From positions 64,001 to 128,000 of the forward strand of contig CAVQFQ010000010.1 of the NCBI GenBank assembly GCA_963711835.1: DNA of 64,000 nt, read 5' to 3'. A program made the position numbers and the translations under genes. This document shows positions 1-64,000 of this stretch, piece by piece. Source of the DNA: an uncultured delta proteobacterium. Its GTDB lineage: Bacteria > Desulfobacterota > RBG-13-43-22. Within the stretch, counting starts at the first letter, position 1; every line of letters begins with the position of its first letter. The notes beneath the pieces were generated by a model. The model was not told the origin of the DNA and did not search any database. It saw only the letters and a program-made list of their open reading frames with translations.

Positions 1-606
1 CTGCGGGTTATTCTGGCCTTGTTGTTTTTTTTCAGCATCCTGCTCTGGCCTTTTTTTGTCTCCGGCCCGACCCGCTGGTGGACCTGGGGCCCCTTCCATC
101 TAAGCCGGGAATCGTTTCTTTACGGGATGGCCATGGGTTTGCGGCTGGCCACCTTTGTCTCCATCGGCCTGATCTTTCTATCCACGACCAGAAACGAAGA
201 GCTGACCAGCGGCCTGATTCGCATGGGCCTTCCCTATCCGATAGCCTTCGCCCTTTCCACAGCCCTGCGTCTGGTGCCGACCTTCGTCGGAGCCGGGGCG
301 ACCATTATCCAGGCCCAGGTCTCCCGCGGCCTGGATCTGGAAAGCGGAAACCTCTTCCGCCGCCTGAGCAAATTTATTCCCCAGGCTGTCCCCCTTTTTA
401 TCTATGCCGTCAACCAGACCAATTATCTGGCCATGGCCCTGGAATCCAAAGGCTTCGATCCCGGATCGAAACGAACTTTCTATTATGAACTGCGGATGAA
501 ACCTATCGACTATCTGGTCTTGGGATTTCTTTGCCTGGTGACGGCGGTCTTGCTTTACGGGCGTTTGGGAAGGTCCTGGGGGGTGTTGCTGCCGGGACGT
601 CTGTGA
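1..606 (+). CDS. ecfT: ECF transporter transmembrane T component (CbiQ/EcfT family), probably 5'-truncated by the window edge
   Basis: Hydrophobic helices plus the T-component motifs ALRLVP, AQVSRG and AMALESKGF. Confidence 0.85.
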   Translation: MRVILALLFFFSILLWPFFVSGPTRWWTWGPFHLSRESFLYGMAMGLRLATFVSIGLIFLSTTRNEELTSGLIRMGLPYPIAFALSTALRLVPTFVGAGATIIQAQVSRGLDLESGNLFRRLSKFIPQAVPLFIYAVNQTNYLAMALESKGFDPGSKRTFYYELRMKPIDYLVLGFLCLVTAVLLYGRLGRSWGVLLPGRL

Positions 607-651
607 GGATCTTTTCGGGCAGGATTGGCTTCGCTATGTCGGCTCAAACGG

Positions 652-2265
652 TCAAGTCAGGTCCCGGGCTAAACCTTCCATCGGCCAGGAGGCTCGAATT
701 ACCGTTCCCGTCTCCTTGGCGGACTCTATAACGAAGGTCCCGCCGGAAAGCCTGGCTCTTTCCTCCATACTGTCAAGTCCCAATCCTTTCGAGACCTTTT
801 GCCGATCAAACCCTTGGCCGTTGTCTTGAACAGTCAATTCAATGGCGCCGTTGCTTTTTTGCAGGGAAAGTTTTACCGAATCGGCTCGGCTGTGTTTGGT
901 GACATTGTGAAAAGCCTCCTGAATAATCCTAAAAATAATAATCCGCAACGGTTTCGGAATCAATTTTTCATCGATATCCCAGTCTTTTTCAACCCGGATT
1001 CCGGGATGAATGAGTTGAAACTCCCGGCAGAACCAGTTCATCGCGGCCAGAAGTCCCAAATCATCCAATACCGCAGGTCTTAAGCCGGTCATAATCCTTC
1101 GAGTTTCCTCAATGCTTTGTTGCAGCATTGGGATAAGGCCCCTTAAGGATTCGGGATTAGCCATTCCTTTTTCCAGTTGGTTAATGTTATTCTCAACAAC
1201 ATATTTGACGGCGCTCAAAGACGAGCTGAGACCGTCATGAATTTCGCCGGCGATCTTTTTCCGCTCTTCTTCTTGACTCGTTAGAAGTCTGGAAGAGAGG
1301 GTGTCGAGCTCTTTCAGGTAGCGGTGTTCTTTCCTGGAATAGATACGCGACAGGATAACCAGGAAGAATAACAGGGCCGAGATAACTCCAATCTGTATAA
1401 AAATGGTCGCATGAGACACTAAGGCCTCTTTTTTCCCTGTTTCGACCATAACGGCCCAGCCGATCCCCTTAATCGGTGTGAAAGCCACATATTTTGTTTG
1501 GTTGCCGTCGGAAGGGTCTTCTACCTCAAAGGTGCCTGCCTCCTCTTCAACAACCTTTTTGATCCAGGGGGGAACCGGATAGCCCGTCCTTTTAATGGAG
1601 GAAGGAAAACCAGTGCGGTATATGATGCCCCCCTGTTGATCGATCAGGGTTATTTTTTCACCGGGGTTCAAACCAATCTCCTGGACAATCCTTTCAAAAA
1701 CGGCAACCCGCTGAGAAGTTCCCAGGATTCCGATCGTCTTCCCGGTCTCATCAAAAATCGGAGCACAAACCGCAACGGCAAATTCTTTATCGCCTTCGTT
1801 TCTTTGAAAAACAGCCGAAACATAGGGTTTCCAGTCCTTACTGACCCCCTGGTACCAATCACGAGCAGAGAAATTTTTCCCGTGGATATCCCTATAGATG
1901 GGGAAATTAACCCAGAGGCGGCCGGCGGGATCGGTGATAAATACGATATCAATTTCGATGTGGTCCTGTTTTATCCGGGTTAGGTGCTGGAAACTTTCCT
2001 GAAGATCTCTTTTCTTAACGGCCGCGATCAGGAGGGGACGACTGGCATAGGATTGGACAATCCCGGAGACCGCTCTCTCATGCTCCAGGATGATTCTGGA
2101 AAGCAGCCTGGCTTTTATTTCGTTGTTGTTCCTGGCATCGGATAGGGCATCTTGATAAAAAGTATAGGCTACGGCCAGGGCGCCGCCCAGGATGAAAATA
2201 AAAAGCAGAAAGGTCGTGACTCGAACATGTTTGGGATATGTAAGATGTGGTTTCATCGGCCCCAT
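652..2265 (-). CDS. Membrane sensor histidine kinase (dCache-like periplasmic domain, HisKA_3/HATPase)
   Basis: Two TM segments; Cache motif NFSARDWY; H-box EERKKIAGEIHD; LRPAVLDDLGL; QEAFHNVTKHS; DNGQGF; GLGL. Confidence 0.9.
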   Translation of the reverse strand: MGPMKPHLTYPKHVRVTTFLLFIFILGGALAVAYTFYQDALSDARNNNEIKARLLSRIILEHERAVSGIVQSYASRPLLIAAVKKRDLQESFQHLTRIKQDHIEIDIVFITDPAGRLWVNFPIYRDIHGKNFSARDWYQGVSKDWKPYVSAVFQRNEGDKEFAVAVCAPIFDETGKTIGILGTSQRVAVFERIVQEIGLNPGEKITLIDQQGGIIYRTGFPSSIKRTGYPVPPWIKKVVEEEAGTFEVEDPSDGNQTKYVAFTPIKGIGWAVMVETGKKEALVSHATIFIQIGVISALLFFLVILSRIYSRKEHRYLKELDTLSSRLLTSQEEERKKIAGEIHDGLSSSLSAVKYVVENNINQLEKGMANPESLRGLIPMLQQSIEETRRIMTGLRPAVLDDLGLLAAMNWFCREFQLIHPGIRVEKDWDIDEKLIPKPLRIIIFRIIQEAFHNVTKHSRADSVKLSLQKSNGAIELTVQDNGQGFDRQKVSKGLGLDSMEERARLSGGTFVIESAKETGTVIRASWPMEGLARDLT

Positions 2266-2570
2266 GGTCTACCTGCTCCCGCCGGTGCCAGCACTGCTCC
2301 GAAAATTAATGGCTTTCTTCCAACTTGTAGTTTAAATTATACCTTAATCCCGACGATTGGGAAAAGGATTATCTCCAAAAAAGTGGGGTGAAGAACAAAA
2401 AATACGTGATTCACCCTATTTACTTCCCGGATACTCTCAGGTAAACTAATTATTATTAGTAGTACGTGTCTGCCGGGCTGGATTTCCCCGGCAACTTTTT
2501 TCCGCCTGAGGCTCCGGGAAAGGCCTCCAGGCAACCCAGAAACGGGTCTTCATTTCAAAAATCTATCTTT

Positions 2571-2586
2571 TTTGACTTAAGTCAAA
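2571..2586. promoter_or_regulatory. Crp/Fnr-family-like operator upstream of nrfH
   Basis: Perfect palindrome TTTGACTTAAGTCAAA (TTGAC-N4-GTCAA), upstream of a TATCAT -10-like hexamer near 2606. Confidence 0.6.
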
Positions 2587-2689
2587 GAATCGGCAATTTT
2601 TTCAAGTATCATTTCCTTAAAAGAGCATTCTCTCTTCCTCTATTACGTGAACCCAGGCGCTTTTAACCCTTAAAAGATGGGGGTGCCAA

Positions 2690-3160
2690 ATGATTCTTCC
2701 CAGAGGAAAGCGATTATGGCTGTATTTGGGTGTTGCGGCCGTGGTCGTAATCGCCGTGGGCGGGTTCGTATCCTTCGGCCCGCCTAAATTATTCGCCAAA
2801 TCGGAAACTCCGGAGTTCTGCGCCGGTTGTCACGTCATGGAATCCCAATATGAAGCCTGGCGCCATCAGGGGTCCCACCGCCGGATCAAATGTATCGACT
2901 GTCACCTGCCCAATGACAACTTCCCCAATCATGCCGCCTGGAAAGGTCTCACGGGGATGTGGGATACCTTTGCATTTTATTCCGGCCGGGTCCCGGAAAA
3001 TATCCAAATTTCCAAACGGGGGGCCCAGATTACCCAAGCCAATTGCCGGCGTTGCCACGAAGAAACCCTGGCCCGGGTCACCCTGGACCGCAACTGCTGG
3101 GAATGCCATCGCCGCCTTACCCATAAATTGACCGGGGCGATGGATACGCTGTCTCCTTAA
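2690..3160 (+). CDS. nrfH: Cytochrome c nitrite reductase small subunit (tetrahaem quinol dehydrogenase)
   Basis: N-terminal TM helix; four CxxCH motifs (CAGCHVM, CIDCHLP, CRRCH, CWECH); lies upstream of nrfA. Confidence 0.95.
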   Translation: MILPRGKRLWLYLGVAAVVVIAVGGFVSFGPPKLFAKSETPEFCAGCHVMESQYEAWRHQGSHRRIKCIDCHLPNDNFPNHAAWKGLTGMWDTFAFYSGRVPENIQISKRGAQITQANCRRCHEETLARVTLDRNCWECHRRLTHKLTGAMDTLSP

Positions 3161-3257
3161 AAACGGCAAAACCAGGTGAGGATCGTCCCCGTTCCGTTTG
3201 CGACCGGCGGGGACCGAGGTCTGAGGCCATTAAAAGCCAATCACAGAGGAGGGGCTT

Positions 3258-4766
3258 ATGAAAAAATTTAAATTCTTTCTGCTGCTGATCTTATTGGTAC
3301 TCGGAGGGGGGTTATTGATTTACGCCTGTTCTCCCTCCAAACCCGAGCCGGTAAAAACCGTGGCCATTGCCGACGGAGACTTTGATCCGGCCAACTGGGG
3401 CAAGGCCTATCCCCTGGAGTACGAGTCCTGGGTGAAGACCCAGGACCCCAGACCGGCCGGAAAAAGCAAATATAAAAAAGGATACGACACCGACAAGGTG
3501 ATTTATGACAAGCTGAGTGAATTTCCCACCATGCCTCTTCTGTTCAACGGCTGGGGCTTTGGGGTGGAGTACAACGAACCGCGCGGCCATCACTATATGC
3601 TCATCGACCAGTTGGAGGTTGATCCCTCCCGGTTGAAGGCCGGCGGGGTCTGCCTGACCTGTAAAACCCCCTATGCAGCCATATTGCAGGAAAAGTACGG
3701 GGCCAATTATTTTAAAGACCCTTATCTGGAGGTGCACGCCAAGATACCCCAGCAATTTCAGAAATTAGGAGTGGCCTGCGCCGACTGCCACGACAACAAG
3801 ACCTTGAATCCCAAGCTCTCCCGCTGGACTTTAAATAAGGCCCTGTCGGATATGGGCAAGGATCCCAAGACAGCCGGCCGCCAGGAAATGCGCAGCCTGG
3901 TTTGCGCCCAGTGCCACGTTTCCTATATTATTTCCAAGGACGCGGACATGAAGTCCACAGCGGTCTTCTTCCCCTGGCAGGGCAGCAAGGTGGGGGATAT
4001 TTCCATTGAAAATATTATTAAGGTTATAAAAAGCAGTCCCGCCCACGGCGAATGGAAACAGGCGATCACCGGCTTTAAGGTCGGCTTTATCCGCCACCCG
4101 GAGTATGAATTTTACAGCCGGGACAGCGTCCACTGGAAGGCCAATGTGGCCTGCGCCGACTGCCACATGCCTTACACCAAGGTGGGGGCCAACAAGATCT
4201 CGGATCATAATGTCATGAGTCCCTTGAAAAACGATTTGCGGGCCTGCCAGCAGTGCCATACCGAAACCCCGCAATGGCTGACTGAACAGGTTGTCGCCAT
4301 CCAGGATCGCACCGTGTCCCTGATGAACCGGTCCGGTTATGCCTGCGCGGTAACCGCCAAGCTGTTTGAAACGGCCCATAAGGCCCAGGAGCAGGGCAAG
4401 AAGATCGACGAGGCCCTCTACCAACAGGCCAAGGACCTGTATCTGGAAGCCTTCTACCGAGTCATCTTTATCGGGGCGGAAAACTCCATCGGCTTTCACA
4501 ATCCTTCCGAGGCCGGCCGCATAATGGGCGATGCGGTAGCCATGGCCATGCGGGCCGAGGCTTTACTGCGGCAGGCTCTGACCAAGGCGGGCGTGGATTT
4601 GCCGGCTAATATCAACCTGGAAATGGCCAAATATATCAACGAGCGCGGGGTCAAGAAACTGAAGTTCCGGCCGGAATTTGAATTCAAGGATCCGTTCGGT
4701 ATTCAGGAAATGATCACTCCGGCCAAATTTTCCGGGTTGCCGGTCACGGCGCCTAAGGCCAAGTAA
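3258..4766 (+). CDS. nrfA: Ammonia-forming pentahaem cytochrome c nitrite reductase
   Basis: Signal peptide with lipobox-like YAC; YNEPRGH; CLTCK active-site haem plus four CxxCH motifs; ENSIGFHNP. Confidence 0.97.
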   Translation: MKKFKFFLLLILLVLGGGLLIYACSPSKPEPVKTVAIADGDFDPANWGKAYPLEYESWVKTQDPRPAGKSKYKKGYDTDKVIYDKLSEFPTMPLLFNGWGFGVEYNEPRGHHYMLIDQLEVDPSRLKAGGVCLTCKTPYAAILQEKYGANYFKDPYLEVHAKIPQQFQKLGVACADCHDNKTLNPKLSRWTLNKALSDMGKDPKTAGRQEMRSLVCAQCHVSYIISKDADMKSTAVFFPWQGSKVGDISIENIIKVIKSSPAHGEWKQAITGFKVGFIRHPEYEFYSRDSVHWKANVACADCHMPYTKVGANKISDHNVMSPLKNDLRACQQCHTETPQWLTEQVVAIQDRTVSLMNRSGYACAVTAKLFETAHKAQEQGKKIDEALYQQAKDLYLEAFYRVIFIGAENSIGFHNPSEAGRIMGDAVAMAMRAEALLRQALTKAGVDLPANINLEMAKYINERGVKKLKFRPEFEFKDPFGIQEMITPAKFSGLPVTAPKAK

Positions 4767-4772
4767 AAAATA

Positions 4773-5150
4773 ATGCCGGGCTTCGTTCTAATTCTCAGTC
4801 TAGTCGCTGTCTGGATGCTGCCTCAGGCCCTGGCTCAAGGGCCTGAGGCCTTTTTCAAGGAAGGTAAAAAAATTTTTGAAGAAACCTGCGCCGACTGCCA
4901 CCTGCGCAGCGGGCAGGGCCTCCCGGCCAAGTTTCCGGCCCTGGACGGAAATCCCTTTGTCGTGGGCGATCCGGCCAAGGTGATCGATACCGTCCTCAAC
5001 GGGCGCAAAGGAAAACTTGGCCAAATGCCTACCTGGAAGGACACCTTTAATGACCGGCAGTTGGCGTCCATCATAACGTATGTGCGCCAGGGCTGGTCGA
5101 ATAAAGGGACAGCCGTTACGGTCGAGATGGTGAAGAAGAGAAGGAAATAA
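4773..5150 (+). CDS. Periplasmic monohaem class I cytochrome c
   Basis: Signal peptide; CADCH; FPAL; GQMP distal Met; YVRQGWSN. Confidence 0.9.
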   Translation: MPGFVLILSLVAVWMLPQALAQGPEAFFKEGKKIFEETCADCHLRSGQGLPAKFPALDGNPFVVGDPAKVIDTVLNGRKGKLGQMPTWKDTFNDRQLASIITYVRQGWSNKGTAVTVEMVKKRRK

Positions 5151-5200
5151 GAAAACGCAAAATCATTAGTCACCGACCTACACAGATAAAAACAGACCTT

Positions 5201-5560
5201 TTGGCCGGACGAGCCTGTCCGGAAGAAGCCATCGCCTTGCCCGATCAGGAGGATAAACCAATCCTCGATTTCGGGTGCTGCCTATTTTGCGGACAATGCC
5301 TGAAAGTCTGCCCTACCGGGACGCTTAAGGAAGGAACAACCGGCTTTCGGGTGCAGGTGGGCGGCAAGTTAGGCCGCCATCCCCAACTGGCCCGGGACCT
5401 GGGGAAAATTTTTTCTCAGGAGGAACTTCTGAAAAAACTTAATGAATACCTTGACCTCTACCAGACCCAAAATCAAAAGGGGGAACGTCTGGGCGAGATT
5501 TTGAATCGCCTGGATAGGTCCTCTGTAATCCAGAAACAGGAACATCAAGCAGCTTCTTAA
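5201..5560 (+). pseudogene. C-terminal fragment of a ferredoxin-containing nitrite/sulfite reductase-like 4Fe-4S protein
   Basis: Starts mid-domain at ACPEEAI; CLFCGQCLKVCP; VGGKLGRHP; GERLGEIL; TTG start without an evident RBS and no N-terminal half. Confidence 0.7.
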
Positions 5561-8352
5561 GAAATTGAGAGGGGTTTAACGGCGGGTGGGAAGTAAACCT
5601 CAAAGGTCGTCTCTCCGGAGGCATAGCAATCCTCAGGGCTGGTGCAAAAACGGCAGCGGCTGATGCGGCCCGGGCAGATATCCTCATCTCTGGGGATGTA
5701 GCCGCATCGGGTTGACGTCATGCTGATTTGAAAATGATAGCGCTCGGAGAGGATCTTCATCCGCAGCAGGTCGGCTCCTTTGCCGCCCGCCAGAAAGTCA
5801 AAAGGTTTCCTGGTGGAATAGGCCATGGTGTCCCGGGTGGAAAAGAACCCCTCAAATATCCGCTTTTGGGCATCCTCGTTTATACCGACCCCATAATCGT
5901 TAACCACCAGCAGGGAGCCTTCGCCTCTCTTTTGAACCTTGACCTCGATTTTTCCTTCATCCGGGGTATTCTCGATGGCATTACGGATCAACCCGTCTAC
6001 CACCTTTTGTAATACCTCGGGTGGAATCAGAACAGTTCCGGTTTCCTCAAACTGGGGGACCAGGTGGATCTCCCTATGGGCAAACAGGGGCTTCAAACTC
6101 TCCAGCCTTTCTTCCACCATTTGGGCCAGATTTATTTGCTGGGATTCCACTTCCCGGGGCTGAAAAATTTCTTTAAGGCGCCAGCGGATTTTCTCGGCCA
6201 GGGTTTCCTCACCCGTTTCCTCTGCAATCAAGGCTGCTAATTCATCGGTACACTGAGACATCACCTGGCTTAGCAGGCTCTCGGACTTTTGATCCCGGCC
6301 CTCCATAATATCATTGACCTCGTATTGGATCTCCAAAATCCGCCTCAGATTGCGCTGGATCCGTTCCATTCCCGGTTGTATCTTTTCATCGGGAAGAGAG
6401 GCTACCTTTCGTGAAAGAGAGTTGACCGAACTAATGAGAATAGCCAGCGGTGTTTTTAATTCATGCGATAGGTGGTTGATGGCCTTGTCTTTGGCCCTGT
6501 TGAGACTGGTTACCTCTTCGTAGGCCTTTTTTAATTCACTCGAAACCCGGGCATTTTCGATCGAAAGGGCTACCGTTCCGGCGATCATGTTTAAAAGTTC
6601 CAGGTCGGTCTTCTGGAACTCCCCGTTTTTTTTATTGATGGCACAAAGGACACCGGTGATTCGCTCCCGGAGGCGCAAGGGCACCAGGGCCAGGTTTCGG
6701 GTGGTATAGCCCAACCGTTTATCCCGTTCCTCGTGGAGTTCCTGATCTTCAGAGGTGTCGGAGACAATCATGGATTCCCCGGTTTGGATGACCTTCCCGG
6801 CAACCAGTTGATCCAGGGGAAAGCGGCTTTCCTTCACCCGCCGGCCCGTTTCCGAGGCATCATAGGCCGCCCCCAGGAAAAAGAGTTCCTTTTTTTCTTC
6901 ATCCTGGAGGATAACGGCCGCCCCTTCACAATCCAAAAGCCGGTTGACTTCCTCATTGATGAATTCCAGGAGGTTTTCCAGATCGGGATGGCGGGGCAGG
7001 GCCAGGCTTATCTTCAACAGGGCTTCATTGCTTCGCAGGGCCTTTTTGAGCTCCTCGGAAAAGCGGGCATTTTCAACGGAGAGGGCCACCGTTCCGGCGA
7101 TCATGTTCAGGAGTTCAACATCCCCCTGATCAAAAACCCCTTCCTTTTTATTGATGGCGCACAAGACCCCGATGATGCGGTCGCTGCTCTTTAAAGGAAC
7201 CAAGACCAGGTTCCGCGTTTTGTATCCCAGCCTTCGGTCCCGTTCATCATGCAGCTCCAGATCCTGTGAGGTATCAGAGACAATAAGCGCCTCCCCGGTC
7301 CGGATCACCCGGCCGGCCACAAGTTGATCCATTGAAAACCGGATATCCTCGACCCTTTTTTCCTTTTCCGGATCGTCATAAGCGGCCCCGGAAATGAAAA
7401 GGTCGCCTTTAATCTCGTCGTGCAGGATCGCGATGGAGCCTTCGGTATTTAAAAGGTGTTTGACTTCCGTGTTGATGAAGAAAAGAAGGTCTTTCAGTTC
7501 GGGGTGTTCGGGAAGGGCCATACTGATCCGGAGCATGGCCTCGTTGTATCGAGCGATCCTTTTTTCACGGGTGATATCTCTGAGGATAACGATCTGACCG
7601 GCCGGTTCCTCCGGAGCAACGGAAAAAACAGCGGCCCGGATGACCACATCCAGGATAAGGCCATCTTTGGTCAGGCGCTGGGTTTCAAAACGAGAGATGA
7701 TCCTTTCTTCCATCAGCTTCTGAATGCCCTCACCGGTTTCCTGCTCCAACCCGGGAGGGACATAGGGAATCCGTTTTCCTTCCAGTTCCTCCAGGGTCCA
7801 TCCGAATACCTCGCTGAAGGCCGGGTTGAGATAGGCCACCCGTCCATCCAAGGCGACCACCACTACCGGGTAAGGCGCAAAATCCAGCAGGGCCCTCAGC
7901 CGTCTTTCTGATTTTCCCAGGGCCTGTTCGGCCTTCTTTCGGTCGCTGATATCCTGAAGGGTCTCGATGGCCCCGATAATCCTCCCGTCCCCGTCAATCA
8001 GCGGGGCGGCCGTAAAAAAAAGCCATTTCCCGCCGCCGGTCAGGTTCGGGAAAAAATCCTCGGCCTCATAAGCCCCCTCGATCAGAGCCGATTTGGCGTA
8101 TCTGTCTCCATAATGTCGGGCCATTTCTTCGGAGGAGGCCTGATTGACGATGAAGTCGGCCAGGGTAGGCCGCTGGACGGGATAGAAGGCCTTCCACTGA
8201 TTTCGGGTTCCGATCAGGCTCCCGGCCGGGAGACCGGTCAGGTTTTCGAAGGCCTTGTTGCAGTGAGTCATCACATGATCGGCGTCGATTACAAAGGTCG
8301 CTATGGACAGGCCCTGGACGATTTGGGAAAACCGCTTTTCAGCTTCTTTCAA
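5557..8352 (-). CDS. Soluble PAS-PAS-GAF-GAF histidine kinase with a Cys-rich C-terminal insertion
   Basis: PAS ends QDISDRK and RDITREK; two similar GAF repeats; H-box SHELKTPL; N-box NAIENT; DYGVGI. Start reassigned to TTG at 8352 (AGGAA upstream) because the longer ORF overlaps rodA. Confidence 0.88.
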   Translation of the reverse strand: MKEAEKRFSQIVQGLSIATFVIDADHVMTHCNKAFENLTGLPAGSLIGTRNQWKAFYPVQRPTLADFIVNQASSEEMARHYGDRYAKSALIEGAYEAEDFFPNLTGGGKWLFFTAAPLIDGDGRIIGAIETLQDISDRKKAEQALGKSERRLRALLDFAPYPVVVVALDGRVAYLNPAFSEVFGWTLEELEGKRIPYVPPGLEQETGEGIQKLMEERIISRFETQRLTKDGLILDVVIRAAVFSVAPEEPAGQIVILRDITREKRIARYNEAMLRISMALPEHPELKDLLFFINTEVKHLLNTEGSIAILHDEIKGDLFISGAAYDDPEKEKRVEDIRFSMDQLVAGRVIRTGEALIVSDTSQDLELHDERDRRLGYKTRNLVLVPLKSSDRIIGVLCAINKKEGVFDQGDVELLNMIAGTVALSVENARFSEELKKALRSNEALLKISLALPRHPDLENLLEFINEEVNRLLDCEGAAVILQDEEKKELFFLGAAYDASETGRRVKESRFPLDQLVAGKVIQTGESMIVSDTSEDQELHEERDKRLGYTTRNLALVPLRLRERITGVLCAINKKNGEFQKTDLELLNMIAGTVALSIENARVSSELKKAYEEVTSLNRAKDKAINHLSHELKTPLAILISSVNSLSRKVASLPDEKIQPGMERIQRNLRRILEIQYEVNDIMEGRDQKSESLLSQVMSQCTDELAALIAEETGEETLAEKIRWRLKEIFQPREVESQQINLAQMVEERLESLKPLFAHREIHLVPQFEETGTVLIPPEVLQKVVDGLIRNAIENTPDEGKIEVKVQKRGEGSLLVVNDYGVGINEDAQKRIFEGFFSTRDTMAYSTRKPFDFLAGGKGADLLRMKILSERYHFQISMTSTRCGYIPRDEDICPGRISRCRFCTSPEDCYASGETTFEVYFPPAVKPLSIS

Positions 8353-8366
8353 CTTGATTTCCTGTC

Positions 8367-9473
8367 TTAGGATTGAATGATAAAACGGCGCATATGGATA
8401 TTCAGCAGCAGGCCGATCCCGATCAGGCTGGCCATAATGGAAGAACCGCCGTAACTGATAAAAGGCAAGGGGACCCCGACCACCGGGACCAGCCCAACCA
8501 CCATGCCCATATTTACTAAACTTTGCCAGAAAAAAATGGCGCAAATGCCCAAGGCCAGGAACAGACCGAAGCGGTCCTTGGATTGGCGGGCGATGTTCAA
8601 GGCCCATAAAATCAAAACCAGAAAAAGGGTGACCACTAAAAAGGAGCCCAGAAAACCCCATTCCTCGGCCAGAATGGAAAAGGCAAAATCGGTATGTTGT
8701 TCCGGTAAAAAGCGGAGTTGCCCCTGGGTCCCTTTTAAAAAACCTTTGCCCAAAAAACCTCCGGAGCCGACGGCGATTTTGGATTGGAGGATATGATACC
8801 CTGCTCCCAAGGGATCGGCTTCGGGCTGGATAAAAATCAAGAGCCTTTTCTTCTGATAATCCTTAAGAAACATCCAAAACAGGGGCAAGGAGAGAACCAG
8901 GACCCCGGCGGATATCATCAGGGTTTTCCATTCAATCCCAAGAAAGAGAAAAATGGACAGCGTGACCAACAATAATAAAAGGGCCGTCCCCAGGTCCGGC
9001 TGCTTCATAATCAACAGGGCCGGAAAGAGGGCCAGGCCGAAGGGGATATAAAGGTCCCGAAACCCGTAGCGGCGGGGAAGGTCGTTGCTGAAAAAATATT
9101 TGGCCAAGGCCAGGACCAGGGAAATTTTAACCAATTCGGAAGGTTGGAAGGCAAAAGAGGCCAGGGTCAGCCAGCGTTGGGATCCGGAGATGGATCGCCC
9201 GAAGAGCAGGACGGCCAGCAGCAAAAACAGAGAGAGCCCATACATCGGGTAGGCAATGGACAGCAAAAGGTGATAATCGAAAACAAGAACCAGCACCATC
9301 AATAAAAACCCGAAGCCTACCCAGTAAAGCTGTTTTAAATAAATGGGGGTGGCCGAACCTCCCTCGGTTTGCAAGGTGGCGGAAAAGAGGTTGATGATCC
9401 CGATCCCGATCAGGGCCAGGGTCAGGGACAGTAACAGCCAGTCAAAATTCTGGATTAACCGGCGATCAATCAC
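8367..9473 (-). CDS. rodA: Rod shape-determining SEDS protein RodA
   Basis: FQPSELVK; QPDLGT; LPEQHTDF; PFISYGGSS; follows mrdA. Confidence 0.97.
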   Translation of the reverse strand: MIDRRLIQNFDWLLLSLTLALIGIGIINLFSATLQTEGGSATPIYLKQLYWVGFGFLLMVLVLVFDYHLLLSIAYPMYGLSLFLLLAVLLFGRSISGSQRWLTLASFAFQPSELVKISLVLALAKYFFSNDLPRRYGFRDLYIPFGLALFPALLIMKQPDLGTALLLLLVTLSIFLFLGIEWKTLMISAGVLVLSLPLFWMFLKDYQKKRLLIFIQPEADPLGAGYHILQSKIAVGSGGFLGKGFLKGTQGQLRFLPEQHTDFAFSILAEEWGFLGSFLVVTLFLVLILWALNIARQSKDRFGLFLALGICAIFFWQSLVNMGMVVGLVPVVGVPLPFISYGGSSIMASLIGIGLLLNIHMRRFIIQS

Positions 9474-11331
9474 TCTTTTCCTCCCCTAAGGGGCGTTGTT
9501 CCTCTGGGCCCTGCCCGGAAGAAGGGGAGGGGTTTACCTTGGCGGGCGTTTGGAAATAGGCCTCGAAAATCCGTCGGGCAATCGGGGCCGCGGCCGCCCC
9601 GCCGTGTCCGCCATGTTCCACCACTATGGCCATAGCCAATTCCGGCGCCTCCAGAGGGGCAAAGGCCACAAACCAGGCATGGTCTTTACCGCCCTTTTTA
9701 CCCAGGCTTACCACTTGAGCCGTTCCTGTTTTTCCGGCCGCCACAACACCCCAGATGCGAGCCGCTCCCCCCGTTCCGCCCGGTTCATTAACCACACCGG
9801 CCATGCCCTGACGAACAAGTTGCAGGTGTTCCGGGTTGAGTCGGAGCTCTCTTAACTTTTGCGGTTGAAACTCCCGGAGGACCTCTCCCCGCGGGGAAAC
9901 CAGTCTTTTTACCAGCGAAGGCCGAAGTAAAGAACCTCCGTTGGCCAGGGTGGCCGTTACCTGGGCCATCTGCAAAGGGGTTACGGTATTATAGCCCTGT
10001 CCTATGGCCAGGGAGAGCGTTTCCCCGGGTTGCCAGGGCTGCTTGAAGCGCTTCAATTTCCAGGCAGAAGTGGGGATCAGGCCTCCTTTTTCGGAATAAA
10101 GGGCAATCCCGGTAGGTTGCCCCAAACCAAAAAGCTGGGCATAATGAGCCAGGCGATCTACCCCTACGCGCATTCCCACATTATAAAAATAAACATCACA
10201 AGATTGAACAATAGCCTTATGGAGATTGACCGAGCCATGGCCTCCCGAGCGCCAGCAATGAAAAACCCGGTTTCCATAGGGTAGGGCGCCGTTACAAAAA
10301 AAAGGGGTCTCCGGGGTGATGACCTTTTCCCCCAGGCCGGCCAGGGCGGTAATCATTTTATAGGTAGAACCCGGCGGGTACTGACCCTGGATGGCCCGAT
10401 TTTGAAAGGGCTTTTGGGGATCGGTCAGCAGAGCGTTCCATTCCTTGGCTGAAAGCCTTCGGTTAAAGGAAGAGGGGTCGAAGGTTGGGGAACTGGCCAT
10501 GGCCAGGACCTCCCCGGTGGCCGGCTTCAGAACCACTACCGCTCCGGACCGGCCCTGGAGGGATTCCTGAGCCACCTTCTGCAGTTTCCAATCCAAGGTA
10601 GTGACCAGGTTATTCCCGGCCACTGATTCCTTGGTGTTGATCAGCCTTACTTCCTGCCCCAGGGCATTGACCTCCAGGAATCGCCCGCCCTTCTTCCCTC
10701 CCAATTCTTCCTGCCATTCCTTTTCCAGACCCCACTGCCCGATATAGTCGCCCATACGATTTTGGGGATAACCGCCGCTTTTCAGTTGCTTGGGAGTGAT
10801 TTCACCCAGATAACCGAGGAGGTGCGGCGCCACCAGCCCCAGGGGATAATTTCTCTGGGGGCTGACTTCGAGATAAATCCCCGGCATAAGGTAGCGGTAG
10901 GTTTCAATCAGTCCGACTTCATCCTGGGTAATGTCCAGTTTAATCGGAAGGGGATGGATGGGCCCGGCTTTTTTCTGGGCCAGACGTTCTTCGATCTGAT
11001 CTTTTTCCATGTGGAGCAACCGGGAGAGCTGTTCCTTTAAGAGATCCCAATCCTGAACATCATCCGGGATAACATAGAGATTAAAGGAAGGGCGGGAGCT
11101 GACCAGCATGATCCCCTGGCGGTCAAAGATAATCCCCCGGGCCGGCGGCATATCCAGAACCCGGATGCGGTTGTTTTCGGACAGCTCCTTGAAATGAGAA
11201 GCCCTGGCAATTTGGAGGTACCAGAATCGGGCCACCAGGCCGAAAAAGATGGCCAGGATCACGAAGGTGGCTATCAGGAACTGCTTGATCAGATCAGCCG
11301 GTTCATTTTCAAAAAACTTGGGCTGGGGCAT
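9466..11331 (-). CDS. mrdA: Penicillin-binding protein 2
   Basis: YPPGSTYK (SxxK), SCD, KTGTAQ; position in the mre operon. Confidence 0.97.
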   Translation of the reverse strand: MPQPKFFENEPADLIKQFLIATFVILAIFFGLVARFWYLQIARASHFKELSENNRIRVLDMPPARGIIFDRQGIMLVSSRPSFNLYVIPDDVQDWDLLKEQLSRLLHMEKDQIEERLAQKKAGPIHPLPIKLDITQDEVGLIETYRYLMPGIYLEVSPQRNYPLGLVAPHLLGYLGEITPKQLKSGGYPQNRMGDYIGQWGLEKEWQEELGGKKGGRFLEVNALGQEVRLINTKESVAGNNLVTTLDWKLQKVAQESLQGRSGAVVVLKPATGEVLAMASSPTFDPSSFNRRLSAKEWNALLTDPQKPFQNRAIQGQYPPGSTYKMITALAGLGEKVITPETPFFCNGALPYGNRVFHCWRSGGHGSVNLHKAIVQSCDVYFYNVGMRVGVDRLAHYAQLFGLGQPTGIALYSEKGGLIPTSAWKLKRFKQPWQPGETLSLAIGQGYNTVTPLQMAQVTATLANGGSLLRPSLVKRLVSPRGEVLREFQPQKLRELRLNPEHLQLVRQGMAGVVNEPGGTGGAARIWGVVAAGKTGTAQVVSLGKKGGKDHAWFVAFAPLEAPELAMAIVVEHGGHGGAAAAPIARRIFEAYFQTPAKVNPSPSSGQGPEEQRPLGEEKSD

Positions 11332-11337
11332 TATCGG

Positions 11338-11832
11338 TTAGCCCAGAGCCGGCCTTTTCCCGAAGAAGACCTGGAAAAGGTAAAGTAGCGGTAAACTGAC
11401 CAACATGGTGATGACCGCCTGGAGGACACTTAAAAAAGACTGCTCTCTCGTAAAATCCTGGCCGAAAGACAGGTTCAAAATGAAATAGGTCAAAAAACAA
11501 TACAGTACTTGCAGGATTAGAACCGAAAAAACTTTAAAAAGTAAGGATTGGATGTTGGTCCGAACCCAGACGAAATGATAGATCCATAAAAGCAGCGGAT
11601 ATAAGGTCATACTTAAGCCCAGGATCCCCCAGGAAAGGATATCCACCCAAAGGCCCAAGAGGGCACTCAGGATAAGACCCATCCCCAAACGATCCTGGGT
11701 GGCCAGAAAAACAATAAGAATAAAGACCAGGTCCAGGCGAAAGGGGTTGATCCATTCGCCGTAGAGCCAGGTGGCCTGCAAGACCAATAAGACCAATCCC
11801 AACCCCAAATAGATAAAGAAGTCCTTAATCAT
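11338..11832 (-). CDS. mreD: Rod shape-determining protein MreD
   Basis: Polytopic membrane protein (GLWVDILS) between mreC and mrdA; ATG at 11832 overlaps the end of mreC. Confidence 0.85.
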   Translation of the reverse strand: MIKDFFIYLGLGLVLLVLQATWLYGEWINPFRLDLVFILIVFLATQDRLGMGLILSALLGLWVDILSWGILGLSMTLYPLLLWIYHFVWVRTNIQSLLFKVFSVLILQVLYCFLTYFILNLSFGQDFTREQSFLSVLQAVITMLVSLPLLYLFQVFFGKRPALG

Positions 11833-12673
11833 CCTGGGTTTCTTCCATAATCGGTAAAAGGGGCTTTTTTTGAAGAACCAGGACCTCTTCAATCCGGGAA
11901 ACCCTGGCGGCCGGAATCACCTCAATATAGAGAAAATTTCCCTTGGTCTGTGAAACGACTTTGTTTACCCATCCCAAGACCAGGCCTTTGGGAAAGACCT
12001 GGTCCAACCCTGAGGTCACCATGAGATCTCCGGTCTTTATATCCTCGGTCCGGGCCACATACTTGACTTGGCAGTGACCTTCACCCAAAAACCCGGTTAA
12101 CACCCCCCGAACCCGGGATCGTAAGGAGAGACAGTCGATGGCAAAATTCGGGTCATTCAGTAAAAGGACTTTGGCATAATGCCTGGAAGTTTTTTCGATC
12201 CGCCCGACCAGGCCGTCGGGGTGGATAACCGGCATGCCCCGGGAAAGGGCGTCTTTTCGACCTTTATTGATATAGAGGGTTTGGAGAAAAGGGCTGGGGC
12301 CCCTTCCCACTACTTCAGCCACCTGGGCCGGCCCCTCCTGATCCGTTTTAAGATTCAGGATTTTTTTAAGGCGTTCATGGGCCTGAACCACTTCCTGCAG
12401 GCGCACCTTTTCGGCCTTTAGATGGGCCAGCTCCTTTTTTAGCCGGTCGTTTTCTTTTTGGGCATTACTCAAGGACAGGTAGTGGTTCCAAAAAGAAACC
12501 AGGGAAGATTTTACGGTATTGAAAACGGAAAAAACCGGCACGAAACCATCGACCAATGAACTCTCCAATGGATTATAGTCCCGCTCCGTTTTGGTTATGG
12601 AAGAAAAGAAGATCAGGAGGGCTACTAAGACAAGCCAGATCAGAAGAAGATTTCGGAGTCTTTTAAAAAACAC
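11825..12673 (-). CDS. mreC: Rod shape-determining protein MreC
   Basis: TM helix plus coiled coil; INKG; GLVGRI; GDLMVTSGLDQVFPKG. Confidence 0.96.
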   Translation of the reverse strand: MFFKRLRNLLLIWLVLVALLIFFSSITKTERDYNPLESSLVDGFVPVFSVFNTVKSSLVSFWNHYLSLSNAQKENDRLKKELAHLKAEKVRLQEVVQAHERLKKILNLKTDQEGPAQVAEVVGRGPSPFLQTLYINKGRKDALSRGMPVIHPDGLVGRIEKTSRHYAKVLLLNDPNFAIDCLSLRSRVRGVLTGFLGEGHCQVKYVARTEDIKTGDLMVTSGLDQVFPKGLVLGWVNKVVSQTKGNFLYIEVIPAARVSRIEEVLVLQKKPLLPIMEETQDD

Positions 12674-12707
12674 GCGCGCTTCCTTGACGCCTTAAGGATG
12701 AGTCCCT

Positions 12708-13748
<1,041 letters not shown>

Positions 13749-14048
13749 TTAAGGCTGTTCTAATCCGGTTGAATTTTTTACCTTTTCCCCTCTTCTCCTC
13801 TCCGGCTACGGAGGGGAAAAGTCTACCGCTCGGCCCGGTTAACGACCCGGGCAGCTAAGGGATCTAAAAAAGTTTAATATACTATCTTAGCCAATTTTTC
13901 TTTGGTTTTCAAGTTTTTTGCGGATTCGTGTTCAAGGGAGGAAATCCCCTCCTTTTTAAGGGAAAAATTTCCTGGTTTTGAAAAAAAGTTTATGATAAAT
14001 TCAACCGATGAAAACATAGGATGAATGGTGTCCTTTTGAGGAGGAGTT

Positions 14049-14789
14049 ATGAAACGTTTTGGCTGGCAGTTTTTCCTGGCCGCGGCCTTACTGGTCCTTT
14101 CGGTCCTGCTCTACCTGGCTCAGATCGAGCTCTTTCATAAAGTAGAGGATACCCTGTTCTACTTCTTCCAGGACCTGGCCTTTGTCCCGATCCAGGTCCT
14201 GTTGGTCACCCTCATTATCAACCAGCTTCTAAAGGTCCGGGAAAAGAAAGCCCTGGTTAAAAAACTGAACATGGTCATCGGTGTCTTTTACAGCGAAGTG
14301 GGTTCCCAGCTCCTGAGATTTTTTTATCGCCTCGAGCCCCGGGCCTCTGAAATCAGGAAAGAACTCTGGGTGAAGGAGAACTGGTCCAAAGGCCAGTTTA
14401 CCAAAGCCGGCAGGCTGTTTAAAAAATATCACTACCAGGTGGTCATCCAATTGAATGTACTGGAGGAACTGCGCTCCTTCCTGATGGAAAAGAGGAACCT
14501 GATGCTTCGCTTGCTGGAAAACCCCAACCTCCAGGAGCACGACACCTTCACCGACTTGATGTTGGCTGTTTTTCACCTCCACGACGAATTGGCCAACCGC
14601 GAAGGTCTTGCGAAGTTGCCGGAAAAGGACCTGGCCCATTTGGCCGTGGACCTCAAGCGGGCCATGGGCCTGGCGGTATCGGAGTGGCTGTTGTACTTAA
14701 GGCACTTGAAGGAAAACTACCCTTACCTGTATTCGCTGGAGGTGCGAAAAAACCCTTTTGATCCCCAGGCCTCCCCGGTAGTCCAATAA
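14049..14789 (+). CDS. Uncharacterised membrane protein (two N-terminal TM helices)
   Basis: GAGGAG RBS; 246-aa ORF; no recognised function. Confidence 0.75.
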   Translation: MKRFGWQFFLAAALLVLSVLLYLAQIELFHKVEDTLFYFFQDLAFVPIQVLLVTLIINQLLKVREKKALVKKLNMVIGVFYSEVGSQLLRFFYRLEPRASEIRKELWVKENWSKGQFTKAGRLFKKYHYQVVIQLNVLEELRSFLMEKRNLMLRLLENPNLQEHDTFTDLMLAVFHLHDELANREGLAKLPEKDLAHLAVDLKRAMGLAVSEWLLYLRHLKENYPYLYSLEVRKNPFDPQASPVVQ

Positions 14790-14790
14790 T

Positions 14791-15114
14791 TTAGTATCGT
14801 TCAAAAGTTGTGGCACTGGCGCATTATTGCCTGACTGGGGACCGGGGGGCTCGATTTCAAGGCTTGTCCAAAGGGTGATCCTTCTCGCCAATCCGGCCCA
14901 GATTTCTAAGGTTGGTTTAGAGCCGGGCATTCACCCAATCGAACAAACAGCTTTGGTGTAGGCCTACTTAAGGCATTATCGTCATCTTTCCAGTCCCGCT
15001 AAAAGCGGGATTTCAAGGTAAGGAGTTTATGGTGGACAACCTTGAAATCAAGACCCCCGGTCCCCTTCCATCGGGTATCAGAAATATAATGCCACAACTC
15101 TTGAACGATGCCAA
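14791..15114. mobile_element. MITE-like non-coding element with composite terminal inverted repeats
   Basis: 25-bp IR (14791-14815 and 15090-15114, 22/25 match); second IR of about 33 bp (14837-14870 and 15033-15065); internal hairpin TCCCGCTAAAAGCGGGA. Confidence 0.75.
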
Positions 15115-15159
15115 TAAGTTGGTTCTTCTCCCCCACCGATCCCGAAACTTCTTGAAATT

Positions 15160-15465
15160 TCACCAGGTATCCATTTTATGGTCTGTGAACCGGGCGTTGC
15201 CCCTGACTCCCTGACTCCAACCTTTTGTGCGGGCGCAGCCGACTATCAGAAATGTGTCCGGAAGGCCCCCTTGAAGGTCAAGGTTGTAGAGGGCCGGGAT
15301 GATTTTCCGGGCCGTAAGATCCCCGGAGGCCCCGATAATGACCAGGGTGCAGGGCTCCACTATCCCATCGATCAGACAGGCCCCCTGCGGAATTTGGAGA
15401 TCCGGCGCCGTGGCCGAGGCCAAGGCCTCCGGCAAAAGGTGTTCATTCGGATCGGTATCAGTCAT
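15160..15465 (-). pseudogene. zwf: N-terminal fragment of glucose-6-phosphate 1-dehydrogenase
   Basis: [25 protein letters not shown]...IVGCAR, then an abrupt switch to unrelated sequence; GGAG RBS. Confidence 0.85.
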
Positions 15466-15698
15466 GGAGGCTCCTTTCAAACCCCAGAGAGCAAGAAGGG
15501 TTTCCAGGGAGGAAATGTCATGCGGCCACGAAGATCGTGTTTTCGAAAACCGTCTCGGGATGATCTATGGTGGTATTATAGAGACCAGCGGAGGAGAAAT
15601 CAACTGGGGAGAAAGAACCTGGATCGGATAAGAGCGATCAGTGATCAGCTTTCAACAAGAAATCTTAAAAATGTCGGAGAGTTCCGGATGGATACTTT

Positions 15699-15734
15699 AA
15701 AAGGCCGCTCTCCCGATCGGGAAAGCGGCCTTTT
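15699..15734. terminator. Bidirectional rho-independent terminator downstream of acsE
   Basis: AAAAGGCCGCTCTCCCGATCGGGAAAGCGGCCTTTT hairpin with T-tracts on both strands. Confidence 0.8.
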
Positions 15735-15758
15735 GTTATCGGTTTCCTCAGGGGCCGG

Positions 15759-16637
15759 TTATATTTCCAGCCAGGAATCGGAATAGAGGGTATGGCCCAG
15801 GATCACCTTGGCGGTTTTGACATAGTCCTGCATTTCTTTGGATAGGCTCCCCAGGTCAAGGGATTCGCCGTCCATGACCCTATGGACGATGGCGACGATA
15901 TCCGGCCGCGCGCCCCTGGCGATCTCCAGAATTTTGGAATCAAAGCCGTCCACGATACAGGAATACATGCCGTGCCGCTCGAGCATGATCATATAGGTCT
16001 GGTTTAAAATGGGCCGCAGGTGATCCGGGGGCCCGTTGGAGACGTTGGAAAGGCCGCAGGTCGATTTGGCCCCGGGGGCAATGTCCTGAAGCATACTCAT
16101 GAAGGTCAGGGTGCTCATAAGTTGCTGTTGTTGAATATTGACCGGGGTAATAATCGGATCGACAAAGATGTCTTCATTGGGGATGCCCGCTTCATTGGCG
16201 GCATAAAGCAGTTCGGCGGCCAGGACCCCCCGCTCATTCTCGTCCCGGGGCAGACCTTCCGGTCCCCAGAGCAGGGCGATCATATAGGACTCGTATTGTT
16301 TACACAGGGGCAGCATGACCGTGTAACGCTCCGGGCGGGCCATAATGGAATTGATAATGGCCTTTCCTTTATGAACCTTCAGCCCGGCTTCGATGGCCGC
16401 AATATTGGAGGTGTCCAGGGCCAGGGGGATGTCGGTCACCTCCTGGACGGTTTGGACGATCCAGCTCATCAGTTCCTCGCCGCCTTTTCGGGCCGGTCCC
16501 AGATTGATATCAATATAATCCACCTTGACTTGAGCCAGCTTTTCAGCCATGGCCCTGATGGGAGCCGGATCTTTTTCCTTGAAGGCCCGCCCGATCTGTG
16601 TGTTGATCACATTCAGATTCTCACCGATGCTGTACAT
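15759..16637 (-). CDS. acsE: Methyltetrahydrofolate:corrinoid Fe-S protein methyltransferase
   Basis: Pterin-binding barrel motifs IGENLN, IDINLG, LALDTSN, IINSI, GLSNVS; acs context. Confidence 0.95.
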   Translation of the reverse strand: MYSIGENLNVINTQIGRAFKEKDPAPIRAMAEKLAQVKVDYIDINLGPARKGGEELMSWIVQTVQEVTDIPLALDTSNIAAIEAGLKVHKGKAIINSIMARPERYTVMLPLCKQYESYMIALLWGPEGLPRDENERGVLAAELLYAANEAGIPNEDIFVDPIITPVNIQQQQLMSTLTFMSMLQDIAPGAKSTCGLSNVSNGPPDHLRPILNQTYMIMLERHGMYSCIVDGFDSKILEIARGARPDIVAIVHRVMDGESLDLGSLSKEMQDYVKTAKVILGHTLYSDSWLEI

Positions 16638-16697
16638 GTCTTCTTCTCCTTTGGTTTAAGCTGAAGGTTTACCCCTTTGAGCCTTACGCCTTGCGCT

Positions 16698-18041
16698 TTA
16701 TTTAAGTTCCCTTAAAAACTTGGGGATATGGGCGGCTTCCCGCGGGCCGACCTTGATCGTCCACCCGGGCAGTTCCTCTTCCAAATCTCCGGCGATGGAG
16801 GCCGCATAGCCCGGGATAATCAGGTTGCGGTGTTTGACCTTATCGGCAATGCCGGATTTCTTGATGAAGCTGCCCACCGCATCCCCGACGAATTTTCCGG
16901 CCGCCCAGGCGGTCATCACCGAAAGCCCTTCGGTATCCATGATACACAGCCAGGTCGGTATCCGGCTGCTCTCGATCTCTCCGGAAACGATAAAGTAGGT
17001 CAAAGAGAAATTGGAGGTAACGCAAACCGGAGAATTTTCATCGGGCCCATTGATCTCAAAAATACCCTGGGTCACGGTCATCGGCCTTTGAGGATCGGTG
17101 AAGATGTTCAACCGTTCCAAGAGCAAAGGAAAAACGGACTGCCCCTCAAAATCCGAAAAAACCACCACCCCGCTGTATTTGGCCACCATCAGAGCGCCCA
17201 TCAGGGTTTCGGTCTCCAAATCCTTGGCCATTTCAAAGGCCAGACAGATGGTCGGGAAGCCCAGGGCCTTTTCTTTCCCGGAAAGGGCGGCCCGCCGTAT
17301 GGCGATCTGGTCCTCAAGGACCTGCTTTATTCCTCTGGCCCCGGAATCCAGGACCAGGTCCTTTAATCCGGCCTGGGTCAGCTTGTTGCTCAAATCAATC
17401 AATTCATCCAGGTTGCCGCCCTTTACCGCCAGGGGGCACTTGGCTTCCTTGGCCAGATCGGCCAGGGCCTGCCAATTATCTTTGGTAGCGGCATACAGAA
17501 GCGGATTGCCGCCGGGACAGGCCTCCAGCCCGGCTTTCAGGACCTCCGCCCGGTCGCTCATCAGGATGAGACTGAAATTACTGGTTTCAAAAACCTGTTT
17601 AACCAATTCCCGAAACTTGGCGGCCTCCCCGCCCAGATCCTTGACCGCCACCAGTTCCGGTCTGAGGGTCAGTCCGACCCGCTCATACTGGAAGGTATCC
17701 CATTTCTTGAGCTTGGCCGCCACGACCTCCCGGCCCATGTCCGTAGTCACCAGGGCGCCGAACCCGGTCGGGTTAAAAAAGGTCTTTTCATGACGGAAAA
17801 GCACTGTTTCACCCCCGGTTTTTACACGGTGGTCACCGGCCCCGATGGTCAAAGGCCGAATCGGTGGTGCCGAGGCCTCGGCCAATTGGGCCTTGGCTTC
17901 TTCCGACACATAAGGGCAGGAAGCCAGCTCCGCCTTTCCTGAAGCCAGGTTCATGGCAAAGGCCAAACAGGTAGGGACCCCACATTCACCACAGTTGGTT
18001 TTGGGAAGCAGCTTGAATATCTGAATTCCTGTTAATCCCAT
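16698..18041 (-). CDS. acsC: Corrinoid Fe-S protein large (gamma) subunit
   Basis: LPKTNCGECGVPTCLAFA; NIFTDPQRP; NFSLTYF; GLSVMTAWAAGKF. Confidence 0.97.
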   Translation of the reverse strand: MGLTGIQIFKLLPKTNCGECGVPTCLAFAMNLASGKAELASCPYVSEEAKAQLAEASAPPIRPLTIGAGDHRVKTGGETVLFRHEKTFFNPTGFGALVTTDMGREVVAAKLKKWDTFQYERVGLTLRPELVAVKDLGGEAAKFRELVKQVFETSNFSLILMSDRAEVLKAGLEACPGGNPLLYAATKDNWQALADLAKEAKCPLAVKGGNLDELIDLSNKLTQAGLKDLVLDSGARGIKQVLEDQIAIRRAALSGKEKALGFPTICLAFEMAKDLETETLMGALMVAKYSGVVVFSDFEGQSVFPLLLERLNIFTDPQRPMTVTQGIFEINGPDENSPVCVTSNFSLTYFIVSGEIESSRIPTWLCIMDTEGLSVMTAWAAGKFVGDAVGSFIKKSGIADKVKHRNLIIPGYAASIAGDLEEELPGWTIKVGPREAAHIPKFLRELK

Positions 18042-18107
18042 TCTCGTCTCCTTAAAATAATTTTTTACGCCCACCCCCCCTATGGGAGCGAGCGATCAAT
18101 CAATATA

Positions 18108-18168
18108 AAGGATTCAAGGGGTCAATGGACTGAATTTGAAATGCAGATCCTTGAACCCTTGAATCCTT
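18108..18168. repeat. Intergenic hairpin built from 8-nt CTTGAA(C/T)C units
   Basis: Perfect 13-bp IR AAGGATTCAAGGG / CCCTTGAATCCTT; related tandem units at 31411-31447. Confidence 0.6.
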
Positions 18169-18178
18169 CTTTTCCGAA

Positions 18179-20392
18179 CTATCCTACGATTGATTCCATG
18201 GTAACGGCCGGATGTCCCTTTTCCTGAAGAAAGGACAGGATCTCATCCTCGGTTACCCCCACTGTCTCATCGGCGATCATATCGACCAGATTGGGATATC
18301 CCAGCTCTTCACCCCGCTTCAGAAGGCGGTCCCGGATCTCCTCTTTCAATTGCTTGGGCATCCAGACCATGCGCAGCAGGCCGCCGTCGCCGGTGATAAA
18401 TTTTCGCTGGGTAATGTTGAACTTGCTGTGACCCACAAATCCGGGTGAGGAAGCCCCCCCGCCCATAACCCCGGCCAGGGTGGTGAACTTCATCCCCGAA
18501 GGGGTCATGCCTGTATAATCGCGGTTGACGGTCATGACGCCGTTACAGGAGGGCAGGACAGCAGCGATGCACTCACAGCAGCCGCAGGTGGTCATGGGTT
18601 CATAAATCAGACTGTAGAAATTATAGCCGCTGACCTTCTGGCGTGAGGCCTTATAGACAAAATCGTTGACCCCTTTCCACTGTCCCAGTTTGGGATCGAG
18701 GACCTCCCCTTTTTGAACCGGCTGGTTGGGTCCGGTCGGGTTGATCTCAAAGGAGGCCTTGCAGTCCATCCAGTTGTAGGCCCCGCACAGGCCGGTCCTT
18801 TCCGGGCTGACCATGCAGACATGGTTGGGGGCAAAGGATTGACAGAGGGTACAGGAATAATAGGTTTCCACGCTCTCGTCGGTCATTTTTTCCACCCGCT
18901 CATCCCGGGTACGGTAGATCTGGCGGGCCTTCTTGGTCAATTTATCCACGTCCTCTTTATTGGTATAGAGGGTGACCTGGACCTTATCCAGGATGGCTCC
19001 GAAATCCTGATGGAACTTGGCATGGAGGATGACCCCGATATCCTTCAGGGTAAAGCCTTTTTGAACAGCCGGCTCTCCGGTCCGGATCCAGGCGATATCC
19101 CGCTGTCCGATGTGCATAACGCCCTGGGCATAGTTGATCAGGTGGTGAATCTGCCGCTCCAGGATGGGCTCGAAATCATCCTGCATCTGGCGGCCGGCCA
19201 CCTGGACATAGATACCCAAAGGCAGGCGGTCCCCTTTCTGAATGTCCTTAACGTCTTTACCGACTACCTCCACCTTGCCGTCTTCAATGGCGTTCATATC
19301 GGCCATCTGGACCAGCTCGGTGGCCTGGGTCTTGCCGCCCCCCATTTCCAGGTAGAGGTCTTCCTTGCGAACCCGCTCCCCTTCGAAGGCCGGGCCGTAG
19401 GCCAGGGGGATGTCTACATTGGCCACCGTGACCTTGAGGCCCCGGATCTCGATGGATCTTTGTGGCATTTCACGGTGAGGGACATTGGCCACCACATGCT
19501 CGTAGGTGCAGACCCCGGTCGGCAAGATCTCGGGGATATCGGTGTCGGCGATGGTCGGGAAGCCCCAGTTGACGCAGCCGGCGGCATTGGCGGCCCACTC
19601 GGCGTTGACTTCGCCCAAGGCATTGACAAAGGCGAAGATCCGGTCCTTATTATAAAGCAGCATTTTCTTATAATCCCCGGGTTTGATCCCTCCGAAGGCC
19701 ATGGCCGCCCGGTTGGCAAAGCCCAGGGCAAAGACGGCGGCCGAGATGTCCGGTCCGAAAGGCACCAGGCGGGTGTTCCAGCCGATCTGGACCCCGGCCT
19801 GCAGAAGCTGCTCGGAGAAGGTGGTGCCGTTCTGGTTGGCGCACATAAAGACATAGAGGTTCTTTTTCTGGTATTCTTCAGCGATCCATTTGGCCGTTTC
19901 CGGGTCCGGAGCGGCGCCGACGATGGCCGCAAAACCCGGGGCCGTGCCGTCCACGAACTCGACCCCCCGTTTCCGGAAAACCGTGTCCTCGGCGGCCCCG
20001 AGCCAGATCTTGCCCGAGGCTTCGTCGATGTCTTCACTGACCAAATAAAAATCGGGATCCTCCAGGTAGCGGATAACCTCGGCCACTTCTTCGGCGAAGA
20101 GGGCGGCCATCCCGGAGTCCAATAGGGGCCCCAAATAAGGCAGGTGGGTCATGTTCTTGACGTGGGCCGGAAGCAGTTTTCGGGCCACCTCCAATGGTTT
20201 CCGGGCCTCCCCCAGGGTTTTGACCGGGATACCCAGAATGGAGTAAATGATCGGCAAATAATAAGCGGTATTGGGAAACTCGATCTTTTGATCGGGACCG
20301 TATTTTTCAATGGCCTTCTTGAGGGTCCCCTCGGCTTTGGAAACGATGCTATAGGCACCTTGAATGGCTGCAAACGCAACTAATTTAGACAT
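18179..20392 (-). CDS. acsB: Acetyl-CoA synthase (bacterial long form)
   Basis: FPNTAYYLP; A-cluster motifs CTLCQSFAPNHVC, GLCGA and TTCGCCEC. Confidence 0.98.
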   Translation of the reverse strand: MSKLVAFAAIQGAYSIVSKAEGTLKKAIEKYGPDQKIEFPNTAYYLPIIYSILGIPVKTLGEARKPLEVARKLLPAHVKNMTHLPYLGPLLDSGMAALFAEEVAEVIRYLEDPDFYLVSEDIDEASGKIWLGAAEDTVFRKRGVEFVDGTAPGFAAIVGAAPDPETAKWIAEEYQKKNLYVFMCANQNGTTFSEQLLQAGVQIGWNTRLVPFGPDISAAVFALGFANRAAMAFGGIKPGDYKKMLLYNKDRIFAFVNALGEVNAEWAANAAGCVNWGFPTIADTDIPEILPTGVCTYEHVVANVPHREMPQRSIEIRGLKVTVANVDIPLAYGPAFEGERVRKEDLYLEMGGGKTQATELVQMADMNAIEDGKVEVVGKDVKDIQKGDRLPLGIYVQVAGRQMQDDFEPILERQIHHLINYAQGVMHIGQRDIAWIRTGEPAVQKGFTLKDIGVILHAKFHQDFGAILDKVQVTLYTNKEDVDKLTKKARQIYRTRDERVEKMTDESVETYYSCTLCQSFAPNHVCMVSPERTGLCGAYNWMDCKASFEINPTGPNQPVQKGEVLDPKLGQWKGVNDFVYKASRQKVSGYNFYSLIYEPMTTCGCCECIAAVLPSCNGVMTVNRDYTGMTPSGMKFTTLAGVMGGGASSPGFVGHSKFNITQRKFITGDGGLLRMVWMPKQLKEEIRDRLLKRGEELGYPNLVDMIADETVGVTEDEILSFLQEKGHPAVTMESIVG

Positions 20393-20431
20393 GTATCCTT
20401 GTCCTCCTTTCTAAGAGGTAACGTAAATTAT

Positions 20432-22468
20432 TTAAACCGCCGCCAGCTTCTGCCGGTCGGCCATATCCATAAGCACCCGTTCACGGGCCTTGTCGATCCC
20501 CAGGGCTTTTCGTTTGGCGTCGATATGGGCGATCATCCTGTGGGCCATTTCATAAGGGTCTTCCACGAAATCCCACTTGCCTCCCACGACGTTCTCCAGG
20601 CCGTTGAAGAGATAGTCTTTAAACACCGGGGAGCCTTCCACCGGCAGATGCACTCCAAAAAGGGTATAGACCCCGGAAGCCACAAAATACTGCCCGATGG
20701 AGATGGCTTTTTCACTCATCCACTCCGGGGCGCAGCCGGCCGCCGGCAGATCGCTGATATCGTTGCCCAGACCGCCGGCCTTAACCACTTCGGTGGCGGC
20801 CATCAGGATGCGGCTGTTGTCCACGCAGGAGCCCATATGGAGCACCGGCGGAATGCCCACGGTCTCGCAGACCTCGGCCAGGCCGGGACCGCAGTAAACC
20901 CGGGCCGCTTCCGGAGTCAGCAACCCGGCCTTGCCGCAGGCCATGGCATTGCAGCCGGTGGTCAGAACGATGACATCGTTTTTCAGCAGTTCTTTGACCA
21001 CGATCAAGTGGGCGCTGTCGTGCATGGTCCGGGCGTTGTTGCAGCCCACGACCCCGCCGATGCCGCGGATGCGGCCGTTGATGATGTTATCGTTCAAGGG
21101 GGTATATGATCCCCGGAAGGTCCCGCCCAGGTGGTAATTGATGGCCTCATAACTGAACCCGACGACCATCTTTTCCTTTGCTTTGGGGATCAGCACCTCG
21201 GCGCCTCGATTGGCGAAGTTGTCAATGGCCGTTTTCACGATCCGTTTGGCGTCCTCCAGGGCATGGTGTTCGTCGAACTGAATGTGCACGGTATCCCCGG
21301 ATTTGATCTTAGCCCGGGGGTTGGTGGTAATGATCTTGGTATGGTAGCATTGGGCCACGTTGGCCAGGTTCTCCATGATGCACTGGACGTCGACCACCAT
21401 GGCATCTACGGCCCCGGTGATGATGGCCAGTTCCTGTTGCAAATAATTTCCGGCTATGGGCATGCCGTGACGGACCAGGATCTCATTGGCCGTACAGCAC
21501 ATCCCGGCCAGGACGATCCCTTTGGCCCCCTTGGATTTGGCATAGTCCAGCATCTCGGGATCCTGGGAAGCCACCACGATCATTTCGGAGAGCAGCGGCT
21601 CGTGACCATGGACAATGATGTTGACATGGTCGCTTTTCAGGACCCCCAGATTGATCTCCCCGTGAATGGGATAGGGCGTTCCAAAAAGGACATCCTGTAA
21701 ATCGGTGGCGATCATCGAACCGGCCCAACCGTCGGCCAAGGCCGCCCGGGAACCCTGTTTCATCAGGTTTTCATAGTCCTGGTCCACCCCCATGTGGGTC
21801 CGGTGCATTATCTCGACGATCTCCCGGTCTATCCCGCGGGGGATGATATCCAATTTTTTCCAGAGATCATAACGGGCCTTGGGGGCGCGCTTGGCATAGT
21901 AGACTTCGCCCTCCTGTTTTCCCCATTCGCCCAGGGCTTTTTGGCCCACTTCGACGGCGATGTCATTAATATCCCGGTCTTTTTCTTCCCCGTCGACGGC
22001 CACCGTAGTCGCTACCTCGAAATCCGGGGCAATTTGTTTGAGTTTGAGTTCGTCCTTTATCTGATAGTCATGGGTTTCCTGCCTGGCTGCAGCCAGGAAA
22101 ACTTCGGCTATGCCCCGGCCATGGTCGGAGTGGGCGGCCGCGCCGGCAGCGATCATGCGGACAAAGTTACGGGCGGCAATGGTTTCCGGTGTGGCCCCGC
22201 AAAGTCCCATGCGGGTATCTTTGCCTTCCAGGTCCTTCTTGGTCAAGGGCAGGCGGCAGGGACCCTGGGCGCACATCTTGCAGCAGGTGCCCTGGATGCC
22301 GATATTACAGGGTTTCATGGTTTCGGCCCGGTCAAAGATCGTTTCCACCCCATCCTTCTGGGCCTTATGGAGCATCTGGATCGTTGCCGGATCTACGCTC
22401 TTTTCTTCAGGTTTTATCGGTTTCTTTTCTTTTTCGACGACCTTTAATTTGGTATCTTCAGATGACAT
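20432..22468 (-). CDS. cooS: Ni,Fe carbon monoxide dehydrogenase catalytic subunit
   Basis: PC-x6-TCCKMCAQGPC; GAAAHSDHGR; HGHEP; GMCCT; GCNN; GSCVDNSR; WMSEKA. Confidence 0.98.
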   Translation of the reverse strand: MSSEDTKLKVVEKEKKPIKPEEKSVDPATIQMLHKAQKDGVETIFDRAETMKPCNIGIQGTCCKMCAQGPCRLPLTKKDLEGKDTRMGLCGATPETIAARNFVRMIAAGAAAHSDHGRGIAEVFLAAARQETHDYQIKDELKLKQIAPDFEVATTVAVDGEEKDRDINDIAVEVGQKALGEWGKQEGEVYYAKRAPKARYDLWKKLDIIPRGIDREIVEIMHRTHMGVDQDYENLMKQGSRAALADGWAGSMIATDLQDVLFGTPYPIHGEINLGVLKSDHVNIIVHGHEPLLSEMIVVASQDPEMLDYAKSKGAKGIVLAGMCCTANEILVRHGMPIAGNYLQQELAIITGAVDAMVVDVQCIMENLANVAQCYHTKIITTNPRAKIKSGDTVHIQFDEHHALEDAKRIVKTAIDNFANRGAEVLIPKAKEKMVVGFSYEAINYHLGGTFRGSYTPLNDNIINGRIRGIGGVVGCNNARTMHDSAHLIVVKELLKNDVIVLTTGCNAMACGKAGLLTPEAARVYCGPGLAEVCETVGIPPVLHMGSCVDNSRILMAATEVVKAGGLGNDISDLPAAGCAPEWMSEKAISIGQYFVASGVYTLFGVHLPVEGSPVFKDYLFNGLENVVGGKWDFVEDPYEMAHRMIAHIDAKRKALGIDKARERVLMDMADRQKLAAV

Positions 22469-22490
22469 CTTTTACATCCTCCTGTTTATT

Positions 22491-24038
22491 CTATAAACGT
22501 CGATTTACCCGGTTAATCTGTTCAATCAATTTATCCACCTGGCTCTTTTGCGTTTCGGCAGCCTTGACTTCCCGCGGCGATTCGGTGCAAATCTCACCCT
22601 TTTCAGTCTCCCGTTTAATCCTCTCCGCGGCCCGGGCCTGCTGAAGGGCCTCTTCGGCAGCCTCGGCTTTGGCCTTAGCCTCGTCCCTGGCTTTTTTCTC
22701 AGTCTCGGCTCTGGCTTTGACCTCCGCCTCGGCTTTGGCTTTGGCGTCTGCTTCGGCTTTGGCCTTGGCTTCCGCTTCCGCCTTCGCTTTGTCCTCGGCC
22801 TCGGCCTGGGCTTTGGCTTCCGCTTCGGCCTTGATCTTGGCCTCTTCTTCAGCCGAAACCTTGGCCGGTTCTTCTGCTTTCGGGGTGGCGGCCTTAGGTG
22901 CAGCCGGTTCGGCCTTGGGAGCCGGCGCTGCTTTGGCCGGGGCCGGTTTGGCCTTGGGGGGAGCAGCCGGTTTTTTCTCTTCTTTTTTCTCCGGCCCGGC
23001 TACGACGGTCTTGACGATCTCCGGATAGGTCCCCTCCGGTTTGACATTCAAGGCCTTCAGCTTGGCGGCCAAGTCCGCCGGGCTGAGGTCCTTATCCCCG
23101 GTGATTAAAAGATCCATGAATTTTTTAACCAAGGTCACGCTCTCCGGGTGCCTCATGATGAGGACATCGGAACCGGCCAGAAGGTAGGCAACCGCCCCAA
23201 CCCCTTCCATCAGGACCCCTCTTTTGGCCTGGTCACCCAGGGTAGGGGCCTCTTCATTGGTCAACTTGGTCTCTTTGGATTTCCAGATCTCATTCCCCAG
23301 ATTATTGATCATCGGGTATTGGAGTTTTTCGTCTTCCTGGGCCAGGGCGGCCATGCGGATCCGTTCCATGACCGAATACGAATATTCCAGGCCGTAGCCC
23401 AGCCCCCCGGTAGTAGGATCAATCATAATCCTTTCTTTGGGAACCCCCAGATTTTCCAATAAAATATTTAACTGCTTGGCCAGGTTGACATCGATCGGGG
23501 TAGAAGCAATGAGGGTATGATTGTAACCCAGGGCCGCAGCCCCGATCTGTTTATGGTTGCCCTCCGCCACCGGACCGATGGTCAAGTTGGCACCCTGGCA
23601 GTCTTCGCTGATTTTACGGAGGACATCGCTATCTTTTTTCTCATTGCCGGATCCCCAGACGATCACCGGGACCTTTACGGCTTTTAATACCTTTTGGACT
23701 GTCTTGGAGGCCTCCTCCGGGCCCTTATCCAATCCATTGGGGTCGGTGCTTTTCAGTTGAACGACGATCATTTCGGCCCCATACTTCTCGACACATTTCT
23801 TGGCCCAGGCAGCCGGATCATCCAGTACATCCGTAAACGGAGCCAAAGCCGCATCCGACCAGTCCTCCGGCCGCATGTCCCAGACTTCCATGGCGATTCT
23901 GGGAGGATGGGGCATCTTTCCTTCAAATAGCAGGAAAGGATAGGACGTTTCTCCTCCGAAGGTTTGGGGAGAACCTTTCCCGATCGTCACCTCGTTGATT
24001 TTTCCCGAATAGGATAATTTAGGAAGTTCGAAGGCCAA
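22491..24038 (-). CDS. acsD: Corrinoid Fe-S protein small (delta) subunit with a long Ala/Lys/Glu/Pro-rich C-terminal extension
   Basis: DVNLAKQLN; DPTTGGLGYGLEYSYSVMERIR; MRHP; TTG start with AGGAGG RBS. Confidence 0.95.
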   Translation of the reverse strand: MAFELPKLSYSGKINEVTIGKGSPQTFGGETSYPFLLFEGKMPHPPRIAMEVWDMRPEDWSDAALAPFTDVLDDPAAWAKKCVEKYGAEMIVVQLKSTDPNGLDKGPEEASKTVQKVLKAVKVPVIVWGSGNEKKDSDVLRKISEDCQGANLTIGPVAEGNHKQIGAAALGYNHTLIASTPIDVNLAKQLNILLENLGVPKERIMIDPTTGGLGYGLEYSYSVMERIRMAALAQEDEKLQYPMINNLGNEIWKSKETKLTNEEAPTLGDQAKRGVLMEGVGAVAYLLAGSDVLIMRHPESVTLVKKFMDLLITGDKDLSPADLAAKLKALNVKPEGTYPEIVKTVVAGPEKKEEKKPAAPPKAKPAPAKAAPAPKAEPAAPKAATPKAEEPAKVSAEEEAKIKAEAEAKAQAEAEDKAKAEAEAKAKAEADAKAKAEAEVKARAETEKKARDEAKAKAEAAEEALQQARAAERIKRETEKGEICTESPREVKAAETQKSQVDKLIEQINRVNRRL

Positions 24039-24256
24039 TGGTATACCCTCCTTTTAAGGTAATTATATAAACTACTTGGTAGCCTTGAAGTCGTTGGATT
24101 AAATACCCCGAAGCAGGCGGCCGGGGCTCTTAGGGGAGGGTGTTGCTCTACTTAAGAGCTGGATCTGCCGCATGGCAGGGAATTATCAAACCATCCTTTA
24201 TTGTGAATTTTATTACTTAAAGGAGGTTGCTTCTTTTGTCAAGAAAAATAAATCCT

Positions 24257-25054
24257 TTATTCCTGATTAGGAAGAATATCCGTTCCGGTGCCGGGAGTTT
24301 CGTCAAAAAGGCGGTCAAAGAATTGAAAAGCCTTTTTGAGGGCCGGGGACTCTTCCGGCAGCTTCGAGGTGGGCTTTCCTTCTTTGTCAAACGAGTAAAT
24401 CAACTCGTCTTTGGGGACAATGCCCAGGAGACTTAATCCGTTTTCCTTCAATAAGGAACCCCATTCCTCAAGGTCGGCTAAGTCTTTTTTTTCCGCCTGG
24501 TTGATGATGACATATTTTTTCTCTATCTTTAATCCCAATTCCTTGGCCAACTGCCCGATACGAACAGCGGCCTGAAGCCCCCGGCGGGAACTATCCGATA
24601 CGAGGAGCAGGACATTGATATTTCGAGTGGTTAAACGGCTGATATGCTCCATTCCGGCTTCATTATCAACCACGATATAAGGATAATTTTCGGACAACCG
24701 TTCAACAAATTCAGTCAGCAGGGTATTGGCCGCACAATAGCACCCCTGTCCTTCAGGACGGCCCATGACGATCAAGTCAAAACCCTCGGCTTCGACCAGG
24801 GCTTCCTGGATCCTCATTTCCATAAAGATGTCCTTGGTCATCCCCGGCAGTCCCCCTTTTTTCATTTCTTCTCGGGCGTCCCCCAGGGTTTGGCCGGCCA
24901 TAACGCCTAAGACTTCATTTAAATTGGCGTTGGCATCGGCATCCACGGCCAGTATCGGTTTCTTTCCTTTTTCAACCATATAGCGGATCAGGAGGCCGGC
25001 CAGGGTCGTTTTTCCCGTTCCTCCTTTTCCTGCTAAGGCTATGATAGTGCTCAT
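24257..25054 (-). CDS. cooC: CooC/AcsF nickel-insertion ATPase
   Basis: GKGGTGKTT; VDAD; GCYC; DNEAGMEH. Confidence 0.96.
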   Translation of the reverse strand: MSTIIALAGKGGTGKTTLAGLLIRYMVEKGKKPILAVDADANANLNEVLGVMAGQTLGDAREEMKKGGLPGMTKDIFMEMRIQEALVEAEGFDLIVMGRPEGQGCYCAANTLLTEFVERLSENYPYIVVDNEAGMEHISRLTTRNINVLLLVSDSSRRGLQAAVRIGQLAKELGLKIEKKYVIINQAEKKDLADLEEWGSLLKENGLSLLGIVPKDELIYSFDKEGKPTSKLPEESPALKKAFQFFDRLFDETPGTGTDILPNQE

Positions 25055-25056
25055 TT

Positions 25057-27024
25057 TTAGTTCCCTCCGGGCGATTCCAGCCTTCTTTCCATACAGGAAA
25101 CCTTCTCAAAGACCTCGGGAAAGAGGTTCTGGTCGGTGTGAGGTAAAAAGAGGGCGGCCACATAATTATTCATAAAATTTACATTTTCACTCAACTCGAT
25201 GTTGGTGGTCTTATTGAAAATCCTCTTTACTTCGGTTCTTAACACATTCGAGAGGGAAATCAAGCGGGCACCCAAGAGGGAGCCGTTTCCGATAAATTTA
25301 AATCTTTCCAGGGGCAGTTCCGGCAGAAGGCCTATGGTAATTGATTTTTCGATATTAATATAATTTCCGAACCCGCCGGCAATGATCACCTGTTCCAGAT
25401 CATTCATACTCAGGCCCACTTCGCTTAAGAGCGTCATATACCCGGCATACATGGCCCCTTTGGCCCGGATCAGGTTGTCGATGTCGACCTCGGTTATGAC
25501 AATGTCCCTTCCCACCTGGGTATCCCCGGCCCAGGCCAGAACATATTCCAGGCCGTCCCCTCCTTCGCGTATCCGGTCGGTTTTTAAGCCGCTCTTGAAC
25601 TTGCCGTTCTGATCCAGAACGCAGGCCTCCAACAACCCGGCCACCACATTGATCAACCCGGAGCCGCAGATTCCCTTGGGTTTGACCATGCCCACGGTCA
25701 GGATCATGGGTTCAAAGGTGGTCGGATTGACGCTGAAATCTTCTATGGCCCCTCCGGTGGCTCTCATACCGTGTTTTATCCCGCCCCCTTCAAAGGCCGG
25801 ACCGGCGGAACAGGCCGAGCAGGTCATCCAATCGGAATTTCCGATAACAATCTCTCCATTGGTTCCCAGATCGATATAAAGCGTCAGCTTTTCTTGCCGG
25901 TACATCCCCGATCCCATGACCCCGGAAATGACATCCCCTCCCACATAACTGGCAATACAGGGAAACAGAAAGGCCTGAACGTGTCCTCCAACATGAAGGC
26001 CTAATTCCTTGGCCAGGACCGGAGGAAAATAATTCATCGACGGGGTATAGGGGGCTTCCCGGATATAGCGGGGTTCGATTTCCAGAAACAAGTGGGTCAT
26101 GGTGGTATTGCCGGCCAAAGTGAGGTGGGTGATGGCCTCCAAAGGGACCTGATGTTTGTTGAGGAGTTGTTTAATGATGCCGTTGATGGTGGAAACCACC
26201 AGATCTTTCATTTTCTGCAATCCGCCCGGCTTCTGAGCAAACACTATTCTCGAAATAACATCTTCCCCGTAACTGATTTGGGCGTTGTAATCCACATGTT
26301 GGGCTAAGATATTCCCGTTATTCAGGTCCAGTAATTGTCCCCAGACCGTGGTCGTACCGATGTCTATGGCCAGGGCATAATTTTGTCCGGTCGTCTCCCC
26401 AGGTTCGATATTAATCAACTGGATTTTTCCCCCGCTTTTTCGGGGTATTCCCAGGGTAACGGTCACCTTCCAGTCGCTTTCTCTTAAAATGGAAGAGAGT
26501 TTTTTTATGGTATAAAAGTCCACCGTGACATTTTGCAGTCCATGGACCTGTTTTAAGGCCCGGATCAGACGGGAAAGGTCGCTGATATTATCGGAGAGGG
26601 AGGGGGGGGTGATTTCCAGGTATCTTTTTTCGATCGGGGGATGGAACCTGCCGTCGATGATCAGATCTTCGATCTTGATTTGGGAAACTACCTGCCAGGC
26701 CCCGGATCGGGGGCGATCCCGGTCCAGGACCTTCCGATCGAGTTGGGACTCGGCCGGAATGGTCACCTCCAAATCTCCTTTTACCCGGGTCTTGCAAGCC
26801 TGCCGGACTCCCAGGGTCCAATCTTCGGGGGTGAGTTTTTCGGTTGTTTGACTCTCCACCTGGCCTTTGTCAATAATGACCCGGCATTTTCCGCAAACAC
26901 CCTCTCCCCCGCAGGAGGCATTAATGTGGACGCCGGCCTGCATGGCAGCTCGGAGCAAATTTTCCCCCTCCGGGACAAACACCTCTATCCGGCCCGGATT
27001 AAAAACAATTTTTCTTTCTTCCAT
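25057..27024 (-). CDS. acsV: Reductive activator of corrinoid proteins (RACo/AcsV, 2Fe-2S plus ASKHA domain)
   Basis: CGGEGVCGKC...C; DIGTTT; YGEDVISRI; DLGTNGE; AGPAFEG; GICGSG. Confidence 0.95.
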   Translation of the reverse strand: MEERKIVFNPGRIEVFVPEGENLLRAAMQAGVHINASCGGEGVCGKCRVIIDKGQVESQTTEKLTPEDWTLGVRQACKTRVKGDLEVTIPAESQLDRKVLDRDRPRSGAWQVVSQIKIEDLIIDGRFHPPIEKRYLEITPPSLSDNISDLSRLIRALKQVHGLQNVTVDFYTIKKLSSILRESDWKVTVTLGIPRKSGGKIQLINIEPGETTGQNYALAIDIGTTTVWGQLLDLNNGNILAQHVDYNAQISYGEDVISRIVFAQKPGGLQKMKDLVVSTINGIIKQLLNKHQVPLEAITHLTLAGNTTMTHLFLEIEPRYIREAPYTPSMNYFPPVLAKELGLHVGGHVQAFLFPCIASYVGGDVISGVMGSGMYRQEKLTLYIDLGTNGEIVIGNSDWMTCSACSAGPAFEGGGIKHGMRATGGAIEDFSVNPTTFEPMILTVGMVKPKGICGSGLINVVAGLLEACVLDQNGKFKSGLKTDRIREGGDGLEYVLAWAGDTQVGRDIVITEVDIDNLIRAKGAMYAGYMTLLSEVGLSMNDLEQVIIAGGFGNYINIEKSITIGLLPELPLERFKFIGNGSLLGARLISLSNVLRTEVKRIFNKTTNIELSENVNFMNNYVAALFLPHTDQNLFPEVFEKVSCMERRLESPGGN

Positions 27025-27107
27025 TTTTATTCATCCTCTTATTTGACACTTCAAATAAGATTCCTTCTTTCCTTTGTCAAGAAATTAACCTCGAAGTTGC
27101 ATAAAAA

Positions 27108-27137
27108 TTGATTGATAAAGAGTTTTTTATCAATCAA
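27108..27137. promoter_or_regulatory. Operator-like palindrome upstream of the acs cluster
   Basis: Perfect 12-bp IR TTGATTGATAAA-N6-TTTATCAATCAA; an extra TCAATCAA half-site near 27210. Confidence 0.55.
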
Positions 27138-27230
27138 AGCAGCTTGTTCTGACGATTTTGGCCCCAATGCTAAAATTCACCCCGGGTGAGGTTCGGTATT
27201 TAAAAATTTTCAATCAATTTTTACCCTTCG

Positions 27231-27377
27231 GGAAAGTCTGGGAGGCCGTCCCACCGCGGCGGGATTGTCCAGGGCTGGCAGTATGCCTATACAGCCTCGC
27301 CCTGGACGTCTCGGATCTGCAACCTCCGAAACTTTTGCCACATCGAGGTGAAGATAGGCCAGGTTCCTGAAACTTCC
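27231..27377. ncRNA. Candidate structured RNA (closed multi-branch fold, family not recognised)
   Basis: GC-rich island in an AT-rich intergenic region; complementary ends enclose 3-4 back-to-back hairpins, including a perfect 9-bp stem. Confidence 0.5.
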
Positions 27378-27429
27378 AATATAACCCACTTTTAAGTTGC
27401 TTTTTAAAGAGGGTTGGTCTATAGTCATT

Positions 27430-27730
27430 TTTGAAGATTCTTTGAGTAATCAGTAAATTATAAAAGAATGACCCGTTTTTTTCCCTTTAAGCACAGTCCC
27501 TTCAATAGGCCTGGGATTGGTTGATGAAAAAGGCCTAAAAATCCTCCTTTCATTGAAAGGAAGGAAAAAACTGTTTTCACCTGTCTCAAGGTTATTAGGC
27601 AGGATATTAAATAAAGTGATTCTTTTTAAAATAAAAATTACGAACGGTTAGGTAACTTATCCCCTTTTCCAACCCTTCTATTACGGTTATTAAATTTTTA
27701 ATAAAAAGTACTAATTATAATAAAGGAGAA
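27430..27730. other. Probable replication origin (oriC) unwinding region
   Basis: AT-rich non-coding DNA abutting dnaN; degenerate tandem box TTATCCCCTTTTCCAAC, then TAT-TAC-GGT-TAT-TAA trio-like repeats and an AT tract. Confidence 0.55.
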
Positions 27731-27738
27731 TAACAAAA

Positions 27739-28875
27739 ATGGAACTAACCATCCAGAAACAAACCCTGTTGGATGGATTACAGATGGTCCAGGGGATCGT
27801 TGAAAAAAGAAGTTCTATGCCTATTCTCTCCAATGTCCTGTTCGAAACCGTTGACAGCGGTATTCAGATGGTGGCCACCGACTTGCAGGTCGGGATACGC
27901 TTAAAAGTCCCGGCCCAGGTCAAAGACCCGGGCGGAATCTCCTTGTTGGCCAGAAAACTTTATGAAATCGTAAGGGAATTACCGGATGAGGACGTTTATT
28001 TGAAACTGAATGAAAATAATCGGATTTTTCTTTCCTGTAAGGGTACTCAATATAATATTGTGGGGTTGCCGGCCTCTGATTTCCCGCCCTTGCCCGAGGT
28101 GGATTTGAAACAGGTTTTTTACCTGGAAGGGTCGGTATTAAAAGATATGATTCAAAGAACCATTATTTCCGTTGCCCTGGATGAGGGGCGATATAACCTT
28201 TCCGGGATCTTTTTTGAATATTTTCAAAAGGATGAAAAAAGTTGGCTTCGTATGGTCTCCACCGATGGACACCGCTTAACCCTTCAGGATAAGGAGATCG
28301 AACCCCTGGCGGAGGAGGTTTTTCCAAAAGGGGTTTTATTGCCCCGAAAAGCGGTAACCGAGTTGATAAAAATGTTAGAGACCGGCGGCCAGGTTCGCAT
28401 CGGCTTTAAAGATAATAATGGGGTCTTTACTAAAGACGAGACCATGATGGTCATGCGCTTATTGGAGAAGAAATTTCCGGATTATCAACTCGTCCTGCCT
28501 AAAAAAAAGGATAAATCTGTTTTAGTATCTAAAAACAATCTCTTGGATACCATGAAACGGATGGCCGTATTATCGACGGACCGCTATCGGGGGGTGAAAC
28601 TTCTCTTAAGTAAAGGGAACCTGGAAATTCAATCCGTTAATCCTGATCTTGGGGATGCCAAAGAGGCTATTCCCCTGGAGTACAAAGGAGGAAAACTGGA
28701 AGTGGGCTTTAATGGGCGGTTTTTTATCGATGCCCTCCAAATTATGGAAAGCGAGACCATTACCTTGGAATTAAGCGATTCAGTCAGCCCGGCGGTTCTC
28801 AGCGGGGAAAAGGATCCCGGATTTTTGGCCCTGATTATGCCCATGAAACTGATGGAAGATTCAGGGGAATCGTAA
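27739..28875 (+). CDS. dnaN: DNA polymerase III beta clamp
   Basis: MPILSNVL; ATDL; STDGHRL; FPDY; GFN; LIMPM. Confidence 0.98.
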   Translation: MELTIQKQTLLDGLQMVQGIVEKRSSMPILSNVLFETVDSGIQMVATDLQVGIRLKVPAQVKDPGGISLLARKLYEIVRELPDEDVYLKLNENNRIFLSCKGTQYNIVGLPASDFPPLPEVDLKQVFYLEGSVLKDMIQRTIISVALDEGRYNLSGIFFEYFQKDEKSWLRMVSTDGHRLTLQDKEIEPLAEEVFPKGVLLPRKAVTELIKMLETGGQVRIGFKDNNGVFTKDETMMVMRLLEKKFPDYQLVLPKKKDKSVLVSKNNLLDTMKRMAVLSTDRYRGVKLLLSKGNLEIQSVNPDLGDAKEAIPLEYKGGKLEVGFNGRFFIDALQIMESETITLELSDSVSPAVLSGEKDPGFLALIMPMKLMEDSGES

Positions 28876-28996
28876 CAACCCCTTCCTTACCCCCAACACC
28901 CTTGGTATCGCGGCCTTTGATAGGCGAGGTAATCGACGGCCGGGACGATACGCAAAAACAGGGAAAAAATCCATAAGGTATTAAAAAAAAGGTTGA

Positions 28997-31384
<2,388 letters not shown>

Positions 31385-31459
31385 AAAGACCAGGAAAATA
31401 CCTAACCAAACCCCTCGAACCCTGGACCCTCAGAATCCTTGAGCCCTCAAAGGAATTTT

Positions 31460-33892
31460 ATGACTTTAGTTTCACAAGAACTGCCCACCAATATCGAAGA
31501 CGAAATCAGACGCTCCTATATGGATTATGCCATGAGCGTCATCATCGGCCGGGCCCTGCCGGATATCCGGGATGGTCTGAAACCGGTTCACCGCCGGATC
31601 CTCTATTCCATGCGGGAATTAGGAAACGATTACAACAAGGCCTACAAGAAATCAGCCCGCATCGTCGGGGATGTTATCGGTAAATACCATCCCCACGGCG
31701 ATACGGCGGTCTATGACACCATCGTCCGGATGGCCCAGGATTTTTCCCTCCGCTACCCCCTGGTCGATGGCCAGGGAAACTTCGGTTCCGTAGACGGGGA
31801 TTCCCCGGCGGCCATGCGTTATACCGAAATCCGGATGACCCGACTGGCTCAGGAATTCCTGGATGATTTGGATAAAGAGACCGTTGATTTCCTCCCCAAC
31901 TACGACGGCTCCCTGGTGGAACCGCTGGTCTTGCCCGCCAAGGTGCCCAACCTGCTCATCAACGGCTCCTCCGGGATCGCTGTGGGTATGGCCACCAATA
32001 TCCCTCCCCATAATTTGGGCGAAGTCGTTGACGGCCTCCTGGCTTTAATTCAAAACCCCGACCTTCCTTTTGATCGGTTGCTAAAACTGATCCCGGGCCC
32101 GGATTTCCCAACGGCCGGATTCATTTACGGAACCGCCGGGATCCTTCAGGCCTATCAAACCGGCCGGGGCATCATTAAACTGAGGGCCCGGGCCTTGATT
32201 GAAAAGAAAAAACCTCAGGGCCGGGAAAGTATTATCGTCACCGAATTGCCCTATCAGGTCAACAAGGCCAAGCTGGTCGAACGGATTGCCGAACTGGTCA
32301 AAGAGAAAAGGATCGAAGGCATTCAGGAAATTCGGGACGAATCCGACCGGGAAGGGATGCGCATCGTCCTGGATCTCAAGAAGGACGAGATGGTGGAGGT
32401 GATTTTAAATCAACTCTATAAATTCACTTCCATGGAAGCCACCTTCGGGATCATCTTCCTGGCCATTGTCAACCAACGGCCCAAAGTCATGGACCTCAAG
32501 ACCATGCTGGTCCATTTTCTGGACTTTCGAAAAGAAATCATCCGCAAACGAACCGTCTTTGAATTAAAGGAAGCCGAAAAGAAGGCCCATCTTTTGGAAG
32601 GCTTGAAGAAAGCCATCGATCAACTGGATCTGGTCCTGGCCTTGATCCGCAAGGCCAAAAATCCGGCCGAAGCCAAGGCCGGCCTGCTCGCCAAACTGGC
32701 CTTAAGTGAGATCCAGGCCCAGGCCATTTTAGAAATGCGTCTTCAGCGCCTGACCAACCTGGAACGGGAAAAGATCCAGCAGGATTACCAGGAAATAATC
32801 AAGACCATTGCCCGGCTGAAGCAGATTCTTTCGAGCGAGGCCCTGATCCTGGAGTTGATTCAAGATGAATTGCGTGAACTGAAAAAACGGTACGGCGATG
32901 AAAGAAGAAGCGAGATCATCGAAGATACCACCGAGATCCAGTTGGAAGACCTGATTGTTGAAGAAGATATGGTCGTCACCATTTCCCATGGGGGCTACAT
33001 TAAGCGGAATCCCGTCAGTCTCTACCGGAGTCAGCGACGGGGGGGACGGGGCATAACCGGGATGGAGACCAAGGAGGACGATTTTGTCGAACACCTTTAC
33101 ATCGCCTCCACCCATGATTATTTCCTCTTCTTGACCAATTTGGGACGCCTTTATTGGGTCAAGGTTCACGAAATCCCCCAGGGCGGGCGACTGGCCCGCG
33201 GCAAGGCCCTGGTCAATCTCCTCAATCTTCAAACCCAGGAAAAGGTGGCCACGACCCTGCCGGTCCGGTCCTTTGAGGAAGGCCGGTTTGTGGTCATGGT
33301 CACCCGCAACAGCCTGGTCAAAAAGACCAACCTGATGGCCTTCAGCCGCCCTCGAGCCGGCGGCATTATCGCCACCACCATTCAGGAAGGGGATGAAGTG
33401 ATTGCCGCGGATATCACCAATGGAGAGCAGGATATTTTTATCGGAACCCGGAACGGCCTGTCGATTCGTTTTAAAGAAAAAGAAATTCGAGAGATGGGGC
33501 GTTTGGCCCAGGGGATTAAAGGCATTCGCTTAAGCCCGGGGGATCAGGTGGTGGGTATGGAAGTCCTTTCCCGGGAAGGGACCATCCTGACCGTCACCGA
33601 AAATGGATTTGGAAAGCGCACCCGCACCGAAGAATACCACGAACAGGGCCGGGCCGGCAAAGGCTTGATTACCATCAAGACTACCGAGAAAAACGGGCCG
33701 GTGGTCGGCGTCTTACAGGTTACCGATGAAGACGACCTGATGATCATTGCCGATGGAGGCAAGATCATCCGCCTCCGGGTAAAAGATATTTCCGTTATCG
33801 GGAGAAATACCCAAGGGGTCAGGCTGATTAATCTGGAGGAAAAGGAAAAAGTGGTCAGCGTCGCCCGGTCCGCCAAAAAGGAAGAGGAGTAA
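31460..33892 (+). CDS. gyrA: DNA gyrase subunit A
   Basis: DGLKPVHRR; YHPHGD; AAMRYTE; GyrA box QRRGGRG; ATG at 31460 with AAGGA RBS. Confidence 0.99.
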
Positions 33893-33894
33893 CG

Positions 33895-34923
33895 GTGTAC
33901 AAGATTAAAAAAAAGGAAACCGTCGGTGTTATCGGGGCCGGAAGCTGGGGAACGACCCTGGCCCGATTGCTGGCCCAAAACGGCGCGACGGTTCATTTAT
34001 GGTGCAATGAACCGGAAACGGCCCGGGACATCGACCGGGAGCGGGAAAACAAAACTTTTTTACCCGGGGTTCAGCTTCCCGCGGGCGTCATCCCCTCTAC
34101 GGAACTGGAAGAAGTAATCAGCCAAAAGGAAATGCTGGTGCTGGTGATCCCTTCGCATTTTTTTCGGGATGTGCTCTCCCGGATGAACCCGTACCTGTCT
34201 CGGATTAAAGAAGGCTGCCTCTGGATTTCGGCCACCAAAGGGATTGAGAATGACAGCCTCCTGACCATGACCGGGATTATGCGGGAGGTGCTGGGTCCCG
34301 AATGGCAGCCCGGCCTCGGATGCCTGTCAGGCCCCAGTTTTGCACAGGAGGTCTCCCGGGAACTGCCCACGGCGGTGACCCTCTCCTGCTTTCAGGATCG
34401 GACGGCCCAAAAAGCCCAACGCCTTTTTTCAAACCATTATTTCCGCGTTTATACCAATAGCGATGTGCTGGGCGTGGAAATGGGCGGGGCCTTAAAGAAT
34501 GTGATCGCCCTGGCGGCCGGGACTTCCGACGGCTTAGGCCTGGGACATAATACCCGGGCGGCCTTAATCACCAGGGGCTTGGCGGAAATCAGCCGCTTGG
34601 GGGAGAAAATGGGCGCCCAGCGGGCCACCTTTTTCGGCTTGGCCGGTATAGGCGATCTGGTGTTAACCTGCACCGGCGATCTCAGCCGGAACCGATCGGT
34701 GGGACTCCGGCTGGGCCAAGGAGAAAAATTACCCGCCATTCTTTCCTCCATGCACACGGTGGCCGAGGGGATTAAGACCACCCGCTCGGCCTATCAACTC
34801 GCCTTGCGGGAACGGATTGAAATGCCCATCGTGACCCAGATCTACGGCCTGCTCTATGAGGATCGGGACCCGCGCCGATCGGTCCATGATCTGATGACCC
34901 GGGACTTAAAAGCCGAAGAATAG
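33895..34923 (+). CDS. gpsA: NAD(P)H-dependent glycerol-3-phosphate dehydrogenase
   Basis: GAGSWGT; TKGIE; SGPSFA; GGALKNVIA; GDLVLTC; SRN. Confidence 0.98.
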   Translation: MYKIKKKETVGVIGAGSWGTTLARLLAQNGATVHLWCNEPETARDIDRERENKTFLPGVQLPAGVIPSTELEEVISQKEMLVLVIPSHFFRDVLSRMNPYLSRIKEGCLWISATKGIENDSLLTMTGIMREVLGPEWQPGLGCLSGPSFAQEVSRELPTAVTLSCFQDRTAQKAQRLFSNHYFRVYTNSDVLGVEMGGALKNVIALAAGTSDGLGLGHNTRAALITRGLAEISRLGEKMGAQRATFFGLAGIGDLVLTCTGDLSRNRSVGLRLGQGEKLPAILSSMHTVAEGIKTTRSAYQLALRERIEMPIVTQIYGLLYEDRDPRRSVHDLMTRDLKAEE

Positions 34924-35045
34924 AAAACCCCGGACACCCAAAAAAGGTCTAAAATAAAAAGGTTGACAAAAATTTATTTTTAGGCTAACTTCTAATTTCC
35001 TTTTCCCTGGGAGTCAAATTTTCTGCCGGAAAGGAAATCAGACCT

Positions 35046-35909
35046 GTGATAATAAAAAGATTTTCTCTGTTTATTACCATAGCACTTTTATTCGTTTTTC
35101 CGATGCAGCTCTTAGCGCTTCCCGCCAAGAACAGCGTCAAAAAAAATGCTTCCAGCCATTCTAAAAAAACCGTTCAAAAAAAATCCCCCGGCGCCAAAAA
35201 AATAACGGCTGAAAAAAAATCCCGGAAGTCGGTCAAGGCCAACAAAAGACGCTCCAAGCAGGTGGCCCGCGAGCACAGCCTGGTCCCGAAAGATGCCCCG
35301 CCGCTGATGAAGGTGACGCCCCTGGAAAATGGAAAGTTTCTACTGGAGCCCATGGATTCTTCCTTGAATAAGGAGACCGCAGAAGAATCGCTAAGTTTAA
35401 TTAAGAAACCGGTATTTGATAATGAATTAAATAGGGATCGGAGCCCGGAAGAGAAAATAGACGGCTTACTCGGTTTTCCCCAATTGCTGGTCCAGGTATC
35501 CAAACAATTATTGGGCAAGGCCTACCGCCTGGGTGGAAACGGCCAGGGCACCGACGGCATTGATTGTTCCGGGTATATGAAAAAGATTTATCAGGCCTTT
35601 ACGCTCTCCCTGCCCCATTCCAGCCGGGAGCAGGCCAAATTGGGTTCCCTGGTAACCACCGATTTGGATTTGAGCCGCCTGCGGATCGGAGACTTGCTTT
35701 TTTTTAAACGAGGCCGCGGTTCTCAGATAGGCCACACCGGCATGTATATCGGCGAGGGCCAGATGATCCATTCCTCCAGCAAAAAAGGGGTCATCATCAC
35801 CAACCTGGATAACTCGGACTACTACAACCGGAATTTCGTCATGGCCAAACGCTTCTTTATCCTCGATCGACCCGATGTCGACGAATTCAAGGAATTTAAA
35901 CAGCCCTAA
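35046..35909 (+). CDS. Secreted NlpC/P60 peptidoglycan endopeptidase
   Basis: Signal peptide; Lys-rich linker; GIDCSG; GDLLFF; HTGMYIG; MIHSS. Confidence 0.93.
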   Translation: MIIKRFSLFITIALLFVFPMQLLALPAKNSVKKNASSHSKKTVQKKSPGAKKITAEKKSRKSVKANKRRSKQVAREHSLVPKDAPPLMKVTPLENGKFLLEPMDSSLNKETAEESLSLIKKPVFDNELNRDRSPEEKIDGLLGFPQLLVQVSKQLLGKAYRLGGNGQGTDGIDCSGYMKKIYQAFTLSLPHSSREQAKLGSLVTTDLDLSRLRIGDLLFFKRGRGSQIGHTGMYIGEGQMIHSSSKKGVIITNLDNSDYYNRNFVMAKRFFILDRPDVDEFKEFKQP

Positions 35910-35941
35910 CCCCACCTTCATTTTTTTCCAACTCGTCATCA

Positions 35942-36985
35942 CTAAGTTAAAGATAATCCGTTTTGGAGACAGGCCCGGGCTTCTTCGATAAGCAGTCTCC
36001 GGTAAGGAAGGTCGAGGTAGTCGTTGCGGGCGATGCGCAGCTCGGTCAGGGCCATATAGTAGGGATTCAGCAGGCAGAGGCGGCGAAAGGCGGACTCGGG
36101 TTTGGGAAAATGCGAGGCATAACTCGAAATAAAATCATGAATGAAGGACTCTGACCCCTGATAATCCCGGAGCCGCCAGAGGAAGGCGTGCTTGATTTCA
36201 CCACAGACCATCCCGACATCCCACAAGCGATCGGCCATTCTCATTCTTTCCAGGTCGATGGCTACGATTTCCTGCTCCGAAGAAAAAATAAAATTGGTCG
36301 GCGTGGCATCGCCATGAATCAAGACCGGCCGGTCGGCGATTTCCCGGAAACGGTTTCTCCAGTCTTTTATTGTTTCTTCGAAAAAACACCTCTCCAAATC
36401 CCGCAACAATCCCTTTCGGACTAATTGGTCAAGAACCTTGGCCAGATACTGTTCGGCCGGCTGATGGGTCCGAAATTGGAGGCCAATCGTTTTCTGATGC
36501 AGATGAGCCAGAAAAGAAGCCAGTTGACGGAGACGACAGACCAAGGCCTCAGGCTGATTTTCCCAAATGGCTTTCTGGAAAAAGTAATCCAGATTCTTTC
36601 CCGGTTCGGAAGCCACCACCAGGTTCAACCCGATCCGCGCTTCCTTTCCCAGGGGACGGGCTACACGATAAGGCGGTCGATCAAAGCCCAAACGGCGAAG
36701 GAAGACCAGGTTTTCAAATTCTCCGACTAAGGGAGTGGCGCCCTGGGGCAGTCGGGGATCATGGGCATCGGCAAATTTAGCAATCACCCTTAGGCGGGAA
36801 TGCTTTTCCTGGCAGCAAAAGACCCGATGAGAAGCCGAAAGAGGCCTCATCAAAAATTGGAGGTTGGTTTCCCTTAGCCCCAATTTTGGAAAAATTTCTC
36901 TGGCCAAGAAGGGCAGGAGAGAGGCTGGAACCGGTTGGATGATAGGAGAGGGCATGATTAAAGCCGTTATGGGCTGAAGCTTCAT
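35942..36985 (-). CDS. Aminoglycoside phosphotransferase/choline kinase-like phosphotransferase
   Basis: Brenner motif IHGDATPTNF, IDLE, WDVG. Confidence 0.85.
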   Translation of the reverse strand: MKLQPITALIMPSPIIQPVPASLLPFLAREIFPKLGLRETNLQFLMRPLSASHRVFCCQEKHSRLRVIAKFADAHDPRLPQGATPLVGEFENLVFLRRLGFDRPPYRVARPLGKEARIGLNLVVASEPGKNLDYFFQKAIWENQPEALVCRLRQLASFLAHLHQKTIGLQFRTHQPAEQYLAKVLDQLVRKGLLRDLERCFFEETIKDWRNRFREIADRPVLIHGDATPTNFIFSSEQEIVAIDLERMRMADRLWDVGMVCGEIKHAFLWRLRDYQGSESFIHDFISSYASHFPKPESAFRRLCLLNPYYMALTELRIARNDYLDLPYRRLLIEEARACLQNGLSLT

Positions 36986-37124
36986 TATGAGATGGCCCAG
37001 AGACGGTAAAAGATGACGAGGAAACGCGGCGAAACGATGAATCGGAAGATCAAGATGGGCTGATCTTACCGTTTCCCCGGATCCCCGCGTCTCCTCGTTC
37101 GGTTTGTTTCAGGGCCCCTGTCTG

Positions 37125-38327
37125 TTAATCCCGTTCGATAATGGTGGTCATGCCCATGCCCCCGCCGACACACAGGGTGGCCAATCCCAACGACAGGTTC
37201 CGGCGTCTCATTTCATAAAGAAGGGAAATGATGATGCGGACTCCGGTGGCGCCGACCGGATGGCCGAGGCCGACACCGCTGCCGTTGACATTGGTGATGT
37301 CTCGATTCAGGCCCAGCCCCTGTTCACAGGCCAGATATTGGGCGGCAAAGGCCTCGTTGACTTCGATCAATTGGATATCCTTCAAGGTCAGGCCGGCCTT
37401 CTTAAGGCATTTTTCAGTGGCCGGCACCGGGCCGTAGCCCATGTACTTGGGATCCACACCGGCGACGGCCTGGGCCACGATCCTGGCCAGGGGCGTCAGG
37501 CCCAATTCCTGTGCCCTGGCCCGGGTCATAACGATGACGGCGGCCGCCCCATCGTTTAAACCCGAAGAATTGCCGGCCGTTACCGTGCCGTCTTTTTTAA
37601 AAGCCGGCGGCAATTTGGACAGATCGGCCATGGTCAACCCATAGCGGACATGCTCATCGGTCTCCACCATCCGGGGATCCCCTTTTTTCTGCGGAACGGC
37701 TACGGCCACGATCTCTTCTTTGAATCTGCCGGCCTTGATGGCGGCCTCGGCATTATGGTGGCTCCGCAAGGCGATAATATCCTGTTCTTCACGGGAGATC
37801 TGGTATTTTTCGGCCAGGTTCTCCGCGGTCTGGCCCATGATGTAGCCTTTTTTCTCCAGAAGGTTGCTCCCGGAATGAAGCATCTCCCACATGGCATCGG
37901 TCATCTGGCCGTGGGTCAATCGCTGTCCCCAGCGGGCCGTCATAAGGACATAAGGGGCCGAGCTCATGGATTCAACCCCGCCGGCTAACACGATTTGAGA
38001 GTCACCGGCCTTGATCTGCTGAACCGCAAAGGCCAGGGCCTGCATGGCGGAAGAACATTGGCGCTGAATGGTAACGGCCGGGACTTCGACCGGGATACCG
38101 GCTTTCAGGGCGGCGGTTCGGGCCGTATTGGCTTCGTCCGGGCACTGGACGCAATCGCCGAGGATGACATCATCCAACTGCTCTCCCGAGATACCGGCTC
38201 GTTTAAGGACCTCCACGATTACGGTTGCGGCCAACTGATGGGCCCGCATACTTTTGAGCGCTTCTCCGAACCGGCCGATAGGGGTCCGGGCCGCGGCCAC
38301 CATGACAACATCGTTTGGACTTTTCAA
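37125..38327 (-). CDS. Acetyl-CoA C-acetyltransferase (thiolase)
   Basis: QCSS active Cys; AGNSSGLNDGAA; NEAFAAQ; GHPVGATG; CVGGG. Confidence 0.97.
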   Translation of the reverse strand: MKSPNDVVMVAAARTPIGRFGEALKSMRAHQLAATVIVEVLKRAGISGEQLDDVILGDCVQCPDEANTARTAALKAGIPVEVPAVTIQRQCSSAMQALAFAVQQIKAGDSQIVLAGGVESMSSAPYVLMTARWGQRLTHGQMTDAMWEMLHSGSNLLEKKGYIMGQTAENLAEKYQISREEQDIIALRSHHNAEAAIKAGRFKEEIVAVAVPQKKGDPRMVETDEHVRYGLTMADLSKLPPAFKKDGTVTAGNSSGLNDGAAAVIVMTRARAQELGLTPLARIVAQAVAGVDPKYMGYGPVPATEKCLKKAGLTLKDIQLIEVNEAFAAQYLACEQGLGLNRDITNVNGSGVGLGHPVGATGVRIIISLLYEMRRRNLSLGLATLCVGGGMGMTTIIERD

Positions 38328-38491
38328 AATGCTTCCTCCTCTTCTTTCGCTATCAGGTTTTGAATAGCTATAATAATCCTAACGAGGTGAAAAGTCAACT
38401 CTTTTAGTTATTACTTGTATCTGAAACCAAAGGTGATTTACAATACGATCCGCAGAAGGAGAAATCCTTTTCAGCCGAAAGGAGGAGGATC

Positions 38492-39916
38492 ATGACTGTT
38501 CAAGATTGGGAAAAGAGGCTGCCGTTTTTAAAAGGATTGGTTCACATAAATCCAAGCGGAGAAGTTCTTGTTCAAGATCAAAAGGGATTGCAGGGGGAAG
38601 GGATTGATAAGATAGTTCACCAGGCGGTCTTTGGAGAGGAGCGGGACAAGGCCCTGGCCTGCTGGCTGATCTGGGAGCTGGGCCAGGCCCTGGGCCTTTA
38701 TCCGGCTTCCATTCATGAGCTTTATGTAGCTAAAGGACGCGGTGAAATCAAGCGGGCCTTTACCGTACCGGCCATCAATCTGCGGGCCCTGACTTTTGAC
38801 AGCGCCCGGGCCGCTTTCAAGGCCGCCGGGGAAAGAAAGGTGGGAGCGGTTATTTTTGAAATTGCCCGTTCCGAGATGGGCTATACGCATCAGCGGCCCG
38901 TAGAATACTTTTCGGCGGTTATGGCCGCAGCGATTAAGGAAGGGTTCCGAGGGCCCCTTTTTGTGCAGGGTGATCATTATCAGGTGAGCGGGAAAAAATA
39001 CCAGGAGAAGCCCGAGGAGGAAATCAAGGCCATTGAAGCGCTCATTCTGGAGTCCATTCAGGCCGGATTTTACAACATCGATATCGACACCTCCACCCTG
39101 GTGGATCTGAATCAAACCAGCGTAGCGGAACAACAGCGCGTCAATTACGAACGGTGTGCCCAATTCACGGCCTTTATTCGAAACCATCAGCCGCCGGGGA
39201 TGACCATCTCCGTGGGAGGGGAGATCGGCGAGGTGGGCGGAAAAAACAGCGACGAAACGGAGATGCGGGCCTATATGGACGGGTTTACCCGATCCTTGCC
39301 GGCCGGCATGCCCGGCCTTTCCAAGATCAGCATCCAGACCGGCACCAGCCACGGCGGCGTGGTTTTACCGGATGGGACGCTGGCTCAGGTGGCCATCGAT
39401 TTCAACGTCCTGAAGGAGCTCTCCTTAATAGCCCGAAAAAGTTACGGCCTGGGGGGAACGGTTCAGCATGGCGCCTCCACCCTGCCCGATGAGGCCTTCC
39501 ATCAATTCGTAACGCACGAGGCCATTGAAGTGCATCTGGCCACCGGCTTTCAAAACATCATTTATGATCATGAAAAATTTCCCAAGACCTTGAAGCAAGG
39601 CATGTACGACTATCTGAAGACCGAGCAGGCCAAGGAATGGAAATCCGGAAAGACCGAAGAGCAATTTCTCTACAGCATCCGGAAAAAAGGACTGGGACCA
39701 TTTAAAGCGGATCTCTGGGGCTTGCCGGAAGAGGTGCGGGCCGCCATCCGAAAAACCTTAGAGGAGAAATTCGGCTTTCTGTTCGACCAGCTCCAGGCCG
39801 GTGACACCCAGGATCTGGTGCGGCGGCATGTGCCCCCGGTGAAAATTAAAAAAAACCTGGCCGACTTCGGCCTTGGAAAAACCAAGGAGGAGGACGTCTC
39901 GGATCTATCGGATTAG
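38492..39916 (+). CDS. Class II fructose-bisphosphate aldolase-like protein (long form)
   Basis: VPAIN; QGDH; GEIGEVGG; GTSHGG; VQHGAS. Confidence 0.88.
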   Translation: MTVQDWEKRLPFLKGLVHINPSGEVLVQDQKGLQGEGIDKIVHQAVFGEERDKALACWLIWELGQALGLYPASIHELYVAKGRGEIKRAFTVPAINLRALTFDSARAAFKAAGERKVGAVIFEIARSEMGYTHQRPVEYFSAVMAAAIKEGFRGPLFVQGDHYQVSGKKYQEKPEEEIKAIEALILESIQAGFYNIDIDTSTLVDLNQTSVAEQQRVNYERCAQFTAFIRNHQPPGMTISVGGEIGEVGGKNSDETEMRAYMDGFTRSLPAGMPGLSKISIQTGTSHGGVVLPDGTLAQVAIDFNVLKELSLIARKSYGLGGTVQHGASTLPDEAFHQFVTHEAIEVHLATGFQNIIYDHEKFPKTLKQGMYDYLKTEQAKEWKSGKTEEQFLYSIRKKGLGPFKADLWGLPEEVRAAIRKTLEEKFGFLFDQLQAGDTQDLVRRHVPPVKIKKNLADFGLGKTKEEDVSDLSD

Positions 39917-39926
39917 TATGGCTCTG

Positions 39927-40198
39927 TCAGGGTTCAGCGGCCAGCTTCCGGAAGCCGGGGATGCAATCGTCATCGGCCAGGGAGTTCTGAAGGGGAGAAA
40001 TCCGTCCGGAAGCCTGCACATAGGCAATGCCGGTAATCACCAGACCGACGCCGCCGCGGGCCAGCTCTTCCACCATCTGGATTTGTTTCGAGGAGACCTG
40101 CCCGTTTCTTCCGCCAGGCCGTCATAGGTGGCGGATCTGACAAAACGGTTTCGCAGGGCCAGGTTCTTTATTGAAATCGGATCAAATAAGGTGCTCAT
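39927..40198 (-). pseudogene. N-terminal fragment of an NADH:flavin oxidoreductase (old yellow enzyme family), two frameshifts
   Basis: Manual translation across two -1 shifts: MSTLFDPISIKNLALRNRFVRSATYDGLA / ELARGGVGLVITG / NSLADDDCIPGFRKLA, then a stop. Confidence 0.8.
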
Positions 40199-40213
40199 AA
40201 AAAATGCCTTTCT

Positions 40214-41536
40214 TTAACGTGCCTTTTTAAGGGCCTTTAAGAAAGGATGGAGCAAATAGGTATTGGCCCCGGCCCGACCGATGACCAGGGCTAAAGCGGC
40301 GGCAACAACACCAACGGTGTCAAAATAGCTGATGGCCATAAATAGGGTCATGACGATAAGCATTAGCTCCAACCCGGTAGCCCAGGTAATAGGTCGGGTT
40401 TGTCGGGCATTGACCAAGACCGATCGTTGAAAGGTGAGGAAAACCCAAATGGCCGGGAGGGGGGTTAAGATCTTCAAGGGAAGAAGGGCGAAACGAGTCA
40501 GTTCCAGCGATAACCCGGATACCTTATGAAACCATAAATAGGACAAGGGAGTAAAACTGATCAAACCCAGAATCCCCACCGTTATAGCACCCAATCCGAA
40601 GGCAAAATTCCGCAAGGCTTTAAAGTTGCGCTGCTGCTCACCCAATAAAGCGATACTCCCTTCGTGGTAAGAGAGGCCGAAACTCATAAAAATAAAGACC
40701 AGTCCAAAGATCACCGGAAGCACGGCCAGGGATTCGATGGCCATCCGGCCGTGGGCCACAAAAAAGGTCACCAAGGGTTGGGTCCCCAAGGCCAGAAAAG
40801 AGGTCATGGCTAAGGGAAGATAAAAATTGATAATGGCCCGATAGGTTAGCGGGGACTCCCGGCTCTCTTTTCCTGATGATTCCGACAACAGTTTATTAAC
40901 GATATTCCGGGCCATCCAGCGGCTGGCCAGGGCTTCCACTATGACGCTTATAGATAAGGCCAGGGCGCCGATAAAGGACCCTTCCAGCGGAAGAAAGAGG
41001 TAGAGCAGGATGCTGGTCAGGATAATGGTGATCAATCGTATGGCAGTTCCAAAGGCCACAAACCGGGTACGGTTGTTTCGAATCAAGACGCCCTGATAGA
41101 AACGGCGGTAACCAATGGCCCAGGGCATCGGTAGAAACAGCAAAGCGGCTTTATGGGTGAGGTGGGTAATATTTTGCGGAAGACCAAGGACCTTTTCGGC
41201 AAGAAAATAGAAAATCGAAGGGAGGAGCATGATGACCATCAGGGAGCTCAAAAGGCCGCTTAGGGCCAGCGTGAACCGATGCAATTTTATAAAAGAATCA
41301 CGGTCCCGGACCAGGGTGGTTGAGGCACTTATAATCATAAGAATAGGGGCCTCAATGAATAGAGTTAATGAAAAGGCCACGCCATAAGCAGCCAGATTGA
41401 ACTTCGGCTCCGCCAGGCGGGCGATAATGGCGCTGAGCAAAGGCCCTTCCAGGGCCATCATCAGCCAGGTGGCTTCCAGGGGAAGCCAGAAGGACAGGAT
41501 TTGATCCCAGGTCAGCTTCGATTTACTTTGATCCAT
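40214..41536 (-). CDS. MATE/MOP-superfamily transporter (ANKH-like)
   Basis: About 12 TM helices in two repeats starting FWLPL and FYLPLA; LAAYGVA. Confidence 0.75.
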   Translation of the reverse strand: MDQSKSKLTWDQILSFWLPLEATWLMMALEGPLLSAIIARLAEPKFNLAAYGVAFSLTLFIEAPILMIISASTTLVRDRDSFIKLHRFTLALSGLLSSLMVIMLLPSIFYFLAEKVLGLPQNITHLTHKAALLFLPMPWAIGYRRFYQGVLIRNNRTRFVAFGTAIRLITIILTSILLYLFLPLEGSFIGALALSISVIVEALASRWMARNIVNKLLSESSGKESRESPLTYRAIINFYLPLAMTSFLALGTQPLVTFFVAHGRMAIESLAVLPVIFGLVFIFMSFGLSYHEGSIALLGEQQRNFKALRNFAFGLGAITVGILGLISFTPLSYLWFHKVSGLSLELTRFALLPLKILTPLPAIWVFLTFQRSVLVNARQTRPITWATGLELMLIVMTLFMAISYFDTVGVVAAALALVIGRAGANTYLLHPFLKALKKAR

Positions 41537-41602
41537 GAAGAAAAAGGGATCCTCTGTGGTTCAGTTGATTTCAGAAATGCACGGCAGGCAACGGGATGTG
41601 AT

Positions 41603-42736
41603 TCAGGGGGTTCGTTTCCTGTCCGTCTCTTCCAGCAACCGGTTAATAAATACAGTGGTATTGTAAATTTCAAAGTTCTGCTTGCGAAATTTGGAATACC
41701 GGGATTTGGCGTTGGAAAGATTATGGACACAGGAATTGCATTCCGTGAGGATCACCTCGGCGCCTGTTTCGACCGCTTCCTCTAATCGGCGCCGGGCCAT
41801 GACGATCGAATTGGAGGGGAAAGCACCCCGGACTCCTCCGCCGGCCCCGCAGCAAAGGGCCTCCGCCCGATTGTGCCGCATCTCCATAAAATGGGGGGCG
41901 ATTTTTCGGATGGTCTGCCGAGGTTCTTCATAAATTCCCGAATGTCTTCCCAGATCGCACGGGTCGTGGTAGGTGACTTTTTTCTCCGTTCTCACCCCCA
42001 GGTCGAAATCCTTGAGGAACTGACTGATATGGATCACCCGGACCCCCTGATCCTGTAAGGGGGCGTATTGGGGTTTCGAGGTGAAAGTCCGGAAACAATA
42101 AGGGCACCCGGTGATGACGGTCTTGGCCCCCTGACGGAGAATGGCCTCCAGGTTACCCTGGACCAGCCCCTGGTTCATGGAATAGCCCACATCTTCCAAG
42201 ATCCCGCTGCAGCAGACCTCGTCGATCAGGGTATAGTCTGCCTGCAGCCGGTCGAGCAGGTTCAACGTTTCCAGGGTGGATTCCATTTCCCGATAGGAAC
42301 CCACGCAGCCGATAAAATAGATTAGTTCGGCCTTCCGGTTTCTTTCCCGCTTCAAGTCCGCCGGCTGTTCTTCTCCATAGATGTTGGTGAACTTCTGCAG
42401 CACCTCGTTCATGCCTTTGAAGGCCGGGTGGCAGGAGCCGATATGGACCATCTCTTTTCTAACCGCCTTGATGATCTCCGGGACCTTTACCCCGGATGGG
42501 CAGCTCTGGGTGCAACTGGCGCAGGTGGTACACTGGAAGAGGGTTTCAATGAGTTCGTCGCCGAGGTCCAGCCGGCCGTCCATGACTTCTTTCAGGAGGA
42601 GCATCTTTCCCCTGGCGTTGAGGGCCGGCCGCAGAGTGGCTCCGAAAGCGGGGCAGACGGCCTGGCAATAGCCGCAGCGGGAGCATTTCAGGATCTGTTC
42701 CCGGTACGTTCTGGCAAAATCATACTTGGCTTCCAT
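41603..42736 (-). CDS. GlcF/HdrD-like Fe-S protein (two 4Fe-4S motifs plus two CCG domains)
   Basis: CSRCGYCQAVCP; CTTCASCTQSCP; CCSG; CPYC; YHDPCDLGR; CCGAGGG. Confidence 0.92.
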   Translation of the reverse strand: MEAKYDFARTYREQILKCSRCGYCQAVCPAFGATLRPALNARGKMLLLKEVMDGRLDLGDELIETLFQCTTCASCTQSCPSGVKVPEIIKAVRKEMVHIGSCHPAFKGMNEVLQKFTNIYGEEQPADLKRERNRKAELIYFIGCVGSYREMESTLETLNLLDRLQADYTLIDEVCCSGILEDVGYSMNQGLVQGNLEAILRQGAKTVITGCPYCFRTFTSKPQYAPLQDQGVRVIHISQFLKDFDLGVRTEKKVTYHDPCDLGRHSGIYEEPRQTIRKIAPHFMEMRHNRAEALCCGAGGGVRGAFPSNSIVMARRRLEEAVETGAEVILTECNSCVHNLSNAKSRYSKFRKQNFEIYNTTVFINRLLEETDRKRTP

Positions 42737-42737
42737 A

Positions 42738-44118
42738 TTAGAACTCCAAAGACATCTTTCCCGGATTGAGGATATTATTCGGATCAAATAGTTTTTTTAA
42801 AGAGAGCATATACTCCAGGGCCACGGGGTCATGCTCCAGGGGCATGAAAGCGGCTTTCGACAAACCGATGCCGTGTTCGCCGGTCAGGGTCCCTTCCAGA
42901 GCGATGGCCAGTTGAAAGAGTTCTTCAATGGCTTCCTTGACCCGACGGACCTGATCCGGATCATAGCCGTCGTAGAGGATCTGAGGATGAAGGTTGCCGT
43001 CCCCGGCATGGCCGAAGGTGGCGATCTGCAGGTCATGCCGGAGGGCAATGGCTTCTATGCCCTTGAGCATTTCAGCCACCTTGGACATAGGGAACGGTTA
43101 TATCCTCCAGGACGAAGTGGGTTTTGATCCGGGCCAAGACGCCGTAAGCCGATTTGCGGGCCTCCCAAAGCCGGGCGGCTGCTTCAGCCGAATCGGCCTG
43201 CTTTATATCCTGGGCCTGGTTTTCCCTGAAGACCTGGAGAATCTTGTTCATCTGATAAGCCGTTTCCTCCCGGGTATAACCATCGGTCTCAGTCAAAAGT
43301 ATGGCCTCCACTTCAGGGAGATTGAGTTGGGTATTTTGGTTGATGGCCTGGATGGTCTGCCGGCCCAGGATTTCGAGGACGCTGGGCACAATCCCGCTGA
43401 CCATGATCCGGCTGACCGCTCGGCCGGCATCCTCCAGATCCTTGAAGGTGGCCATGGCCGTGGAGGTGACCGTCGGCTTGGGATTGATTTTGAGGATAAT
43501 CTCGGTCACTACTCCCAGGGTTCCCTCGGAACCCACAAAGAGTTTGGTCAGGTCATAGCCGGAAACGCTTTTCATGGTTTTGGAACCGGTCCTCATCATC
43601 CGGCCGTCGGGCAAGACGACCTGCAGGCCAAGCACATAATCCCGGGTGGTGCCGTACTTGGCCCCCTTAATCCCCCCGGCATTGGTAGCCACATTGCCGC
43701 CCAGGGTGCAGACCTTGGCGCTGCCCGGGTCAGGGGGGAAGAAAAAGCCGTGAGGGGCCAAGGCCCGATCCAGGTCGGCATAGACCACCCCGGGCTGAAC
43801 GATGGCCAGGCGGTCCTCAATGCTTATTTCAAGGATCTGATTCATATGATTCAGATCCAGGACAATACCCCCTTTGATCGGAACGGCCATACCGGAAAGT
43901 CCCGTCCCCGCTCCTCTGGGGACCAGCGGGATTTTTTCCCGGTTGGCCAGCTTCAGGATCTGAGAAACCTCTTCGACCGACTCGGCCCAGACCGCACAGT
44001 CCGGACGATAATGATGTTCCGAGGCATCATAGGAGTAGGAAACCAGGTCGATCAGGCTGTCGGTATAGCGTTTTCCGCCTACGATGGCGATCAAGTCTTT
44101 TTTAATGTTTTCATCCAT
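42738..44118 (-). CDS. FAD-linked 2-hydroxyacid dehydrogenase (GlcD/Dld-like), split by a +1 frameshift near 43090
   Basis: PRGAGTGLSG; GGNVATNAGG; GSEGTLG; EDITVP joins MSKVAE; GHAGDGNLH; GEHGIG; ILNPGK. Confidence 0.9.
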
Positions 44119-44218
44119 GTAGTGCTCCCGAGCTGAGCTTTTCAATCTGAAAAATACTCCTTGATTTTTAACACAAAGTTACCTGGTTGTTAATGAAAAA
44201 AAGGCCAGCCCATTAGCC

Positions 44219-44247
44219 TTGACTTGTAGCCTATTCCGGCCTATATT
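44219..44247 (+). promoter_or_regulatory. Sigma70-type promoter for the DUF362 gene
   Basis: TTGACT-N17-TATATT. Confidence 0.6.
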
Positions 44248-44301
44248 TTTAACATGTTTGTATAAGCATTAACAGGCCGTATAAAGTAATAAGGAGGAAT
44301 T

Positions 44302-45627
44302 ATGGCTAAGGCAAAAATTTGGTTTATGGATGCCCGGGCGAAACGATTTTTGGAGTCCACAGCCATCAAAGGACGACAAATCGTGGAATACTCCGGTTGG
44401 TTGGATAACCTGCAAAAAGGGGACATTGTGGCCGTCAAGACCCACATGGGAGAGGCCTATAATGTGGGCTACCTGCGGCCCATCATCCTGCGAACCCTGG
44501 TGGAAGCCCTCAAGGCCAAAGGCTGCCGACCCTTTGTCACCGATACCACGACCATGCCCTATCATCCCTGGATCAGCCGCACCCTGGCCCTGGATCATTT
44601 GGAGACCGCCAATCGCAACGGTTTTAACCAGGGCACCATGGATTGCCCGGTCCTGATTGCCGACGGCTGGCTGGGGACCGATGATATTACCGTGGATTTA
44701 CAGGGCCGGGGAAATTATCTTAACAAGCAGTTCGTGGCCCGGGCTATTGCCGATGCCGATGCCGTTCTATCGGTCGCCCATTTCAAGGGCCATCCTGCCG
44801 GCGGTTTTGGGGGGGCGCTTAAGAATATCGGGGTAGGCTGCGCCAGCAAGCGGGGCAAAATGAACCTCCACGGGGCACTGGCCGGCGACAAGCCGGTTAT
44901 AGACCTTGCTCTCTGTCCTGGAAAAGAGTGTGACTGGTGGGAGACCTGCCAGGACTGCTGCCCGGAAGGGGCCATTCAGTTTACCGAAAAAGGGATTGAG
45001 ATCGATCAGGAGGCCTGTGTCTATTGTTTCGCCTGTGCCAACCTCTGTGTCAATATGGCCGGCGTAAAGGGGATCCAGCGTTTCGATCATTTGCCGGCCC
45101 TGGGCCGGAGAATCGCCGACTCGGCCCTGGCCATGATGATGACCAAAGAGGAGGGCAAGGTCTTCTTTTTAAACTTTGCCATGGATATCACCCCGGTCTG
45201 TGATTGCTATGGCTGGACCGATACGCCGATTGTCAACGGACTGGGTATCCTGGCTTCCTATGATCCGGTGGCCGTGGATAAGGCCTGTATCGATATGATG
45301 AACCAGGCCCCGGGGCTCATTAATTCCGAGGCCGAAGAGTTCGGCGCCCTGGAGCCCGGCTCTAAAAAACTGAACATCATCAAGGGCAAGGACATCGAAC
45401 CCCAGATCTACGGAGGGGTGGCCAATGGCCTGGGGTCCACCGACTACGAGATCGAAACGGTTCCCCAGGACCGGAGCCAGGAGGCCATCAATCAGTTTTA
45501 TCCGGAAGTACGGGCCCGAAAGCTGAAAGCCATGTATGCTAAAAATCACCCTTTAAGAGGCTTGGATACGGCCTCTTTCGGCAAGATCACCGAAGGGGTG
45601 ACCAATCCGAGGCATCCGAAAAAATAG
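44302..45627 (+). CDS. DUF362-domain Fe-S protein
   Basis: VAVKTHMGE; HFKGH; GFGGALKNIGVGC; ferredoxin insert; ITPVCDC; DPVAVD. Confidence 0.9.
   Translation: MAKAKIWFMDARAKRFLESTAIKGRQIVEYSGWLDNLQKGDIVAVKTHMGEAYNVGYLRPIILRTLVEALKAKGCRPFVTDTTTMPYHPWISRTLALDHLETANRNGFNQGTMDCPVLIADGWLGTDDITVDLQGRGNYLNKQFVARAIADADAVLSVAHFKGHPAGGFGGALKNIGVGCASKRGKMNLHGALAGDKPVIDLALCPGKECDWWETCQDCCPEGAIQFTEKGIEIDQEACVYCFACANLCVNMAGVKGIQRFDHLPALGRRIADSALAMMMTKEEGKVFFLNFAMDITPVCDCYGWTDTPIVNGLGILASYDPVAVDKACIDMMNQAPGLINSEAEEFGALEPGSKKLNIIKGKDIEPQIYGGVANGLGSTDYEIETVPQDRSQEAINQFYPEVRARKLKAMYAKNHPLRGLDTASFGKITEGVTNPRHPKK
45555..45627 (+). repeat. Direct repeat copy 1 (3' end of the DUF362 gene)
   Basis: 70/73 nt identical to 50243-50315. 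Confidence 0.95.
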
Positions 45628-45898
45628 TTTGGTGGGGCTTGAATCGGTTAACGAGGGGGCAGGCCGATTTTGCTTCAGAAAATCACGTTCACCTACAACT
45701 AAACGGAATCGGTGCGGTTAAAATTTATCGATTACCGAAGGAAATGTGCCAAGAAAGGCAGGACCAAATGCCCTGGCCCTGCCTTTGTTCTCTTCTGGGC
45801 TGTGGCGGCTTCTTTATAAGCAAAAGGGGATAGGTGTTGGAATTAATGGAGTCCTTCCCCCAAACCTCCGACCGAAGAAGGAATCCATTTTATTAGAT

Positions 45899-45956
45899 TC
45901 CTAACGTTCCGGTTCAGCGACGGCGGTACGCCGTCCGCTGGAACCGGTTGTTAGCT
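45899..45956 (-). mobile_element. attC: Integron attC recombination site (58 bp)
   Basis: Minus strand reads AGCTAAC-AACCG-GTTCCAGC-18nt-GCTGAAC-CGGAAC-GTTAGGA, i.e. R''/L''(extra base)/L'/R' with canonical spacers; 52 nt downstream of the katG stop. Confidence 0.85.
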
Positions 45957-46008
45957 GACCGTTTTTTCGCCGCCCTGTCAGAAGCCCTCGAAGACGTTTA
46001 TGCTACGA

Positions 46009-48206
<2,198 letters not shown>

Positions 48207-48367
48207 AATGTTTCCTCCTTTCGTTGTGTGAACTGTTGAACAGTGCCACTATGAATAATAGTGTAGTTTCCATCCGGAAATTTGAATTTCCGGACGGAAA
48301 CTAATCAAGTATTTTCGGAACCTGCCTTTTTAAATGAAACAGTCCGCTTCAAGTGTAAAGGACTACT

Positions 48368-48832
48368 TTACTTATTTTTCTTCTGACATTCCGGACAAAG
48401 ACCGAAAAAATCCAGGCGATGGTGCAGGATCTGGAAGCCGGTTTTCCGGCCCATTTCCTGGTTAAGGTCGCTGAGACCGGCCCATTTCGGGTCGACGATT
48501 TTTTTACAACGTATGCAGATGATATGCGGATGGGGAAAGGGTTTGTACCCGTCATAGCGGTTGCTTCCGTCCGGAAAACCCAGTTCCAAAACTTCATTGA
48601 GTTCCTTGAGCAGAATAATCGTCTTATATACAGTAGCCAGACTGGTTGTGGGAAAATCGGCCCTGACCCGCTCATAGACCTGGGCCACGCTCGGGTGCGT
48701 TTCATCCCGGGATAGGATTTTCAAGACCGCCAATCGTTGGGGGGTAAGGCGGAAATTTTTCTCCTTCACCCTGGAAAGCATAGTTTCCAGGCGATTGCCG
48801 TTTTCCCAGGAGGTGTCAGTGGATCTGGCCAT
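48368..48832 (-). CDS. perR: Fur-family regulator, probably PerR
   Basis: TPQRLAVL; HPS; SLATVY; HPHIICIRC; CPEC; directly upstream of katG. Confidence 0.85.
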   Translation of the reverse strand: MARSTDTSWENGNRLETMLSRVKEKNFRLTPQRLAVLKILSRDETHPSVAQVYERVRADFPTTSLATVYKTIILLKELNEVLELGFPDGSNRYDGYKPFPHPHIICIRCKKIVDPKWAGLSDLNQEMGRKTGFQILHHRLDFFGLCPECQKKNK

Positions 48833-48862
48833 GGTTAATATGACTAAAAAAATTATTTATGG

Positions 48863-48877
48863 AGAATTATTATTTCT
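48863..48877. promoter_or_regulatory. Fur/Per box-like 7-1-7 inverted repeat upstream of perR
   Basis: AGAATTA-T-TATTTCT (6/7 symmetric). Confidence 0.45.
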
Positions 48878-49219
48878 AAAGATATATTATCAGAAAGGGG
48901 CCGGTTGTCAAGAAAAATTATTTCAACCAGTGACTGTATCTCGCCGTCCTTCAAAAGGGCCTGGGTATGGACATCTCCGGATGCCTGGGGTTGTATGATC
49001 TGTCTTTAGGCAGATTTAATAAGATTTTGGGAAATACCAAAAAGGGTCCTACTCGGGGAACAGGCATCAAGGCAATGAAAACACTTAAACCCAAGTACAA
49101 TCTATGCATGAAAACCTACCGGAAAGAGAATCTCAGCACCTCGAAGTGAGAAAGTGGGCGATTTGTTAGCGGCCACATGTCAGACATATTCCAAACTCGA
49201 TCCGATCAAGACATCTGCT

Positions 49220-49924
49220 TCACCGGTTCGACTGGAAGCGTTCTTCCTTCCATGGATCGGCGGAGTTACTGTAACCTTGCCTTTCCCAGAATCCGGGCTC
49301 ATCGCGAGAGGTGACTTTGACAGCCTCCAGCCACTTGGCACTCTTGTAGAAGTAGCGATCGGGGATCACGACACGCACGGGGGCGCCGTGCGCCTGTTGC
49401 AGTTTCTTACCAAAGAAACTGTGCGCAAGGATCACGTTCCCCTTTTGAGTTTCGCTTATGGGAACATTGCTGGTGTAGCCTCCGGCGGCCTCAAAAATGA
49501 CAAAACCTCCACTTCTGCGAGGCCTGACTCTATCCATGATTGTTGTCAGGCGAACGCCACTCCAGCGGGAATCCAGAAGAGTCCAGCCGGTGACACAGTG
49601 AATATCACAGGTGATATGCACCTGGTCCAGGTTGAGCAGCTCCTGGTAGGAAAGGACGACCGGTCTTTCCACCTCACCATGGACGCGCAGGCTCCAGTTC
49701 GCAACAGTAGCGGTTCCAGGCGTGCCGCCCATATCCTGAATCTTTTCGACCGCCTGCTGCCCGGGGGGGAGACGGGGCCTGCCGTCCGGTCTGGTGTTGG
49801 CTGCCAGAGCACGTTGCTCCGCATCCGCGAGTTTTACGAAAGCTCCAGGCAACCCTATGCTCACTATGGTTCCGCCTGCTGCGGCCAGGAAGGTGCGCCT
49901 GGAGATCTTCTGGTCTTTTTGCAT
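49220..49924 (-). CDS. Tat-exported sulfite oxidase-family molybdopterin oxidoreductase
   Basis: SRRTFL Tat motif; RLPPGQ; DIHCVTGW; HGAPVR; YKSAKW; GFWERQGY. Confidence 0.92.
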   Translation of the reverse strand: MQKDQKISRRTFLAAAGGTIVSIGLPGAFVKLADAEQRALAANTRPDGRPRLPPGQQAVEKIQDMGGTPGTATVANWSLRVHGEVERPVVLSYQELLNLDQVHITCDIHCVTGWTLLDSRWSGVRLTTIMDRVRPRRSGGFVIFEAAGGYTSNVPISETQKGNVILAHSFFGKKLQQAHGAPVRVVIPDRYFYKSAKWLEAVKVTSRDEPGFWERQGYSNSADPWKEERFQSNR

Positions 49925-50108
49925 TGCCCCTCCTTTGTCAGTTGAGTGGGTCCTTGCCCCCTCGGATCAGCCAGAGCATCCGGGGTGATAGTTAAAATGG
50001 GGACGCTGGTAAGAAAGTAAGAAATTCATGGTTAACTCCAACTGATTCTCCTGAGCGATGTCCCTGCCTCCCTGGCAGCCCAATAGCAAAGAAATTTGTA
50101 GGAGGAAT

Positions 50109-50227
50109 AGGGCCGCTGTTAGGTTATTAACTTTTCAACAGATGGAAACCCTTTTATCTCTGCGGCATCTTTCTCCAATACCACCCCTGACTCATCTCGT
50201 TCAACCTAATAACCTGACAGCGTCCCC
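50109..50227. mobile_element. Small MITE/REPIN-like element
   Basis: 20-bp terminal IR AGGGCCGCTGTTAGGTTATT / AATAACCTGACAGCGTCCCC (17/20 match). Confidence 0.55.
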
Positions 50228-50242
50228 TTTCTCTGTAACTTC

Positions 50243-50315
50243 AAGAGGCTTGGATACGGCCTCTTTCGGCAAGATCACCGAAGGGGTGAGCAATCCGAGG
50301 CATCCGAAGAAATAA
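50243..50315 (+). repeat. Direct repeat copy 2 (orphan 3' end of the DUF362 gene)
   Basis: Encodes RGLDTASFGKITEGVSNPRHPKK*; 70/73 identical to 45555-45627. Confidence 0.95.
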
Positions 50316-50388
50316 TTTAAAGGTGTAATTTCTATAAGGGTGGATAGGGCAGAAACCGGCGGCCGGCGGATTCCCGAGCGGAGTTAGC

Positions 50389-51021
50389 TCACCCGATCAT
50401 CTCTTCGTACAATCCCCGTTTATCAATGATCCGGCGGGCCTTGAACTGGGTCCGTTCCAGGCTGCCGGGCGGCAAGGTCTGAACCAGGACCCGAACCCCC
50501 AGGACTTTCTTCAAGGCCTCGGCCAATCTCAGCTTTAAGGTCGCCGCCTGATGCTCTTCCAGGCCCAGGGCCATTTCGACCTGGACCACCAGCTCATCCA
50601 TGGTTTTTTCCCGGGCAATGATGATCCGGTATTCTTCCCCGCAGCCGGCCTGGGCCCGGATGATGTCCTCGATTGCGCTGGGATAAACGTTTTCTCCCCG
50701 GATGGTGAACATATCATCGGACCGGCCGTAAATCCCTCTCGGAAGCCGGGGGTAGGTCCGGCCGCAGGGGCAAGGATCATTGACCCAGGTCGTCAGGTCA
50801 CCGGACCAGAAACGAATCATGGGCTGAGAATCCCTTTCCAGATGGGTATAGACGAGCACCCCCTGTTCACCATAAGGGACCGGCCGTTTGGTTTCCTGAT
50901 CGACCACTTCCGTATAGACCAGATCCTGCCAGAGATGCATCCCGCGCCGCTCCCCGCATTCACTATTGGACATCCAGGGGGTCATTTCAGCCGTGGAGCC
51001 GGAATCAACACAAACGCCTCC
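50389..51021 (-). pseudogene. Duplicated 3' part of the PaaK-like CoA ligase gene
   Basis: 50398-51021 is a near-identical copy of 52016-52639 (offset 1618); no 5' half. Confidence 0.93.
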
Positions 51022-51175
51022 GTTTGAGGGGACGTTGGTGCAACCGTTGCTTCGTTTAGATAACTATCCTTGGCTTTTCGACATTGATCGAGAATGTCCT
51101 TGGCTCAGATATTCAACACGCAACTGATAACATAGCCGTTTTTTACCTATTTCCAATATGTTCCAGACACTCTGC

Positions 51176-51233
51176 TCGGAACCGTATAACTCAGCGGTGG
51201 GTACCAGTCATCCTCTGGTTTTTTTTGTTGGCC
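51176..51233 (-). mobile_element. Degenerate attC-like site overlapping the DUF2442 stop
   Basis: GGCCAAC-AAAAA-AAACCAGA-18nt-GCTGAGT-TATACG-GTTCCGA; same 58-bp spacing as the katG attC. Confidence 0.5.
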
Positions 51234-51526
51234 AATGTTTCGACCTTATTGAATCTTGTATCACGACTAAAAGGTCGTGGTGCGGGAATACCAAAAAGCA
51301 TACCTTCAGCACTGATATCCTCATCTATATCAGGCCAATGTACCCCATGACCATCTCCTATAATTCTATAATTGGAGCGTTGCTTAGGTGTTGCATCGGA
51401 CAATCGCCAAGACCACGCAAGCGGGACACTTATTATCCGACCATCAACAAGTTGAGCCGTAATTGTGTCTTTGCTGACTTTTATATCCTTAATTTTTTCT
51501 TCTTGTATTTTCACCACAGTGCTCAT
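51191..51526 (-). CDS. DUF2442 protein (toxin-antitoxin component)
   Basis: LVDGRIISVPLAWSWRL; GHGVHWPDIDEDIS. Confidence 0.9.
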   Translation of the reverse strand: MSTVVKIQEEKIKDIKVSKDTITAQLVDGRIISVPLAWSWRLSDATPKQRSNYRIIGDGHGVHWPDIDEDISAEGMLFGIPAPRPFSRDTRFNKVETLANKKNQRMTGTHR

Positions 51527-51746
51527 ACCACGCCTCCATTATCTTGTCTTTGTTGTTTTTAATTATTCCTCGTATGGTATTGAGTTCTTTTGGAGAAAAA
51601 CCATAATTTTTTACCAATACAACAGGCTCCAGCCAGAATTTGCAGATCATCTTCTCTCTTTGAGTATGCACATGCATTTGCTCATTACAATCAAAGCTGA
51701 AGAAGAAAAAGCGATAGGGTCCTCTGATTTTCTTGACCGTTGGCAT
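51489..51746 (-). CDS. DUF4160 protein (HicA-like toxin-antitoxin component)
   Basis: MPTV; YRFFFFS; MHVH; KFWLEPV; EAWYEH; overlaps DUF2442. Confidence 0.9.
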   Translation of the reverse strand: MPTVKKIRGPYRFFFFSFDCNEQMHVHTQREKMICKFWLEPVVLVKNYGFSPKELNTIRGIIKNNKDKIMEAWYEHCGENTRRKN

Positions 51747-52000
51747 ATCGTTCCCTATTTAAGCATATACGATCATCGGGCAATCATTCCTGCAGACCCT
51801 CACTTCGAAGAACCCCTTTTTCATTCCTTTTTATCATAAAGTCAATAATATTCAAATTATTTTCATTGGTTAGCGTTTGAAATCTGGCATGGCAAGAGAA
51901 AATTTAAAACAAGGCTTCAAGGAAAATTATTCGCGCAACCTGACGTCATTTGAATTTAAAATTACCCAGTAGTTACCCAAAACGCGACATCCATCACCGG

Positions 52001-53412
52001 TCACTTCTTTCCTACCATCTCTTCGTACAATCCCCGTTTATCAATGATCCGGCGGGCCTTGAACTGGGTCCGTTCCAGGCTGCCGGGCGGCAAGGTCTGA
52101 ACCAGGACCCGGACTCCCAGGACTTTCTTCAAGGCCTCGGCCAATTTCTTCTTTAAGGTCGCCTCCTGATGATCTTCCATGCCCAGGGCCGTTTCGACCT
52201 GAACCACCAGCTCATCCATGGTTTTTTCCCGGGTAATGATGATCCGGTATTCTTCCCCGCAGCCGGCCTGAGCCCGGATGATGTCCTCAATAGCGCTGGG
52301 ATAAACGTTTTCTCCCCGGATGGTGAACATATCATCGGACCGGCCGTAAATCCCTCTCGGAAGCCGGGGGTAAGTACGGCCACAGGGACAAGGGTCATTG
52401 ACCCAGGTCGTCAGGTCACCGGACCAGAAACGAATCATGGGCTGAGAATCTCTTTCCAGATGGGTATAGACGAGCACCCCCTGTTTACCATAAGGGACCG
52501 GCTTTTTGGTCTCCGGATCGACCACTTCCGTATAGACCAGATCCTGCCAGAGATGCATGCCCTGACGCTCCCCGCATTCACTATTGGACATCCAGGGGGT
52601 CATTTCAGCCGTGGAGCCGGAATCAATACAAATGCCTCCATAGCTCTTTTCAATAAGTCGCTTGGTGGAGGGAATGCCCGCACCCGGTTCTCCGGAGAAA
52701 AAAAGGATTCGAAAGGCAAAATCTTTTTTGGGGTCCAAGCCGAGGGTCCGGGCCCTTTCGGCTAAGTAGAGGCTGTAGGAAGGAGTGCCGTAAAAAACAG
52801 AGGGCTTCATCTGCCGGATCCAGTCGATGGCCCGTTCGGTCTGACCCGGAACTCCGGCGCCGAAAGGGAAACAGACCGCACCCAGGCGTTCCCCTCCGGC
52901 CAAGGCCCCCCAACTGCCCATATATAAGCTGAAAAAGGAGCCGATAAAAAGGATGTCGTTCGGCCGGACCCCGAAACTCCACATGATCCGGGCGTGGGCC
53001 TCGGCAATCCGGGTCATGTCTCCCCGGCTGATACCGAAGGCCGTTGGACGACCGGTGGTTCCGGAGGTGCCATGAAGCCGTTGAATATCAACGATGGGAA
53101 CACAGCTATAACTGCCGAAAGGGAGGATGTCTCAGCCTGATCCTCGCGGATTTCTTCTTTGTACAAAAAGGGGATCCTCTCAAAATCGCTCAAAGAACGG
53201 ATATTCTGTGGATGAACTCCGGCCTTGTTCCACTTTGCGCGATACAAGGGGGCCTTTTCATAGGCATGGGTCAGTTGGGCTCTGAGTTTGGGCAGGATGA
53301 TCTTTTCCGATCGCTCCTGCGGGTCCATGGTCTCTATATCCCGGTTCCAGTAGGGATCAGAGGGGGATGGATAGTAATGAGGATTATGTTCTGGGGGCCA
53401 TAAGAGGGTCAT
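52001..53412 (-). CDS. Phenylacetate-CoA ligase (PaaK)-family acyl-CoA ligase, frameshifted near 53115-53135
   Basis: Restored P-loop HGTSGTTGRP; GTPSY; GEPG; GRSDDM; RGENVYPS; KARRIID. Confidence 0.9.
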
Positions 53413-53441
53413 GAAAAACCTCCATCTTAAAAAAGTTTGAG

Positions 53442-53846
53442 CTATGGAACCAACGAGCGCCTGGCGGCTTCCTGGATTTCCTGCACAATGGTCTTCATCG
53501 GTGTATCCGGACCGTAGATTTTTTCAATGCCTTGTTCCAATAGATAGGGGATGTCCCGCTCGGGGATGATCCCGCCCAGGAAGACCTTGACGTCTCTGAG
53601 CCCTTTATCCCTCAATAAACGGACCACCTTCGGAGCCAGGACACGATGGTTTCCGCAGAGGGTGCTTAACCCGACCAGATCGACATCTTCCTGCAGGGCG
53701 GCCTGGGCAATCTGTTCCGGAAATTGATTGCCTAAATAAATGACCTCCATCCCGGCTTCCCGCAGGAACTGGGCTACCGTTACCGCCCCGCGCCAGTGGA
53801 TATCCAGGCCCAACTTGGTGATGAGAACGCGTATTTTTCTTTCCAT
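53442..53846 (-). CDS. B12-binding small subunit of an acyl-CoA mutase
   Basis: GLDIHWRG (DxHxxG); GMEVIYLG; GLS; GGIIP. Confidence 0.95.
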   Translation of the reverse strand: MERKIRVLITKLGLDIHWRGAVTVAQFLREAGMEVIYLGNQFPEQIAQAALQEDVDLVGLSTLCGNHRVLAPKVVRLLRDKGLRDVKVFLGGIIPERDIPYLLEQGIEKIYGPDTPMKTIVQEIQEAARRSLVP

Positions 53847-54054
53847 TATTTGTCCTTCATAAATACAGATCATCTCGGAGACTACTTGTCAGTGATCTCT
53901 GGAATGGCTTTCCAATGGACGTTGAATCTAGCTTTGAGCAGCCTGGAATCCAGTCTGAACTTTAATTCACTGGATTCCGGCTTCTGGGGAATAGACTGCT
54001 GCTTTAATGACATTGTAAAGACGTGTCTGAGACTTTTTGTTTTTATCCAGTTCT

Positions 54055-55762
54055 TCAAGTAATAAGCGGTGAATGCCAGAGGCCGAATTCATTCCGGAAA
54101 AGTTCCGAGATTTCGCCCAGGGTGGCCAGGGACTTGACGGCCTCCAGGGTGTAGGGGTAGAGATTTTCCTTGGAATGGCATTTGCCTCTGAGATGGTCAA
54201 GGGCCTTAGTGATTTTTCCGGAATCTCTTTCCCGACGCAATCGTTCCAGTTTAACCCTTTGACGGGATTCGGTCTCCGGATACTCAAAGACCTCTATGGG
54301 CTGGGATGGAGCCGGAACCCTGGAAGGCATTGACCCCCACCACCTTGATCTCCCCGCTTTCAATTTTTCGCTGATAGTCGAATTGGTAAGAGGCGATTTC
54401 CCGATGCAGCCAACCCTTCTCGGCCGCCGCAACAATCCCTCCCTGGTCTTCAATTCTCCGGATATAGGCCTCGATACGTTTTTCCAGTTCGGCGGTCAGA
54501 TATTCCAGATAGTAAGAACCGGCCAGCGGATCAACCGTCTGGGTCACCCCGGTTTCCTGCTGGATGATCTGCTGAGTTCTTAGGGAGACCAGGGCAGCCG
54601 TTTCCGTAGGGGCCGAATAGGCCTCGTCAAAGGAATCGATGTGCAGGGACTGGGCCCCTCCAAAAACAGCCGCCAGGCCCTGGAGAGCGGATCGGGCAAT
54701 ATTGTTCAGAGGCTCGGTGGCCGGCAAGGTAATCCCGGCGGTCTGAACATGGAAACGCATCAGCCAGGATTTCGGGTCTTTGGCTTTAAAGCGTTCCCTC
54801 ATGATCCGGTACCAGATCTTCCGGGAGGCCCGGCATTTAGCCACTTCTTCGAAGAAGTCGTTATGAAGATCCCAGAAAAAGGAAATCCGGGGGGCAAAGC
54901 CGTCAATCTCCCGGCCTCTGCTCAGCAACTCCTCGGCGGTAGCGACGGCATTGGCGATGGCGATGGCCACCTCGGCCACGGCATCGGTGCCGGCCTCCCT
55001 CAGATTATAGCCGTTCAAGCTGATAGGATTCCAGCGGGGCAGATATCGGGTGATCCAGTCCACCACATCGCATTGCATCCGGAAGGAAACGGCCGGAGGG
55101 AGCATTTCAGGAGCACTTCCGATGACCGTCTCCATGAGAAAGTCGTTCTGGCAGGTGCCGGATAAGCGGGTATAGGGGATGCCCCGCGCCTCGGCCAGGG
55201 CAAAGTACATCCCCGGGATAATCAGGCTGGTACTGGGAAGGTGGGTAACGATGGAAGTGCTGATACCGGCCAGGTCAATCCCGGAAAAAAAGGCCTCCAT
55301 ATCCGGAAGGGAATCCACGGCCGCCCCGCATTGACCGACATTGCCTTCCGCTTCCGGATCATCGGAATCATAGCCCCGGATGGTGGGCAGATCAAAGAGG
55401 ATGCTCACCCCGGTGGCCCCGTGATCCAGGAGATATTTAACCCGCAGATTGCAGTCTTCCGGGGCCCCTAAGCCGGCTAACTGCCGGATGGTAAAGGGTC
55501 GGCCCTGATACATGGTGGGATAAATTCCCCTGACAAAGGGGGGCGCCCCGGGGAATCCCGAATCCTGCAAATAATCCAATTCCTGGATGTCCAGTGGCGT
55601 GTGGAGGAGCTTGACCGGAATCCCTGAAGAAGTGATGTGAACGGCCTCCTCTTTCTTTTCTTCCGACTTAAGCTTTTTCTTGTGCCATTCCTGGTAATGG
55701 GTCCGGATCTCTTGAATCTGCGCTTCATTAAAAAGGAGGTTTTTAGGCTGGTTGTCTTTCAT
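54055..55762 (-). CDS. Adenosylcobalamin-dependent acyl-CoA mutase large subunit, frameshift near 54310
   Basis: PFVRGIYPTMY; RQLAG; FDLPT; QND; FFEEVAK; RFHVQTAG; GGAQSLH; DPLAGSY; ATLGEI. Confidence 0.95.
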
Positions 55763-55856
55763 CTCTTTTTCCTTTGTCCGGCGATAAAGAAAAAAGCCCC
55801 CTTTCCGGTGAAGGAGAAGAGGGCCGGGAGCGGACTTATGATTTTTTTTGACCCGG

Positions 55857-57344
55857 CTAAACCCCTAAAAGCCTCTGGGAAAGTTCCTGGTCGGAAAGGA
55901 GTTCCTGCGGGGTGCCTTCGTAAACAATCTGCCCTTGATCGATGACATAAACCCGATCCGCCAAGGCCAAAGCCATGAGGGCATTTTGTTCTACCAGGAG
56001 AATAGTAACCCCGGCTTTATTGATTTCCAGGATGATCTCGGCTACCTGGCGGACGATGAGCGGGGCCAACCCCTGGGAGGGTTCATCGAGCAACATGCAG
56101 CTCACCTTCCCCATGAGGGCCCGGGCTAAGGCCAGCATCTGTTGTTCTCCTCCTGAGAGACGGTTGCCTTTATGATGGCTGCGGTCTTTCATGGCCGGGA
56201 AATATTCGTAGGCCTGGTCCAATTGGTCCCGCTTCTCCTGAGCCGGGATGCCTTTTAAGAAAAAGGGCAATTCCAGGTTTTCATGAAGGGTGAGATTCTG
56301 GAAGATACGGCGCTCGGCCGGCACCAGCGACAGGCCGCTTTTGACGATCCTGTTGGTCGGCTTGCCGTTGATGGTTTCATTATTAAAAGTGATGACTCCC
56401 GCCCGGGGCGGAGTCAGGCCCAGGATGGAGCGGAGGGTGGTGGTCTTACCGGCCCCGTTTCTGCCTAACAGGGAGACGATTTCCCCTTGACGAACCATTA
56501 AGGAGATATCCTGCAGGACGTGGCTTTCTCCATAATAGGTGTTGACCTTTTCCAGTCGCAGGATCTCCCTTTTGGTGCTTTTGGCTCGCTCGCTTTTTTT
56601 CTGGGATAAGGAGAATCCTTTTTCCATTCCTCCCAGATAAGCCTTCTGGACCTCTTCATTCTGTTGAATTTCTTCCGGAGTCCCCTCGGCCAGTTTCCGG
56701 CCGAAATACAAAACGGTTATGGCGTCTGAAACCTTCAGCACCACATCCATTTTATGTTCGATGAGAATGATGGTATAGCCTTTTTCGTTTTTTAATTTAT
56801 TGATCAGTTCGACGGTTCGTAACGATTCCTCCGGAGGCAGGCCGGAGGTGGGTTCATCCAGAAGGAGCAATTCGGCCTTGCAGGTCAGGGCAATGGCAAT
56901 ATCCAGATGGCGCTGGTCCCCGTGGGAAAGATTTCCAGCCACCTCATTGGTCTTGTCGGCCAGACCGACATCCTCCAGGATCTCCATGACTCGGTCCCGG
57001 GCTTTCGAGCCCTTGTGGTAATACATGGCCGGAATAAGGACATTCTCAAAAACCGTAAGTTCCGGGAAGATGGCGGTAATCTGAAAAGAGCGTCCGATGC
57101 CTTTCCGGGCTATCTTATGGGGTCTAAGGCCGGTAATGTCTTCCCCTTTAAAGCGGATCCGTCCTTTACTGGGGGGATGGACACCGGTGAGGAGGTTGAA
57201 AAAAGTGGTCTTGCCCGCTCCATTGGGTCCGATAATGGATCGGAGTTCCCCTGGGTTGATGGAAAAATTGATATCCTGGACCGCTTCCAAGGAACCAAAA
57301 TTTATTCCCAGCTCCGTTGTTTCCAGTAATTTCATATAGGCCAT
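55857..57344 (-). CDS. Fused LivG-LivF double ABC ATPase
   Basis: Two Walker A motifs (GPNGAGKTT, GRNGAGKTT) and two signatures (LSHGD, LSGGE) in one ORF. Confidence 0.93.
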   Translation of the reverse strand: MAYMKLLETTELGINFGSLEAVQDINFSINPGELRSIIGPNGAGKTTFFNLLTGVHPPSKGRIRFKGEDITGLRPHKIARKGIGRSFQITAIFPELTVFENVLIPAMYYHKGSKARDRVMEILEDVGLADKTNEVAGNLSHGDQRHLDIAIALTCKAELLLLDEPTSGLPPEESLRTVELINKLKNEKGYTIILIEHKMDVVLKVSDAITVLYFGRKLAEGTPEEIQQNEEVQKAYLGGMEKGFSLSQKKSERAKSTKREILRLEKVNTYYGESHVLQDISLMVRQGEIVSLLGRNGAGKTTTLRSILGLTPPRAGVITFNNETINGKPTNRIVKSGLSLVPAERRIFQNLTLHENLELPFFLKGIPAQEKRDQLDQAYEYFPAMKDRSHHKGNRLSGGEQQMLALARALMGKVSCMLLDEPSQGLAPLIVRQVAEIILEINKAGVTILLVEQNALMALALADRVYVIDQGQIVYEGTPQELLSDQELSQRLLGV

Positions 57345-57419
57345 CCTTCATAAGACCGGCTTTCCTCAGTTGCGCAAGATATGGTTCCAGGAGGAAACCC
57401 GTTTAATTATTTTAAAGAA

Positions 57420-58382
57420 CTAACGCTTTTTCTGGACAAATCCCCAAATCCCTCTTGGGAAGAAGAGGATAAAAATGATGAAGATCGCCCCGACGAAGAA
57501 TTGCCAGTATTTCGTATAATAGGAGATGAAATTCATCAGATAAGTAACCACTCCGGCTCCCAAAATAGGGCCAAAAAGGGTTCCCAAACCACCCACCAGT
57601 CCCATAATGACCACGTTTCCCGACCGAACCCAGTCCAGGGTCTGGGGGAAGATATAACGGAGGAACATACCATAAAGGGTGCCGGCTACAGCGGCAAAAA
57701 CCCCCGAAATAATAAAAGAGTATAGTTTGTAACGCCGTACATTATAACCTACAACCTGGGCCCGTTTTTCATTTTCCCGGATTGTTTTCAGGACCTGGCC
57801 GAAATGAGACTCGACCAGCCAGTATTTAACCAGAGTAGCGGCCACAAAGAAAACAAAGACAAAATAAAAGAAACTCAGATCATTTTTTAGATTCCAGTTA
57901 AAAAGACCCAGCGAGATGCTATCCCTTGGAATCCCGGTCAGGCCATCCTCCCCTCCGGTAACCGTCTTCCAGCGGGAGGCAATAAAAAAGAACATCTGCC
58001 CAAAGGCTATGGTGAGCATGGCAAAATAAATGCCGGTCTTGCGTATAATGAGGAGCCCGATGATGACAGCGCCCAGGGTACCTACCAGAATCCCAATCAG
58101 CATGCCCAGGAGAATGGACACTTTAAAATTGATGCAGACAATACCCATGGTATAGGCAGCCAGCCCGAAATAAGCGGCCTGGCCGAAGGAGAGTATGCCG
58201 GTGTAGCCCAGGAGTAAATCAAAACCCAGGGCGAAGATGGCAAAAATAACCATCTCAGTGGCCAAGCCGGTATAGCCGCCGATAAAGGGGATGATTTTAG
58301 GCCAAACCGCCACCAGGGCGAAAAGGATGACCATTTTTATTAAGTCTTTGGATCTCGATTTTTCAACAGGTGTTGTTGTCAT
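57420..58382 (-). CDS. LivM-type ABC permease
   Basis: GYTGILSFGQ; YFAMLT; TGGEDG; IRENE; GPILGA. Confidence 0.95.
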   Translation of the reverse strand: MTTTPVEKSRSKDLIKMVILFALVAVWPKIIPFIGGYTGLATEMVIFAIFALGFDLLLGYTGILSFGQAAYFGLAAYTMGIVCINFKVSILLGMLIGILVGTLGAVIIGLLIIRKTGIYFAMLTIAFGQMFFFIASRWKTVTGGEDGLTGIPRDSISLGLFNWNLKNDLSFFYFVFVFFVAATLVKYWLVESHFGQVLKTIRENEKRAQVVGYNVRRYKLYSFIISGVFAAVAGTLYGMFLRYIFPQTLDWVRSGNVVIMGLVGGLGTLFGPILGAGVVTYLMNFISYYTKYWQFFVGAIFIIFILFFPRGIWGFVQKKR

Positions 58383-59272
58383 TCCAATAACCCTTCAACC
58401 CCGGCGATACCTCTCGGGCGGACTAATAATACGATCGCCATCAGAATAAAGACGATGACATCCGACATGGCCGAAAAAACCTCCACGGAAAAACTGACGA
58501 CTACCCCGACCAGTAAACCTCCGATGACTGCGCCCCAGAAACTGCCCATGCCCCCGATGATAACCACTACGAAGCAGGACATAATGATGCCGGTTCCCAT
58601 AGGCGGATAGACACCTTGAATAGGGGCATTAAGGACCCCGGCCACAGCCGCCAGGGCCGATCCGATCCCAAAGGTGATGGTAAAAAGAAGATTGATGGGA
58701 ATGCCCAGGGCAATCACCATTTCCCGGTCAAAGGTCCCGGCCAGGATGGTTTTCCCCATGGGGGTTTTTTGAAAGAAAAACCAGAGAGCAACCAGCAGGG
58801 CGGAGCAAAAAACAATGATAAACAAACGGTATTTGGAAAATATGAAGAGCTTTAAGTCAATGATGCCGCTGAGAAATTCAGGAGGACTCATGGGATAGGG
58901 GGCATCCCCCCAGGTCATACGAATCATATCCTCAATCATCAGGGCCAGCCCGAAGGTCAGGAGCATGGTGTGCAACGGGTCCCTTTTGTAAAGGGGCCTG
59001 ATTAAGGTGGCCTCCATTCCCATGCCGATCAGTCCCAGAAGAATGGGCCCGATGATCAGGCAGGGCCAGAAACCGGTATAGTTAAATAAGGTAACGACGC
59101 TATAGGCCCCCAAGGCGTATATAACCCCGTGGGTAAAGTTTATGACCCGCATCAGCCCGAGGATGATGGTCAGTCCAATGGCCATCAGAACTAAGAGGGT
59201 GCCCAGGGCAAAGCCGTTGAGCAATTGGTTCATAATTGTGGGCAGGGAGAGATTCAAACTTATCATAGCCAC
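58379..59272 (-). CDS. LivH-type ABC permease
   Basis: AIGLTII; INFTHG; VVIIGGMGS; RPRG. Confidence 0.95.
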   Translation of the reverse strand: MAMISLNLSLPTIMNQLLNGFALGTLLVLMAIGLTIILGLMRVINFTHGVIYALGAYSVVTLFNYTGFWPCLIIGPILLGLIGMGMEATLIRPLYKRDPLHTMLLTFGLALMIEDMIRMTWGDAPYPMSPPEFLSGIIDLKLFIFSKYRLFIIVFCSALLVALWFFFQKTPMGKTILAGTFDREMVIALGIPINLLFTITFGIGSALAAVAGVLNAPIQGVYPPMGTGIIMSCFVVVIIGGMGSFWGAVIGGLLVGVVVSFSVEVFSAMSDVIVFILMAIVLLVRPRGIAGVEGLLE

Positions 59273-59287
59273 CCCGGCAGTCAGGTC

Positions 59288-59319
59288 GGCAGCAGAGAAG
59301 AGGGACTTCTCTGCTGCCT
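59288..59319. terminator. Stabilising or attenuating hairpin after the substrate-binding protein gene
   Basis: GGCAGCAGAGAAG-loop-CTTCTCTGCTGCC perfect 13-bp stem. Confidence 0.65.
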
Positions 59320-59337
59320 TGGATGAAGGATTAATTT

Positions 59338-60669
59338 TTATTTGAACAGGTCATAGGGTTCCAGTTCGTGACCGCCCTCTTTCTTCCATTCGTCGAATGA
59401 AGGGGCGCACTCGTCACCCGGGACATGGCCCAGGATCTTGAAGAGATCGGCCCAGGTCTTGAAGTTGGCCGGGTATTGGGCCTGGGCCACAATGACATCC
59501 TGGATGTTTTGATGATCGAAGTTGCGCCAGTAGCTGGGGGTCCATTTCAAACCGTCAAATTTCCAGCCTTCCAGGGCCTTAATCACCGGAATCATATCCG
59601 TGGTCTTGGCCCGGGTGATGGCCTCAAAGAGCTGTTGGTGGGTAATGTATCCCAAATAATGACGGTAGGAGGCGTCCCATTGAGGGGGTTTATTGGCTCC
59701 AAAACGCTTCCGCAAGGCCGCCCGCAATTTCTGGCTGCCCGGGGTATCCACCGTACAATCCCAGGAAAGCCCCCAAACCCCGTCGGCCGCCGCCCCGACT
59801 CCTTTCATCATGGGTGATCCGGAAAGGGGACCGCAGAGGTGAATGTCTTTGGCCAGGCCGAATTCCTTGAACTGCTTGACCAGGTTGACCTGATCGGCTC
59901 CATAACAGTTACAGCTTAATAAATCAGGCTTAAGGCCCCGGGCCTTGATCAGGTTGGCTGAGAAGTCCTTGGTTCCCAGAGGGGTAAAGTCATTACCGAT
60001 CTCCTTGCAGCCGTATTTGGTTAAGGCACGGTTCATGGAGGTCCGGGCCGTATGCCCCCAGGTGTAGTCGGCGGTGATGTGATAAACTGATTTGGGTTTC
60101 CAGTTTTTTCCCAGCCAGGCCCCTACGGCCGTAGAAAGCATCCAGTTTTGTGAGGTGGTCCGGAAGGTGGTCCGGTGGGATTTCTGCATGGTGGTGTCAT
60201 CGGAATGACTGCCGAAGGCCATAAAAAGCTTTTTCTCTTTAAAGGCTTCTTCGGCAATAGCCAGGGTGACACTGGAGGTCAGGGTCCCGGTCAAGAAATG
60301 GACATTGTCCCTTTTAATCAACTTAATCGTCTTCTGAACCCCGATGCCCGGATTACTGGGGGCGTCTTCGGTGATCATTTTAATTTCCCGGCCGAGTACC
60401 CCGCCTTTGGCATTCCATTCCTCATTGGCCAGCATGGCCCCTTCCATCTCATCTTGACCGGAATCGGCATAGGGCCCTGATATCGGTTCAATATTGCCGA
60501 TCAGGATAGGCGGTCCCGAAAAGGCTTTGAGGTGCGGTGCACTCAAAAACTCCGACAACTGGAAGGCCGTAAGCCCGGCCGCCACCACACCGGTGCGGGC
60601 CAGGAATTGACGTCTGGTCAATCCGGAATGGGTTCCCATTTCTCCATCTTTTTTCTTTTCGTCTTTCAT
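59338..60669 (-). CDS. Tat-exported LivK-type periplasmic substrate-binding protein
   Basis: TRRQFL Tat motif; GGVLGR; ADYTWG; PLGTKDFS; ATG at 60669 with a G-rich RBS. Confidence 0.92.
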   Translation of the reverse strand: MKDEKKKDGEMGTHSGLTRRQFLARTGVVAAGLTAFQLSEFLSAPHLKAFSGPPILIGNIEPISGPYADSGQDEMEGAMLANEEWNAKGGVLGREIKMITEDAPSNPGIGVQKTIKLIKRDNVHFLTGTLTSSVTLAIAEEAFKEKKLFMAFGSHSDDTTMQKSHRTTFRTTSQNWMLSTAVGAWLGKNWKPKSVYHITADYTWGHTARTSMNRALTKYGCKEIGNDFTPLGTKDFSANLIKARGLKPDLLSCNCYGADQVNLVKQFKEFGLAKDIHLCGPLSGSPMMKGVGAAADGVWGLSWDCTVDTPGSQKLRAALRKRFGANKPPQWDASYRHYLGYITHQQLFEAITRAKTTDMIPVIKALEGWKFDGLKWTPSYWRNFDHQNIQDVIVAQAQYPANFKTWADLFKILGHVPGDECAPSFDEWKKEGGHELEPYDLFK

Positions 60670-61139
60670 AAACCCCCCTCTGAAGTATTTTAGGTTGACT
60701 TTATTGCTCGGAACAAACGCGGGATAACTTTGAAAAGACACCCCCTTCCTTTATTTTAGGTGACGTTATAAGGATTCATACTTGGATTGTTAGAGAAATT
60801 AATAATTGGGCTATTGGAAGTGTATCCCTGGTTAAAGGGAGGATCCGTTGTCTTAGGTAAGGAGAATAAGAGGGTTGATTCCGTTTTCGTTCTCGCCTGG
60901 GCCACTGGAATTCCTTATCTTGAACCATGGTCACTGAAACCGGTTTGATTGAAGAAAAAGATTGCCCTCTTCCCGAAAAAAAATTGGGGGGAGGTTTAAA
61001 AATAGGGTTTGCGGTCTTAGGTTAAGATGTTAATGATGGTTTTTTATAGTAAAATTATAGAGGTTATGCAAGGATTTTTTTCATCATTCTTTTTGAGCAA
61101 CCCGGCAAGAGGAATTACCAATTTTCCGAAAAAAGGAGG

Positions 61140-61751
61140 ATGGCCGTTATGCCATTTTTCACTTTCTACCGGTTACAATTAAATGAATGCACCCCCCAAG
61201 AATTCTTGCGCCTTTGGGCAGCGTTATACCGGGAAGGACCGGTCAATGACGATCTTTTGAGACAGAATTTAAACCCGGGCCGAAAGCTGGAGGACCGGCA
61301 CCTCGAACCATTGCTGTGCTGGCGCCGGCAGCAATCCTTGGAGGAAAAAGATCTGAACCTGGTTAAACGACTGGGCCAATCATTAACAATAATCAACGCC
61401 TTCAGAATGAAAACTAAAATCTCCGAAGAAGAGACCCTCGATTTTTATGACCAGGCGACTGCCTGGGTCCCTGACGACTTGATCCTGAGGACCTTTATCC
61501 TCCACCTGGCCAGGCCCCACCAGTTCCCTCTCTTTGATGAGAAGATCTATCTGGCCCACCAGGTGATTACCGAGCTTCCCCCTAAAAAACCCAGGCCATT
61601 AGATCCTGATAATGATGCCGCTTATTTTTCCTTTATGAAGACCTTTTTCCAGATGGTTGCGGCCGGGGCCAAACCGGAGGATATCCTCTATCGAGCCCTT
61701 TCAGCCTTTGGTCATTTCTTGAGCCGTTATCAGTCCGTTGTACAATTTTAA
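61140..61751 (+). CDS. Hypothetical protein
   Basis: AGGAGG RBS; 203-aa ORF; LHLARPHQFPLFD motif. Confidence 0.65.
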   Translation: MAVMPFFTFYRLQLNECTPQEFLRLWAALYREGPVNDDLLRQNLNPGRKLEDRHLEPLLCWRRQQSLEEKDLNLVKRLGQSLTIINAFRMKTKISEEETLDFYDQATAWVPDDLILRTFILHLARPHQFPLFDEKIYLAHQVITELPPKKPRPLDPDNDAAYFSFMKTFFQMVAAGAKPEDILYRALSAFGHFLSRYQSVVQF

Positions 61752-61768
61752 GATGAGGGCTGAGAAGG

Positions 61769-62095
61769 CTATTTTTCCAGGGATTCCATGGCGATGGTGG
61801 AATGGGCCAGGGAGGCGCCGGCACTCATGGCCATGGCCACAAAGATGGCTTCGCCGATTTCTTCATCCGTAGCCCCGGCCTGCTTGGCCTTTTTGGTGTG
61901 GCCCTCAATGCAATAGGGACAGCGGGTGATATGGGCCGTGGCAATAGCGATCAGTTCCTTGACTTTGGTGGAAAGAGCCCCTGCCTCAAAGGCCTTCTGG
62001 TTGAAGGCCATGAAGGAGTCAAAGAGATCCTTATTCAAGTCCATCAATTTCGGGTAATACTTGCGGGCATCCTTGGGATAGAGATAATCACCCAT
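61769..62095 (-). CDS. Carboxymuconolactone decarboxylase/AhpD-family protein
   Basis: GALSTKVKELIA; CPYCIEGH; GATDEEI. Confidence 0.92.
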   Translation of the reverse strand: MGDYLYPKDARKYYPKLMDLNKDLFDSFMAFNQKAFEAGALSTKVKELIAIATAHITRCPYCIEGHTKKAKQAGATDEEIGEAIFVAMAMSAGASLAHSTIAMESLEK

Positions 62096-62214
62096 TTTTA
62101 CTCCTCCTTGAGATCAGGTTATTTCCCTCCATTTTTATCACTATTATCCAGGCAGGACAAGTCTGTTTTTCGATGGGGATGATCCCCTCAGAGTCGAAGG
62201 CCCCGATGGCACCC

Positions 62215-62243
62215 TTGACACCCGGGAATAGTAAATTTATGTT
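62215..62243 (+). promoter_or_regulatory. Sigma70-type promoter of the two-component operon
   Basis: TTGACA-N17-TATGTT. Confidence 0.6.
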
Positions 62244-62288
62244 AATATTATGAGCTGAAAACGGATCCTGTATCGGAGAGGTTTTGAA

Positions 62289-62966
62289 ATGCGTATTTTA
62301 GTGGTTGAGGATGACGTCAAGATTGCTTCCTTCATTATCAAGGGCCTTAAAGCCGCCGGCTATGCCGTGGATCATGCCCCCGATGGAGAAACGGGCCTTC
62401 ATCTGGCTTTAGCCGAACCTTACGATACCGCCATCATTGACATCATGCTGCCCAAACGGGATGGGTTGTCCCTGATTGAAACGATGCGGAAAGAGAAAAA
62501 GCGTACGCCGGTCATCATCCTGAGTGCCAAAGGATCCATTGACGACCGGGTTAAAGGTCTTCAAACGGGTGGCGACGACTATATCACCAAGCCTTTTGCT
62601 TTCTCCGAGCTTCTGGCCCGGGTCCAGGCCCTGATCCGGAGGACAAGCGGGCTTTCTGAACCCACCGGCCTGACCGTAGGCGATCTGTCCATCAATCTTC
62701 TCACCCGGGAGGTGACCCGGGGGGGAAGAAAAATAGACCTCCAGCCGATCGAGTTTTCCCTGCTCGAATATCTCATGCGCAGTTCCGGCCGGGTTGTCTC
62801 AAAAACAATGATCATGGAACATGTCTGGAACTACAATTTTGATCCCCAGACCAATGTGGTTGAAGCCAGAATCTGCCGACTGAGAGATAAAATTGACCGG
62901 GATTTTGACCGGAAACTGATCCATACCCTTAGGGGGGTAGGATATGTACTTAAGGAAACCGATTAA
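62289..62966 (+). CDS. OmpR-family response regulator (CusR/CzcR-like)
   Basis: VVEDD; DIMLP; DDYITKPF; TNVVE; LIHTLRGVGY. Confidence 0.96.
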   Translation: MRILVVEDDVKIASFIIKGLKAAGYAVDHAPDGETGLHLALAEPYDTAIIDIMLPKRDGLSLIETMRKEKKRTPVIILSAKGSIDDRVKGLQTGGDDYITKPFAFSELLARVQALIRRTSGLSEPTGLTVGDLSINLLTREVTRGGRKIDLQPIEFSLLEYLMRSSGRVVSKTMIMEHVWNYNFDPQTNVVEARICRLRDKIDRDFDRKLIHTLRGVGYVLKETD

Positions 62967-64000
62967 GCTTCGCAACACCCTCGCCGTTCGTCTGACCCTC
63001 TGGTATGCCGGGATCTTCACCGTCTCGTCTTGTATCGCCTTTTTTTTATTCTATATGCTCATCACTTCCTTGATGCAGGACCAGACCGACCAGGAGCTTT
63101 TAGAACAGGTCAATCGTTTCTCAACACTCTTGGCTACGGAAGGGGTTGAGGCCGTCAAAAGCGTGGCCCTGATCGAGGCCCAGGCCGCCGGAGTGAAAAA
63201 GGTTTTTTTTCGCTTTCTCTCCCCGAACGGTCAGGTTTTTTCCTCGTCCAATATGGCCTACTGGAAAAATATCCATATTACCGAAGCAGCCATTCGGGGA
63301 TTGCTTCAAAACAGCCGACCCGTTTTAGAAACCATCACCATCCCGGACCACCCGGATAAAATTCGTATCCTATATGCCATGATCAGTCCCCGCATCATTT
63401 TGCAGGTGGGACAGACCATGGAGAGTTATTCCCGCTTTCTGGCCGCCTTTAAAGGGATCTTCATCAGCACGATGACCCTTCTTATCTTGACGGCCGCGGG
63501 TCTGGGCTGGTTCATGGCCCGGCGGGCCGTCTCCGGGGTGGAAGCGGTGACCCGGACGGCCCGAAAGATATCCGCAGGCACCCTGGAAGAACGGGTTCCG
63601 CTCAAAGGCCGGAATGATGAAATCGATCAACTGGCCCTTACTTTTAATCAGATGCTCGATCGCATTCAGACCCTGCTCACCGAGATTAAAGAAATGAGTG
63701 ACCATATAGCCCATGACCTAAGAAGCCCCCTGACCCGGATTCGGGGAATCGCAGAAGTAACCCTCACTACCGCCGACTCCCTGAAGGAATACCAGACCAT
63801 GGCCGCCAGCACCATCGAGGAGTGCGACCGCCTCCTCGATATGATCAACACCATGTTGCTGATTTCAAAAACCGAATCGGGCCTGGATACCCTCTCCTCG
63901 GAGGAGATCGATCTGACGGACCTGGTGCGGAAGGCCTGTGAATTGTTTTCGCCCTCGGCCGAAGATAAAGCGGTGACCCTGCGCTGGGATCTGCCGGAGA
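62944..64000 (+). CDS. HAMP/HisKA sensor kinase (CusS-like), runs off the window end
   Basis: Manual translation MYLRKPIKLRNTLAVRLTLWY; DEIDQLALTFNQML; H-box IAHDLRSPL. Confidence 0.92.
   Translation, partial: MYLRKPIKLRNTLAVRLTLWYAGIFTVSSCIAFFLFYMLITSLMQDQTDQELLEQVNRFSTLLATEGVEAVKSVALIEAQAAGVKKVFFRFLSPNGQVFSSSNMAYWKNIHITEAAIRGLLQNSRPVLETITIPDHPDKIRILYAMISPRIILQVGQTMESYSRFLAAFKGIFISTMTLLILTAAGLGWFMARRAVSGVEAVTRTARKISAGTLEERVPLKGRNDEIDQLALTFNQMLDRIQTLLTEIKEMSDHIAHDLRSPLTRIRGIAEVTLTTADSLKEYQTMAASTIEECDRLLDMINTMLLISKTESGLDTLSSEEIDLTDLVRKACELFSPSAEDKAVTLRWDLPE

Follow-up and report, generated by a model that had tools for sequence, protein, structure and literature searches.

The characterised enzymes closest to the mutase studied here are the RcmAB proteins of Kyrpidia tusciae DSM 2912 and Bacillus massiliosenegalensis JC6, 2-hydroxyisobutyryl-CoA mutases that prefer (R)-3-hydroxybutyryl-CoA, and the mutase of Desulfococcus biacutus and Desulfosarcina cetonica (Ga0122881_105216/105217), for which a ThDP enzyme makes the thioester inside the cell from acetone. 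In D. cetonica extracts, B12-dependent 2-hydroxyisobutyryl-CoA isomerization has been measured, and the D. cetonica mutase is 85.5% identical to that of D. biacutus, which was confirmed by heterologous production (PMC7888143). D. biacutus has no 2-hydroxyisobutyrate-CoA ligase (HCL) and, in sulfate reducers, this mutase has so far been described solely in acetone degradation, without HCL. Operons combining a mutase and HCL with a GntR gene are known as 2-hydroxyisobutyrate (2-HIBA) clusters (PMC7176365). In Aquincola tertiaricarbonis, HCL belongs to an hcmB-hcl-meaH-hcmA cluster whose mutase, HcmA, carries Ile90/Asp117/Gln208/His245. Xanthobacter autotrophicus possesses a further mutase, Xaut_5043/5044, which we take to be a pivalyl-CoA mutase (PCM).

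Here, we describe an operon from an uncultured delta proteobacterium of sediment that carries genes for sulfate reduction, found in a window (the whole stretch of DNA analyzed) of 64,000 nucleotides. Gene content, orthology, active site residues and context suggest, with a probability of about 0.72, that it serves to import free 2-HIBA, activate it, isomerize it to 3-hydroxybutyryl-CoA and oxidize the product via thiolase and the Wood-Ljungdahl pathway. The operon thus likely enables a strict anaerobe to consume 2-HIBA through already known enzyme types.

Operon organization and integrity

The operon is a run of seven co-oriented genes, all on the minus strand (Table 1), encoding a binding protein, LivH, LivM, a fused ATPase, the large and small mutase subunits and a ligase. 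This order, and all the motifs named in a previous sequence-only reading, were confirmed. Like the mutase-HCL clusters already known (PMC7176365), it has the HCL gene in the mutase operon; unlike the RcmAB clusters, it contains neither meaH nor gntR and starts with a HAAT ABC importer. In this genome, the orthologue of the sister-locus GntR lies on another contig (C15).

Table 1 Operon genes and the neighboring partial ligase copy, with positions in the window
Feature	Position	Strand	Supporting evidence
Solute-binding protein, HAAT-family (Peripla_BP_6)	59338..60669	-	Pfam PF13458 E 2.5e-72; twin-arginine motif TRRQFL
LivH-type permease	58379..59272	-	PF02653; UrtB/LivH models
LivM-type permease	57420..58382	-	PF02653; UrtC/LivM models
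Fused LivG-LivF ABC ATPase, 495 aa	55857..57344	-	Two ABC_tran stretches
Putative RcmA-type 2-hydroxyisobutyryl-CoA mutase, large subunit	54055..55762	-	63% K. tusciae RcmA; 68% D. cetonica mutase
B12-binding small subunit (RcmB type)	53442..53873	-	DIHWRG; TIGR00640 above cut-off; PDB 4R3U_C E 5e-27
Likely 2-hydroxyisobutyrate-CoA ligase (HCL) orthologue, PaaK-like	52001..53412	-	PDB 6HDW E 4.4e-120
Partial ligase-gene copy, 5'-truncated, last 624 bp, 95% identical	50398..51021	-	Not a separate enzyme

Two of these genes are broken in the assembly. One surplus base near 54307-54311 splits the mutase large-subunit gene into open reading frames of 492 and 132 aa, and the ligase gene carries two surplus bases, at 53120 and 53131. 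A cluster of pseudogenes in this strain would show such breaks, and might also explain the absence of the sister-locus gntR and the duplication of the ligase 3' end, the truncated copy of which sits beyond an inserted DUF4160/DUF2442 gene pair. We nonetheless regard this as very unlikely. In the region 52900-54700, contigs from all four related-strain runs lack all three extra bases, a comparison made with strains about 95–98% alike and not with the source reads of this assembly. Intact relatives of the large subunit, 96–97% identical to the window protein, measure 568 aa, as do 14 of the 15 members listed of its sequence cluster (P0002), the remaining one being a fragment of 248 aa from a contig of 1 kb. 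Moreover, the sole full aspS match in the genome is likewise split into two frames, and katG and glcD are split as well. Since the related strains are devoid of the extra bases and aspS is also split, the frameshifts are probably assembly errors, and the dead operon envisaged in the sequence-only reading finds no support. Related-strain contigs also skip the truncated ligase copy, with joints at 50436-51022 and 50314-51994.

A scan for promoters and terminators gave results at chance level (10 versus 7.8, and 12 versus 13.3), and a hairpin at 55817-55797, between the ATPase and mutase genes, was therefore not counted as evidence. Contigs from RNA libraries span parts of the mutase, ligase and ATPase genes; as contigs cannot demonstrate transcription, no support was drawn from them.

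An RcmA-type mutase

The large subunit contains the motifs RQLAGLG, QNDFLMETVIG and NGYNLRE, and alignment with the PDB 5REQ/1REQ and 4R3U chains places its L95, G215 and N253 at positions 89, 207 and 244 of methylmalonyl-CoA mutase (MCM), which upholds the earlier manual assignment. It has Leu/Gly/Asn at these sites, not the Tyr89/Arg207/His244 of MCM, and its score with the MCM equivalog NF006944 is 451 bits against a cut-off of 876. A one-residue insertion follows position 207, and Arg occurs in neither register. The previous conclusions that the enzyme is not an MCM and lacks the carboxylate-binding Arg thus stand, and a monocarboxylate substrate appears to be right. The three residues are invariant among the homologues listed (120/120) and, therefore, are not noise.

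In other respects, the protein proved far less novel than proposed. It is 63% identical (299/471) to K. tusciae RcmA, our entry P0338, which corresponds to WP_013074530.1/UniRef100_D5WTR7 (UniProt D5WTR7), the accession given for this enzyme in the supplement of PMC11599936. K. tusciae RcmA carries Ile/Gly/Asn, its G210 and N248 matching the Gly207 and Asn244 positions of the window protein; both also share VTH, Q, Y243, F and a two-subunit layout, and the two agree at 18 of the 21 pocket-region positions tabulated. Identity is even higher (68%) with the acetone-induced mutase of D. cetonica, which has the same Leu/Gly/Asn (L101, G221, N259) and matches 19 of the 21 positions, and decreases to 44% with HcmA and 40% with Xaut_5043. 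The separate B12-binding subunit, with its DIHWRG (DxHxxG) motif, is as expected for the RcmAB type and is 58% identical to its D. cetonica counterpart, which likewise reads LDIHW. We located the D. cetonica genes on contig BBCC01000052, and the masses calculated for the large subunit (64.7 kDa), the small subunit (14.5 kDa) and the SDR (28.0 kDa) equal those that Table 1 of PMC7888143 lists for the proteins induced by acetone. The D. biacutus enzyme is connected to the window protein through that of D. cetonica, for which the activity data come from extracts and not from purified enzyme.

In a quick maximum likelihood search, with SH-aLRT as the only branch support, the window sequence fell in a 41-row clade with D. 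cetonica (SH-aLRT 100) nested in a 57-row clade with K. tusciae (SH-aLRT 95), with HcmA and Xaut_5043 outside. A search of 50% identity clusters retrieved no close full-length member of the mutase clade. As judged from this placement and the residues, the large subunit groups with characterised RcmA and not with MCM, ICM, HcmA or PCM, and the “non-canonical” active site carries the residue pattern that marks RcmA-type 2-hydroxyisobutyryl-CoA mutases. Because the protein nests in the RcmA/D. cetonica clade with the same residues, an outcome designated beforehand as refuting, the description of the enzyme as uncharacterised is refuted. The bulky pivalate-like or 2-arylpropionate-like substrate proposed with it fares no better, as the K. 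tusciae and D. cetonica relatives act on the C4 thioester 2-hydroxyisobutyryl-CoA. It is true that Xaut_5043 shares Leu at position 89 (L87), the absence of Arg207, split subunits and a nearby PaaK-like ligase. However, it belongs to a separate clade and has Asn at 207, Gln-His at 243/244 and no VTH motif; a pivalate or 2-arylpropionate mutase is, consequently, extremely improbable.

The window residues L95, L122, V172, H174, Y252, and F296 have the same numbering as the first-shell targets of B. massiliosenegalensis RcmA (I95, V122, V172, H174, Y252, and F296 in its source data), and the RcmA pattern is kept: Ile/Leu89, a hydrophobic residue at 117, Val-Thr-His, Gln197, Gly207, Tyr243, Asn244, and Phe. 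At two of these positions the window protein has Leu in place of Ile and Val, a feature shared with D. cetonica. Given these differences (L95/L122 for I90/V117 in K. tusciae), stereo- and chain-length preference may differ. The main natural substrate might be a larger tertiary 2-hydroxy acid, such as 2-hydroxy-2-methylbutyrate or a C6 homologue, with 2-HIBA as a side substrate, considering that Gly207 leaves space and that butanone and both pentanones, from which C5 and C6 thioesters would arise, likewise induce the D. cetonica orthologue. Yet K. tusciae RcmA has the same Gly, L95/L122 are bulkier than I90/V117 and the ligase pocket (see below) is of a small type, so that we consider this unlikely. 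2-Hydroxy-2-methylbutyrate, the C5 homologue, is likely a co-substrate.

Ligase and importer

The sequence-only reading had related the ligase to PaaK-like 2-hydroxyisobutyrate-CoA ligases. Its best structural-database match is indeed HCL of A. tertiaricarbonis, with an E value far below that of the best PaaK (3.4e-52), and it is 55–56% identical to the ligases encoded in the hcm clusters of Methylibium and Xanthobacter versus only 29% to the ligase near Xaut_5043. Its SLYMGSWG and LFFSGEPG segments hold the equivalents of the HCL acyl-pocket residues Tyr164 and Ser239 (PMC8388817), which are numbered Y175 and S250 in the 6HDW chain when mapped via its 11-residue tag offset. This Tyr/Ser pair has been described as giving a smaller pocket. 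Score, identity and pocket residues make the ligase likely an HCL orthologue, and its small polar pocket would also argue against an aryl-acid substrate.

The binding protein is more divergent: its best PDB match is weak (E 2.5e-24), PDB searches gave no characterised relative, and it is 23% identical to the protein beside the Xanthobacter hcm cluster. Orthologues 87–94% identical are encoded upstream of the mutase in five sister loci (L001, L002, L042, L124, and L125), where the LivG-LivF ATPase is also a single open reading frame of about 495–503 aa. Its candidate ligands are 2-HIBA or related small hydroxy acids, which would make it a candidate 2-HIBA binding protein.

In the proposed pathway, the Tat-exported binding protein and LivHM/LivGF would take up 2-HIBA, which the ligase would convert with ATP into 2-hydroxyisobutyryl-CoA, the Tyr/Ser pocket holding the 2-hydroxyl. 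The adenosylcobalamin-dependent mutase would then shift the thioester group to yield 3-hydroxybutyryl-CoA, probably the (R) form as in RcmAB. A dehydrogenase and thiolase may generate two acetyl-CoA for oxidation by CODH/ACS with sulfate as acceptor, and contig C25 would provide MeaB and the adenosyltransferase. The IaaGH/indoleacetate system was rejected as a precedent: as presented in PMC8360864, it is a dicarboxylate mutase system with different partner genes.

Genome context and sister loci

Thiolase and CODH/ACS (Wood-Ljungdahl) genes lie within the window, in agreement with the sequence-only reading. In contrast with the hosts of RcmAB, this one is a strict anaerobe with dsrA (above cut-off). 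MeaB has one match in the genome, on contig C25 and adjoining another mutase, and a CobA-type adenosyltransferase is present; a search of the genome for the PduO type found none. There are also five MaoC-domain and seven 3HCDH matches. With the query used, the acetone ThDP enzyme was found neither in this genome (best matches 25–29%) nor in three family relatives with the mutase (30% at best), and a search of four genomes for the 3-hydroxybutyryl-CoA dehydrogenase of the acetone cluster gave no orthologue (best 37%). Compared with the acetone pathway, the organism has HCL and an importer, and neither the ThDP enzyme nor the cluster SDR (best match 36%) was found in its assembly, which is 89% complete and 6.4% contaminated. 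As the ThDP enzyme was not found, the mutase substrate should come from outside the cell.

A methylmalonate-semialdehyde dehydrogenase (MMSDH, above the TIGR01722 cut-off) precedes the transporter in three of the five sister loci (L001, L002, and L125), and 2-HIBA degradation has no need of this enzyme. DUF362 lies downstream of the ligase in L001, L002, L042, and L125, and GlcD in L001, L002, and L042. For DUF362, no characterised relative emerged from the PDB, and none of the papers listed by a literature search used the term. Such neighbors would suit a sub-clade tuned to secondary 2-hydroxy acids, namely a natural mutase for lactyl-CoA/3-hydroxypropionyl-CoA or 2-hydroxybutyryl-CoA/3-hydroxyisobutyryl-CoA that would operate alongside the semialdehyde dehydrogenase and a GlcD/GlcF-type dehydrogenase, and the RcmA enzymes from B. 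massiliosenegalensis and K. tusciae are known to have an L-lactyl-CoA side activity. This is distinctly unlikely. The pocket signature of the window mutase, LLVHQGYNF, recurs in the D. cetonica acetone enzyme and in 63 of the 75 clade loci, MMSDH occurs in just three of the 75 and, in this genome, on C15 beside a different GlcD/GlcF/ABC set, the window DUF362 is inverted and points away from the ligase, and the narrowing mutations V122I, V172L, and I95M/F reduce lactyl-CoA turnover to <10%. That a sub-lineage natively uses RcmAB and HCL on lactate/3-hydroxypropionate or 2-hydroxybutyrate/3-hydroxyisobutyrate, with the semialdehyde dehydrogenase and GlcD/GlcF, is of slight likelihood; if true, nature would already possess a pathway built on a lactyl-CoA mutase, whose reaction was presented in 2024 as new-to-nature, and synthetic carbon assimilation would gain a faster scaffold ready for use.

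Possible use of free 2-HIBA in sulfate-reducer lineages

Returning to free 2-HIBA as substrate, the novelty is modest: within at most 10 kb of the mutase, HCL is found in 28 of the 75 clade loci, a CoA-transferase in 11 and the acetone enzyme in eight, unlike the acetone-only description in sulfate reducers. Regions that duplicate L001, L002 and L042 entered these counts only once. Since a free-acid activating enzyme is near the mutase more often (39/75) than the acetone enzyme within the same distance, these data suggest that sulfate-reducer lineages scavenge free 2-HIBA. They also correct the annotation of such genes, labeled as methylmalonyl-CoA mutase and phenylacetate-CoA ligase, and link RcmA with a signature made up of Leu-or-Ile/Gly/Asn and VTH.

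2-HIBA is a small branched acid and a fuel-additive breakdown product, and the anaerobic pathways and metabolites of TBA and ETBE have been reported as unknown (PMC10894111). The operon covers the 2-HIBA step alone and does not explain the oxygen-free attack on TBA. A study of anoxic microcosms detected little hcmA signal with the published qPCR assay. The three oligos of that assay have, at best, 6–9 mismatches anywhere in the window mutase gene; it would therefore miss these genes, which makes rcmA-hcl a candidate marker and enrichment target.

Identity of the mutase

The seven genes of the operon all lie on the minus strand, co-oriented as described in the sequence-only reading; by profile search they belong to the families Peripla_BP_6, BPD_transp_2 (twice), doubled ABC_tran, MM_CoA_mutase, B12-binding, and PaaK-like ligase. 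Its placement of Leu, Gly, and Asn at mutase positions 89, 207, and 244 also holds, since alignment to solved mutases equates Tyr89, Arg207, and His244 of methylmalonyl-CoA mutase with L95, G215, and N253. Together with L122 and an inserted motif, VTHLPST, these residues show little or no variation across all 120 homologues listed (68–97% identity). The operon is best read as serving the use of 2-hydroxyisobutyrate (2-HIBA), with a probability of roughly 0.7.

The sequence-only reading had proposed an uncharacterised mutase for a pivalate-like or 2-arylpropionate-like acid, a proposal against which sequence identity, active-site residues, and phylogeny all argue. The protein groups with RcmA, the 2-hydroxyisobutyryl-CoA mutase, a placement with which a quick ML tree (71 rows, SH-aLRT support only) agrees; HcmA, the Hcm-type counterpart (44% identity), and Xaut_5043 (40%), which we take to be the pivalyl-CoA mutase, fall outside the clade. 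A second homologue search retrieved a Kyrpidia tusciae protein (UniRef100_D5WTR7), named RcmA in the strain table of PMC11599936, that is 63% identical (299/471) to the window protein and carries I90, V117, V167, H169, G210, Y247, N248, and F291. The source data of that paper list first-shell mutants of Bacillus massiliosenegalensis RcmA at I95, V122, V172, H174, Y252, and F296, numbered identically to L95, L122, V172, H174, Y252, and F296 of the window protein. Leu89 is a common variant within the RcmA-type clade, since positions 95/122 read I/V in 44, L/V in 40, and L/L in 15 of 99 further homologues, the remaining signature being constant. MAF34037.1, 70% identical to the window protein, appears among the unpurified "putative Hcm" candidates of PMC11599936, so that this deltaproteobacterial group has already been placed with Hcm enzymes by others.

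A neighbourhood survey of 45 clade loci from genomes found six in which a ThDP enzyme, a radical SAM protein, MeaB, and an SDR adjoin the mutase; one of the 45 is that of Desulfosarcina cetonica (L022). PMC7888143 places the acetone-induced mutase of this species on the same contig (tags 105217/105216), with MeaB 105215 and SDR 105214, and gives masses of 64.7 kDa for the large subunit, 14.5 kDa for the small subunit, and 28.0 kDa for the SDR; the masses computed from the L022 ORFs are the same, and the computed pI values lie 0.1–0.5 below those printed there. The L022 mutase shares 68% identity with the window protein; of 21 tabulated positions, 19 agree between the two, Leu/Gly/Asn among them. 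The D. biacutus enzyme is termed RcmAB-like in PMC7176365.

Ligase and integrity of the genes

The best PDB match of the window ligase (338-aa part) is the 2-hydroxyisobutyrate-CoA ligase (HCL) 6HDW (E 4.4e-120; best PaaK, 3.4e-52), and an intact relative reaches 3.5e-163 against the same structure. The distinctive HCL pocket residues named in a review (PMC8388817), Tyr164 and Ser239, map in our analysis to Y175 and S250 of the tagged 6HDW chain; both are kept in the window ligase, whereas PaaK has Phe and Gly there. Ligases of the Methylibium and Xanthobacter hcm clusters share 55–56% identity with it, and the one near Xaut_5043 29%.

The sequence-only reading had allowed for a dead operon with real frameshifts. 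All three extra bases (Table) are absent from the contigs of the four of four runs covering the mutase–ligase stretch, which represent related strains and not the source reads; run X1, of a related strain, lacks the two in the ligase. Mutase relatives at 96–97% identity are intact, at 568 aa. The only full aspS match in the genome is also split into two frames, as are katG and glcD in the window, so the breaks are more simply explained by assembly indels.

Features of the window and of other contigs of its genome
Feature	Location
CODH/ACS	window 15762-24038
Thiolase	window 37128-38327
katG, Fur/PerR-like gene, and MsrP-like gene, between DUF362 and a copy of the DUF362 3' end (80 bp, 95% identity)	window 44302-50318
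Two copies (95% identity) of the final 624 bp of the ligase gene, flanking the gene pair DUF4160/DUF2442	window 50398-52639
Seven-gene operon	window 60669-52001
Ligase, two extra bases	window 53120 and 53131
Mutase, one extra base	window near 54307-54311
203-aa gene without family, divergent from the binding protein	window 61140-61751
GntR, MMSDH (94–95% to L001/L002), GlcD- and GlcF-like genes, second Tat-type HAAT ABC transporter	contig C15, 23664-34166
MeaB (one) and CobA-type adenosyltransferase	contig C25

The DUF4160/DUF2442 pair is possibly a toxin–antitoxin system; related-strain contigs skip the ligase duplicate or the whole insert. The 203-aa gene occupies the same place in the sister loci L001, L002, and L042.

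Distribution and partner genes

We examined 159 loci, dropped 52 more distant ones, and counted as clade members the 107 with 58% or more identity to the window protein; removal of near-identical loci left 75. With flanks of at most 10 kb and counts that include kin and hence are not independent, 28 of the 75 have HCL, 11 a class I CoA-transferase pair, 8 a ThDP enzyme, and 28 none of these (18, 8, 7, and 8 among 41 loci with longer flanks), and no locus has two together. The ThDP count is a floor because of the short flanks and because the D. cetonica ThDP gene itself lies outside its locus. Only 5 of the 75 carry an orthologue of the binding protein, and all 5 are from the window's sub-lineage.

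In ten loci (L006, L009, L012, L014, L018, L025, L026, L028, L030, L035) the CoA-transferase pair lies directly ahead of the RcmA-type mutase, often with a sigma-54 PAS regulator. It is a candidate ATP-free 2-HIBA CoA-transferase, of which we found no report in the literature consulted. In L037, L040, L041, L169, L175, and L181, HCL is followed by an HpaB/4-hydroxybutyryl-CoA-dehydratase-like gene. A sister clade at ~50% identity (L044, L045, L046, L054; Rokubacteria/Methylomirabilota and Limnocylindria) combines Thr at 207 with the motifs RPLAGYG, GYN, and either VTCNP or VVCNP. Its members are more likely than the window gene to represent an uncharacterised mutase; 21 kb of L054 holds four different mutase large subunits.

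The enzyme types and the mutase–HCL pairing are already known. We found no report of an HCL–RcmAB–importer operon, nor of a sulfate reducer growing on free 2-HIBA, in a search of mainly open-access literature, outside which lie the primary descriptions of RcmAB, HCL, and the D. biacutus enzyme. The authors of PMC5852185 suspected that anaerobic mutases escaped the hcmA assay used there. The oligos of that assay fit hcmA of Methylibium without a mismatch but have at least 8, 6, and 9 mismatches at their best sites in the window gene. Anaerobic TBA metabolites are stated as not described in PMC10894111.

Proposed pathway and neighbouring genes

The genome (89% complete) encodes dsrA and three other mutase large subunits, whole-length or split, with Tyr or Phe at 89 and their own small subunits adjoining or apart; a fourth additional one is on C15. 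With the query used, the acetone ThDP enzyme was found neither in this genome nor in the mutase-bearing relatives (three of 20 same-family genomes), so the thioester substrate of the mutase should come from an imported acid. Judging by orthology, from which all of this chemistry is drawn, the acid would be imported and ligated to a CoA thioester, whose thioester group would undergo a radical 1,2-shift; oxidation to acetoacetyl-CoA, thiolysis, and Wood-Ljungdahl oxidation would follow. For the oxidation of 3-hydroxybutyryl-CoA, an orthologue of the acetone-cluster SDR was looked for in four genomes and found in none.

In L001, L002, and L125 a methylmalonate-semialdehyde dehydrogenase (MMSDH) gene precedes the transporter, and in the sister loci the ligase is followed by DUF362 and GlcD/GlcF. 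Two readings can be drawn from these neighbours. In one, the region would serve to scavenge 2-hydroxy acids in general, with dehydrogenases for secondary and the ligase–mutase pair for tertiary acids; the other, which we consider very improbable, is that RcmAB and HCL act natively on lactate/3-hydroxypropionate, or 2-hydroxybutyrate/3-hydroxyisobutyrate, and work with the neighbouring dehydrogenases. The link of these neighbours to the operon is looser in the window's genome, where MMSDH lies on C15 and DUF362 runs opposite to its orientation in L001, L002, and L042. The genes on C15 form a hydroxy-acid module; in relatives, the first two of them precede the mutase operon. The katG region of the window resembles an oxidative-stress island integrated at the end of the DUF362 gene.
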